From contig CABMCB010000100.1 of the NCBI GenBank assembly GCA_902384455.1, positions 1-45,030 on the forward strand: a stretch of 45,030 nt of DNA. Reading direction: 5' to 3'. The translations under genes and the position numbers were made by a program. Shown here piece by piece: positions 1-45,030 of the stretch (the first letter of the stretch is position 1; the number at the start of each line of letters is the position of its first letter). Origin of the DNA: an uncultured archaeon. GTDB taxonomy: Archaea; Altiarchaeota; Altiarchaeia; IMC4; SCGC-AAA252-I15. The notes below the pieces were generated by a model. The model was not told the DNA's origin. It saw only the letters and a program-made list of their open reading frames with translations, and made no database searches.

Positions 1-5
1 AAGAC

Positions 6-110
6 CACCCCACACATTTTACACATAATGTCAATAGCAAAACAGTGAAAAACAGTGTGTAGACAAGGGAAAACGTGTCTTCTGAAGTGTGGGATATTCC
101 ACGGAATAGA
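6..110 (+). repeat. Left inverted terminal repeat (ITR)
   Basis: CACCCCACACATTTTACACATAATGTCAATAGCAAAACAGTG...GATATTCCACGGAATAG is the reverse complement of 44926-45030 with a few mismatches and indels. Confidence 0.95.
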
Positions 111-128
111 CATGAGTTTGACATTGTA

Positions 129-344
129 TCACAACTTTGGCGAGTGTTTTATACATTGTTTGAACACACAGGTGTGTGTTTTCTTTATCTCCCCCTCTTC
201 ACCTCCTTCAACGTCTTCCATACAGTGTGGGTCGTCACAATCATCAATACAGATTGGACATGGTGTATGACCACAGATAGTACATGTGGCAGACATACAT
301 TCGTCACAGTTCTTTATCTCTTCATTGACTGTGGGATATTCCAT
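129..344 (-). CDS. Small Cys-rich hypothetical protein
   Basis: Several CxxC pairs; fits the minus-strand gene run. Confidence 0.6.
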   Translation of the reverse strand: MEYPTVNEEIKNCDECMSATCTICGHTPCPICIDDCDDPHCMEDVEGGEEGEIKKTHTCVFKQCIKHSPKL

Positions 345-348
345 AGAA

Positions 349-732
349 TTATCCTTGACTCGCCGTCTTGATGTTTATCTCACCTTCTGATTGTAGTGTT
401 TGCAGTATGTCTAACACACTCCGTAGTTCATTGCCGCTTGCATCGTAGAATCTGTCACCCCTTTGAAACCCTTTAGTGAATGTAGTAAGCAATGCAATGG
501 TTTTTGCGTAGGTATCTTCACGCTTGTCGTCTTGTTGACGCATATCGTATAGACTGGGGAAGTGATAGATTCTAGTGTTGAACGTTTTCCCCGTGCGTAT
601 GTCTGGCCCGATTGTTTCGCAGGGGGCAGTACGGCATTCTCTACACTCAACTTGTTGCATGCCGTTGTATACTCCACAGTGACAACACTTGTATCCGGGC
701 GCTATATACTCTGAATCAATGTATGTACACAT
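349..732 (-). CDS. Hypothetical protein with N-terminal Zn ribbon
   Basis: CCHC...CREC motif; tightly packed with neighbours. Confidence 0.65.
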   Translation of the reverse strand: MCTYIDSEYIAPGYKCCHCGVYNGMQQVECRECRTAPCETIGPDIRTGKTFNTRIYHFPSLYDMRQQDDKREDTYAKTIALLTTFTKGFQRGDRFYDASGNELRSVLDILQTLQSEGEINIKTASQG

Positions 733-905
733 AAGTCACATCCAGTGCAAACGAAGATGCCTGTTCCGTTTTCGATTCCAGCTCTGTAGTGTATGTTTGA
801 TATGGCTCCGCAACGTGGACAATGATGATGAATGTCAAGCGTCGGTTGTACTCCTAGTTTTGCTGTACATCCGTCGCCAACTTTGGGCGGTTCGTAGTAT
901 TCCAC
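702..905 (-). CDS. Small Zn-ribbon protein
   Basis: CPRC...CTGC. Confidence 0.55.
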   Translation of the reverse strand: MEYYEPPKVGDGCTAKLGVQPTLDIHHHCPRCGAISNIHYRAGIENGTGIFVCTGCDLCVHTLIQSI

Positions 906-1004
906 AGAATATCTATCCTTTTAGAATCTTGTGGAGATGCCAACCGATGATAATACCAGTTGTCATCATTAGGGCGCCGAAGTAGAGTGCTTGTGCTACA
1001 GGGT

Positions 1005-1406
1005 TCATTCCTTTTCATCATTGTAACGGTGGTCGTGTGGCTCTTTTGCCCAATCTTCTATTGGTATACTCGAACTACACGGGTTTTCTTGTGGTAAGTT
1101 AGGTATAGGTGCCCAGTATTCAGGCTGTTCACGCGTTTCGTAGTAGTATTGATTCCCGCGTATTCCGTATGATTCGTCATACACTTTATTGTCGCCCGGT
1201 ATGACGGTTCCCCCTCTGTAATGGCCAATGAGCACGTCAGACCAGTTTTTGCTGTAGAACAGAACGTCAATGTTTACTGCGGGTCGTTCTTTTGACGTTC
1301 GAGTCCACGTGTTGGTGCTGCGTTTTAGAATGAATTCTTCGTCTACCTGTTGAAGGAAGTTGTTCATCAGTTTGAGGAGTTGTCCCTTGAATTCCTCCTG
1401 TGTCAT
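1005..1406 (-). CDS. Hypothetical protein
   Basis: 133-aa ORF in the minus-strand run. Confidence 0.6.
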   Translation of the reverse strand: MTQEEFKGQLLKLMNNFLQQVDEEFILKRSTNTWTRTSKERPAVNIDVLFYSKNWSDVLIGHYRGGTVIPGDNKVYDESYGIRGNQYYYETREQPEYWAPIPNLPQENPCSSSIPIEDWAKEPHDHRYNDEKE

Positions 1407-1620
1407 TGGGTGGTATAGCCTTTCTTGTTTCTATCCCGTGTTTCTTTAGTATCCGTGATATATATCCTTGTGAAACGCCATACAGTTCTGCAATCTCTTT
1501 TTGAGGCATATCCCCTTCGTAGAATTCGATAACAGCCGCTTCGAATTCTTCAAGGCTTTTGGATATACCTTCTGTTGAGTTGAGCCGCTTGTGTACTTGT
1601 TGGAGAAAGTTGCTTGCCAT
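1267..1620 (-). CDS. Helix-turn-helix DNA-binding protein
   Basis: MPQKEIAELYGVSQGYISRILKKHG is a typical HTH; a box P copy lies 11 bp upstream. Confidence 0.75.
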   Translation of the reverse strand: MASNFLQQVHKRLNSTEGISKSLEEFEAAVIEFYEGDMPQKEIAELYGVSQGYISRILKKHGIETRKAIPPNDTGGIQGTTPQTDEQLPSTGRRRIHSKTQHQHVDSNVKRTTRSKH

Positions 1621-1644
1621 GGGTATCTAGTATTCCACAGAATA

Positions 1645-1875
1645 TTAGCGTTTCATCCGTGAATTCCGCGAGTTTTCTGGTGGAGTGGGGAACGGTGGAG
1701 GACTTTCATTCACACTGATGTATGGGATGACTGTGTACCTCACGTTGGACAGCGTGTTCTGTTCATCTTTCCAAGTGTTGACTAGGGCGGTCATCTCTTC
1801 TTGCGTTCCTGTGTAGTCATCCCCTCCGTTTTCGCAAGCCCATTCGGATGTTACAATTCGGATGCCGTACTTCAT
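1645..1875 (-). CDS. Hypothetical protein
   Basis: 4-nt start/stop overlap with 1872-2093. Confidence 0.55.
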   Translation of the reverse strand: MKYGIRIVTSEWACENGGDDYTGTQEEMTALVNTWKDEQNTLSNVRYTVIPYISVNESPPPFPTPPENSRNSRMKR

Positions 1876-2093
1876 TGGTGGTATGCTTCTTTGATAGCTT
1901 CGTTGAGCTGATTACGGAGTATCTTGTTAGGACATCCACCTTCGGCAGCAAGATAGATGCCTGTTTTGATGAGGAATCCGGCGACAGAACCTTTGAAGGT
2001 GATTGAGTCTCCTTCGCCATATGCTTCTTTGCATTCTGTGATTGCAGCGGCTACCTTGATATCTAGTAAGTCGTTGAGTTCTTTGATGTTCAT
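1872..2093 (-). CDS. Hypothetical protein
   Basis: Coupled to both neighbours. Confidence 0.6.
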   Translation of the reverse strand: MNIKELNDLLDIKVAAAITECKEAYGEGDSITFKGSVAGFLIKTGIYLAAEGGCPNKILRNQLNEAIKEAYHQ

Positions 2094-2094
2094 G

Positions 2095-2463
2095 TTACTT
2101 CCAACCCTCGAAAGTGCAACCTTCTATGACAATGCGTTGGATTGTGAATAGTACTTGGTATTTACCGTCAAGGAAGTTGATATCTTTGACGCTAGCTTTT
2201 GCCCATTCAGTGTTTTCTGGCACTTGATACATTGGAGGACATGTTCCGGATTGCCAACGCATAGGCACACTTGAGCATATGAGATATTCGTCGATTAGAA
2301 CTTGGTGAATGGGGCCGGGGTCTAGTAGGTTGTGAATGTGTTCAAACGTTTTTTGATGGTTTTCTGTAATCTGTTCAAGAAGACCTTTTGCTCCTTTATT
2401 CCGTGGAATACGTGCGCACCATTCACGGTGTTTGCCATCTGTACTACCACAATTGCAGAACAT
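2095..2463 (-). CDS. Hypothetical protein with CxC...HxxWC motif
   Basis: 1-nt overlap with upstream ORF; a similar HxxWC motif occurs near the N-terminus of 36157-36972. Confidence 0.6.
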   Translation of the reverse strand: MFCNCGSTDGKHREWCARIPRNKGAKGLLEQITENHQKTFEHIHNLLDPGPIHQVLIDEYLICSSVPMRWQSGTCPPMYQVPENTEWAKASVKDINFLDGKYQVLFTIQRIVIEGCTFEGWK

Positions 2464-3158
2464 TAGAACGGGTCCTTACACTCTTTGCCATCCTGTAGGA
2501 ACATGAATGTGATATCTGTTCCGTCGTTGGCAACGTGAACGGCTCGACCTTGTTTCTGTGCAAGCCAGTTGTGTGTTTTGGCCATCATCTCTTGGAACAC
2601 TTGTTCACGCATTCCCTCATTGAATCCGCCTGGGTGTGCTAGTGCAAGCATTGTGTGCCCAAGGATTCGTTTGAATATGGGATGAATAGGAGAGTTGTCA
2701 ACCCCTGGTGGCATTGTAGCCCGTTTTGCAAGTTGTGTTCCAGTTATCTTTTTGGCGTCATCTCTCCAGGCATCCAATACACTTTTAGCTTTCTTTTTAG
2801 GCATCGGTTTATCTTTCTTCGTTTTGCGCCGCCGTTTTATCTCAGGTTCGTCGGCAATAGATGTTGTAGTGTCAATGACTACTGGTCGTGTGTCGAGAAT
2901 TTTTATCGTTCGAATGACCCGACCTTGTTCGTCTAGCTCCTGAATGACGCCAGCGTTCTTTCTGTGCTCAGGGTTACTGCATGCGAGCCAGTAGTAGGGC
3001 CATAGTTTGCCCTTGTCGTAGAACTGGCAGCGCGCTGTAACTGGTTCGTTACATCCTGGCATTGTTCCGATTAGACCGAACATTCCAGTGACTGGTGGAC
3101 ACCCTGGGAACTTGCGTACACCTGGGTAAATACCTACTGCACACTTTCCGGTCCACAT
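2463..3158 (-). CDS. Hypothetical protein (Cys-containing N-terminus, basic linker)
   Basis: 231-aa ORF with GAGGAG RBS. Confidence 0.7.
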   Translation of the reverse strand: MWTGKCAVGIYPGVRKFPGCPPVTGMFGLIGTMPGCNEPVTARCQFYDKGKLWPYYWLACSNPEHRKNAGVIQELDEQGRVIRTIKILDTRPVVIDTTTSIADEPEIKRRRKTKKDKPMPKKKAKSVLDAWRDDAKKITGTQLAKRATMPPGVDNSPIHPIFKRILGHTMLALAHPGGFNEGMREQVFQEMMAKTHNWLAQKQGRAVHVANDGTDITFMFLQDGKECKDPF

Positions 3159-3592
3159 GGCTCCTCTTTTGCTTGTACCCCGTATAGTACGATTAGGTCA
3201 AACTCCCCTTCAAACTCTATCTTCATAGCTTTCATAGGGGTTGCTGTAGCCATGTCGATTGGCCATATGTGGCGTGCGGTAAGCATTGTTGATAGAATGC
3301 CTAGTTTGAACCATTCCTCAATGACTGCTAGTTCAACAGGAGACTTTAGAAACGGACCTGGTATTCCAGGTGGCACTAGTTGTTCAATTGGTCCGATGCT
3401 AATCTGGTTTATGAATAGCATCTCGCGGAACCAAACAAGTATGTGTGAACATCTGAATGCCGCTGCTGGTGTGAATGATATGACGTTAGACCCTGGAGCG
3501 GGTTCTATCTTGTGTAGCACTTGTATCACTTTTGGTATTGGTGACATTGGCATTGGCATTCGTTTACTCCACTGTTCGTCATTTGGCGTCAT
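3134..3592 (-). CDS. Beta-rich protein, possible divergent paralog of the capsid candidate's C-terminal domain
   Basis: Pattern-level resemblance to the C-terminal ~125 aa of 21665-22525. Confidence 0.5.
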   Translation of the reverse strand: MTPNDEQWSKRMPMPMSPIPKVIQVLHKIEPAPGSNVISFTPAAAFRCSHILVWFREMLFINQISIGPIEQLVPPGIPGPFLKSPVELAVIEEWFKLGILSTMLTARHIWPIDMATATPMKAMKIEFEGEFDLIVLYGVQAKEEPCGPESVQ

Positions 3593-3824
3593 CTGTAAGC
3601 CTTTTGCACAATTCGTTGTATCGTTCTAACTGTTTTTGGAATCGACGTACGAATCGTATCTCTTGAGGTTTCAATTCTACTTTGATTCCACTTGTTGGTT
3701 CAAAGGATACACTGTAGTCTGGATATCGTTCGTCAATCTCTATCCAGGCTGCGCGTACTTGGGTGAATTGATTGATAGTCATGCTGGACACTTGTGGAAT
3801 GGGCCAGTGACTTTGACATGGCAA
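3579..3824 (-). CDS. Hypothetical protein
   Basis: Fits the gene run; start uncertain. Confidence 0.45.
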   Translation of the reverse strand: MPCQSHWPIPQVSSMTINQFTQVRAAWIEIDERYPDYSVSFEPTSGIKVELKPQEIRFVRRFQKQLERYNELCKRLTDDAK

Positions 3825-4051
3825 TGTGGACAGACGTTATTCCGTGGAATATCAATCCGATGTTTCTTTGCCAAGTCACTGAGATGTTTTCTATCCATGT
3901 TCGCTTCTTTGGCAGCTTGTGTGATGTTGCCATCGTTGCGCATGAGTAGTTGTAGGACGTATTCACGTTCGAATTCGAGAACCGCGTGCGACTTGTTCTG
4001 TCTATATGAGACTGCGAAGTCGAACACGTGTTTGACGTTTACATTGAGCAT
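3779..4051 (-). CDS. Stand-alone Fis-type HTH (like the C-terminal domain of sigma54 enhancer-binding proteins) with Zn-ribbon tail
   Basis: FEREYVLQLLMRNDGNITQAAKEANMDRKHLSDLAKKH; GGAGATACA-ATG start at 4051; ends CPHC...HKC. Confidence 0.8.
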   Translation of the reverse strand: MLNVNVKHVFDFAVSYRQNKSHAVLEFEREYVLQLLMRNDGNITQAAKEANMDRKHLSDLAKKHRIDIPRNNVCPHCHVKVTGPFHKCPA

Positions 4052-4363
4052 TGTATCTCCTAACTTAGTGCATGTTCTCTGGTGTGTATCCGTATCTCGC
4101 CGTCTGCTTGTTCGTGGCTCACACTTTCTACGGTTAGTGTGACGGTTGTCTTGTAGAGTGTCCACGGTCCGTTTTCTGATATGGTTGAACATTCTACGAA
4201 CGTAACGTCCCTGGGACCAATGGGTCCTCTATTGAACGTCATGATGTATGATTCGATGATATCCGCAAGTGAACAACTTCCACTTGTTTCACATTGCGCG
4301 ACTGAGTTTGGTTGACGGTAGGCTCGTATCCACATTGTATTCCGTCCGTCCCTTCGGGCGTTC

Positions 4364-4588
4364 TTAGGCGTCCGAATGTCGTTGCTTTGGTGTATCTATT
4401 CGCCCCGTTTTCTCGTGTCGTTCCTTTACTTTATCGAAGCATTCTTGTGAGCACACGATAGCTCCGATTGGCTTTACTCCAATGATGTAGAACCAACCTG
4501 CCGAATCGGGTTCGTCAGGCATTGGTTTTTCGCACACAATGCAGCATTCTGGCGCAATTTCGAGGCCGTCTATTATTGTATTCTTCAT
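4364..4588 (-). CDS. Small Zn-finger protein
   Basis: CIVC...CSQEC; its stop codon lies inside a box H copy. Confidence 0.65.
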   Translation of the reverse strand: MKNTIIDGLEIAPECCIVCEKPMPDEPDSAGWFYIIGVKPIGAIVCSQECFDKVKERHEKTGRIDTPKQRHSDA

Positions 4589-4592
4589 GGCA

Positions 4593-4883
4593 TCAGTTCT
4601 TTATGAGTATGTCGTCCCCTCGCCGTTGCGTTTTATGTTCTTTGATGAACTGTGGACATACTGGATTCTCATGGTAGAACTTATGATTCACGTTGTCAGT
4701 GTAGACAACCTTGCCGCAATGAGGACAGGCAGTCTTTACCCACGCAGGGTTAGGTGAGAAGATAGGTTCTTTGCCTGACGTGCTACCGTAGGTGAACCCG
4801 TGTTGAATCATGCCTTCATTGGCCTGATTGGTGTTGCAGGCTATGAGGAGCAGACTAGCTATGCTTAGCCACTTGTGAATCAT
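4593..4883 (-). CDS. Putative lipoprotein with Zn-finger-like C-terminus
   Basis: Signal peptide ending LLIAC; CPHC...H...C. Confidence 0.55.
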   Translation of the reverse strand: MIHKWLSIASLLLIACNTNQANEGMIQHGFTYGSTSGKEPIFSPNPAWVKTACPHCGKVVYTDNVNHKFYHENPVCPQFIKEHKTQRRGDDILIKN

Positions 4884-5511
4884 AGTATACCCTTAGTTTG
4901 CGAATCTCGTCACATTCTCGTTTTACTATATAGCGAACGGCGTCAACGAGTGGCGCAGATTCTCCACAAGTTCTACAGTTGATGAAAGCGACTCCGATAG
5001 GATTGAGGTGAATTGCATCACAATCGCCAAAGGCGTATTCATGGATATGTGTTGGCTTTAGTATCTCGTTTACTTCCGTTCGTATCTCGGTCAATTCCAT
5101 CTTTTTGAGTTGACTGGTAGGAACGATAAGCTTCCTGCAGTGGCAATGCAGGTTGGTGCAGTATCCTAACCTTGAGTGGAACTTTGCTGGATGTCCGCAT
5201 TCACAACGGATAATATTCTGTGGAATACCTAGGACTTGCGGTGTTGGGTCTTCTATTGACCCATCTTGGTGTCGTATAACAATATGGTATTGTTCTTCTG
5301 TTTTCCTCCCCTTCCACAGAAGTGTTTGCGTGACTGTGTCAAGTAATTGTGCGAGCCTTATCCACTCTTCTTGAACGTAGGGTGGCAGGTCTTTCCAGTT
5401 TCCGTTGAAGTCGTCAACGCATCCGTTGCGGAAGTGGACTTTCTTGATAGGAGACATTAGTCCCCTAACAACTTGAGCTTTCATACTCTTTACTGGGTAA
5501 TCATTATCCAT
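4855..5511 (-). CDS. Hypothetical protein with two Cys/His clusters
   Basis: 218 aa, GGAGG RBS, CECGH...H...C...CHC and CRTC. Confidence 0.7.
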   Translation of the reverse strand: MDNDYPVKSMKAQVVRGLMSPIKKVHFRNGCVDDFNGNWKDLPPYVQEEWIRLAQLLDTVTQTLLWKGRKTEEQYHIVIRHQDGSIEDPTPQVLGIPQNIIRCECGHPAKFHSRLGYCTNLHCHCRKLIVPTSQLKKMELTEIRTEVNEILKPTHIHEYAFGDCDAIHLNPIGVAFINCRTCGESAPLVDAVRYIVKRECDEIRKLRVYYDSQVAKHS

Positions 5512-5575
5512 ATCTATTCCTCCCGGTGTATCGTTATGAGTCTCGGAGTCGCACCGCGTTGCATGGTGATAGGGT

Positions 5576-5800
5576 TTAGGGCTTGTCTTTATCTGGTGTG
5601 TTATTTAGAAATTCGTGGTACTCGTCAGAAGTTAGAGGGACTAGATTGCCCATTACTTCATATATTACTTCTGCTAGGGGTATAGATTGGGCGTTACTTA
5701 GCTCGCGTAAGACCTTGGCGTGAATTCCAGTTAGTCTTATGTCAATTGAGGTTGTGCGGTCGATGAATTGTATCATGTCACCCTCGATTATTCCGTGCAC
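5576..5800 (-). CDS. Small protein, possible ribbon-helix-helix
   Basis: TSIDIRLTGIHAKVLRELSNAQSIPLAEVIYE pattern. Confidence 0.4.
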   Translation of the reverse strand: MHGIIEGDMIQFIDRTTSIDIRLTGIHAKVLRELSNAQSIPLAEVIYEVMGNLVPLTSDEYHEFLNNTPDKDKP

Positions 5801-5804
5801 CTCT

Positions 5805-6212
5805 TCAGGTGTTCCTAGGCGTCCGAATACGTTTCGAATATTCTTGTTGGTATTCGAATCCCTGGCGGTGCAAGTCTTCGAGTTTTGGGGCTAGCACTTC
5901 CCATGCTTGTTCATGTTTTTGGAACTGTGGTTGCATTGCAGCAATGCGACCGATGCACAACGCTAGGATTGCAGTAGCTTGTGTTGGCTCGAATCGACTT
6001 TGGAGGTCGAGTAGTAGCATCTCACAGGCGGCGTGTACGCGTTGCATTCCATGTATCATGATTGAAGTCCTCGAATTATGAGGGCGATTGCTACTATACC
6101 CCACATTATCGCTGAGCTCAGCCAAAGGTATGCTATGAGTTTCATAGTATCTTGTTCGCCTTTCGCCAATCCTCAAGTGGAACGAGTGAGCAACGAACTT
6201 CCATAGGGTCAA
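5805..6212 (-). CDS. Hypothetical protein (true start probably further downstream)
   Basis: ORF ends within a box H copy. Confidence 0.5.
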   Translation of the reverse strand: MTLWKFVAHSFHLRIGERRTRYYETHSIPLAELSDNVGYSSNRPHNSRTSIMIHGMQRVHAACEMLLLDLQSRFEPTQATAILALCIGRIAAMQPQFQKHEQAWEVLAPKLEDLHRQGFEYQQEYSKRIRTPRNT

Positions 6213-6498
6213 TATTGACCTTACCTTCGTCGTCGTAGGCTGTCATAGCGTCCGCATGTTCCCAATCTTCGTGATTGGGACATTCGTACCATTGCATCTT
6301 ATTGGGTGCAGTGGCGATGTGTGTTGCTGTAATACCACCGTGATTCTGTAAATGACAAGTGGTACATTGTGCAAACAGTGTAGTGTCAACGACTGCCATG
6401 ATTCTTTTCATCCTGTGGAGTACGCGGAAAGCGGGATGGTCCACAACAGGGGCAGAAGATGTATATGCAACCACGGTGTGTACTTTCGTCGGTTGCAT
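6142..6498 (-). CDS. Hypothetical protein
   Basis: CTTC...CPNH; start uncertain. Confidence 0.5.
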   Translation of the reverse strand: MQPTKVHTVVAYTSSAPVVDHPAFRVLHRMKRIMAVVDTTLFAQCTTCHLQNHGGITATHIATAPNKMQWYECPNHEDWEHADAMTAYDDEGKVNIDPMEVRCSLVPLEDWRKANKIL

Positions 6499-6649
6499 AC
6501 CATCCCTTTGGTAAGGCCTCGTGGATGACTAATTGTTCGCCATATCGAGTAGCGTTCTTGATTAGCTCAGTTGTACATCGACAGACGAAACATGAAACAC
6601 GTTCAGGTATAGGCATAGTTACCCCCGAGTATTCCGCGGAATACTGCAT
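6386..6649 (-). CDS. Small Zn-ribbon protein
   Basis: CFVC...CPCC. Confidence 0.5.
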   Translation of the reverse strand: MQYSAEYSGVTMPIPERVSCFVCRCTTELIKNATRYGEQLVIHEALPKGWYATDESTHRGCIYIFCPCCGPSRFPRTPQDEKNHGSR

Positions 6650-6870
6650 TGCTTACGCCGTTTGCGGCTGAGATGTTTATGCCCGTTGACGTGTTTGGAT
6701 AGAGGAATACCGGGTTCAGCAGGCTCTACCTTTTCAGGTTGTGGCGGCGCCTTTGGTTCAGGCGGCTTGATTGGTTCAGGCTCGGGCACACGGTAGTCAT
6801 TGTTGCATCCGACCCCTGTTAGTGCCGCCATGAGAAGTATTAGACGTCCCGTTCTGTGTGGAGGTATCAT
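6619..6870 (-). CDS. Putative Pro-rich lipoprotein
   Basis: Hydrophobic stretch ending LTGVGC, then PEPEP repeats. Confidence 0.55.
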   Translation of the reverse strand: MIPPHRTGRLILLMAALTGVGCNNDYRVPEPEPIKPPEPKAPPQPEKVEPAEPGIPLSKHVNGHKHLSRKRRKQCSIPRNTRG

Positions 6871-6873
6871 AAA

Positions 6874-7161
6874 CTAACCCCTACCCTTGAAGCAATCGCC
6901 CAACACTTCCCATAGTGAGTTGAACCGTTTGACTTGTTCGCCTTCACTCACTTGTTCGTGACTAGCTTGCTGTGTTTCCTCGCGGCTGATGTAACGTCTC
7001 ATGTGAACCTCGCCATTAGATGGCAGGCATTCAAGCTTGATATTGAATGAGCCGTCAGTGTTCATCATGCCGGTACCGATTCGTTTGAAGTAACATGTAC
7101 GGTTATGTTGGGTTACTTCGTAAGCAATCCAAACGTTATGCATGGCTATGAACACCCGCAT
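6874..7161 (-). CDS. Hypothetical protein resembling a small myxobacterial family (RIG...NxDGS.N..L..LP.NG)
   Basis: KRIGTGMMNTDGSFNIKLECLPSNGEVHMR; family resemblance recalled from memory, not searched. Confidence 0.5.
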   Translation of the reverse strand: MRVFIAMHNVWIAYEVTQHNRTCYFKRIGTGMMNTDGSFNIKLECLPSNGEVHMRRYISREETQQASHEQVSEGEQVKRFNSLWEVLGDCFKGRG

Positions 7162-7676
7162 TCACACTTTGAACACTGTTCATGGTTGCCAGCTATGCAG
7201 TTTTCACACAGTTGAAGACCACTGTGGTCTATCGCCATGTGTTCGTTTTGGTCTTCGTTCACCCCTTCTGGCACAATCGCTTGACGCACGAGGTTCGTTA
7301 GGTTCCTAGTGCCTTCTAGATAGGTCTTGAAGCACAGTAGGACGTCATTGAACATGCTGGTGGGTATTGTGGGCGTTCCTGCTAGTGTCTCAATGAGTGA
7401 ATCGATTGATGCAACGATGTCTTTGCGTGTCTCTAGTTCAGTAGTGAGCAGGGTCCACATTGCAGGTTCGGCAGTACGCTTCGTTTCAATCTGCTCTTGT
7501 AGTCTGCTAATGGCTTGGCCAGCGTCCCATTTACTGAACGGTACAGGCCAAGGTCCCTCGCGGGATACCTCTTGACCGAGTTTTTCTGCGAGGTCGCAGA
7601 ATATAGTTTTCTGTTTGTCGGTTGCAGGTTCGTCCATGAATCCGAATCCTTCAACGGGAAACTTCTCATGCTCCAT
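7146..7676 (-). CDS. Hypothetical protein
   Basis: PATDKQ...SKWDAGQAI motif typical of small phage domains; Cys-rich end. Confidence 0.65.
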   Translation of the reverse strand: MEHEKFPVEGFGFMDEPATDKQKTIFCDLAEKLGQEVSREGPWPVPFSKWDAGQAISRLQEQIETKRTAEPAMWTLLTTELETRKDIVASIDSLIETLAGTPTIPTSMFNDVLLCFKTYLEGTRNLTNLVRQAIVPEGVNEDQNEHMAIDHSGLQLCENCIAGNHEQCSKCECGCS

Positions 7677-7845
7677 GGTAGTTACCTGCCGGTGCTTGAG
7701 TTTGAGTGTTCGACCACTCCATGAGTTCCATGATTGAGGTTCCCCCGAGTGTGTGGCCAGGGTTGTTCACTATGAAGTCAGCCGTTAGTTCATCAAGAGC
7801 CTTGTGAAGCTTTTCATGTCTTTTGGCGTGTGCGTTAGTATCCAT
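7666..7845 (-). CDS. 59-aa hypothetical protein (not in ORF track)
   Basis: AAGGATAC RBS; MDTNAHAKRHEKLHKALDELTADF...; fills the gap between 7146-7676 and the NUDIX gene. Confidence 0.6.
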   Translation of the reverse strand: MDTNAHAKRHEKLHKALDELTADFIVNNPGHTLGGTSIMELMEWSNTQTQAPAGNYHGA

Positions 7846-7863
7846 TGTGTGTATCCTTGTGAG

Positions 7864-8328
7864 TTATTCCGTGGAATAGTATCCTTCGTGTATCGTAAAG
7901 TGTTTGACGTTTTCTAGTGCTTCAATGCGTCCTTTCGCCATTGGAATCAACCAATGTAGGTTTGGCATGACTGGAGGCATGGTTTCGCGGTAAGTGTTTA
8001 GTGGGTACCAGCCAACTGGTTCGTCAGGCTGACTTATTAGCTTATAGTCGGCAGACTGCGCAACTGCCGAAACATACCAGAACACTTCCCACGGTTTATC
8101 ATCGGTCTTTCCAATGAGTGTGGCAAAGCATCGCCAGTAGTCGATTCTTATTCCGGTTTCTTCGGCAAACTCACGAGACATTGCTTGTTCCGGGGTTTCA
8201 CCGGGTTCAATGTGTCCTCCAATGCCGTTGAGTTTGCCCTTTTGCCAATTGGGTCTAGCCTTGCGCACTAATAGAACCCTAGTGCGCAAGTCTGCAAACA
8301 AGAATCCCGCAACGTAGCGGGTCATCAA
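7864..8328 (-). CDS. NUDIX hydrolase
   Basis: Nudix box GGHIEPGETPEQAMSREFAEETG. Confidence 0.93.
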   Translation of the reverse strand: MMTRYVAGFLFADLRTRVLLVRKARPNWQKGKLNGIGGHIEPGETPEQAMSREFAEETGIRIDYWRCFATLIGKTDDKPWEVFWYVSAVAQSADYKLISQPDEPVGWYPLNTYRETMPPVMPNLHWLIPMAKGRIEALENVKHFTIHEGYYSTE

Positions 8329-8663
8329 TCGTCCCTATGTTGGCACGAATGAATAGCTAGATGACCGCAATCAGGGCACATTGCGGGAACACTGGGCGGC
8401 GCTCCTTTGATAGCGTCCGACAGGTCTTTGCACCCGTTCATGTAGTCGCGAACGGCTAGCAAGGTCTGCTCGACCGTTTGCACGAACATGTCTTGTGGTA
8501 TCTTGCATTCGATGATATCGTTGACGAGGATAATCAGCTCTTTTCGTGCCGATTCTTCGTCAATGAGTAACGCTTGTACAAGGTCCGTTGACTTTACCGT
8601 GTCGTCATCCTTCCCTTTGCTGCGTTGAGTGTCGGGCGCCTTTTCAAACTGTCGTTCTGCCAT
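8325..8663 (-). CDS. Hypothetical protein
   Basis: GAGGATACA-ATG start; C-terminal CPDC. Confidence 0.65.
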   Translation of the reverse strand: MAERQFEKAPDTQRSKGKDDDTVKSTDLVQALLIDEESARKELIILVNDIIECKIPQDMFVQTVEQTLLAVRDYMNGCKDLSDAIKGAPPSVPAMCPDCGHLAIHSCQHRDD

Positions 8664-8739
8664 TGTATCCTCGTTTCACCCCTTCGGGTGTTCCTAAATG
8701 TCCGGTATCAGTGGTTGTGAGTATTCCGCGGAATATAGC

Positions 8740-9015
8740 TTAGCGACGGCCAACGATAGGTTTCCACTCATGACTAGCAGTGTCGTAGTATATCTTACCT
8801 TCCATGAGTTGAATGACTAGTACACCTTCTTTGGCCGCTAAGTACAGACCTGCATTACTGACAGCACTTTCACACAGTAGACGTGAGTGTACGCGTGCTA
8901 GCACAAGGTTATCTTGGCTAAACGCGAGGCATATTTGCCGCATATGTTCAACGGCTATCTTTTCGTTACATTCTGCTGTGATATCTGCTGGAGTGTGAAG
9001 GGTAACTAGTGCCAT
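8740..9015 (-). CDS. Hypothetical protein
   Basis: GAGGATACC-ATG start. Confidence 0.65.
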   Translation of the reverse strand: MALVTLHTPADITAECNEKIAVEHMRQICLAFSQDNLVLARVHSRLLCESAVSNAGLYLAAKEGVLVIQLMEGKIYYDTASHEWKPIVGRR

Positions 9016-9121
9016 GGTATCCTCGCATTGGTATCTGGTATCCTGTTTGACTGTCCTAGTGGACGTATTCGGACGCTTAGGAACACCTGTAGGGGTGCGT
9101 GCGAATACGCCCTAACGACGG

Positions 9122-9508
9122 TCAAGCGGCTTTTGAGGCCACATTGGCCCAAGAGTTACCGAAGAATCGTTTGATTCGCGAACCGATACGCTTGACAGAC
9201 TTGTACATGCGTTCGGTTGGCTCGTCAGTTTCGCCTTGGTTGAATTCTTGAGCAAAGTCCCATAGCGTGCGTTCGCAGCTTTCTACGTCTGCTGCTAGGC
9301 ACTTGACGACAGTGGAAGCATTGGGTTCCGTGCCGGAGAGTACTGTGATGGTCAGTTTGACGGTCTTGTCGGCCTCGGTGCGGCTAAGTGTGACGCGCCA
9401 GGGACGTGAGGTCGGGGAGAAACCACAAGCGGGTGTAGCGGCCAGCTCAGTAGCCTTTACGCTAACCTTCATGCGTTTCAATGTCTTTTCTAATTCGGTT
9501 GCTGCCAT
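9122..9508 (-). CDS. Hypothetical protein
   Basis: AAGGATAG RBS; 128 aa. Confidence 0.7.
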   Translation of the reverse strand: MAATELEKTLKRMKVSVKATELAATPACGFSPTSRPWRVTLSRTEADKTVKLTITVLSGTEPNASTVVKCLAADVESCERTLWDFAQEFNQGETDEPTERMYKSVKRIGSRIKRFFGNSWANVASKAA

Positions 9509-9536
9509 GATTCTATCCTTGAAGGGTTACGGACGC

Positions 9537-9577
9537 GTTACAGCCCGCTAACCCAATGGGGCTAGCGGACATGTAAC
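9537..9577 (-). terminator. Hairpin downstream of the ParB-like gene
   Basis: CCGCTAACCC-AAT-GGGGCTAGCGG flanked by GTTACA/TGTAAC; no clear U-tract. Confidence 0.35.
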
Positions 9578-9586
9578 AGACTAGGG

Positions 9587-10657
9587 TTAGTTCGCCGAGG
9601 GGTGGTCACTTTTGCGTTCAACACCCCTTGCCCCCTTGGTAACCTCTTTATCGAACGCTTCTTGTGCCGCGTCGCCTAGCTCAATGAGCCGTTCTTGGTT
9701 GTCATCCTTGCCGCAGTCGATAGGGTAACCCTTCTTCTTTGGCCCAATGACCCGGTTCCAGTCCAGTGAACCATTGTCCAATACGCCGGCTCGAACCATG
9801 CAACCCATTAGGGCCGCGGTTTCCTTGACGTTCTCCAGTATCTTGTCCTTCTCAGTTGGAGCCGCGTCACTGTCACCTTGTGCGGGTGCTGGCCTGACCA
9901 AACGGATGTAACGGGCCGTTATCTCCTCGGGAGTACTCTTTAGCTCGGCCAGGGCGCGCATTTCAGGCTCGGTCAATTCAGTCTTGCTTTCGCCGGCCTT
10001 GAGTTCAAACACGCCATCTTTCGTCTGGATGGCCGCAATGGGCTTGTTGTCGCGCCAATGCTCTAGAACTGGCAACGGCAGCCCGCCGACCTTGAGCAAC
10101 TTACTTACCCAACCTTGAGTAATGCCAAGTGCGTCCGCAATGCTGACTTGGTTCATGCCGCCAACAGTGGCTAATTCACGCGCAAGGAATACCATGTCTG
10201 GCGCCTTGAGGTCCTTACGTTGGACGTTCTCAATGCCGTTGAGAATACGGAATTCGATGATTGTCTTGACTTCCCTAACCTCGGCTAGGATTGTGCCGGG
10301 CGGAAGGTTTGGCACCTTTGCTTTCTTGGCATGTAGGTTAGATATTGCTCGGAAGCGCCGAAAGCCGACAACTACTTCGTACGGCTGGTCAACCTTCTTG
10401 CCGGACAATGACTTGCCGTTGGTATTCCGTAGAATAATGTTGGTTATCTGGCCATTAGTTCCAATGTTCGCTTGGAACCCCTCGAAACCGGCAGACTCCG
10501 TGTCGGCCATGTCCTCAATGTTTCGTTTAGACCGCGAATTGAGGTCATAGTCGGCATATATCTTGCTAAGGTCAACGGGTTGGCTGAGTGCGGTTGCTGC
10601 ATTCTGTTGTGTTGCTGACATAGGGGTAACTTTACCTTTCGATGTATGGCTTACCAT
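9587..10657 (-). CDS. ParB-family (ParB/Srx CTPase domain plus HTH) protein
   Basis: YEVVVGFRRFRA (GxRR motif), ENVQRKDL (ENxxRxDL), HTH MNQVSIADALGITQGWVSKLL. Confidence 0.88.
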   Translation of the reverse strand: MVSHTSKGKVTPMSATQQNAATALSQPVDLSKIYADYDLNSRSKRNIEDMADTESAGFEGFQANIGTNGQITNIILRNTNGKSLSGKKVDQPYEVVVGFRRFRAISNLHAKKAKVPNLPPGTILAEVREVKTIIEFRILNGIENVQRKDLKAPDMVFLARELATVGGMNQVSIADALGITQGWVSKLLKVGGLPLPVLEHWRDNKPIAAIQTKDGVFELKAGESKTELTEPEMRALAELKSTPEEITARYIRLVRPAPAQGDSDAAPTEKDKILENVKETAALMGCMVRAGVLDNGSLDWNRVIGPKKKGYPIDCGKDDNQERLIELGDAAQEAFDKEVTKGARGVERKSDHPSAN

Positions 10658-10690
10658 TGTGGCGTATCCTTATCTGCCACTTGATAGGAT

Positions 10691-10719
10691 AGTATCCCAT
10701 GAGTGGCGGTTACTGTCAA
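10691..10719 (-). promoter_or_regulatory. Sigma70-type promoter of the ParB-like gene
   Basis: TTGACA-17 bp-GATACT with extended TG; box P at 10747-10760 lies just upstream. Confidence 0.6.
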
Positions 10720-10745
10720 CTAAGTTAGACGTAGTAAAGTGAAGC

Positions 10746-11003
10746 TTATTCTATGGAATCTGAGTCGTCAAGTTGGCAAGCTTCAATAGCCTGCCTTTCG
10801 CTCGCATACGGGCCGTTTGCAGGTCCGTCGGGTAAACAACCCGGGAAACAAGGCCAATAGTACCAACCCGGTTCGTTTAGTTCATCCGATAGGTCGGGTC
10901 GTTCACGTGATAGCTTGGCCGTCCGTTCGTCAACGTAGAACACTTCCGCGTTAGGTAGTGCGTGCGGGTCGGCTGCCCTTGCGGGATTAGAGTGCAAGTA
11001 CAT
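10746..11003 (-). CDS. Hypothetical protein
   Basis: GWYYWPCFPGCLPDGPANGPY motif; stop codon overlaps box P. Confidence 0.7.
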   Translation of the reverse strand: MYLHSNPARAADPHALPNAEVFYVDERTAKLSRERPDLSDELNEPGWYYWPCFPGCLPDGPANGPYASERQAIEACQLDDSDSIE

Positions 11004-11153
11004 GTTTCGTATATCCTTGTAGTGAAGTAGGGGTTAGTACCCACATTGGGTAGCGTCTACCGTTTGCCCTAGTAGGGAAGATGTACACAATGTGGGCATA
11101 GTGGCGCACACGGACCTCCCCGGTCAGCTGAACGATTGGCATTGGAATAATAT

Positions 11154-11621
11154 TCATCGATTGAAGCATCCTAGCTCGAATAGACTAACTGCCCTATCAG
11201 TACCGCGGGCCACAATAATGTGGTCTAAGAACGGCAGGCCGATACTGCGAGCGGCTTGTAGTAATGATTCCGTTAGGACTATATCTTCGGCCGAGGGTTT
11301 GGGGTCGCCGCTAGGGTGATTGTGTCCCACAATGAAGCCACTTGCACCGCTAACTAACGCGCTCCGTAGTATGTCCCTGGCCATTAGCGCGCAACCATGC
11401 TGCCCACCCTTGGCAGCTGTTTCGCTACCAATCAGCCGGTTTCGCCCGTCTAAGAACAGGATAACGAACAATTCAACCGGACTGTCTTTAGTTAGAAACT
11501 GAAGGGCCGCTTTAGCCTGTTCAAAGGATGACAGGTCGGCCGTTTCGGCTGGTAACTTGACGTATCCGTCCCGGACGAACCGGCAAGTGTAGGTAGGTAT
11601 CTTGTATGTAGGTGGCTTCAT
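11154..11621 (-). CDS. RadC-like JAB-domain protein
   Basis: E...LFLDGRNRLIG, HNHPSGDPKPSAED, LDHIIV; start uncertain (11621 or 11663). Confidence 0.92.
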   Translation of the reverse strand: MKPPTYKIPTYTCRFVRDGYVKLPAETADLSSFEQAKAALQFLTKDSPVELFVILFLDGRNRLIGSETAAKGGQHGCALMARDILRSALVSGASGFIVGHNHPSGDPKPSAEDIVLTESLLQAARSIGLPFLDHIIVARGTDRAVSLFELGCFNR

Positions 11622-11625
11622 TGGA

Positions 11626-11826
11626 TTATCGCTTATCGAAAGGGCAGCCCCAATTGAGTGCAACGCGGGGTAGTTGGCGGTCGGTTACCAGTGCGTCAAC
11701 CATGTTGTTCCAAGTTTCGGCTCGTAGGGGGTAGTCAGCACTACCCCCTTGCGCCCGTTCGGTTTCGCGTATCTTTGGCATAACATCTGACCGAAAGCAC
11801 TTAGTGAATTCTGCCTTATTCATCAT
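11626..11826 (-). CDS. Hypothetical protein
   Basis: Directly downstream of the repeated promoter-like element. Confidence 0.65.
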   Translation of the reverse strand: MMNKAEFTKCFRSDVMPKIRETERAQGGSADYPLRAETWNNMVDALVTDRQLPRVALNWGCPFDKR

Positions 11827-11885
11827 GGTTGTAACCTATTATACGCTTTAGACGGGCTAACCTTCCCTTTTATTCCGTGGAATAT

Positions 11886-12197
11886 TTAGCGGGGAGCGGT
11901 TTGACAATCGTAGGTGTCAAGTGGGAAGGTTCCGCCGCCAATACACCAGCAAGCCGGCGGCTTGCCGTTGCAGTCGTAGGCCTGACTAGTGTCGTCAAGG
12001 TAAAGTTGAAAGGTTGCCGTGCTAGTGGTCTTTACTCCGATGCTAGCCCGGTCCGTAGGGGTGCAAGTGGCCTGGCCAATGGTAACGGCAACCGGTTCGC
12101 TACCAGCGTCCACAGTGTCGGTTGAATCGGTTGGTTGAATCATAGGTCCGCAAGCTGACAAGCTAATGAGGGTTGCTAACATACATAGGGTTTTCAT
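11886..12197 (-). CDS. Putative lipoprotein
   Basis: MKTLCMLATLISLSAC lipobox. Confidence 0.6.
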   Translation of the reverse strand: MKTLCMLATLISLSACGPMIQPTDSTDTVDAGSEPVAVTIGQATCTPTDRASIGVKTTSTATFQLYLDDTSQAYDCNGKPPACWCIGGGTFPLDTYDCQTAPR

Positions 12198-12280
12198 AGG
12201 GGTATCAGTATCCTTTCCTGACACCCCTACCCCGGCCCTAGTGAAAGGGTGCGGGGAGGGATATAATGTCGGCTAAAGTC

Positions 12281-12475
12281 TTACAGGTACTTTTCATTGA
12301 CCATATAGTCGGTCGAAACTACTTTCCCCCGTTTGAACACTGCTGTTTTCTCTGCTACTTCAGTCCCGCAGTCGGACCATATGACCGTTTGAGACTGTTT
12401 AGAGGTCATAATCCGTTTATCACGGCCGCCCTTGTTTACAGCGACAATGTATTCTTGTTGGGTTGCAATCTTCAT
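12281..12475 (-). CDS. Hypothetical protein
   Basis: ATGA-coupled to 12472-13134. Confidence 0.55.
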   Translation of the reverse strand: MKIATQQEYIVAVNKGGRDKRIMTSKQSQTVIWSDCGTEVAEKTAVFKRGKVVSTDYMVNEKYL

Positions 12476-13134
12476 GACTCGTCGTCCAATTCATCGTTCG
12501 AATCTTTAGGTTCTTTACACTCACAACATATTAGTTCGCCGTCGCCTAGTGTGTAGCTAGGTGTCCAGGACATACTGTCGGGGGATGTACGTACTAGTTT
12601 TCCGCAGTCACTGCAACTGCACCATTCATCCAGCCATTCGGTTTCAATTCCGAGCTTGTCAAACAGCCGGCCGACTATCTCGGGTGTCTTACTAAGTGTT
12701 GTGTGTGTGGCACCTTCCCACTTAGTAATAGCATTCCAGTTACCAGTAGCTATTATCCCACACTGGGGGTCGGTATAACCCGGTTCAGCATAACCATTGA
12801 AGTGTAATTGTAGACTGTCAACGAACGACCTAAGCTGCCAGTTTTTGGTCTTTTGGACCTCATATTCAACGAACCGGATAATTCGGGCGACCTTATTAGC
12901 TAGCTTTTCCCGGGCTGCCCTTGACGGGCCTTCGGCATTAGCTACTAGCCGGTCGTATACCTCGCGAGCCGATTCGTCTAGCCGGTCCGGGTCTTGCGAT
13001 TGAACGCCCAGCCCGGGCTTATAGCCAAGCTTGATTAGCCGGCCAAAGTATGCGTATTCTTTAGAGAATTGGCCGGCATGGTATAGGCTGGCAAACATGT
13101 AATATGCATCGCAGATAGCGGAACGGTCTAGCAT
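12472..13134 (-). CDS. Hypothetical protein with C-terminal Zn finger
   Basis: 220 aa, GAGG RBS, CSDC...CCEC. Confidence 0.75.
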   Translation of the reverse strand: MLDRSAICDAYYMFASLYHAGQFSKEYAYFGRLIKLGYKPGLGVQSQDPDRLDESAREVYDRLVANAEGPSRAAREKLANKVARIIRFVEYEVQKTKNWQLRSFVDSLQLHFNGYAEPGYTDPQCGIIATGNWNAITKWEGATHTTLSKTPEIVGRLFDKLGIETEWLDEWCSCSDCGKLVRTSPDSMSWTPSYTLGDGELICCECKEPKDSNDELDDES

Positions 13135-13184
13135 GGGGTAACCTCTTATCCTGTTATACGCTTTAGACGGGCTAACCTTCCCTT

Positions 13185-13427
13185 TTATTCCGTGGAATGT
13201 TTGGCAATTAGTGCCAATATTAGGGGCTCGGCCAGTACTTTGGCGGCCGTTGCACGTTCGCCGGGTGTTCGCCCGCCAGTTTCGACTTCTACATGCATAC
13301 TGTAATTGCGTTCGTCTTCCGGCCGATAGACCGCGAACTTAGTTATACAGTTAGAGCCGTACTTCCGTTTGGCCTTTACACCGCCGTTGTAACGTTCAAT
13401 CGATAGTGTTTTGAGTTTGAGTGACAC
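13185..13427 (-). CDS. Hypothetical protein
   Basis: GAGG RBS; ends STE-stop within box P. Confidence 0.6.
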   Translation of the reverse strand: MSLKLKTLSIERYNGGVKAKRKYGSNCITKFAVYRPEDERNYSMHVEVETGGRTPGERATAAKVLAEPLILALIAKHSTE

Positions 13428-13520
13428 GATAAAAACCTCGTTTAGAGAGTGTTTGGTTCTTATTCGGGCGGCTAATCAGTCTTAGCCGGCCTCAAAGTCT
13501 CAAACTATTCTACGGAATAA

Positions 13521-14042
13521 TTAGGCGGAACCTTCCCTATTATCTATTATGTCCCGTTTTAGTAAAGATGCTACTTCGGCCCACACTTTAGATTCTTCTA
13601 GGTCGTTTGCCCGTTCAGTTTCTGACCGTGGTACCCGTGCGCCGTTCATGGTTATGCATGCTTGCCCGGCCGCGAACTTAGCGGATAGCCGGGCCTTGCC
13701 GTTGGCAAACTCGACTAATCGTGCAGCCCCTTCACATCTTGCCCCAAAAGTCTTAGCAAACTCTAGGGCGGCTTTAGGCTCGGTATAGCCGTCTATACCC
13801 GTCCAGGCTACGTGGCCCTGTTCGTCCAGATACATACCGGCCGCAATTTCGGTATAGGTGCTAGCGTGCGGCTTGTTCCAGACCTTGCGGGTCGGATGCT
13901 CAGTTTGACTGACGAACCGATAACCGTGCTTAGGGTGGCCTTCTATCCAAACCCTACGCCGGCACCTAAGGGTCCGGCCGTACGGGTAGTCGTTTATCAT
14001 GTACGCGGTTTCCTGACTAGTGTGTCTGTATAACGGTTGCAT
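13521..14042 (-). CDS. Hypothetical protein
   Basis: AAGGATAC RBS; 173 aa. Confidence 0.75.
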   Translation of the reverse strand: MQPLYRHTSQETAYMINDYPYGRTLRCRRRVWIEGHPKHGYRFVSQTEHPTRKVWNKPHASTYTEIAAGMYLDEQGHVAWTGIDGYTEPKAALEFAKTFGARCEGAARLVEFANGKARLSAKFAAGQACITMNGARVPRSETERANDLEESKVWAEVASLLKRDIIDNREGSA

Positions 14043-14175
14043 GGTGTATCCTTTAGTGAGTGTTTGCCGTCTAGGTGCCGGTTAGTCCTACAGTCCGGGG
14101 GGCTGTAACCCATAATAAGGAAACTAAGGTCGGTTAGCTTGGCGCTACCATCCCCCTAGCTTGTCGCTAGGTGCT

Positions 14176-14232
14176 TGCTTCTATATACGGCCGGGTCCGG
14201 GGAAACTTTACCTTTTATTATTCCGTAGAATA
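14176..14232 (-). promoter_or_regulatory. Promoter-like element AAGTTT-N13-CGTATA with upstream box P
   Basis: Same architecture as 11839, 13154 and 14481. Confidence 0.5.
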
Positions 14233-14234
14233 AG

Positions 14235-14480
14235 TTAGGCTAGCCGACCCGGTATACTAGAAACCAACCCGCCGGTCAAACTAGGCTGGGGTATCATGGC
14301 CAGCTGGTCGGCAAACCTACGTAGCTGGTCGGCCTCTAGGTCGTTCAAGTTATGCTCGCTGATATACTGTTCAACAAGCTGGCCGGTTGTTGGCCGGTGC
14401 CTAGGTTGGCTTGTGACCGACACTAGGGTAGTTTGCCTACATATACGGTCAGCATGGGTTACTTTGAATTTCCGTTGCAT
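14235..14480 (-). CDS. Hypothetical protein
   Basis: ATG immediately after the promoter-like element (possibly leaderless). Confidence 0.5.
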   Translation of the reverse strand: MQRKFKVTHADRICRQTTLVSVTSQPRHRPTTGQLVEQYISEHNLNDLEADQLRRFADQLAMIPQPSLTGGLVSSIPGRLA

Positions 14481-14536
14481 GCTTCTATATACGACCAGCC
14501 TGGGCGAAACCTTACCCCCTTTTATTCCGTGGCATA
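14481..14536 (-). promoter_or_regulatory. Promoter-like element AGGTTT-N13-CGTATA with upstream box P
   Basis: Shares CGTATATAGAAGCA with the 14176 element. Confidence 0.5.
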
Positions 14537-14570
14537 AAGAACGGCTGGCTGGTTGAAGGTGGGAGGGTAT

Positions 14571-14624
14571 CTTACATGTAGGCTACGCGCGCGCGCGTAT
14601 AGCACACAGATACCTACATGTAAG
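14571..14624. repeat. Nested inverted repeat around a TA(CG)6TA palindrome
   Basis: CTTACATGTAGG (14571-14582) and its reverse complement CCTACATGTAAG flank TACGCGCGCGCGCGTA (14584-14599). Confidence 0.8.
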
Positions 14625-14681
14625 TAAAATACCTACACGTATAGAAGTAGGTATGCGTAGGTCCGTGTAAGTATAGGTAAG

Positions 14682-16925
14682 TTATTCTTCCCATGCGTCG
14701 CAGTCGGTCAAGTCTCCCCCGTCGGGCTGTTCACTTTCTTCTATCGACTGTTGTAACAGTATAAGCGCCTCGGGTGACAGTATGCCTTTATCGTAGGGTA
14801 GGCTTTCGAGGCCGTCTAACTTGCGTAGTGTGAGCCGTCCACCTTCCCCTATCTTAGCCTCACGTTTAGGCAATGGGCTGAACGTCATATCTATCGGTCT
14901 ACTTATCCAACGTCCGTAATTGTCGGAACGCTTATAGGTGAATGCGCCAGGTTTACCACTACGGGTTATGCTTGTTTTTATTCCACGGAATAGGCTAAGG
15001 TTCTGTATCTGAATCCCTGGTTGGCCATTCTCATAGGCCTCAATGATGGCTTTCCAGTTGTTCCAAACGGCAGCACGTCCTAAACCGCGCGCTCGTATTC
15101 GTTTGATGTCTTTATCCGTAGGATTCATTGGAAAGTAGATGCCAGGGCGCGCAAGAAACATCCCGTTAGGTACCGCTTTCTCTTCCCAACCTCCAAGCGG
15201 CTTGTTGACGAGCCATTGATTACCTTGCCTTTTGAATAATTCTGGCGATTCCGCAACGTCTTTAGGGTCTGGTTCGGGGCATATGAGCCAATTAGTTCCC
15301 GTGTCGAGCGGCTTTGGCAATGTTATCTTTTCAAGTGTCGCAATGCCATCAGTAGCGACCATAAGCAGATTGTCAAGGTCGCGGTGTGCAGCCATGGCTT
15401 CGAGCACTTGAGCACGGCATCCGCTAGTAATAAGGCCAGCCCACATCCAAGAATGGAAAGTACCAGGCTTTCCTCCGATAGTTTGCGCAGTTTTGCCATA
15501 GTTTGAATTCATTCCCAGCTTGATTACAATGCCAGGACCTTCTTTGCCAATCTGGATTCGAAGTGTATAGTACTTCGGAATATCTTTGAAGGGTTGGCAG
15601 TCACAATCACAGTGATAAAGCCAGGCTTCTTGAAAACACACATTGTCAAACAGTTTTTCACCAGCAAAATATTCTTCACGCCATACCCAACCACCCCCAC
15701 TACTTTCTGGAAAGGCAATGCTGCCATTACTCATTCGAAACGGAAAGGGCGCCCATGGTCGTTTGACTATGGGCTCATTGAGTGTGTAACGAACGATAGC
15801 TGTTCGCGCGTGGTGAATTGCCTGTCTGTCTGTTGTGTGTTCCCATCGACCGTGAATCAGACAGGGAAGGAAAGCTAGTTGGTAGACATAAGCAGAAGAG
15901 ATGTCTTGTCCAAAGACTATATCACGGATAGGTCCAATGCGACCTAGCTCAAAACGGCCGCCAAAGAATGCACACCGTTGAACATACTCTACATCTTCTG
16001 GGGTAGGATTATCAGCACGCGCTTTCTTGACATGCTCTTTGATGTTCATCACAAGCATCATTGCTTCAGCGCTAGAACCTGCGCCGAAGTAGTTCTTGAG
16101 CGGGATGCCCGCCTTTATATGAGCATCAGTGAGTTTGCGTGCAAGGGTGGCCATGTACTTGCACTCGTCAAAACAGTACTCTTCAATGTGTTCATCATCA
16201 AGTTGGTCAAAGTTTGACCGTTGGTCTTTCATCTCCTTCATGCGGTCGAGGACTACTTTGCGCTCATCCTTAGATACATCGTCAGGTACCTTCCAATCTT
16301 CGAGTGCAACAGTGAACTTACCTTGAAAGAACTTCCAAACATCATGAATGATTGTAGGTTGCCCCCATTTGTAACCCACAGTTGGACCGCCTGTGTTAGG
16401 GTCCACTACTATGTGTTTTCCTTCAATCTTCTTGATTGTGAATCGTCCGTTTATCCAATTGAGACAATACTGTGGGTTTGCACTAGGCCAGTAAACAGGT
16501 ACAATAACCTCTTGTTTGCCTTGCATGCGCCGTCGCAATTCAGGGCGGACTAACTTGTACAGCGTGGGGTCGTCAATGTCTTCTAGAATCTTCGTGAGGT
16601 CATAACCAAACGAGTATGAAAAGAGTTTAGTGTTATCTTTATGGGGTATTGACAGAATGAAGTCTAAACATTGTTTAGTGCGCAGCCCTTTTGGATTCTC
16701 TATCTTATACTTGCGACCAAACTCGTCGGCTGCACAGAGTAATGTGTACCTATGTTTCCCTGGCCAAGGGCCATGGTGTTCAGTTTTGCCTTCTCCGTCA
16801 ATGCCAACGAAGGTCGTAGAGAAGGCATCCTTGACTTTGATACGTGGGCCGCGGTGTGCATGGTGTGGAGCATTGCATTGTGTGCAGAACTGCTCATTGC
16901 CCTTGTACGCGTGTTGTATCTTCAT
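14682..16925 (-). CDS. polB: Family B DNA polymerase, probably protein-primed
   Basis: ExoI GIDGEG, ExoII YSFGYD, ExoIII YCFDE, FFGGRFE, motif A DISSAY, motif B KLGMNSNYGK, motif C ATDGI; the genome has ITRs. Confidence 0.9.
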   Translation of the reverse strand: MKIQHAYKGNEQFCTQCNAPHHAHRGPRIKVKDAFSTTFVGIDGEGKTEHHGPWPGKHRYTLLCAADEFGRKYKIENPKGLRTKQCLDFILSIPHKDNTKLFSYSFGYDLTKILEDIDDPTLYKLVRPELRRRMQGKQEVIVPVYWPSANPQYCLNWINGRFTIKKIEGKHIVVDPNTGGPTVGYKWGQPTIIHDVWKFFQGKFTVALEDWKVPDDVSKDERKVVLDRMKEMKDQRSNFDQLDDEHIEEYCFDECKYMATLARKLTDAHIKAGIPLKNYFGAGSSAEAMMLVMNIKEHVKKARADNPTPEDVEYVQRCAFFGGRFELGRIGPIRDIVFGQDISSAYVYQLAFLPCLIHGRWEHTTDRQAIHHARTAIVRYTLNEPIVKRPWAPFPFRMSNGSIAFPESSGGGWVWREEYFAGEKLFDNVCFQEAWLYHCDCDCQPFKDIPKYYTLRIQIGKEGPGIVIKLGMNSNYGKTAQTIGGKPGTFHSWMWAGLITSGCRAQVLEAMAAHRDLDNLLMVATDGIATLEKITLPKPLDTGTNWLICPEPDPKDVAESPELFKRQGNQWLVNKPLGGWEEKAVPNGMFLARPGIYFPMNPTDKDIKRIRARGLGRAAVWNNWKAIIEAYENGQPGIQIQNLSLFRGIKTSITRSGKPGAFTYKRSDNYGRWISRPIDMTFSPLPKREAKIGEGGRLTLRKLDGLESLPYDKGILSPEALILLQQSIEESEQPDGGDLTDCDAWEE

Positions 16926-17091
16926 CGTTACATTCCGTGGAATATCTTTTGAGTATCACTGAACGGCGAGTAGACAGAATAAGATAAAGGCGTTCCGCTT
17001 CTTTTACTCTAACTGGGCAATATCCGAAAGGTAGCACTATGATTGGCTTGCCATCAGGTGCTAACTTGGAGTCAAGATATAACTCTTTCAT
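16894..17091 (-). CDS. Hypothetical protein
   Basis: Short ORF upstream of polB. Confidence 0.4.
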   Translation of the reverse strand: MKELYLDSKLAPDGKPIIVLPFGYCPVRVKEAERLYLILSTRRSVILKRYSTECNDEDTTRVQGQ

Positions 17092-17272
17092 GCGCCTGGC
17101 GCCTTTCTCCAGTTTTCAAAGACAACATTCTTTTCGTCTTTAGGCAATGGCAATTCTTGAATATAGACACATTGGAGGTTAGTACGGTCTTTTGCAAAAG
17201 CCGAACGCAAAAGGCTGCTCTTGGCAGCCTTCTCGTCTTCTCCGTACACAATGACCTCGTGTTGTATGAGTA

Positions 17273-17470
17273 TCATATATCTTTTTTGAACAGAGCGTCT
17301 CGTATCTCCTTCAGTTTTCTTCGGTGTGATTGGCCCGGAGAATGTATGGGGATGGTTATTCTTTGGCTTGTGATTGTTACTGTGTGGTGTGGACATGGTA
17401 ATGGGTATCCGCATATGATGCCAGGGACATCACGGTCTGGTTGGTTACAGGTGAGTACTTTAGTTTTCAT
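17273..17470 (-). CDS. Small Cys/His protein
   Basis: C...CGYPLPCPHH; overlaps the competing ORF 17088-17414. Confidence 0.45.
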   Translation of the reverse strand: MKTKVLTCNQPDRDVPGIICGYPLPCPHHTVTITSQRITIPIHSPGQSHRRKLKEIRDALFKKDI

Positions 17471-17611
17471 CAGCTTTACGTTCCTTAGCTAGCCGGCGAA
17501 GTATGTGCCACACTTCATTGAGTGGCACGTCTGAAAGGCCAGCCACTTTAGTCCAGAAGTACGAGCCGGTAAAGAATCCGACTGCAAAAGTGAACAGTAT
17601 ATTGTATGTTG

Positions 17612-18376
17612 TCATGCAACCTCTGGACTGAAGTAGAGTGTATAGAGTTCGCGTGCAGTAGCGTCATATTCAGGGTCTTCTGCCATCTCTTCAATCATTT
17701 GGTCAATGTCTGATAGGTCTCGCGCAAGTGCTAGGCGGTCACGAATCAATTGACCCATACCAACGCCATGATGTTTATCAAACTTAGGTGTAGCCGTTGG
17801 TTCAGGTAATGGTCGGTCTTCTAACATTGCTACACGACGACTGTAGAAGTCAACTTGTATCTTGGCAAAGGCTTGGTCGGCAGCATCTTTGACCTTAGGA
17901 TAGTCTTCGGCACGGTCAGCAATGCCGCCCATAATGTGCATTCGCAACCCTGCAGGGATTGCATAAGCGCCGACCTCTTCACCTAGTCGTTTGAGTGAAC
18001 GTTCAGATATGGGCGGTTGTTCAATAATTGCACGTTGCCGCCGTGTTTCCCAACCTTTCTTAGCGGCCTGTGACCGTTTTTGACGTCGCGTCTTTGCTGA
18101 AACAGGTTTTGGAGCCTTTAGCGGCTTTATTCCACGGAATACCGGAGTAGCTTTAGCGGCTGCCTTTTTACGCTTAGCACGTTCAATGTCCGCCTTAGCG
18201 ACAGAAACTCGCTTACCGGTACGCTTGTCAATGGCATAGCGTCGGTCTAGCGAGTCTTTTCGGATAGTGTATCGTGTCGGAGAAGGCTTCTTCTTAGCCT
18301 TCACAGGCGCTGTCCGCGAGGTTTTTGGCTTCTTGCCCCCCTTGACAGTGCGCGACTTTTTTGCTATCCTACTCAT
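17612..18376 (-). CDS. Highly basic DNA-binding protein, candidate terminal protein
   Basis: K/R-rich N-terminal half, acidic C-terminus, in the polB operon; function inferred from position and size only. Confidence 0.5.
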   Translation of the reverse strand: MSRIAKKSRTVKGGKKPKTSRTAPVKAKKKPSPTRYTIRKDSLDRRYAIDKRTGKRVSVAKADIERAKRKKAAAKATPVFRGIKPLKAPKPVSAKTRRQKRSQAAKKGWETRRQRAIIEQPPISERSLKRLGEEVGAYAIPAGLRMHIMGGIADRAEDYPKVKDAADQAFAKIQVDFYSRRVAMLEDRPLPEPTATPKFDKHHGVGMGQLIRDRLALARDLSDIDQMIEEMAEDPEYDATARELYTLYFSPEVA

Positions 18377-18431
18377 AACATTGTGAGTGATGTGGCGTAT
18401 TGGGTGAGCCTGCCATTCTCCTCAGACGTCG

Positions 18432-18464
18432 AACGGCCCCAAGTGCTTCAACACAAGGGGCCGT
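18432..18464. terminator. Intergenic hairpin
   Basis: ACGGCCCC...GGGGCCGT just after the stop of 18478-19080. Confidence 0.45.
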
Positions 18465-18477
18465 CCCTTTTTCGGGT

Positions 18478-19080
18478 CTACTCTTTCAGCTCAATGACAG
18501 GCTTGTCACTGACCCTCGCCTTGACCTCCCACATGTCACCGTTCTTCACAGTGACCTTGTTACCGGTCCAGTGTAGGATGATAAAGTGCCCCTTCTTTCC
18601 CTTGAGCGCATTGATTGCGCCCGACCCTGAAATGCCAATGCGGTTGCCAATCTCCACATCTTTGACGAAGTCTTTATTCTGTTCGTCACGTCCCGTATAT
18701 TTGGTTCCGGGAACAATACCTGTGGCTTCACAGGCAAACCAAAGACGTTCTTTTCCGCGATTGTCTTTCCACGGAATAATGTCGTGGAGAATGCCAACGA
18801 ACGTCGCAGTCATTGGAAACACTTCGCCAGTCTTCTTGTTGAGCCGAGGAACCATAAGGAACCCTTCGGGCCGTACGAAGTCTGGTGCAAGGTCAACCAG
18901 TTTGACGTTCTTTGGAACCATCCTCATGAGTTCTGCCATGAGGGCGGCATCGTCATCTTCACCTTCCCACTCGTCTGTCGCTTCTAGAGTGGGATTCTCT
19001 TGTGCGTTATCATCATCCGCATGAAAAGCAGCAGTTTCGGCGGCATTGGGGTCGTTGTCTTTATTCTTCTTTCCAGACAT
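18478..19080 (-). CDS. Beta-rich protein, candidate ssDNA-binding protein
   Basis: First gene of the replication operon; acidic N-terminus then beta-strand-like segments rich in aromatic and basic residues; GGATACCA-ATG start. Confidence 0.45.
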   Translation of the reverse strand: MSGKKNKDNDPNAAETAAFHADDDNAQENPTLEATDEWEGEDDDAALMAELMRMVPKNVKLVDLAPDFVRPEGFLMVPRLNKKTGEVFPMTATFVGILHDIIPWKDNRGKERLWFACEATGIVPGTKYTGRDEQNKDFVKDVEIGNRIGISGSGAINALKGKKGHFIILHWTGNKVTVKNGDMWEVKARVSDKPVIELKE

Positions 19081-19159
19081 TGGTATCCATTCTTTCTTTT
19101 TGCGGTTCATTCCGCGGAATGTGCACGGGGAGATAATCCTCCCCATTGTGCAGATTCCA

Positions 19160-19188
19160 ATCATAACATAATATTCTCAGGCTGTCAA
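19160..19188 (-). promoter_or_regulatory. Sigma70-type promoter of the leftward replication operon
   Basis: TTGACA-17 bp-TATGAT with extended TG; box P at 19108-19121 lies in the leader. Confidence 0.75.
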
Positions 19189-19219
19189 TCCCCCTAAACA
19201 ACGATAAGGATACGTTTTA

Positions 19220-19450
19220 ATGAGACGAACAGAGATGCAGTTCCGCACACGGTCAAAGTTGATAAAGACTCGGGAAGGGCATGCATTGACTTTCGGTTTT
19301 AGGCTGGGGCCACTCGCAGTATTCATCATTGCTAATATGCCAGAGAAAGACGGTAACCAAGATGGCCCATTGGTTTACGTCAAGATGGACTTACGCGTGA
19401 ACGATGACTGGCAGTATTCCACGGAATCATCGCCAGGTAATCACGAATGA
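19220..19450 (+). CDS. Hypothetical protein
   Basis: AAGGATAC RBS; ATGA-coupled to the RadA-like gene. Confidence 0.65.
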   Translation: MRRTEMQFRTRSKLIKTREGHALTFGFRLGPLAVFIIANMPEKDGNQDGPLVYVKMDLRVNDDWQYSTESSPGNHE

Positions 19451-20388
19451 ACTGTATACACTGTGGGAAACCGTTACTCGACGGTAAGTACCGGTGTGTG
19501 AATCCAAAATGTAGAATGTGGAACATCGCATCCACTGTGAGTATGGATGACAGCATTGTTCCACTAGGCGGCAAGGATACTAAGCCCGTCGAACGTGTAA
19601 AGATAGGCATTGCTGATAAATGCTTCGGCGGCGCTATGGAAAAAGGCGCCGTCATTGGCAAAGGCATCGCCAAACTAGCCGTCGTTCTTATGGGTGGAGA
19701 TCCCGGGGCTGGAAAAACCACATTGTGCCTGCAGATATCCAACGAGTTCGCTCGTACGTTCAAACGTAAGGTGTTGTACATCGCTAATGAACAACATTAT
19801 ACAGAATTGAACGATACCGCAATGCGGCTTGACTTGGCCGATAAAGAGCTTATCTATATCGTCAAGGCAATGGGTGGCGTGCAACATGACATCGGCGCTA
19901 TGTTGCTCCAATATAAACCGTGCCTAACCATACTTGACTCAGTAACTAAATGGTCAGGCGAGGATGTCAATGAAGCTGTCACTATATGCCAACGATTGAA
20001 GGATTACACAGTTCGTTTGAACTCCCCAACCATTGTAATCAATCAAGTTACTAAGAGTGGAGACCATTCAGGCCTGAATAAGATGCAACATGCCGTCGAT
20101 GCTACCATGTTGTTTGAAATTCTTGGCGAAAACCCTCAAGACCCGCGTCGTTTGCATGTTAGAAAGAACCGACACGGCCTTGCACCCATCTCAGAGTATT
20201 TTGAGATGACAGAACTAGGTGTTTTTGAGATATCTGAAGACGATGCAATGGTTAGGTTGTCAGGACCGCCTAAACCGCTGCCTTCCCTAAAAGCTGATAA
20301 AGAAAAGGGTGAAGACGAGTCGGAAAGTGACGAAGAAGAGGGTTCTGACGAAGACGAAGAAGATGACGAAAGTGAGTCTCAGGACTAG
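19447..20388 (+). CDS. RadA/Sms-like RecA-fold ATPase lacking the C-terminal Lon-like domain
   Basis: N-terminal C4 Zn finger, Walker A GGDPGAGKTT, LYIANE, Walker B ILDS, QVTKSG...HAVDA, KNRHG (KNRFG-like), acidic tail. Confidence 0.88.
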   Translation: MNCIHCGKPLLDGKYRCVNPKCRMWNIASTVSMDDSIVPLGGKDTKPVERVKIGIADKCFGGAMEKGAVIGKGIAKLAVVLMGGDPGAGKTTLCLQISNEFARTFKRKVLYIANEQHYTELNDTAMRLDLADKELIYIVKAMGGVQHDIGAMLLQYKPCLTILDSVTKWSGEDVNEAVTICQRLKDYTVRLNSPTIVINQVTKSGDHSGLNKMQHAVDATMLFEILGENPQDPRRLHVRKNRHGLAPISEYFEMTELGVFEISEDDAMVRLSGPPKPLPSLKADKEKGEDESESDEEEGSDEDEEDDESESQD

Positions 20389-20407
20389 TATTCTATGGAA
20401 TAATGCA

Positions 20408-20436
20408 TTGACATACGCGCGCGCGTGTGCTATGCT
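20408..20436 (+). promoter_or_regulatory. Sigma70-type promoter of the structural operon
   Basis: TTGACA (20408)-17 bp containing (CG)5-TATGCT (20431), extended TG; box P at 20389-20402 nearly abuts the -35. Confidence 0.78.
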
Positions 20437-20445
20437 TGAGGTTAC

Positions 20446-20958
20446 ATGAGTGGACTAGTACCTTGGGCTAGGGGACGTAGTGTGTATGCACAACCATCTC
20501 CCTCAATGCTAACACCCTATAGACCTGAGCCAGCACCCCTCGCTCCGACCGTCCCATCAAATTCCCTCCGAGATTGGTGGCGAGAATTGCGCGGGGAGCT
20601 TGCACAAGAAGCTCCTGGCCCAATGGAGTCTGCCGTGATAGGTCTGCGGCAAAACGCTGAGGGCGCTGCAATCGGTGCGTTACTCGCATTGATTGATACT
20701 GACCTCGGCGGGTTAGACCTAGGCGGCCGTATCCCCCTTGATTGGGCGGGTGCGGCCCTTTTTTATGCCCTAAGCATCAATGATTCGAATAAACCCGATA
20801 GTTTATCTCTAGATTATCGTGCAATGGGGCAGTCTTGCACCACAGTCGCAATGTTTCGTATGGTGCATAAGTGGAGAGACGCAAAGAAGGGTATTCCACG
20901 GAATAACCTTCAATTGACTGGAGACCCCGTCCTTGCGGCCGGGAAGTCTGCATTCTGA
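20446..20958 (+). CDS. Putative membrane-associated virion protein
   Basis: Hydrophobic segments GAAIGALLALI and WAGAALFYAL. Confidence 0.6.
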   Translation: MSGLVPWARGRSVYAQPSPSMLTPYRPEPAPLAPTVPSNSLRDWWRELRGELAQEAPGPMESAVIGLRQNAEGAAIGALLALIDTDLGGLDLGGRIPLDWAGAALFYALSINDSNKPDSLSLDYRAMGQSCTTVAMFRMVHKWRDAKKGIPRNNLQLTGDPVLAAGKSAF

Positions 20959-20971
20959 AAGGAAAAAGACA

Positions 20972-21451
20972 ATGGCATCAATGACGGAATACTATGGTAG
21001 AATGAAAGGTGGCCTCAGCTCGATTGACCCGAAGGATATGGCTCAATTGAGTGAAGATTGGTTGGTTGTTGCCGGTACTGGCGCTGCCATTGGCCTGATA
21101 TCAGGGGCTATCGGCGGGCTAGACAAGAAGGTTGCCGGGTTCAACGTTCCCATTGACGGACTGTTGTCAATTGGCCTTGGCGTTGCAGGTCTCCAGATGA
21201 AAGGTGATACTGGCAAGATTCTCAAGATTGCCAGCGTTGCAGCGGGCGGCTCTGCTGCCGTGCGAACCTTTGAACGATTCTTCAAGGGCGCGTTCCACGT
21301 CAAGGGCGAATTGGAAGACCTTGGCTCGGGCATGATGGGAATCTCGGGTCATCGATTCCACGGTCAGAATCAATTGCCAGGCTATGGCTATGGCGTTGGC
21401 TTTGGCGTAGGCGCGCAAGACAGACTCGTAGAGGCCGCTAAGTATCTCTAG
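20972..21451 (+). CDS. Gly-rich membrane protein with GYGYGVGFG motif
   Basis: AAAGGA RBS; two or three hydrophobic Gly-rich helices. Confidence 0.65.
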   Translation: MASMTEYYGRMKGGLSSIDPKDMAQLSEDWLVVAGTGAAIGLISGAIGGLDKKVAGFNVPIDGLLSIGLGVAGLQMKGDTGKILKIASVAAGGSAAVRTFERFFKGAFHVKGELEDLGSGMMGISGHRFHGQNQLPGYGYGVGFGVGAQDRLVEAAKYL

Positions 21452-21664
21452 TCGTGCATTGGCGACTTATCTACTGTCTGTTTAGTCGCCATTACCGTGT
21501 TCTAGATGAGAACGGTTGGCCGCGGTGTGCGTTTTGCCACACTGCTCTTTCGCTATTTAGTAGCGGCCCAAGCCTGAACCCAGGTCACGCTGGGGCGGGC
21601 CTTTCGGGTGTCAAGACATTCCGTGGAATAATTCCTCGGAGCGTTCAGAAAGAATGGTGGAACT

Positions 21665-22525
21665 ATGACAATGTCAAGAGAACTGCTCATGCGCGAACCA
21701 GCGTTGGCTATGCTCATGGGTGCATTACCCCAAGGTGACCACTTTGGTCATGAACAGCCGAATCGAGTTGGGTTTGGAGACGACTATGGTTACGGTTTTG
21801 GCCTTCAGTCGGCTTTTGACCCATCAATGAATGTCGGGATGCCCGGTATGGGCTACGGCTATGGGTTTGGTTGGATACCGCAAGATGCCATGGGATACGG
21901 TTATGGTTTTGGAGCTCCTCCGGCCGGTCCGGCAGCGCCACCTCCACATCCGGCATTGATGCATCGACAAGCGATGATGCATCAACAGGCAATGGGTCAC
22001 GCTGCTATACATCCTTCACACCCTGCACATCCTCAACATGCCATTCACGCCGCGGCACGTTGGGAGATGCAGAACCCAACGAGCACAATGGCTCGTTCAG
22101 CATTGTTGGACCCCAACCGTGATTCGACGGTGAAGGTGGAGCGTTACAGCTTCTCTTTCTCTCCTCCGACGAATCTCGTACTTGGTACGGCCAGCAACAT
22201 CCCAACGTTCACGCAACAGCCCTCGACGACCATCAAGGGGCAACGTGTTGTGATGAATGCCCCCGTTCCAGGGTTCATCCTCATCTCTACGTTGCAGATT
22301 GCAAACGTCAATGTGCTTGTCGGTGGTACGGAAGACGCCTTCACGTACAGTGCCGGGGCGCAGGGCGTTATGTTGGACCTGCCCCGTCTCGACCCGCAAA
22401 ACCGCGCAACGTCAGCCGGTGCGTACACGGGCGTGTTGCCTCCCGGTTACACGTCAGGTGCTAGTTATCAGTTCATCGTTACCCTTCAAGGTCCGGCGAC
22501 ACTTGCCGGTGGTTACGGTCAGTAG
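21665..22525 (+). CDS. Candidate major capsid protein (low-complexity N-terminus plus ~125-aa beta-rich, jelly-roll-like domain)
   Basis: G/Y/H/P/A-rich N-terminal half; C-terminal domain of about eight short beta-strand-like segments; early in the structural operon next to a protease-like gene. Fold is inferred. Confidence 0.5.
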   Translation: MTMSRELLMREPALAMLMGALPQGDHFGHEQPNRVGFGDDYGYGFGLQSAFDPSMNVGMPGMGYGYGFGWIPQDAMGYGYGFGAPPAGPAAPPPHPALMHRQAMMHQQAMGHAAIHPSHPAHPQHAIHAAARWEMQNPTSTMARSALLDPNRDSTVKVERYSFSFSPPTNLVLGTASNIPTFTQQPSTTIKGQRVVMNAPVPGFILISTLQIANVNVLVGGTEDAFTYSAGAQGVMLDLPRLDPQNRATSAGAYTGVLPPGYTSGASYQFIVTLQGPATLAGGYGQ

Positions 22526-22550
22526 GCCACACTTGAAGGACTAACGGCCA

Positions 22551-23102
22551 ATGAATATTGCTTTTGCTCTTCCGCCGCTCCTCGTGGACCCAGGTTCAAG
22601 TGAGGGGCAACGTGCGCGAGAGTGCATTAGAAAGTGTGCATTGGAAGTAGGTCGTGCAAAGATGCGCCCGCAAGGCGTAGTGTTTGGTATTGATGACGCG
22701 TTCCACCCGCGAGCATCGAAGACAGCCAACGCTATTGCCCTACGGGCGCTTCTCGACTGTTTGATTAACTTAGACGTTATTATCTTACGAGCTTATCCGA
22801 ACACGCCTAAGCTTTATGAATCGGGTGTATTCTACAAGTTGATGCCCTCTGAGGCTCCTTGGGATACTACTCCGATAATGTTTCGAAGGGGTTTTACTGA
22901 CTGCAAAAGTCTTGTTGCCGCTCGTATCGCTGAATTGATTATTGCTGGCAAAGTGGCGATGCCTGTGTTTCGCAACATCAAAGATGGTTGGGGGACCATG
23001 TTTCATATTCTCATATTGCACGGTAACGGGCAATGGGAATGTCCTAGTAGCATTCTTGGTATGCATGCCGCCCAAGAAGTGCCGTATTATTCCATGGCAT
23101 AA
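22551..23102 (+). CDS. Transglutaminase-like cysteine protease
   Basis: TDCKSLVAARIAEL (Cys), FHILI (His), WECPSSILGM (third catalytic position atypical). Confidence 0.62.
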   Translation: MNIAFALPPLLVDPGSSEGQRARECIRKCALEVGRAKMRPQGVVFGIDDAFHPRASKTANAIALRALLDCLINLDVIILRAYPNTPKLYESGVFYKLMPSEAPWDTTPIMFRRGFTDCKSLVAARIAELIIAGKVAMPVFRNIKDGWGTMFHILILHGNGQWECPSSILGMHAAQEVPYYSMA

Positions 23103-23118
23103 TGAAAGGTAGCACACA

Positions 23119-23448
23119 ATGGCCGTAACAGTTATTCAGAATTCATGTGTCGCGGGAGCAATGGGCGGTCTAATGTCAGGCCGTTTCGTCGGTTCGTTCA
23201 CAGCAACTGATTACGCAGCACTTGCTAACGCAGCGCGGGCAATTGCTGACGAATTCATCACTGAAAACACTGCAAGTGGCGCTGCAATTGCCGATGCCGA
23301 CAATGCTAACGTTGGAGCTCTTGTACAATCAGTAGCTCATGCGAGCATTGTCAATTCAGGAGCTACTAGCATAACAGCTACTGACTATCCCTCTTACGGT
23401 AAGCAGATATACGCCGCAAGCAAACAAGCGCTTACCAAGCTCATCTAA
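23119..23448 (+). CDS. Virion protein similar to the N-terminal domain of the two spike proteins
   Basis: VAGAMGGLMSGRFVGSFTATDYAALANAARAIADEF versus FAGAIAGMAVSGWIVDPTSADYSNATLVAGAFAQEF. Confidence 0.65.
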   Translation: MAVTVIQNSCVAGAMGGLMSGRFVGSFTATDYAALANAARAIADEFITENTASGAAIADADNANVGALVQSVAHASIVNSGATSITATDYPSYGKQIYAASKQALTKLI

Positions 23449-23450
23449 CC

Positions 23451-23909
23451 ATGGCGCCATTACTGTGGGCACTTGGTGGGGCTCTTGTGATGCACTTAGT
23501 GAATCGCAAGAGTCAAGTACACCCATCGACCTCCAGTTTATTAGCTAAGCCCCCCGTACCTCCACAAGCCGCACAGATAACGCCTGCTCGTGCGGCTGTT
23601 CATGGCGAGTTGATGTCTAATTGCATTGACCCGCAAAAACTGGTACGGGGTGCTGCGCTATTTGGACATGAGGGGTTAGAACATCATGCTCAGGCACTTC
23701 TACAGAAGGCTCAGATGATTCACGACATGATGCACGGTGCTCAAAGTATCGTGGAACGTTGTCGTGCTGGTGACCAACATGCTATGGCGCTTGCTAAGGG
23801 CATTGGCGAACAAGCACGGGCTGGTAACAAGCGGGCACAAGTTTCGTCACTCTTCATTGAGGAGTATTCGAAAGCTCATCCTGCTGAACCTGCCAAAGTG
23901 GCTGCCTAA
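23451..23909 (+). CDS. Helical protein with N-terminal membrane anchor
   Basis: MAPLLWALGGALVM anchor; carries the shared helical module. Confidence 0.65.
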   Translation: MAPLLWALGGALVMHLVNRKSQVHPSTSSLLAKPPVPPQAAQITPARAAVHGELMSNCIDPQKLVRGAALFGHEGLEHHAQALLQKAQMIHDMMHGAQSIVERCRAGDQHAMALAKGIGEQARAGNKRAQVSSLFIEEYSKAHPAEPAKVAA

Positions 23910-23938
23910 ATGATACAAGATACCAATACGAGGATACC

Positions 23939-24964
23939 ATGGCAAAAACGATATTCTGTGGAATACTTTCAGCTTTCTTAGTTTTAGCTTCATGCTCACC
24001 TACTTACAATACGACGAACGAGTTTATCACTGAATCAGACGCTGGTGACGGAGATACAATGTCCAATCTAACACGTTCGTTCTTATCAGTTATGACGACT
24101 AGCCAAAACAGACTTGGTTCGTTTGCTGGCGATAAGGTACCAAGTTTACAGATAGATGACTTGGTACCTGGTGAATACACGCTTGAGTTTCAGGTTGTTG
24201 AACCGCCTGTAGACCCTGAAGACTTTGCACTCTATGCATATATCTCGTGGAAAGTTGACGGCCAACAGATAGAACGTATCATCAATGTGTTTTCAGGGGC
24301 GGTCATTAGTGGAGTTGCGGGGGCCGTTGATGTAAAGTTACAGGACCAATCAGGTCGTGGCACTGTAACCAACTTCCTACCAAACGCAAGTGTAGTGCAT
24401 GGTAGTGCAATCATAACCTTTGCTGCACCTGTTACATTATCACAGGGTCAGATTATTATCTTTCCACCCTCGCTGTCTACTCCTTTTCAACAGACCTACA
24501 CAGTTGCATTAGGTGTTACTAACAGCGTGACCGTACAGATAACACAAGCTTATGCTGGCGGCACAAGCGGCCTTGTCAATTCTTTTTCAATTGCTACTTA
24601 CAAGGTTGCGGCCGCCCTTTCTAAGGGCACTCGCCCAACTATTATGCAGCCTCCAACGCTGCTAACTCAAACTATCGCTCTCATTTTGGTTGCTGGTGCA
24701 CCCCAATCTATTCCAATTCCTCAAGATGCAGGGGTTATATCGGTACTAGTTACAGTCATAGCTGGCGCTGGACCTCAAACCGAATCACTTAATGGTTGGG
24801 TTGACTTCCTAGATAAAGCGGGAAGTTTAGTGCTTGGTAACTTCGTGCCTAATTACTTTTCTGGTTGGTTTCCTGTGCCCGTTGGTGCTTTCACAATGAG
24901 GCTCCACAATGAAAGTACGACGGCTACATTGAGTTACGGGATTCAATGGGGCATTGAAGGATAA
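23939..24964 (+). CDS. Beta-rich structural protein (vertex/penton-like candidate)
   Basis: V/T/G/S-rich beta character; lipoprotein-like leader (VLASC) and a possible second start at 24059. Confidence 0.5.
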   Translation: MAKTIFCGILSAFLVLASCSPTYNTTNEFITESDAGDGDTMSNLTRSFLSVMTTSQNRLGSFAGDKVPSLQIDDLVPGEYTLEFQVVEPPVDPEDFALYAYISWKVDGQQIERIINVFSGAVISGVAGAVDVKLQDQSGRGTVTNFLPNASVVHGSAIITFAAPVTLSQGQIIIFPPSLSTPFQQTYTVALGVTNSVTVQITQAYAGGTSGLVNSFSIATYKVAAALSKGTRPTIMQPPTLLTQTIALILVAGAPQSIPIPQDAGVISVLVTVIAGAGPQTESLNGWVDFLDKAGSLVLGNFVPNYFSGWFPVPVGAFTMRLHNESTTATLSYGIQWGIEG

Positions 24965-24971
24965 AGATACC

Positions 24972-25505
24972 ATGACATCTGTTGCACAAGCTAAGTCTGA
25001 GACCATTGAGTTCCCTTGTGAAGAGTGGATTGCTACACGAACTCCACAAGGTGAGCTCATAGGAATCAATCCAGTACCAGGCAGCTGGACAATGATTAGC
25101 GGTGAGGACCGCCGACGGTTTGCTGAACGACAGATGAACGTCAAAGCCTTCTTTGCCTGCCCACGGTGCAATCAAGTAGGATTCATTCCTGAAGGTTTCA
25201 AGCCTCCTGTTACGTTAGGTGACACACGTCCGCTCGGTGAATTACATTGTCGTAAGTGTGGGTTTTACTGCAATGTCATTCTCAAAGATTGGGACAAGCG
25301 AATACTTTACTGTGCATGTTATGAAACGCGACAGGGGGACAGTCTAGAGCCGCATAAAGAATACCTTCACGCAGAAAACGAGCTAGAAGCTAAGGGATTT
25401 TTTTGGTCACAACACGGCCGTGAGGTCACGAATCTTGTTGGAATAGCTCCTGCCATTGGCTTCTTCATGGAAAAACCGGGGGATGATAGGATTCTACTCG
25501 TATGA
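24972..25505 (+). CDS. Hypothetical Zn-ribbon protein
   Basis: CPRC...CRKC. Confidence 0.65.
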   Translation: MTSVAQAKSETIEFPCEEWIATRTPQGELIGINPVPGSWTMISGEDRRRFAERQMNVKAFFACPRCNQVGFIPEGFKPPVTLGDTRPLGELHCRKCGFYCNVILKDWDKRILYCACYETRQGDSLEPHKEYLHAENELEAKGFFWSQHGREVTNLVGIAPAIGFFMEKPGDDRILLV

Positions 25506-25678
25506 TAGTCAAACGAAGAAGGCGACGGCGAAAACCATACGCGACTAAAGGAAAGTCTTTAGTTGCTGGATTGATTCGTACCCTTGAGCAACAAGACCTG
25601 AATCAACAAGTAGAAAAGGTCGCAGACCATTTTGGGATGAGTAAGAGTGAAGTGCTCACTCAGATACTAGGACGATAA
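25502..25678 (+). CDS. 58-aa basic protein, possible RHH/HTH DNA binder (not in ORF track)
   Basis: MIVKRRRRRRKP...VEKVADHFGMSKSEVLTQILGR; ATGA overlap upstream and abuts the next ATG. Confidence 0.6.
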   Translation: MIVKRRRRRRKPYATKGKSLVAGLIRTLEQQDLNQQVEKVADHFGMSKSEVLTQILGR

Positions 25679-26197
25679 ATGATAGACCCATTGAGTTTAC
25701 TGATGATTGGTGGCGGTATTCTCGCGTGGCGCGAGATGAATCGCAAAGATTATGGCATTCTCACCCCGTCACGGGATGAACGTTACCGTAATGCCATGGA
25801 ATATTGTCATCAACCTGAACTACTCATGCAAGAAGCAAAGCTTTTTGACGAGTTTGGGTTGAAAGCGCAAGCTGCAATGCTCAAGCGGCGCGCAGAATGG
25901 CGTGGACGTTCTGCTGAAGAGAAGCAAGCTCATGAAGAAGTCTACCAAAAGGCTCTTCATAGCTCAAAGATACCCGCTATCTTAGCGGTTGCAGACGCAT
26001 TCGAAGGGTGGACTGCGACTAAGAAAGCGTCGAACTTACGCGAACACGTTCGTGTTTTGCAAGAAGCATCATTACAAGAAGCGGCCCAGAATGCTGCCGA
26101 AGCTGCCAAAAAGGGCAATGGTGCAGGAAAAGTTCCGGTCGAACCTTTCACTGGAGTTATTGATATACCACCAACAGTAGGAGATGATGATACATGA
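25679..26197 (+). CDS. Membrane-anchored helical protein
   Basis: N-terminal TM segment; two copies of the shared helical module. Confidence 0.7.
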   Translation: MIDPLSLLMIGGGILAWREMNRKDYGILTPSRDERYRNAMEYCHQPELLMQEAKLFDEFGLKAQAAMLKRRAEWRGRSAEEKQAHEEVYQKALHSSKIPAILAVADAFEGWTATKKASNLREHVRVLQEASLQEAAQNAAEAAKKGNGAGKVPVEPFTGVIDIPPTVGDDDT

Positions 26198-26460
26198 CAC
26201 AATCCACACCGACAGCAAGTGAAACGTCTGGACAAGTCGTTCCGACTCAGTTCAAAGCCATACTAGCGCTAACCATTCAAAAAGGGGATGACGCTGGACT
26301 TTTGGCATTCCTTCGCGGTTATGCCCTTGGCGTTAGCGCTGATGAGTTCATTGGTGCAATGAATACGCCGGGACAACGGGTAGAGTTTCTTGCCGCAATA
26401 GCAAAGACTTATCCTGAAGATTGGAAAGCGACGGTCGAAAGACTCGAAAAAGAGGGTTGA
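26194..26460 (+). CDS. Hypothetical protein
   Basis: ATGA-coupled. Confidence 0.6.
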   Translation: MTQSTPTASETSGQVVPTQFKAILALTIQKGDDAGLLAFLRGYALGVSADEFIGAMNTPGQRVEFLAAIAKTYPEDWKATVERLEKEG

Positions 26461-26516
26461 CCGTCGCTCGGGCACTTTATTCCACGGAATAGAGTGCCTC
26501 ATGGGGCAGCCAAACC

Positions 26517-27164
26517 ATGCTCAATGCTCAACAAGTAGAAGCAATCTTTCGAAAGGCAATGACTTCTAAGAAAGTAGGAGCCATTCTTGAGGTTGCACGT
26601 GCTCTTGAAGCAATGCGGGTCTTCGATAAGGCCTTTTATCTCTACAATCGAGCCTATGAACTAGGCTTTGCTGTAGGCGCAATGGCGCGTGGTACGGCCA
26701 TCAAAGACACGAATGGCGCAGTTATTCCGCCAGGACGTTATTGGCAAGATATCATTGGCGACCCTGCTAAGAAAGCGTGGAGTGATTGGGTCGTAAATAA
26801 GCCTGAAGTGCACGTTGAAACCACTGAAGACCATACTGATGAGAATCGGTTATTCGTTATCTTTACTATTCCTGCAACCGCAAACAACTATGGTTTGCCT
26901 GGAGTGTTCTTTCCGACCAAAGTGTTAGGGTTTCCAACAATTGCAAGTGCAAACGTTACGGGTTCACAGGATACAGTGCAACGTCCTGACCCAGTTACCA
27001 GTGCAGACGTCTTAGCACAGATGGCTAAGGCTGCTGGTCAAACAACGAAGTCATTTGGTGAAGGATTAGGCCTTACACCAACTAAACTCGCACTGATAGG
27101 CGGCGCAGCATTAGCTATCGTCGTTCTACTCAGTCGAATTGCGATGCCGATACCACGGATATAA
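26517..27164 (+). CDS. Virion protein with helical module and C-terminal TM segment
   Basis: C-terminal LALIGGAALAIVVLL. Confidence 0.7.
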   Translation: MLNAQQVEAIFRKAMTSKKVGAILEVARALEAMRVFDKAFYLYNRAYELGFAVGAMARGTAIKDTNGAVIPPGRYWQDIIGDPAKKAWSDWVVNKPEVHVETTEDHTDENRLFVIFTIPATANNYGLPGVFFPTKVLGFPTIASANVTGSQDTVQRPDPVTSADVLAQMAKAAGQTTKSFGEGLGLTPTKLALIGGAALAIVVLLSRIAMPIPRI

Positions 27165-27184
27165 CTATTCCACAGAATAATGAT

Positions 27185-28099
27185 ATGGCTACCAAACGAC
27201 GTCAAACAGTAGACCAATGGGTTCAATCAGTCACTGGTGAAGTGATTGATGGCAAAGGTTGTTCAGCAATTGCACTATTGCACTTGAAAGGTGTTGGAGG
27301 CGCTACCGAAGAAGTCACAACGAAGCCACTTGAAGGAACTGTCAACGCAAGTGAATTAGCTGACCATCTTATTGGTCGTGCCGAAGGATTCAGTCAAGAC
27401 CTTGCTGGCATTCAAACCTTCAAACTCATTGCCTTCTATGGAAGCAATGAAGCTCACAATCCGTTCCATTTCACAACATCAGACGGAACGGTAATGTCTC
27501 GGTCTGAGACCATGATGTCTGCCCACGAACCCACACCAACGGGACTCTTAGGGCAGATGATGAAACACAATGAAGCTATAATGGTTCAAAACAGCCAATT
27601 AGTCACTGCTAACATGACAATGGCTAACAGCTTCATGTCTATGTGTTTCGGACCGCAAGGCGTTGTCCAACAGTCTATCCAAGCGCAACTTGAAGCCGTT
27701 TCGGTAGTCAAAGATGCCATGCTTGACATGGCTAAAGAACGTAAAGGTCTTATCATTGAAGAGGCGAAAGCTGCGCAAGACTTACAGATGCGCAAAGCCG
27801 TCATTGATATGGTTCCACAGCTCACCAATCGACTCACTGGCCGTGAAATATTCGACGAAAAGTCTAACGACGCAAAGATAGTTGAAGCACTTGCCATGAA
27901 AGTGACCCCTGAAGACCTTCAACTCTTAGTAGGTCTCGGCAAACTTACTAAAGAACAGGCTCTTATTCTCTCTGCCCGCTTCACTACCATTGTCGAAGAA
28001 AAAAAGAAGGAAGCGGAAGCCCTCACTAAGGTTCCTAGTGAGGAAAGTCAACCTAAAACAACAGCTCTTGCTACAGCGAAAGGTAATGGTGGTTTATGA
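27185..28099 (+). CDS. Hypothetical, largely helical protein
   Basis: 304-aa ORF starting just after box P. Confidence 0.75.
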   Translation: MATKRRQTVDQWVQSVTGEVIDGKGCSAIALLHLKGVGGATEEVTTKPLEGTVNASELADHLIGRAEGFSQDLAGIQTFKLIAFYGSNEAHNPFHFTTSDGTVMSRSETMMSAHEPTPTGLLGQMMKHNEAIMVQNSQLVTANMTMANSFMSMCFGPQGVVQQSIQAQLEAVSVVKDAMLDMAKERKGLIIEEAKAAQDLQMRKAVIDMVPQLTNRLTGREIFDEKSNDAKIVEALAMKVTPEDLQLLVGLGKLTKEQALILSARFTTIVEEKKKEAEALTKVPSEESQPKTTALATAKGNGGL

Positions 28100-28947
28100 A
28101 TCCAATGACAGTTGCGGCAGGAGTTGCGGCTGCCGGTCTTGGTTATCTTGGTTACAAGAAGTTCGGCAAACCAACGGCGGCCAGTTATCAATCAATGAAC
28201 GTTGTAGGGCCAGGGGGTGTGCCTATCAAAGTAGCAACACCAGTTCCAAATACAGTCACACAAGCTCAAATGACTGGAATTCCCGCTGCGATGTTGACAC
28301 AAGGAAGCTTTTTTCCTGTTCCAACAACAGTTCCTGGTGTTGGAGTGACTTACGCTCCGCCAGGGACAATCAATGTATTACCCAATGGCGACGTTCATCA
28401 ACCGGCGCCCATTGTAATTAGTCCTGGCGGCGCTTCAAGTGTTGCTATTGGTTCCGTCAAGGATGTTCAACATGCCTTGAACACATTAGGTTTCTGTAAG
28501 CCTGCTTTAGTTGAAGATGGCAAATTGGGTCCAATGACCCTCAATTGCATCAAAGCCTTTCAAAGTGCAAACAAGTTGGTTGTAGACGGCAATGCCGGTC
28601 CTGCTACTAAAGCTGCACTTTCTGCCGCACTAACCAATATGGCTGGCGGGTGGAGTCAATCAGGTGCTACGGCACAGCAAAGCACACCTAGAACAGGTGT
28701 TGCTACTACTCCAGCTGGTGTTACTGTTGACACAACAGCTGCATTGAAGATGACAGCTGTACAGGTTCAACACTCTCTAAATATTCTTGGAACGACTCCA
28801 GCCCTAGTAGAAGATGGCAAAGTCGGTCCTAGAAGCGTTGCAGCTATCAAGAGCTTTCAAACTGCTCATGGTCTCATTCCTGACGGCGTTGCAGGACCTA
28901 AAACGAAGACAGCAATCTATCTTGCAACCATAAACGCAACTCACTAA
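28096..28947 (+). CDS. Membrane-anchored protein with two peptidoglycan-binding (PG_binding_1-like) domains
   Basis: Two copies of VQHxLNxLG...EDGKxGP...IKxFQ...DGxAGPxTK; N-terminal TM segment. Confidence 0.87.
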   Translation: MNPMTVAAGVAAAGLGYLGYKKFGKPTAASYQSMNVVGPGGVPIKVATPVPNTVTQAQMTGIPAAMLTQGSFFPVPTTVPGVGVTYAPPGTINVLPNGDVHQPAPIVISPGGASSVAIGSVKDVQHALNTLGFCKPALVEDGKLGPMTLNCIKAFQSANKLVVDGNAGPATKAALSAALTNMAGGWSQSGATAQQSTPRTGVATTPAGVTVDTTAALKMTAVQVQHSLNILGTTPALVEDGKVGPRSVAAIKSFQTAHGLIPDGVAGPKTKTAIYLATINATH

Positions 28948-28976
28948 CTAATATTCCACGGAATAGGAGAAGGGCA

Positions 28977-29237
28977 ATGGCATCAAAGAAAAGGCGTAAG
29001 AAGGTTGCAAAGAAGGCTGCAAAGAAAGTCAAGCGCCGAAGAAGTGCAACCGCCCGAGTGTCAAAGCATTCACTTGGGACCGAACTTGGCCTTCTTCAAA
29101 AGATTGAGAAGAAGGTAACGCGCATCGACCGTACAGTGAACGCTGGCTTTCATCTAAAGAGGAAAGCTAAGAAAGCTGCACGGCGCCGTGGAATTGAGGC
29201 AGACTGGGAAGCTGCTGAACGCCACGGTATCGAGTAA
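28977..29237 (+). CDS. Small K/R-rich protein
   Basis: MASKKRRKKVAKKAAKKVKRRR. Confidence 0.7.
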   Translation: MASKKRRKKVAKKAAKKVKRRRSATARVSKHSLGTELGLLQKIEKKVTRIDRTVNAGFHLKRKAKKAARRRGIEADWEAAERHGIE

Positions 29238-29268
29238 AGTTTATCAAGTTACTATCTCGGAGGAAGCA

Positions 29269-29403
29269 ATGGCTCAGACAGAACAGGAAACCAAAGAACA
29301 ACAACCCACCAATGACAAGGTGGACCAAACTAGTGCCGACAGGGCAGCAGAACTTGACGAAACATTCAGGCAAGCTGCGCGGGATGGCACTCTTTACGAA
29401 TGA
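29269..29403 (+). CDS. Small acidic protein
   Basis: GGAGG RBS; 44 aa. Confidence 0.55.
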   Translation: MAQTEQETKEQQPTNDKVDQTSADRAAELDETFRQAARDGTLYE

Positions 29404-29415
29404 TTGGAGAAACCA

Positions 29416-29559
29416 ATGGCAACACGCAAAAAGGGTACTCACCACAAGAAGACTGGCAAGAAGACACGACGCAAGAAGGCCGTTCACCACACGGGCTCTG
29501 TGAAGACACAGATTGACCACGTCATCAAGAGCCTACAGGTCATCAAAAAGCACTGCTAG
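29416..29559 (+). CDS. 47-aa K/H-rich protein (not in ORF track)
   Basis: GGAG RBS; MATRKKGTHHKKTGKKTRRKK. Confidence 0.65.
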   Translation: MATRKKGTHHKKTGKKTRRKKAVHHTGSVKTQIDHVIKSLQVIKKHC

Positions 29560-29563
29560 TACA

Positions 29564-29791
29564 ATGGCGAGAAAGCGCTCCAAGAAGCGCTGGATACAAC
29601 GAGCCCTTCATAAACACAAGAAGGGCGCGTTGCACCGCCAGCTTGGTATCCCCGAAGGGGAGACGATTCCTATATCTCTCCTCCGGGATGCCTCCAAAGA
29701 ACCGGGTTTGCTTGGACAACGAGCCCGGTTCGCGTTGAACGTCCGTAAGATTCGTGGTTCTGCAACCACTCCTAAGCGTCGTAAGCATTAG
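29564..29791 (+). CDS. Small basic protein
   Basis: MARKRSKKRWIQ...GALHRQLGIPEGETIP. Confidence 0.7.
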   Translation: MARKRSKKRWIQRALHKHKKGALHRQLGIPEGETIPISLLRDASKEPGLLGQRARFALNVRKIRGSATTPKRRKH

Positions 29792-29805
29792 AAAAGGTGT
29801 GAGTC

Positions 29806-29994
29806 ATGGCAAAACGAGGTCGGAAGAAAGTTCGTCGGCAGACTAAATGGCATCTTGGCGGGAAGAAAGCGACCCTCGCAAGAAAACGCGGGCATAAGCC
29901 TGTTGCATTGCTCAAGTTGTACCATTCCAGAATGGAGAAGAACTTAGGCAAGCTTGAAGGTGTAATTAGGCGACGTGAAGCGGCGGGCGAATAA
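29806..29994 (+). CDS. Small basic protein
   Basis: AAGGTG RBS; MAKRGRKKVRR. Confidence 0.65.
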   Translation: MAKRGRKKVRRQTKWHLGGKKATLARKRGHKPVALLKLYHSRMEKNLGKLEGVIRRREAAGE

Positions 29995-30050
29995 TATTCC
30001 ATAGAATACCCTGAATGGTTCGGCAACCATTCCTCAGCGTCAGGAAAACC

Positions 30051-31643
30051 ATGCACAACGAAACAATAGGCATCGGCTGCCAACCTATCACACTCTTTCA
30101 GGGTGAAGACTACCCACTGATTGTCATGGTTGGCAATGAAGGACAGGTTGGCTTTGGTTGGTTTGGCTCTCATATCGTTCACTCAGTGGGACACTTTGCG
30201 TCTAACGTCGTAAAGACTGCAGGCAAAGCGGTAGGAACTGTGACCAAACCTATCCAAAGTGTTACAGGAGCAATCACTAAGGAGATAGGAAAGATTCCAA
30301 TCGTTGGAGGACCGCTTCACGCAGTCTTTGACGTTACCTTTCACATAGCAATGGGTCCTACCAATATGATTGTTGCTGTTGCTAGTGGGCAACGCATTGA
30401 CCATGTTGTTTTGAACAACCTGAAGCAACAACTTCACGACTTCAAACAGGTTGCTCCTTACGCCCAGATGGTTATCAGTATTGTACCTGGCGTTGGACAA
30501 GGAGTCAGTGCTGCGCTTTCCGCAGGACTTGCACTGTCAGAAGGTCAACCCATTGATGCAGTCCTCAAAGCTGGACTCATTGGTGCATTACCAGGCGGAC
30601 CGCTCGTCAAAGCTGCTGTGACAATGGGCGTCGAAACCATTCAACATGTTGCAAAGGGAGAGAAGCTCAACCTTCAAACCTTTGAGCACACAGCTGGTGG
30701 CATTGCAAGTAGTGCTCTTGGACTCCCCATTGCTGCAAAGAATGCACTTGTTACTGGCATTGCAATCATTGGCGGCATTGCTCACGGCAATCCCCTTGAT
30801 AAAGCAGTTTCTGATGCAGCCATTCATGCATTGCCCCTTTCCGATGCAGTAAAGAAGGCTATGATAGATGCATCGGCATTGAGTCTTGACCTTGCCCACG
30901 GCAAGAAAGTTGATGCAGCATTCACAGCACACGTTACTGCACTAGCGGCCGTCCTTCCACCTACGAATCCTTTGCACGATAGCATCAAGTCGGGTCTCGA
31001 TAGCACACGAAAGATTCAAGGCAAAAACGAAGATATCATGCTTGCTTCGTTACAATCAGGCCTTGCAGACACACTAGTAAGCATGGGTGCCCAACCATTG
31101 CCTGTTGCTACGAAAAACGCAATCAAGTCAGGTCTAGCCTTAGGTTCTGGCGTCGTCTACCAAAGTCACCGTGGTATACACTTAGGTAAAGTAACTGGTA
31201 AACTCGTTGAAAGTGGTGTTCAACTCTCAAAGACTTCGCCATTGTTTGCAGAAGCCAGAAAGCTTGCGGCCGCTAAAAACGCTACGAAAGGTTTCGACCT
31301 TGCAACAGGTCTTTTACAGCAACAAGTTGGTGCCTTTGATGTTGCTAAGGCTCGTGATAGTCTTGACCCTGTTCAAAAACTAGGGTTCGACATTGCATGT
31401 TCTGTTCGTGTTGGCGCCGTTGCTAATCCGAAACCACCAAACATATCGGCTGCCGCCCATGCTGGCCATGCCATAACTCTTGGTATGCAATCTTACACGC
31501 CAGAAAAGAAGGCTGTAATGATGCAAACTGTTCAATCGAATCCAAGTGCCACTGTTGGCGCAACGGTTGCTGTGAAAGAAGTCGTTGCTAACCGAGAATC
31601 AATCATCATAAAGATACTCAAGGCTTTGCACCTTCATAAGTGA
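30051..31643 (+). CDS. Large Ala/Gly-rich helical virion protein (possible membrane or DNA-delivery role)
   Basis: VGFGWFG followed by amphipathic segments; about 530 aa; start 30051 or 30015. Confidence 0.7.
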   Translation: MHNETIGIGCQPITLFQGEDYPLIVMVGNEGQVGFGWFGSHIVHSVGHFASNVVKTAGKAVGTVTKPIQSVTGAITKEIGKIPIVGGPLHAVFDVTFHIAMGPTNMIVAVASGQRIDHVVLNNLKQQLHDFKQVAPYAQMVISIVPGVGQGVSAALSAGLALSEGQPIDAVLKAGLIGALPGGPLVKAAVTMGVETIQHVAKGEKLNLQTFEHTAGGIASSALGLPIAAKNALVTGIAIIGGIAHGNPLDKAVSDAAIHALPLSDAVKKAMIDASALSLDLAHGKKVDAAFTAHVTALAAVLPPTNPLHDSIKSGLDSTRKIQGKNEDIMLASLQSGLADTLVSMGAQPLPVATKNAIKSGLALGSGVVYQSHRGIHLGKVTGKLVESGVQLSKTSPLFAEARKLAAAKNATKGFDLATGLLQQQVGAFDVAKARDSLDPVQKLGFDIACSVRVGAVANPKPPNISAAAHAGHAITLGMQSYTPEKKAVMMQTVQSNPSATVGATVAVKEVVANRESIIIKILKALHLHK

Positions 31644-31652
31644 GGAGGAATC

Positions 31653-31979
31653 ATGAACGCTGAAGAATGGGCAAGGCGTTACGCGTTTACAGGCACTGAC
31701 CGATATGTACCCGTTGAGAATTATCCGGGTTACTTCATGAACCTTCAAGGCAGACTAGAGCCTGAACGCGAGACAGTAACCTTTGCTGGCGGATTCTCTG
31801 CCGGTCAACTCGCGTCAACGGGGATTATTAGTTACGCCATTGTACGCTTACTCGGCGCCAGTGTACCCGGAGCTATCGCAATGGGCATAGGCAATGTACT
31901 GTGGGAAGCGGGCAGTCCTGCTATCCCTGCCGGCTGGAAGCGATACGTACTCGGTCTTTTCCGCAAACCCCACGAATAA
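31653..31979 (+). CDS. Small membrane protein
   Basis: GAGGAGG RBS; hydrophobic C-terminal half. Confidence 0.65.
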   Translation: MNAEEWARRYAFTGTDRYVPVENYPGYFMNLQGRLEPERETVTFAGGFSAGQLASTGIISYAIVRLLGASVPGAIAMGIGNVLWEAGSPAIPAGWKRYVLGLFRKPHE

Positions 31980-32024
31980 ACATCATACGATACAGGATAC
32001 ACCCCAAGAACGGAGATATTAGAT

Positions 32025-32246
32025 ATGTTTGGTGAAGGCGTTTCGATGCTCGACCTTATGGCTTTACTCAAAGCCATTCGTGAAAAGAATCTTGTCTTAC
32101 AAGTGAAGATTATTGATAAACCGTGGGAAGACTTATCTGGCAAAGTAGTCAAAGCCATGATTGAAGCCGTTACAACGGGACTTATCAAACAATCTAGTGA
32201 CATTCGACTGCGACTCTCTGAAAAGAGTGCCGCTATTCACCCCTGA
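32025..32246 (+). CDS. Hypothetical protein
   Basis: GGAG RBS. Confidence 0.5.
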   Translation: MFGEGVSMLDLMALLKAIREKNLVLQVKIIDKPWEDLSGKVVKAMIEAVTTGLIKQSSDIRLRLSEKSAAIHP

Positions 32247-32269
32247 CCTATTCCACGGAATAATCACCA

Positions 32270-33535
32270 ATGACATACGTTCCAGTCAATGTAGCCGCAT
32301 ACACTGCATCTTTTGCTGGAGCTATTGCCGGCATGGCTGTTTCTGGGTGGATTGTTGACCCAACCTCAGCAGATTATTCCAACGCAACCCTTGTAGCAGG
32401 CGCATTCGCTCAAGAATTCGATACAGTGTGGAACAATGCCACACAACTCAACAACTTAGAAATAAGTGCAATCAACTCTATCGTCCAAGAAGACTTTAGT
32501 GGGCGAGGTCCAAGCCCTTTTAGTAGCCCACAATTCCAAGACCCTACTAATTGGACAGTAGCAGCTAAAGCGTGTGCAGCCCTTGTACTTGAAAGTGACA
32601 TCTTCTTTGCCAATCAAGGTATCAATCCAGGAACACCCGGGGGAGGAGGTGGATTAGCTCCTGCTGTTAATCTCATTGTCAACGTTCAGAATGGTGGCAA
32701 TGACCTAACAGGGGACGGTACAGCTAGCAAACCATTCCTTACAATAAACCGTGCATGTACACTAATTCGTTCATTAGGCAATGCATCAAGTGCAATTCGT
32801 TACACTATTCTGCTTGGTTCAGGGCGATTCAATGCACAAGCCGTCACATTGACCGACTGGACCTATGTAGTAGGTGCGTCAATTGAGGGCACGCGTGTAA
32901 CATTCTCATCAATCACTCTTGGACCAGAATGGACAGCGAATGTTGACCATCGTTCAGGATTCCAGAACATGACAGTTTCTGGAGGTATAACCATTGACTT
33001 CAATCCTGTATCATCAAACCAAGGCAAGGTTCGATTCGATTCAGTAGTATTCAATGACGCTTGGACATTCTTAGCCTTCAGTCCAATCAATCAGGTCTTA
33101 CTAAATAATGTCTTTATGTTCGCAGGCTACAATCAAACAGGTATAAACGTTGTAGCATGGGCTAGTATTGTAGCAGCTGGTACAATAGCTATGACGTCTA
33201 TCAACGACGGACGTAATATACAGACACTTGCTGCATTCATTGGAAGTGGATTACAGTGTGCAATCACAGAAACATGGACTGCAAGTGGCGGAGCAAACAG
33301 TGTAGCATCTACATTCATTGCTGGTAGCTGTAATGGCACATTGACCCTAGATGGGGCACAAGCGACCGTTGACCCAGCAAGTAGTCCAATAGCTTTTCCA
33401 GGTGGAGTAACATTACTAAATGGTGCTCCTGACCCACGTAAGAATCTTACAGGTGCTAAGGGTGGTAATGCTGCTCTTGCAAGTGTCTGTACTCAATTGG
33501 CCGCAACAGGAGCCTTCAAAGACTCTACTACCTAA
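32270..33535 (+). CDS. Spike/receptor-binding protein 1 (conserved N-domain, poly-Gly hinge, probable beta-helix)
   Basis: PGGGGG hinge then GNDLTGDGTASKPFLTI, a motif that typically opens pectin-lyase-like beta-helices. Confidence 0.72.
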   Translation: MTYVPVNVAAYTASFAGAIAGMAVSGWIVDPTSADYSNATLVAGAFAQEFDTVWNNATQLNNLEISAINSIVQEDFSGRGPSPFSSPQFQDPTNWTVAAKACAALVLESDIFFANQGINPGTPGGGGGLAPAVNLIVNVQNGGNDLTGDGTASKPFLTINRACTLIRSLGNASSAIRYTILLGSGRFNAQAVTLTDWTYVVGASIEGTRVTFSSITLGPEWTANVDHRSGFQNMTVSGGITIDFNPVSSNQGKVRFDSVVFNDAWTFLAFSPINQVLLNNVFMFAGYNQTGINVVAWASIVAAGTIAMTSINDGRNIQTLAAFIGSGLQCAITETWTASGGANSVASTFIAGSCNGTLTLDGAQATVDPASSPIAFPGGVTLLNGAPDPRKNLTGAKGGNAALASVCTQLAATGAFKDSTT

Positions 33536-33945
33536 TTTATTCCACAGAATAGAAAGAAGTAACTATGCCATACGCACCTATCAATGTTGCTGCATACACC
33601 TCTGCTTTTGCTGGTGCCATTGCTGGCATGGCTGTTTCTGGGTGGATTGTTGACCCAACGTCAGCAGACTACAACAATGCAACCCTTGTAGCGGGCGCAT
33701 TCGCTCAAGAGTTCGACACAATATGGAACAATGCTACTGCACTCAATAATCTAGAGATTGAAGCAATCACTTCAGTTGTTCAACAAGACTTTACTGGTCG
33801 AGGTCCAGGACCACTCAACAGTGCACAATTCCAAAACCCTCTCAATTGGACAGTGGCAGCCAAAGCATGTGCAGCCCTCATTCTCCAAAGCGACATCTTC
33901 TTTGCTGGCCAAGGCATCAACCCAGGTACACCCGGGGGAGGGGGA
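32270..33945 (+). repeat. About 380-bp imperfect direct repeat (5' ends of the two spike genes)
   Basis: 32270-32650 versus 33565-33945, e.g. shared GGCATGGCTGTTTCTGGGTGGATTGTTGACCCAAC; both preceded by box P. Confidence 0.9.
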
Positions 33946-35052
33946 CTATTACCTGTCGTTAGCGAACTAGTTTACGTCAACCAAGGGGGTTCTGACGTAA
34001 CAGGTAATGGGACTGAAGAAAACCCATTCCAAACAATAGCGCATGCACAATCTACTATTCTCGATGCATCATTTGCCAAGGCATATGGCGTTCTCATTGG
34101 TCCTGGTACGTATAATGAAGCAGTGTTACTCAAAGACTCAGTATACCTCATTGGTAGCGACCCATTATTAGTGGCCTTTGGAACATCTGTTGCATTAGGT
34201 CCAACATATACAACAGTTCCTGGCGCGGCATCAGGCATAACCAATGTCGCCTGTAATTGTCCTGTTACATTAGACTTCAATGCACTAAGTTCTACATCAG
34301 CTGATGTAAACTTCCGCAATTGTTTCATTAGTGGCAATGTTCTTGCAACTGCATTCGACACTCCTGGCGGTTCAGCGTGTAACCTAAGTCTGTTCAACAC
34401 ACAAGTATTCGCAGACTTCGACGCCATTGGATGTCAAAACAGATGGTTCAATAGTGCTCAAACTGGCGGCGGATTGTTCCACTTAGCAAGTCAAGCTAAT
34501 AACAATTCCACATTTATAGGCATTGGTGGCGGAACGGATACTAGTCTATCACTTGAAACAGTTGCTGCTGCAATAAGCACCAATATCATGAACTGCTATG
34601 CATTCAGTATGCAAGCAGGTGTTGTCACCAAGATTATAGGCGCTGGCGGAACTGTTCCAGTAGCAAATTTTGACTTTGGCTGTCTACCAGAAAACTGCAC
34701 CGTACAAGCTAATGGTACTATGGACCGACAGATGCGTATCTCGCATCAGTTTCCAAACGTCTTCCCAAACCCTACAGCCATTGGCGCGGCTGGAACTACA
34801 ACGATTGATATCGTTGTGCCAGCAGCACTCATTGGCACAACATCAATTGAAGTGATGCAATCACAATGTTCACCAGTAGGTTCAGGATGGGGAACCTTCA
34901 TTGGTCCACACAACTGTTCGCTAACATTTACCTACGAACAAGCTGCTGGCGTGCCAACGATTCACATCAATATCTACAACCCAGGTGCAGGTTTCAACAT
35001 TGCTGACATCTGTAATCTAAACTTCTTCAGTTACCTGCCACAGGTGCTGTAA
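33565..35052 (+). CDS. Spike/receptor-binding protein 2, paralog of 32270-33535
   Basis: Near-identical first ~125 aa; GSDVTGNGTEENPFQTI...GPGTYNE; divergent C-terminus. Confidence 0.72.
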   Translation: MPYAPINVAAYTSAFAGAIAGMAVSGWIVDPTSADYNNATLVAGAFAQEFDTIWNNATALNNLEIEAITSVVQQDFTGRGPGPLNSAQFQNPLNWTVAAKACAALILQSDIFFAGQGINPGTPGGGGLLPVVSELVYVNQGGSDVTGNGTEENPFQTIAHAQSTILDASFAKAYGVLIGPGTYNEAVLLKDSVYLIGSDPLLVAFGTSVALGPTYTTVPGAASGITNVACNCPVTLDFNALSSTSADVNFRNCFISGNVLATAFDTPGGSACNLSLFNTQVFADFDAIGCQNRWFNSAQTGGGLFHLASQANNNSTFIGIGGGTDTSLSLETVAAAISTNIMNCYAFSMQAGVVTKIIGAGGTVPVANFDFGCLPENCTVQANGTMDRQMRISHQFPNVFPNPTAIGAAGTTTIDIVVPAALIGTTSIEVMQSQCSPVGSGWGTFIGPHNCSLTFTYEQAAGVPTIHINIYNPGAGFNIADICNLNFFSYLPQVL

Positions 35053-35058
35053 CTCCTA

Positions 35059-35086
35059 TTGTAATCCACTACAGTTGTGCTATAAT
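35059..35086 (+). promoter_or_regulatory. Sigma70-type promoter, probably giving a leaderless mRNA
   Basis: TTGTAA-16 bp-TATAAT with extended TG; ATG begins 7 nt after the -10. Confidence 0.65.
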
Positions 35087-35092
35087 ACCTAA

Positions 35093-35371
35093 ATGGCTGG
35101 AGAACTTGTACGAATTGGTCCGCCGCCAGGGCAAGAAGGACATGCTGACCCCGGTAAATGGGTTGGACGCATCGCCATCTTTGAGATGGTAACGGGCACA
35201 CGCATACAAGGAAAGATTCTAGCCGTTAGTGAACGTGTTATTGATACTGATAACGGGGCAATATTCGTTGAGCACATTGTTCATGCTCGATGGGTAAGTC
35301 CACAAGAAGCCAGTATTACCCGCGCTAAATATGCAGATAGTTGGACCGGGCACAGATTGCCCGGACGTTGA
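35093..35371 (+). CDS. Small protein, possible Sm/SH3-like beta barrel
   Basis: WVGRIAIFEMVTGTRIQGKILAVSE...AIFVEHIVHA pattern. Confidence 0.5.
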   Translation: MAGELVRIGPPPGQEGHADPGKWVGRIAIFEMVTGTRIQGKILAVSERVIDTDNGAIFVEHIVHARWVSPQEASITRAKYADSWTGHRLPGR

Positions 35372-35382
35372 AGGGATATTCC

Positions 35383-36033
35383 ATGGAATGTTTACTCTGT
35401 AGTATGTGGGCTCGAATGCCCTACGCAAAACGATACACGACACCTACAACCGCCGAACAGACTCAAGGTGCAATGATTGTGGGTTACTGGGTTGCTAGAC
35501 GTGCTACTTCGGCCCCTCGAATCTGTGAAGGGCATATGGCCGTCTTAGCAATGCTCGACCGACAAGAAGAGGGACGTATTGCTGGTGAAGAAAGGCGACG
35601 GCGGCAAGCAGAAGAGGCAGCACAAGCAATACTTGCAAACCAACCGCCCGTTGAGGTTCAAAGTCAGATAAACCAACTTCAAGAACGGCAACAAGTTGTT
35701 TTGCACGGACCTCCAGTCCCGCCGCCACAACCTACTATGCAACCCATTGCAACTCCGCCCATGATAATCCCTGAGCCCGTTGCACCTCCAGTGCCCGCGC
35801 CTCAGTTCAAACTTGGACCGGGACCATTGACGAACGAAAACACTATCACGGCACACCCGCCATTACCAGTGCCTGAAAACCCAGTTGCGCCATACACTGG
35901 CATTGCCGCGCCAGGTACTGTAGCAGGCGCTTTAGAAGCTGCTACAATGCCAGCTGTTGACGGTGGCAAAGTTACCTTTCCCTGCCCCACGTGTGGCGAA
36001 CATATATCCACTGGAGACGTTCACTCCTGCTAA
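35383..36033 (+). CDS. Pro-rich protein with C-terminal Zn finger
   Basis: ATG lies inside box P; ends CPTCGE...HSC. Confidence 0.65.
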   Translation: MECLLCSMWARMPYAKRYTTPTTAEQTQGAMIVGYWVARRATSAPRICEGHMAVLAMLDRQEEGRIAGEERRRRQAEEAAQAILANQPPVEVQSQINQLQERQQVVLHGPPVPPPQPTMQPIATPPMIIPEPVAPPVPAPQFKLGPGPLTNENTITAHPPLPVPENPVAPYTGIAAPGTVAGALEAATMPAVDGGKVTFPCPTCGEHISTGDVHSC

Positions 36034-36080
36034 CGTCAAGAGATGGTTCTTCAACCACTCCTCAACGTCGGGGAGCAATG

Positions 36081-36117
36081 AAAAACCCTGGTTGACGCGC
36101 TGTCAGTCAGGGTTTTT
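36081..36117. terminator. Bidirectional intrinsic terminator
   Basis: AAAAACCCTGGTTGAC-GCGCT-GTCAGTCAGGGTTTTT. Confidence 0.7.
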
Positions 36118-36156
36118 ATGTCTAGATACCGTAACACAAGGATAAGAAGATACACA

Positions 36157-36972
36157 ATGACTGACTTACGCGAAACATTAGACCATTGTCCAGAATGCAT
36201 GTCCGTTGGAGAACCAACTGACAATCGACATCAACCATGGTGTTCAAAACGTGCCACGAAGATTATGCGCTGCCCTCAATGCAAGAAAGAAGGGGAAAGC
36301 AACCGCGAAGATACTGAACTAACCTGTGCATTCTGTGGCTATCAATGGTCACTAACTATTCCACAGAATATTCCTGTGCCTCACCCCTCCGGGTGTTCCT
36401 CAGCGTCCGAACACTTCGACCACTTCTTGTTTCTCGACTTCGAAACAACGGGGGACCCTGACCAAAAGCCGCTAGAAGTTGGTTGGATGCTCACTGACCG
36501 GTTCCTTGAGCCATTGATGGAATGTCAATCTAGAGTCATTCGTCAAGACCGACTCAACATGAACGACAAGATTCTCAAGATGCACACTAAGAATGGACTA
36601 CTTGACGAAGTAGTAGACTCTGTATTGAGTACTTCACTCGTGGAAAACATCATCTGTGATAGCATTCAGCCAATTGCTAGAGACAAGACTGCTCGTATCA
36701 TCATAGCAGGATTCACTGTTCACTTTGACCGTGATATCATTCACCGCGACATGCCACAATTGGATAGCTGGCTCCACTATCGCCACTTTGATGTATCAAC
36801 ATTACGTGCCGCCTATCACCATTGGGTCGAGAAGATTCCAAGCAAACGGGACCAACATCCCCATCGAGTGAAGGCGGACGTCTTAGCAAGTTGGGAGATT
36901 GCTAGGACCTTCAAACGAATGTTCGAGCATCACATGCCCAAAGGGCTCCTTGACCAAGGGGTGATATTGTGA
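36157..36972 (+). CDS. Oligoribonuclease (Orn)-like DEDDh exonuclease with N-terminal Zn ribbons
   Basis: FLDFETTG, MHTKNGLL, AGFTVHFDR, LHYRHFDVSTL, HRVKAD. Confidence 0.87.
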   Translation: MTDLRETLDHCPECMSVGEPTDNRHQPWCSKRATKIMRCPQCKKEGESNREDTELTCAFCGYQWSLTIPQNIPVPHPSGCSSASEHFDHFLFLDFETTGDPDQKPLEVGWMLTDRFLEPLMECQSRVIRQDRLNMNDKILKMHTKNGLLDEVVDSVLSTSLVENIICDSIQPIARDKTARIIIAGFTVHFDRDIIHRDMPQLDSWLHYRHFDVSTLRAAYHHWVEKIPSKRDQHPHRVKADVLASWEIARTFKRMFEHHMPKGLLDQGVIL

Positions 36973-37334
36973 TTCGCTTCCACGTTGTCACAGTAACTCG
37001 AAAGAGCTCAGCCGAGGTTCGAACGGTGCGTTACACCTATCCCGAAGGTGGAGAACGAAAGAGTGTTACCGTTCAAAACTCTGAATGGGAAGAAGTTGAG
37101 TTCCGCACTGAACTTGAAGAGAAACCGGTCATTCAGATTGGCAATGTTGCTGCCGATTGCATCCTCATTGGTGAGCCTATCAAGCTCATCATCAACAACC
37201 CTGACTTGTTCGGAACCTACAAGACGGGGGACATCATTGACTTCACACCGCTACCGCGGACAACAACAGTGATTCCTAGAACTGAAAACCATGATGGTTC
37301 TGGCGTGCCAGGTTACGAGCCAAAGGCCAACTAA
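36969..37334 (+). CDS. Hypothetical protein, paralog of 37626-38003
   Basis: EPIKLIINNPDLFGTYKTGDII. Confidence 0.7.
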   Translation: MIRFHVVTVTRKSSAEVRTVRYTYPEGGERKSVTVQNSEWEEVEFRTELEEKPVIQIGNVAADCILIGEPIKLIINNPDLFGTYKTGDIIDFTPLPRTTTVIPRTENHDGSGVPGYEPKAN

Positions 37335-37558
37335 TGGACCCTGTTAGGAAAGAACGGCTCATCAGAGAACTACAATGCATCATTGACACTGATGAGCCTC
37401 CAGGAATGGCCGCGCGCGACCTTGCTCGTTCGGTCGTCTCACTAGTTCAAGACAGGTCTGGCGGGTGTGCCATTGACCTATCAGTCGAGATTGATAATCT
37501 CGCAAGAAAGTATCCAAGACATGGTTCTCCAACCATTCCTCAACGTCCCGGACAGTAA
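37334..37558 (+). CDS. Hypothetical protein
   Basis: TAATG-coupled. Confidence 0.55.
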   Translation: MDPVRKERLIRELQCIIDTDEPPGMAARDLARSVVSLVQDRSGGCAIDLSVEIDNLARKYPRHGSPTIPQRPGQ

Positions 37559-37625
37559 TCTTCTGCCCCTCCAGGGTGCCTCCGTGTCGCTTAGACAGGC
37601 ATGGAGGTCCTTGGAGGGGGCCTGT

Positions 37626-38003
37626 ATGAAAGATGATACCATGATAAAACTCAAAGTTGCCATAGTTAGCAGAAAGACTTCAAGCATTCACCGCACTGTC
37701 AAAGGTGGAGTAGCATCCCCTGGCGCAGTATGGGAAAGCGTTGAACTAATGAACATTGAAGAGCTTGTTCCACTTGAAGAATCAATTCAAGTTGCCAACG
37801 TTTCAGGCAAAGTCTTCTTGTGCAACGAACCTGTGAAACTAATGATAAACGACCCGGCATTGTTTGGAACCTTCAAGGCAGGGGATATCGTTACACTACG
37901 GGTTATAGCCCGAACATGTGAGAAATGTGGACTTCCACGAGTAGAAATTGTTACCAATAACGACCCACGTTGCCAATGTACTGAATACCGCTCGAATGCA
38001 TGA
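37626..38003 (+). CDS. Hypothetical protein, paralog of 36969-37334
   Basis: EPVKLMINDPALFGTFKAGDIV; C-terminal CEKC. Confidence 0.7.
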   Translation: MKDDTMIKLKVAIVSRKTSSIHRTVKGGVASPGAVWESVELMNIEELVPLEESIQVANVSGKVFLCNEPVKLMINDPALFGTFKAGDIVTLRVIARTCEKCGLPRVEIVTNNDPRCQCTEYRSNA

Positions 38004-38188
38004 CTATTCCACGGAATATCCAAGCTGACCGTCTCATCCCTTGTCCAGTATGTAATGCTGCACAAGGTAAAGGATGTAAACCTACCGGTAGACCCAAAGA
38101 TGAGTTGAAGAAAAGTCATTCACACTTCGGCAGACGACTAAAACGAATACTCACACTGGGAATCCTACCAGAGGAGAAGTTTCAATGA
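38000..38188 (+). CDS. Small Zn-finger protein
   Basis: CPVC...C...H..R. Confidence 0.6.
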   Translation: MTIPRNIQADRLIPCPVCNAAQGKGCKPTGRPKDELKKSHSHFGRRLKRILTLGILPEEKFQ

Positions 38189-38294
38189 AGTATGCGACAT
38201 TCTTCGCGCCAAACCTTATGATGGCTATCAGCTTCATAGCGTTAGGCGTGTTCGTTGTTACTGGACTGCGTAGCAAGAACGAAAGGGTCTCTCG

Positions 38295-39794
38295 ATGACA
38301 CCAGAACAGTATGCCGCAAACTTTGGCGTTGATATTCCTCAAGTACCAATGCCCTCCGGTTACCGTCGTGCAACTGCGAAAGAGATTACCAAACCGGTTC
38401 TATCTTTTGCACGCATTGCACTTCAACATGCAACTCCTATTGGTAAACAGCAGGTAACGACTGTTACTCAACCAACAGGGAAGCATCAACAAGTCATGGC
38501 ACTCACTGAAGTGCACTATGACAATCACCCTCCGCGACCTTCCGAAGGATATAAAGCGGCAGAAGGTCCGCCGTTCCTACATCCTGGCATCTCAATGCTT
38601 GTTCCCAAACAGCAAGCAATCAATCCTTATCGCACACAGATGCCTGGACTTCCCGAAAGTCACAATGAGTTTGCGGGCTTTGGTGCAGAACTAGAAGGAC
38701 TGCGGCCAAACGAAGAAACAATCTATCGCACAACACTCTGGGCGCCAACCACTCAATCAGAAACAATCGCTCAACAAGCGCTCCAAAGTGTCAAACCTGA
38801 CGCAATTCTTGAGGTTGCTCATCTCCTCAATGAACAAGGTGACCAAACCCATGCTGCTGCACTCTTTCACCGTGCACTATCATTCCATAGAATAAATTAC
38901 ACTTCTCCAGTTTCTACCGGGTTTGGCGTTGAATGGGGCTTCGGCATTGACTATGCTGCCGTACAACAGAAACTAAACGCCCTAGGCGCGAAACCACAGC
39001 TTGCAACCGACGGTAAATGGGGACCAATGAGCAAAGCTGCATTGGTTGCCTATCAAAAGTCTAAGGGCCTAGCTGCCGACGGCATACCGGGACCAATCAC
39101 ACTCGGTTCTCTAGGTCTAGGTGCAACCGTTGCTAACCAAACTAGCGTAGCGTTACCAACCACGTCTAACGTGCCGCCAGGTGAGCTTCCAGACAGAGCT
39201 ACTCCACTAACGCCCACACAAGCAGTACAAGCATTGAAAGATGGCTACGCTCTAGTCACTGGCAAAGCTCCTACACCTGAGATATTAGACTTGCTCGTCG
39301 GGCAAACTGCCCTCGAAACTGGCAACTGGCAACACGGTATCCACAATTACAACTTCGGTAACAAGAAGTATTCAGGTGGCGACCGTAATTGGCAATTCTT
39401 CCGTTGCTCCGAGATTGTCAACGGCAAAGAAGTCTTCTACGACCCACCAAGCCCAGTGTGTAAATTCGCCGCCTACGGTTCTGCTGCCGAAGGTGCCGCG
39501 GCTTACATTCGTTCACTACAATCACGAGCCCATTGGTGGAACGGACTTCTAACGGGCACTCCAGAAGGCTTCGTTCAAGGGTTGACTACTGCGCCTAAAT
39601 ACTTCACAGCCAATCCAACCCTATATACCAAAGTGCTCAAAGAACGGGCAGGGAACTACCTCACACTCGCTCAACAGTTGGCAACACAACACGTTGCCGC
39701 TGCAACTGGGATTGGAATCGGCACCATTGGTCTTATTGCCTTGGGGATATTCCTGCTTAGGAAACCATTGGGGCTCGTGAAGGTGGCAGCATGA
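38295..39794 (+). CDS. Virion-associated peptidoglycan hydrolase (PG-binding plus glucosaminidase/GH73-like domain, C-terminal TM)
   Basis: VQQKLNALG...DGKWGP...DGIPGP; QTALETG...NYNFGNKK...YFTA; C-terminal hydrophobic anchor. Confidence 0.8.
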   Translation: MTPEQYAANFGVDIPQVPMPSGYRRATAKEITKPVLSFARIALQHATPIGKQQVTTVTQPTGKHQQVMALTEVHYDNHPPRPSEGYKAAEGPPFLHPGISMLVPKQQAINPYRTQMPGLPESHNEFAGFGAELEGLRPNEETIYRTTLWAPTTQSETIAQQALQSVKPDAILEVAHLLNEQGDQTHAAALFHRALSFHRINYTSPVSTGFGVEWGFGIDYAAVQQKLNALGAKPQLATDGKWGPMSKAALVAYQKSKGLAADGIPGPITLGSLGLGATVANQTSVALPTTSNVPPGELPDRATPLTPTQAVQALKDGYALVTGKAPTPEILDLLVGQTALETGNWQHGIHNYNFGNKKYSGGDRNWQFFRCSEIVNGKEVFYDPPSPVCKFAAYGSAAEGAAAYIRSLQSRAHWWNGLLTGTPEGFVQGLTTAPKYFTANPTLYTKVLKERAGNYLTLAQQLATQHVAAATGIGIGTIGLIALGIFLLRKPLGLVKVAA

Positions 39795-39822
39795 ACTACT
39801 TTATACCAACTAGGGTAGGCAA

Positions 39823-40341
39823 ATGAACTTTGCAGCAATCCCACTATGGGCAAAGCTGAGTGGCGTTGGTGTAGCAGCGCTAGGCCTTCTCTGGCTTGTC
39901 AAACGGACGGGGGGACACCTACTACCAGCGCCACCAGTAAACCCACGGCTCAGTGTTGTACAAGCTGCATTGAGTCAAGTAGGTTCTAACGATAGTGCCA
40001 AGTACTGGGCCGACGTCATACCAGGCACCAACATGGGTAAAGCTAGCTGGTGTGGAGGCTTTGCACTTTGGGCACTACACCAAGCAGGTCTCGCACGCAA
40101 TTGGTTTTGGCAACTAGGCAAAAGGTTTCTCTTTCAACTGCCAATGACGAAAAGTCCGCAACCAGGGGATATCGCCTACTTCAATAACTACCAACATCAT
40201 GCGGTTGTCGGGGCAATCATTGACCCTGTAACCGTACAGCTCATCAATGGTAACGGTACGGGTGGCAAAGTATCAGTTAGCACCACACCCATGCATTCAG
40301 TGACGGCCTTCTACTCAATTGAGCCATTACTACACGCCTAA
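39823..40341 (+). CDS. CHAP/NlpC-P60-like amidase with N-terminal membrane anchor
   Basis: SWCGGF (Cys), PQPGDIAY, HHAVV (His), INGN. Confidence 0.78.
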   Translation: MNFAAIPLWAKLSGVGVAALGLLWLVKRTGGHLLPAPPVNPRLSVVQAALSQVGSNDSAKYWADVIPGTNMGKASWCGGFALWALHQAGLARNWFWQLGKRFLFQLPMTKSPQPGDIAYFNNYQHHAVVGAIIDPVTVQLINGNGTGGKVSVSTTPMHSVTAFYSIEPLLHA

Positions 40342-40388
40342 CTATTCGGACGCCTAGGAACGCCCGAAGGGGCGCTTGGAATACAACG

Positions 40389-40640
40389 ATGAAACATCCG
40401 GAAAGCGCTAACAAGCTCGTCATTGAGATGAGAAAACTCATTGAAGTAATTAAGCAGCACGATTGGGCTATCAAAGTGCCAGAACTTGACAACCAAACCG
40501 TGCTCAGAACAGGCGATGTTCTTGGAGCGCTAGAAGTCTTCACCTTTGCCAACTTCAATGAAGGGCAACAATCAGTCATATTCAGCCGCGCACGAACTGT
40601 AACTGAACCAACAGAAAAAGAGCCGGAAACACAACGATGA
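40389..40640 (+). CDS. Hypothetical protein
   Basis: Follows box H; ATGA-coupled downstream. Confidence 0.6.
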   Translation: MKHPESANKLVIEMRKLIEVIKQHDWAIKVPELDNQTVLRTGDVLGALEVFTFANFNEGQQSVIFSRARTVTEPTEKEPETQR

Positions 40641-41167
40641 CTCTAGACCCTGATGTCAGACAGTACCTCGACGACTTCCGTCAAGCGGTTGAACATCGCT
40701 TTGCACTCTACGAAAAGGAACTTAGCCAATACCGTCGCCAACTTCCAAGTGTTGCCCTTGCCGAACATGCTAGTGAAACCGCTGAAACCGCATACATTGG
40801 CGTTGGAGAACTACGGGCAATGTTTGCCAACGAGCAAAAAGCGGTACGTGAACTCTTCCAAAATGAATTCGTAGAACTACGCAAGCAACAACGCAACACC
40901 ATAGCCGCCCAAAACAACCGCACACGGCTTTGGGTTGCAGCGTTCGGCGCAATGGCACTCATAATAACAGGTGCCTATGGTCTCATTGACCGTTGGGCAA
41001 GTGCTAACGCTCGTGAACAGATGCGAACCGTTTGCGGTCAAGAGATTGAAAAGCGGGACATAGGGCACGATGAACGTGACCGACGAATCATTGACGAGGC
41101 AGTAAGAACTACGTTACAACAACGTGAGCTTCAAGGAGATGTTATCTGGGGCTCACATCAACGATAA
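40637..41167 (+). CDS. Coiled-coil protein with one TM segment
   Basis: LWVAAFGAMALIITGAYGLI. Confidence 0.65.
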   Translation: MTLDPDVRQYLDDFRQAVEHRFALYEKELSQYRRQLPSVALAEHASETAETAYIGVGELRAMFANEQKAVRELFQNEFVELRKQQRNTIAAQNNRTRLWVAAFGAMALIITGAYGLIDRWASANAREQMRTVCGQEIEKRDIGHDERDRRIIDEAVRTTLQQRELQGDVIWGSHQR

Positions 41168-41175
41168 GGATACCA

Positions 41176-41364
41176 ATGTCCATACTCACTATAATTACAG
41201 ATACTGTGCAAACGGGCGCTATAGGATACCTAATCGGAGCGCACATTGCACAACGCAAAACATTCAAAGCCCTCGTGAAGATACACAGAAACCCGAAGCA
41301 TTGGAAAAGTGATGATTCGGACTCTGGACATGTTCACATTCTGGAACAAGGGGATGACAACTAA
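41176..41364 (+). CDS. Small hypothetical protein
   Basis: AAGGATACCA-ATG start. Confidence 0.5.
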   Translation: MSILTIITDTVQTGAIGYLIGAHIAQRKTFKALVKIHRNPKHWKSDDSDSGHVHILEQGDDN

Positions 41365-41635
41365 GCCACATTGGCAGCAACCATGGGAAAAGAGACATCG
41401 AACAGTCCGCGTTATCTGTGTTGCCTGCCTGAAAACATCACACATAACACTTTACGGTCTAACCAATGAATACAGAGACATGGTTGGACTTGAGAAGTGT
41501 GCTCACTGTGGAGAAGTCGGCAAACTGTCAACCAGTGACCTAGCAAAGACTCGAGCCAAACGAGATACCACGTTACAGATAACATTCGACTGGGACGCTG
41601 AGGAACGCCCGAAGGGGCGGGAGAAAAAGGGATGA
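41309..41635 (+). CDS. Zn-ribbon protein
   Basis: CVAC...CAHC; ends across a box H copy; start uncertain. Confidence 0.55.
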   Translation: MMIRTLDMFTFWNKGMTTKPHWQQPWEKRHRTVRVICVACLKTSHITLYGLTNEYRDMVGLEKCAHCGEVGKLSTSDLAKTRAKRDTTLQITFDWDAEERPKGREKKG

Positions 41636-41841
41636 GAGTTTTCATTGTTATAGATGGTCAACCGGTACACGGCGAGATAATCCAATGCTTGTTCTGCAAT
41701 AGGGACGTCCTTATCCAAGATTGCGGTCAAGTGACACACACAATACCACTATGTCGTGACTTTCAAACGCTACGACTAGCAGCTACGTTCAGAATGATGC
41801 TAGCTGACCCAGAAAAACCTTACGCTCCAATGATGAGCTAG
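41632..41841 (+). CDS. Small Cys/His protein
   Basis: CLFC...HTIPLC; pattern similar to 42740-42922. Confidence 0.55.
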   Translation: MRVFIVIDGQPVHGEIIQCLFCNRDVLIQDCGQVTHTIPLCRDFQTLRLAATFRMMLADPEKPYAPMMS

Positions 41842-41986
41842 CTATTCCACGGAATAACATGAAGTGGATTGATAAACTGATACTAGATACCGAAAAGAGT
41901 GTGGGCGGCTTCGGGCCAATGTTTCTACTTGTGGTAATATGGACCTGCAGCTGTCTTGAACTCATGAAATGGATGGGAATAATACC

Positions 41987-42607
41987 ATGACTCTTCAAAT
42001 ACAACCTGCATTCAATGGCGCCCGTGGTGTTGACACGATTCTCACGTTCAATGCTGAACGCGCCAAAACTATCAAACAAGCGGGCTTCAACTTCGTTGTT
42101 CGTTACCTAGGCAGCCTAACGAAGAATGAACGGGACATAATCACTGGCGAAGGTCTTGGCCTACTCGCTGTTACCTACTCACGACGAGCCGGCTGGATTC
42201 CAAGTGCTGACCTTGGTACCGCCGACGGAGCCCACGCAGTAATCAATGCGGACAACGCCGGTTTACTACCAGGAATGTCACTATACATTGACATTGAAGG
42301 GCCTAGCGTGCACGGTGATTGTATAAGCTACATCAATAACTGTGCAAGCAAGATGCAATCAGCTGACTTCAGAGCGGGTATGTACGTTGGCTGGGGGATA
42401 CCGCTCAACTCATACCAACTTTACCATGCCCTTAGAGTAACAGGGTACTGGCACTCAGTCTCATGGGAACCGCCAGTTGATGTTCGCGGCTACCAGATGA
42501 CGCAAGAATATCCACCAAACCAACACGTTGCCGGGTTACAAGTGGATAAGAATCACATTGAAACTGACGGGCGAGGGGATACGCCACACTGGTTGATTGA
42601 TGTGTGA
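41987..42607 (+). CDS. DUF1906/GH25-like glycoside hydrolase (putative endolysin)
   Basis: GVDT, GFNFVVRYL, LYIDIE, AGMYVG, VDKN. Confidence 0.8.
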   Translation: MTLQIQPAFNGARGVDTILTFNAERAKTIKQAGFNFVVRYLGSLTKNERDIITGEGLGLLAVTYSRRAGWIPSADLGTADGAHAVINADNAGLLPGMSLYIDIEGPSVHGDCISYINNCASKMQSADFRAGMYVGWGIPLNSYQLYHALRVTGYWHSVSWEPPVDVRGYQMTQEYPPNQHVAGLQVDKNHIETDGRGDTPHWLIDV

Positions 42608-42739
42608 TGGAAACCCAGATACCACATACACTCAATCATCACAAGTGTGAACTGTGTGACTTTGACAACTGTGACTGCCCACACTGTATTCACATAAAAC
42701 GTATGCGCACTGACCCCCAGATAAAACTTTGGTGGAACA

Positions 42740-42922
42740 ATGAAAACGTTGCAAGTGAACCCCCAGTGGACCAAAGGTAACTGTCCCGGTTGTGGGTTGA
42801 CCATCTACATTGATGATGTCAACAAGAGAACCATGCATCAAGACCCACTTTGCACCTGGTACACAGACTTTTGCTCCAAAGCTAAGTGTGAAGGTAAAGT
42901 AGAACTCATAGAACACACATAA
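42740..42922 (+). CDS. Small Cys/His protein
   Basis: CPGC...HQDPLC. Confidence 0.5.
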   Translation: MKTLQVNPQWTKGNCPGCGLTIYIDDVNKRTMHQDPLCTWYTDFCSKAKCEGKVELIEHT

Positions 42923-42953
42923 TCATCAACCTGTATTCCATGGAATAAAACCA

Positions 42954-44108
42954 ATGAAGTGCCGCTCATACATCAAACACCCTAGGTTCCGCAAAAACAT
43001 AACCTCTTCACAGTTCACACCTAAACAACTAGCGGCATTCTACGGATTCCCGCCCAATACTACAGGTATTGGTAAGAAAGTTGCCGTTATCGAACTTGGC
43101 GGCGCCTACAACCAAGGTGACCTTGATACGTACTTCAAGAGCCTAGGCCTAACTGTAAAGCCTGTTGTGTTCCACTCTATCGACGGAGGGCAGAACACTT
43201 CAGACGGACCTGATGGCGCCGACGGTGAAGTCATGCTCGACCTCTGTGTCATTGGTGCAATGGCGCCAGGTGTTGAGATGCATTGCTACACAGCACCCAA
43301 CACTGACCAAGGATTCCTTGACGCCATAAACCAAGCAATCACCGACAAGATGGATTGTATCAGTATCTCATGGGGCGCACCCGAAGACCAATGGAGCGGT
43401 CCCATCGTTACTGCATTCAATGCTGCCTTTCAAAAGGCTGGTGCTGCGGGTATCACGGTCACTGTTGCTGCTGGTGACAATGGTTCTACCGATGGCGAGA
43501 TTGGAAACCATGTTGACTTCCCAGCAAGCTCGCCCTTCGTCCTTGCTTGTGGAGGTACCAGTGTTCTAAGCGTTTCACCTGTGAATGAAGTTGTTTGGAA
43601 CGACGGAAGCGCTGGCGGTGCAACAGGTGGCGGTGTTAGCGGTGTACTAGGCTTACCCACGTGGCAATCAAAAGCAAACGTGCCTGGAGGTAGAGCTAGA
43701 GGAGTACCAGACGTAGCCGGCAATGCAGACCCAAACACTGGTTGGATTATCATGATTGACGGGCAACAATACGTCATTGGCGGTACCAGTGCCGTTGCTC
43801 CAATGTGGGCCGCTCTAGCCGCCTGCCTAAGTCAGGTTGTTGGTAACGTTGGATTCCTGAATCCCTTCCTGTATAACCAAGGGGGTTGGGCACGTGACAT
43901 CGTCTCAGGAAACAATGGGACTTACACTTCACGCGTGGGTTGGGACGCATGTACTGGCAATGGCGTTCCAATTGGAACCAAATTGCTTGCAATGCTACAA
44001 CCAACAGTACCACCCACGCCACCTACGCCACCCACACCGCCCAAACCAACACAACACACCATTGTTGTCACTGGCTCTATCACAGTTGACGGCAAACCCG
44101 TCACATAA
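42954..44108 (+). CDS. S53 (sedolisin/kumamolisin) peptidase, catalytic domain only
   Basis: DGEVMLD (ExxxD), SISWG, AAGDNG, RGVPDVAG, GGTSAVAP, GWDACTGNG; PT-rich tail. Confidence 0.92.
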   Translation: MKCRSYIKHPRFRKNITSSQFTPKQLAAFYGFPPNTTGIGKKVAVIELGGAYNQGDLDTYFKSLGLTVKPVVFHSIDGGQNTSDGPDGADGEVMLDLCVIGAMAPGVEMHCYTAPNTDQGFLDAINQAITDKMDCISISWGAPEDQWSGPIVTAFNAAFQKAGAAGITVTVAAGDNGSTDGEIGNHVDFPASSPFVLACGGTSVLSVSPVNEVVWNDGSAGGATGGGVSGVLGLPTWQSKANVPGGRARGVPDVAGNADPNTGWIIMIDGQQYVIGGTSAVAPMWAALAACLSQVVGNVGFLNPFLYNQGGWARDIVSGNNGTYTSRVGWDACTGNGVPIGTKLLAMLQPTVPPTPPTPPTPPKPTQHTIVVTGSITVDGKPVT

Positions 44109-44233
44109 CATTAACCCGGTACCTCTGGCCTGCGAGCTAGGGGCTAAGTCGTACGCGCTAGGCAAGCAAGAGTCTCCCCCCCGACTCTGGGCTCCCCGAA
44201 AGTATAGAGCCGGAACTTTCTCAAGAGTGACCA

Positions 44234-44449
44234 ATGAGGATAACTAACAAGGTGACACGCGTCGAACAATGTACCTGTGACCACACTGATTGCTCAGAAG
44301 TCAAAGATGTTGACCACAACATGGTCGCGCCAAAGGACTGGACGCAAATATCAGACCTCCTAGGAGCAAAAAACTACCACTTGTGTCCAGTGTGTTGGAA
44401 GAAACTACTGGAATTCTTCAAGAATCCAAAGGCGAAGGAGAAAGTATAA
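44234..44449 (+). CDS. Small Zn-finger protein
   Basis: CDHTDC...LCPVC. Confidence 0.6.
   Translation: MRITNKVTRVEQCTCDHTDCSEVKDVDHNMVAPKDWTQISDLLGAKNYHLCPVCWKKLLEFFKNPKAKEKV

Positions 44450-45030: not shown

Follow-up and report, generated by a model that had tools for sequence, protein, structure and literature searches.

The window, i. e. the whole stretch of DNA that was analysed, is a complete contig of 45,030 bp, a linear, phage-like DNA with terminal inverted repeats of about 80 bp at its left (6..80) and right (44955..45030) ends. These repeats are consistent with the linear genome assumed in the initial annotation. The element encodes a polymerase of the protein-primed type, and the first gene of its right arm encodes a protein of 76 amino acids. 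On the minus strand, positions 9587..10657 encode a ParB-like protein of 356 amino acids, and a conserved gene for 128 amino acids (9122..9508, minus strand) lies directly downstream. The two genes adjoin each other in 32 related loci; the 128-amino acid protein matched no protein family, and a search of the Protein Atlas gave nothing usable for it. The parB-like gene is preceded by a sigma-70-like promoter (10691..10719, minus strand; TTGACA-17-GATACT with TG before it) that matches the consensus hexamers at 10 of 12 positions. As had been described before, two copies of a short repeat, box P, accompany the gene: one with one mismatch inside the coding region (10423..10436), where it overlies the codons I-I-L-R-N-T, and a degenerate one with two mismatches at 10747..10760, 27 nt before the promoter. 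A box is present at the matching upstream place in 21 of the 33 relatives with enough upstream sequence.

Sequence and predicted structure place the 356-amino acid protein in the ParB/Noc/KorB superfamily, as a divergent orphan. Box I (I33..N40-x-R42, read by eye from the family alignment), Box II (G98-F-R-R101, GFRR) and Box III (E143-N-x-x-R147, ENxxR) are joined by a helix-turn-helix (HTH) at residues 166-194 with the recognition helix ITQGWVS, and by a predicted C-terminal dimer domain at about residues 270-340. In an alignment of 25 sequences of the family, N40, R42, G98, E143, N144 and R147 are invariant, and R100 and R101 are found in at least 90%. The protein stays under the cut-offs of the established families: it scores 16.9 bits with ParB_N (PF02195, cut-off 26.3), 18.9 bits with KorB (PF08535, cut-off 22.3; 5 of the 25 relatives match at E<=0.01), 40.7 bits with TIGR00180 (cut-off 58.45) and 31.9 bits with the Noc family TIGR04285 (cut-off 315), and PHROGs returned a ParB-like match at 3.9e-9. 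When a profile of the 25 relatives was compared with the PDB, Noc (7ol9) was the best match (9e-6): GFRRFRA is aligned to GERRWRA, ENxxR to ENLQR, and the HTH is aligned as well, so that the invariant Q181 falls on the Noc specificity position Q158. The AlphaFold2 model (pLDDT 81) retrieved KorB, Noc, ParB and Spo0J structures with a Foldseek probability of 1.0, which covers the N domains of ParB, Noc and KorB; the top match was KorB 8qa9 (E 1.8e-8). The ParB motifs and the HTH of the initial annotation are thus borne out. Noc proteins carry an N-terminal amphipathic helix that targets them to the membrane; residues 1-22 of the ParB-like protein have a pLDDT below 50 and are modelled as disordered, with no helix in the AlphaFold2 model.

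For ParB-type proteins, the available part of PMC12704722 states that the arginine of the Box II motif GxxR is required for nucleotide binding, and that the choice of the nucleotide is not predictable from the sequence. This arginine is present in the ParB-like protein. The general-base Glu of the GERR motif, which is E93 in the ParB protein of Myxococcus xanthus (bioRxiv 10.1101/2021.05.05.442810), is replaced by Phe in the alignment with Noc and in the family alignment, and in Box I Asn stands at the position of the catalytic Gln (Q52 of M. xanthus ParB; alignment read by eye). With Phe in place of the catalytic Glu, the nucleotide switch may not cycle at all, and clamps, if they are formed, may be long-lived. 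The C-terminal domain matches no Pfam family and is predicted to be a new homodimerisation domain: residues 200-345 modelled as two copies reached a score of 0.57 as compared to 0.00 for the best control. Of the reference structures, 20 of 30 solved pairs attained this mark, as did 1 of 23 single chains. The contact agreement between the runs was at least 72%, and the pLDDT of the partner was at least 60.

Box P is the 14-base palindrome TATTCYRYRGAATA, and it is the only dyad that is present in high copy number. There are 29 exact matches to TATTCYRYRGAATA in the window as compared to none in 100 shuffles, 36 sites on the 45-kb contig if one mismatch is allowed, and 42 sites with up to two mismatches as compared to 0-6 in ten shuffles. 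The claim of a box about every kilobase thus holds, with a spacing of about one per 1.1 kb. Since 36 of the 38 sites with up to one mismatch in the 2.41-Mb genome bin sit on this 45-kb contig, box P is specific for the element and a host regulon is unlikely; the other 2.37 Mb hold just two sites, as many as a reversed-pattern control, and a host regulator site was rejected for this bin. The assignment of the contig to the bin is itself uncertain, since the ParB-like protein was found in only one of 61 genomes of the phylum, namely in the contig's own bin. The 38 relatives contributed 267 boxes. A purine occupies position 7 in 266 of them and a pyrimidine occupies position 8 in 263; positions 2, 3, 12 and 13 are invariant in all 267, in a set selected at up to one mismatch, which favours invariance at the stem positions. 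Box P is a true dyad: across the relatives, the ratio of AC to GT at its centre is 114:90, without any strand preference, and the idea of an oriented element with strand polarity was dropped for this reason. We also rejected box P as a part of sigma-70 promoters: some boxes adjoin a start codon (0 nt) while others are more than 40 nt away from one, and the flanks of the box are not conserved. A -10-like hexamer follows 27-31 nt downstream at four sites only, all of them in two repeated modules.

The boxes are distributed from one end of the element to the other. Perfect copies are located at 95..108 (94 nt from the left terminus, just inside the inverted repeat), 2397..2410, 3838..3851, 6630..6643, 7865..7878 (at the stop of a NUDIX gene and 19 nt before the next start), 8722..8735 (intergenic), 11871..11884 (27 nt upstream of TATAAT in a repeated 59-nt module), 14979..14992 (within the polymerase gene), 18128..18141 (in a coding region), 20892..20905, 26478..26491 (intergenic), 28952..28965 (followed by GGAG and ATG), 32249..32262 (7 nt before a start), 38005..38018, 41843..41856 (directly after a stop) and 42934..42947 (6 nt before a start). 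Besides the box in the parB-like gene, single mismatches are found at 898..911, 1631..1644 (abutting the stop of the gene 1645-1875 on the minus strand), 5214..5227 (in a coding region), 13186..13199 (second copy of the 59-nt module), 13506..13519 (intergenic), 14219..14232 (31 nt upstream of TATATA in a 62-nt module), 14523..14536 (second copy of this module), 16931..16944 (just upstream of the polymerase start), 19415..19428, 20389..20402 (abutting the stop of the gene 19447-20388), 21617..21630, 23088..23101, 23952..23965, 27166..27179 (between a stop and the next start), 29995..30008 (filling a stop-start gap of 20 nt), 33538..33551 (between a stop and a start), 35377..35390, 36357..36370 (adjoining a hairpin element) and 44928..44941 (89 nt from the right terminus, just inside the inverted repeat). 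Two mismatches are present at 337..350, 18765..18778, 19108..19121, 25790..25803 and 38881..38894 in addition to the box upstream of the parB-like promoter. The boxes prefer gene boundaries: 22 of the 36 boxes with up to one mismatch lie within 30 nt of a boundary, as compared to 5.4 on average and 14 at most in 2000 random draws. Many boxes are placed 0-25 nt ahead of a start codon.

A search with the ParB-like protein returned 80 family clusters from metagenomes. Gene and repeat occur together in 38 related loci at about one box per kb, an association that the initial annotation had proposed to check: box P with up to one mismatch is present in 35 of them (0.36-1.69 per kb), and the box core ATTCYRYRGAAT in all 38. 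Since all these loci were found via the parB-like gene itself, their co-occurrence cannot separate the ParB-like protein from another core gene. A different line of evidence comes from the box within the gene. Among the 38 relatives, the codons for I-I-L-R-N-T that underlie it read xxT (37 of 38), ATT (38 of 38), CTA or CTG (38 of 38), CGG (36 of 38) and AAT (35 of 38), whereas in the rest of the same genes ATT accounts for 40% of the Ile codons, CTA and CTG together for 40% of Leu, CGG for 16% of Arg and AAT for 28% of Asn. The wobble bases flanking the box vary. This codon usage indicates that selection acts on synonymous positions to maintain the in-gene box.

Individual relatives are informative in both directions. 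In one clade (L043-45), in which helix and box covary, a homologue with 31% identity has the helix ISPGYANIL in place of ITQGWVSKL, and a stretch of 2.9 kb contains three TTATTCCGGAATAA boxes (12 bp, lacking the 2-bp centre), with the gene flanked by two of these; by blastp, no further ORF of these loci matches the window. Two other loci (L035 and L036) have kept the recognition helix but have lost the in-gene box, and their density of core boxes has dropped to 0.12 and 0.38 per kb, respectively; in L036, the box occurs as the variant C-ATTCYGCRGAAT-G. Position 1, the outer position of the box, is T or C, and no clear residue-base pairing with the ParB-like protein emerged for it. Queries with the ParB-like protein and the polymerase identified no relatives in IMG/VR and the GTDB genomes; the scans yielded one weak, partial polymerase match (L048). 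A scan of IMG/VR for perfect boxes found scattered single matches, with a second near-box in 5 of 80 loci and no arrays, and none of 50,697 phage records matched the ParB-like protein in a tblastn search. With the queries used, neither IMG/VR nor the GenBank phage collection nor the GTDB genomes yielded the element itself.

Several observations point to the ParB-like protein as the reader of box P: the co-occurrence of gene and box, the selected box in the gene, the elimination of other candidates, the habits of the family and the predicted dimer. This evidence is circumstantial, and based on sequences and models we estimate the probability of this assignment at about 65%. The reader proposed in the initial annotation is thus the best-supported one. 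No HTH or RHH family was detected in the 49 other ORFs at E<=0.05; a DNA-binding protein of an undetected family is possible, since most of the 87 ORFs of the element have no detectable family. According to the available part of PMC7383237, ParB and Noc recognise palindromes of 16 bp, and the half-site TATTTCCC of the Noc binding site (NBS) given there is similar to the TATTCCR of box P. The established sites themselves are absent: parS (TGTTTCAC-GTGAAACA) has a single match at three mismatches, a result that is equalled in 23 of 100 shuffles, and the full NBS (TATTTCCC-GGGAAATA) has no match with up to three mismatches in the window.

Among the known systems, Noc of Bacillus subtilis is an orphan paralogue of ParB that works without ParA and recognises palindromes at many dispersed places. 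It resembles the ParB-like protein in these respects, and also by the best PDB profile match, the similar half-site and the Gln at the specificity position. However, the NBS comprises 16 bp as compared to the 14 bp of box P, the score for TIGR04285 is far below the cut-off, and Noc is chromosomal whereas the ParB-like protein belongs to a mobile element. With ParABS systems, the protein shares Boxes I-III, the HTH, the predicted dimer and a site within its own gene, as parS lies within spo0J. The differences are the lack of parA, of a ParA-binding motif and of parS on the element, the replacement of both catalytic residues of M. xanthus ParB, and the score under the TIGR00180 cut-off. Two phage systems also come to mind. 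The stoperators of the cluster A mycobacteriophages, dozens of short intergenic sites for the L5 gp71 repressor, allow genome-wide silencing and are, like box P, placed in small intergenic gaps along a phage genome; yet they are asymmetric, orientation-dependent and bound by a small HTH repressor, whereas box P is symmetric, has no strand polarity and has a ParB-type candidate reader. Protein p6 of phi29 coats a protein-primed linear phage genome, with effects both at its ends and on the programme of transcription; this small, histone-like protein is not site-specific, and the ParB-like protein is unrelated to it in sequence and fold. KorB of plasmid RK2 combines a ParB-fold nucleotide-binding N domain with an HTH and a C-terminal dimer domain, and it has many palindromic sites along RK2, a mobile element whose size is similar to that of the element considered here. 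In the part of PMC11790492 available, KorB is described as a sliding clamp that silences genes over long distances. RK2 has 12 OB sites in the accounts available to us as compared to about 40 boxes here, the PF08535 match is below the cut-off, the site sequence differs, and GERR is GFRR in our protein. Moreover, KorB has a peptide that interacts with the ParA protein IncC, whereas neither ParA nor a ParA-binding motif was found here, and the KorA lock of RK2 has no counterpart among HTH proteins in the 49 other ORFs; a KorA-like partner of an unrecognised family is possible.

We suggest the following scenario. A dimer of the ParB-like protein, joined by the new C-terminal domain, would put two HTH units on the two TATTCY half-sites of box P. 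Nucleotide bound at the N domain, in which GxxR and ENxxR are intact, would close the dimer into a clamp that departs from the box and slides onto the flanking DNA. The release of the clamp would probably be slow, because Phe replaces the Glu of GERR and Asn stands at the Gln position of Box I. Loading sites occur every 1.1 kb or so, at most gene boundaries, within the parB-like gene and ahead of it, and at a distance of about 90 nt from both telomeres, so that the protein would occupy the whole linear genome. The likely purpose would be a KorB-like control of expression, i. e. silencing, timing and autoregulation; the protein may also organise the ends for protein-primed replication, and ParA-driven partition is not the likely purpose. 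The genome-coating CTP clamp of the initial annotation is plausible; the GxxR arginine and the ENxxR motif are invariant, but the nucleotide is not predictable from the sequence, and Phe stands in place of the general base. For the complete chain of box reader, clamp and genome-wide occupancy for the control of expression, we regard the odds as even.

One objection is that a different protein of the element reads box P, such as the 128-amino acid neighbour, the 76-amino acid protein of the right arm or the Phage_zn_bind_8 zinc-finger protein encoded at 38000-38188, and that the ParB-like protein does something else, e. g. telomere or non-specific binding. About 70 of the 87 ORFs lack a detectable family, the neighbour is as conserved as the ParB-like protein, and in L035 and L036 the boxes become rare although the recognition helix of the ParB-like protein is retained. 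We nevertheless consider another reader unlikely: no HTH or RHH signal was found in the 49 candidate ORFs, the Atlas provided no lead for the neighbour, there is no other repeated dyad to which the ParB-like protein could bind, its homologue with 31% identity is still found among box-like palindromes in a different gene context, and selection maintains the box within the parB-like gene. The concentration of the boxes at gene boundaries and ahead of start codons might also suggest that box P acts as a small hairpin in the transcript or in displaced single-stranded DNA that marks these boundaries for processing, termination or translational coupling, rather than as a double-stranded operator. 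In the window, the centre of the intergenic boxes is indeed mostly AC in the sense strand. This polarity is lost across the relatives, however, and if folded alone, box P forms a stem of just 5 bp with -2.3 to -2.8 kcal/mol at 4 of 6 sites. As the stem positions are moreover invariant in sequence (in the preselected set of boxes), and as boxes also occur within genes, ahead of promoters and next to the two telomeres, a role as a hairpin is highly improbable.

The initial annotation had also considered that the protein engages a host ParA to maintain a linear prophage. In such a scenario, the boxes would be dispersed centromeres, as known for SopB of N15, and a linear plasmid-prophage would borrow the ParA protein of its host. 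The lack of a ParA-type ATPase on the element was confirmed, as Pfam and PHROGs identified none among the 87 ORFs, and the genome bin contains two ParA/MinD-like genes, both on contig C51, which is also the only contig with PF13614 matches; no ParB above the cut-off was found in the bin. Yet, the ParA-binding motif (L|F|I)G[KR]G(L|F|I), as defined in the available part of PMC12704722, is present in none of the 25 family members, neither an integrase nor a repressor nor any other lysogeny gene was found on the element by Pfam and PHROGs, forty centromeres far exceed the needs of partition, and it is uncertain whether the bin is that of the host. The engagement of a host ParA was therefore not upheld, and a function of the ParB-like protein and box P in inheritance is very unlikely.

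We thus return to the ParB-like protein as the reader of box P in the control of expression. ParB-type switches are used beyond chromosome segregation: the available part of PMC12704722 lists Noc, KorB, VirB and BisD. The element considered here is an unusual host for such a switch, with its 45 kb, terminal inverted repeats and a protein-primed-type polymerase, and among the matches listed in our literature search there was no ParB-like protein of a protein-primed phage element with inverted terminal repeats. If our reading is correct, it would be an extreme case of a ParB system, with about one loading site per kb over an entire linear genome and without ParA, and one in which nature has replaced the residues for hydrolysis. 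The ParB-like protein would thus be a ready test of a clamp that opens with difficulty, and of whether the ParB fold can act as a genome-wide regulator of a virus; the short, sharply defined box and the size of 356 amino acids make in vitro work easy. It is tempting to go one step further and to speculate that protein-primed, linear, phage-like elements of about 45 kb form a family not described before, and that the ParB-like protein serves as their dedicated chromatin protein. Its slowly hydrolysing or non-hydrolysing clamps would load at about 40 boxes, among them the two next to the telomeres, coat the genome, set the timing of transcription and prepare the ends for replication primed by a terminal protein. 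We hold this extended proposal to be decidedly unlikely; if true, it would provide a site-nucleated counterpart of the phi29 protein p6 that was made from a chromosome-segregation fold.

The window is a complete linear element and corresponds to a complete contig (C100, 45,030 bp) of a genome bin (G000; 2.41 Mb, 103 contigs, completeness 92%), of which the element is a putative member. Terminal inverted repeats of about 80 bp (6-80 versus 44955-45030, complementarity 95-97%) flank two outward-facing arms: the genes left of about 19.2 kb are on the minus strand and point leftward, those right of it are on the plus strand and point rightward. The ORF at 14682-16925(-) encodes a family-B polymerase of the protein-primed kind (PF03175, 25.6 bits versus a cut-off of 25.8) that is 25-30% identical to actinobacterial tectivirus polymerases, the right arm encodes peptidoglycan-binding, CHAP, glycoside-hydrolase-like and subtilase domains, and about 70 of the 87 ORF calls are family-less. 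Together, these features make the window a linear, phage-like replicon, one that could not be placed among the known kinds. ParB and polymerase queries found no relatives of the element in IMG/VR, the GenBank phage set or GTDB genomes; a metagenome scan gave related contigs, the longest of 47.8 kb. The region from the parB-like gene to the left terminus (1-9100) is poorly conserved, with most ORFs present in 0-9 related loci; it encodes a NUDIX protein, with RadC close by at 11154-11663, and looks like a variable accessory or early region. In the right arm, a direct repeat of 300 nt (32259-32558 and 33554-33853, 79% identity) forms the starts of two adjoining large genes (32270-33535 and 33565-35052), each preceded by box P, which probably encode paralogous structural (tail-like) proteins.

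Box P is the only high-copy dyad of this replicon: TATTCYRYRGAATA occurs 29 times in the window and never in 100 shuffles, sites with at most two mismatches to the twelve fixed bases number 42 (0-6 in ten shuffles), and 16 sites are perfect. The entire bin has 38 sites with no more than one mismatch; all but two of them (36) lie on this contig, and these two match the number given by the control pattern. Of the 267 boxes pooled from relatives, 266 have a purine at position 7 and 263 a pyrimidine at position 8, and AC and GT centres are about equally frequent (114 versus 90). The flanks of the box are not conserved. Judged from its bases, box P is thus a symmetric dyad, the type of site that a dimer would read on double-stranded DNA. 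As RNA, the box alone forms only a 5-bp stem of about -2.5 kcal/mol (in four of the six sites folded). Its placement is non-random: for 22 of 36 boxes, the nearest gene boundary is no more than 30 nt away (random mean 5.4, maximum 14 in 2000 draws), several others fall within longer non-coding stretches, and certain boxes occupy the entire gap from a stop to the next start. Next to the terminal repeats, on their inner side, the outermost boxes are 94 nt (left) and 89 nt (right) away from the termini, and in three related loci (L009, L014 and L031) 86-95 nt likewise separate a box from a contig end; the contig ends of L014 and L031 resemble those of the window. Two pairs of intergenic repeats of 59-62 nt (11832-11890 with 13147-13205; 14172-14233 with 14476-14537) have, on the sense strand, box P, an A/G-rich stretch and then TATAAT or TATATA 27-31 nt downstream; the layout suggests duplicated promoter modules in which box P would lie near position -46.

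The window contains other repeats as well. Seven copies, in both orientations, of GGACGCYTAGGAAC followed by a GC-rich stem-loop of 5-6 bp are found at 4338-4377, 5789-5829, 9066-9101, 36381-36409, 37515-37552, 40343-40383 and 41588-41623. Three of them sit exactly within a split box P (TATTC, 27 nt, then a CACGGAATA-like half) and another abuts box P at 36357. This family, nearly absent from the relatives' loci (one hit), might stem from insertion of a small element or act as a composite signal. An oriented motif, the hairpin TGGTYCNNCRACCA (five matches versus a shuffle mean of 0.12) followed by YTCCTCAACGTC, has four right-arm copies (29755-29790, 30016-30050, 36044-36080 and 37522-37558) and related copies in L006, L007, L013 and L017; it might mark late promoters or processing sites and be read by something other than the reader of box P.

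The candidate reader of box P is the 356-aa product of the ORF at 9587-10657(-). Every Pfam match of the single sequence is below the cut-off (KorB 18.9 bits, ParB_N 16.9 bits), as is NCBIfam TIGR00180 (40.7 bits, cut-off 58.45); PHROGs labels it ParB-like (3.9e-9). A protein search gave 80 clusters with 50-78% identity on contigs of up to 41 kb. In an alignment of 25 of these clusters, N40, R42, G98, E143, N144, R147 and the helix Q181-G-W-V-S185 are invariant and F99, R100 and R101 are retained in at least 90%. The initial annotation had seen intact-looking ParB motifs and a helix-turn-helix, and this is borne out: the profile of the 25 sequences matches Noc (PDB 7ol9, 9e-6), pairing GFRRFRA with GERRWRA, ENxxR with ENLQR, and the helix-turn-helix, and the AlphaFold2 model (mean pLDDT 81.4) matches KorB (8qa9), Noc (7nfu, 7ol9), Spo0J (1vz0) and ParB with CTP analogues (7bnr, 6t1f) in Foldseek, each with a probability of 1.0. 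In this alignment, Phe replaces the Glu of GERR, a departure from canonical ParB. For M. xanthus ParB, this Glu (E93) is described as the likely general base, and its loss as keeping loading, slowing release and widening spreading, whereas loss of R95 abolishes CTP binding (bioRxiv 10.1101/2021.05.05.442810); the equivalent arginine is retained here as R101. As we read the alignment, M. xanthus Q52 in Box I appears to correspond to an invariant Asn. The nucleotide choice of ParB-fold proteins is described as not readable from sequence (PMC12704722). The last 90 or so ordered residues match no family. When residues 200-345 were folded as two copies, the score was 0.57 (best control 0.00), at a mark that 20 of 30 solved pairs and 1 of 23 single chains reached in calibration; contacts agreed to at least 72% between runs, with a pLDDT of at least 60, and the predicted interface is symmetric (280-303 and 312-313). 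The models thus support a dimer formed via the C-terminal residues.

The metagenome scan, anchored on the ParB-like protein, gave 43 loci, 38 of them in the family (47-78% identity). Box P occurs with at most one mismatch in 35 of the 38 (0.36-1.69 per kb), and its core ATTCYRYRGAAT in all 38. The expected co-occurrence of gene and repeat was therefore found; since every related locus was found via the gene itself, it cannot separate the ParB-like protein from other core genes. Scans of IMG/VR and of GTDB genomes with the polymerase as anchor gave no relatives. A family-less 128-aa protein is encoded directly downstream of the parB-like gene (9122-9508(-)), also in 32 related loci, and is a candidate partner. 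The arrangement of one box inside the gene (10423-10436) and one upstream of its promoter (10747-10760) likewise recurs: 36 of 38 loci have the in-gene box with no more than two mismatches, and of the 33 whose sequence extends far enough upstream, 21 have a further box ahead of the promoter, 262-346 nt upstream of the in-gene one. This promoter (TTGACA-17-GATACT with TG) is among the two best sigma-70-like promoters on its strand of the left arm. The in-gene box overlies the invariant residues I-L-R-N-T. Its codons are ATT in 38/38 genes, CTA or CTG in 38/38, CGG in 36/38 and AAT in 35/38, compared with 40%, 40%, 16% and 28% elsewhere in the same genes, counts that are not independent given common descent; the codon before ATT ends in T in 37 of 38, though its residue varies (I/V/C). 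Because these held synonymous positions contrast with the varying wobble bases of the codons on either side, the pattern shows selection on the in-gene box at the DNA level.

Who, then, reads box P? Another DNA-binding protein of the element would be an alternative; no HTH or RHH family was found in 49 other ORFs (Pfam, E<=0.05), where DNA binding is otherwise hinted at only by a small zinc-finger protein and by an exonuclease with a zinc ribbon. Sites of the parS or NBS type are not present above chance in the window. The Gln that marks Noc-type specificity (PMC7383237) aligns with invariant Q181, which is no more than a hint. Two relatives (L035 and L036, 55-58% identity) speak against the ParB-like protein: they keep the recognition helix, have lost the in-gene box and contain few core sites (0.12 and 0.38 per kb), and L036 shows a C...G outer variant. 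A distant homologue (31% identity) on three near-identical 2.9-kb contigs (L043-45) has GFRR and ENTxR and a different recognition helix, ISPGYANIL. These contigs contain three copies of TTATTCCGGAATAA, the half-sites of box P without the 2-bp centre (12 bp), one between a promoter-like sequence and the gene start and one directly past the gene stop; their other ORFs have no blastp match among those of the window. At about 2600-2700, GGGGAGCGGGCGAA-like units form a tandem array on these contigs (L043:1-2912; also L044 and L045). Taken together, we put the probability that the ParB-like protein reads box P at roughly 0.65. The further suggestion that it engages a host ParA for partition found no support: the ParA-binding motif, (L|F|I)G[KR]G(L|F|I) (PMC12704722), occurs in none of 25 relatives. 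The protein is indeed an orphan, as proposed: the element encodes no ParA. In the bin, the only ParA/MinD-like genes are two on contig C51, and no ParB exceeds the Pfam cut-off (best 20.4 bits, on C25).

Each part is known: the ParB fold, sites that are palindromes, and mobile elements with an orphan ParB (PMC12704722). New is their combination: a protein-primed linear genome with about one site per kb along its full length and neither ParA nor ParA motif, a predicted new dimer domain and an apparent natural replacement of hydrolysis residues. Literature searches, at the level of titles and abstract openings, gave no earlier description of it. Among known ParB-superfamily proteins, Noc has a membrane helix and N15 SopB uses dispersed centromere sites, and parS lies within spo0J. 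We infer that the ParB-like protein works most like KorB, which silences genes at a distance as a sliding clamp (PMC11790492), or like Noc: its dimer would nucleate at many dispersed palindromes, undergo nucleotide-dependent closure and then spread onto neighbouring DNA. How dense the sites are, that they lie at gene boundaries, and that the protein's own gene has boxes within and ahead of it all point to control of gene expression, including autoregulation, as its probable purpose; the boxes next to the telomeres suggest that it may also act at the genome ends.
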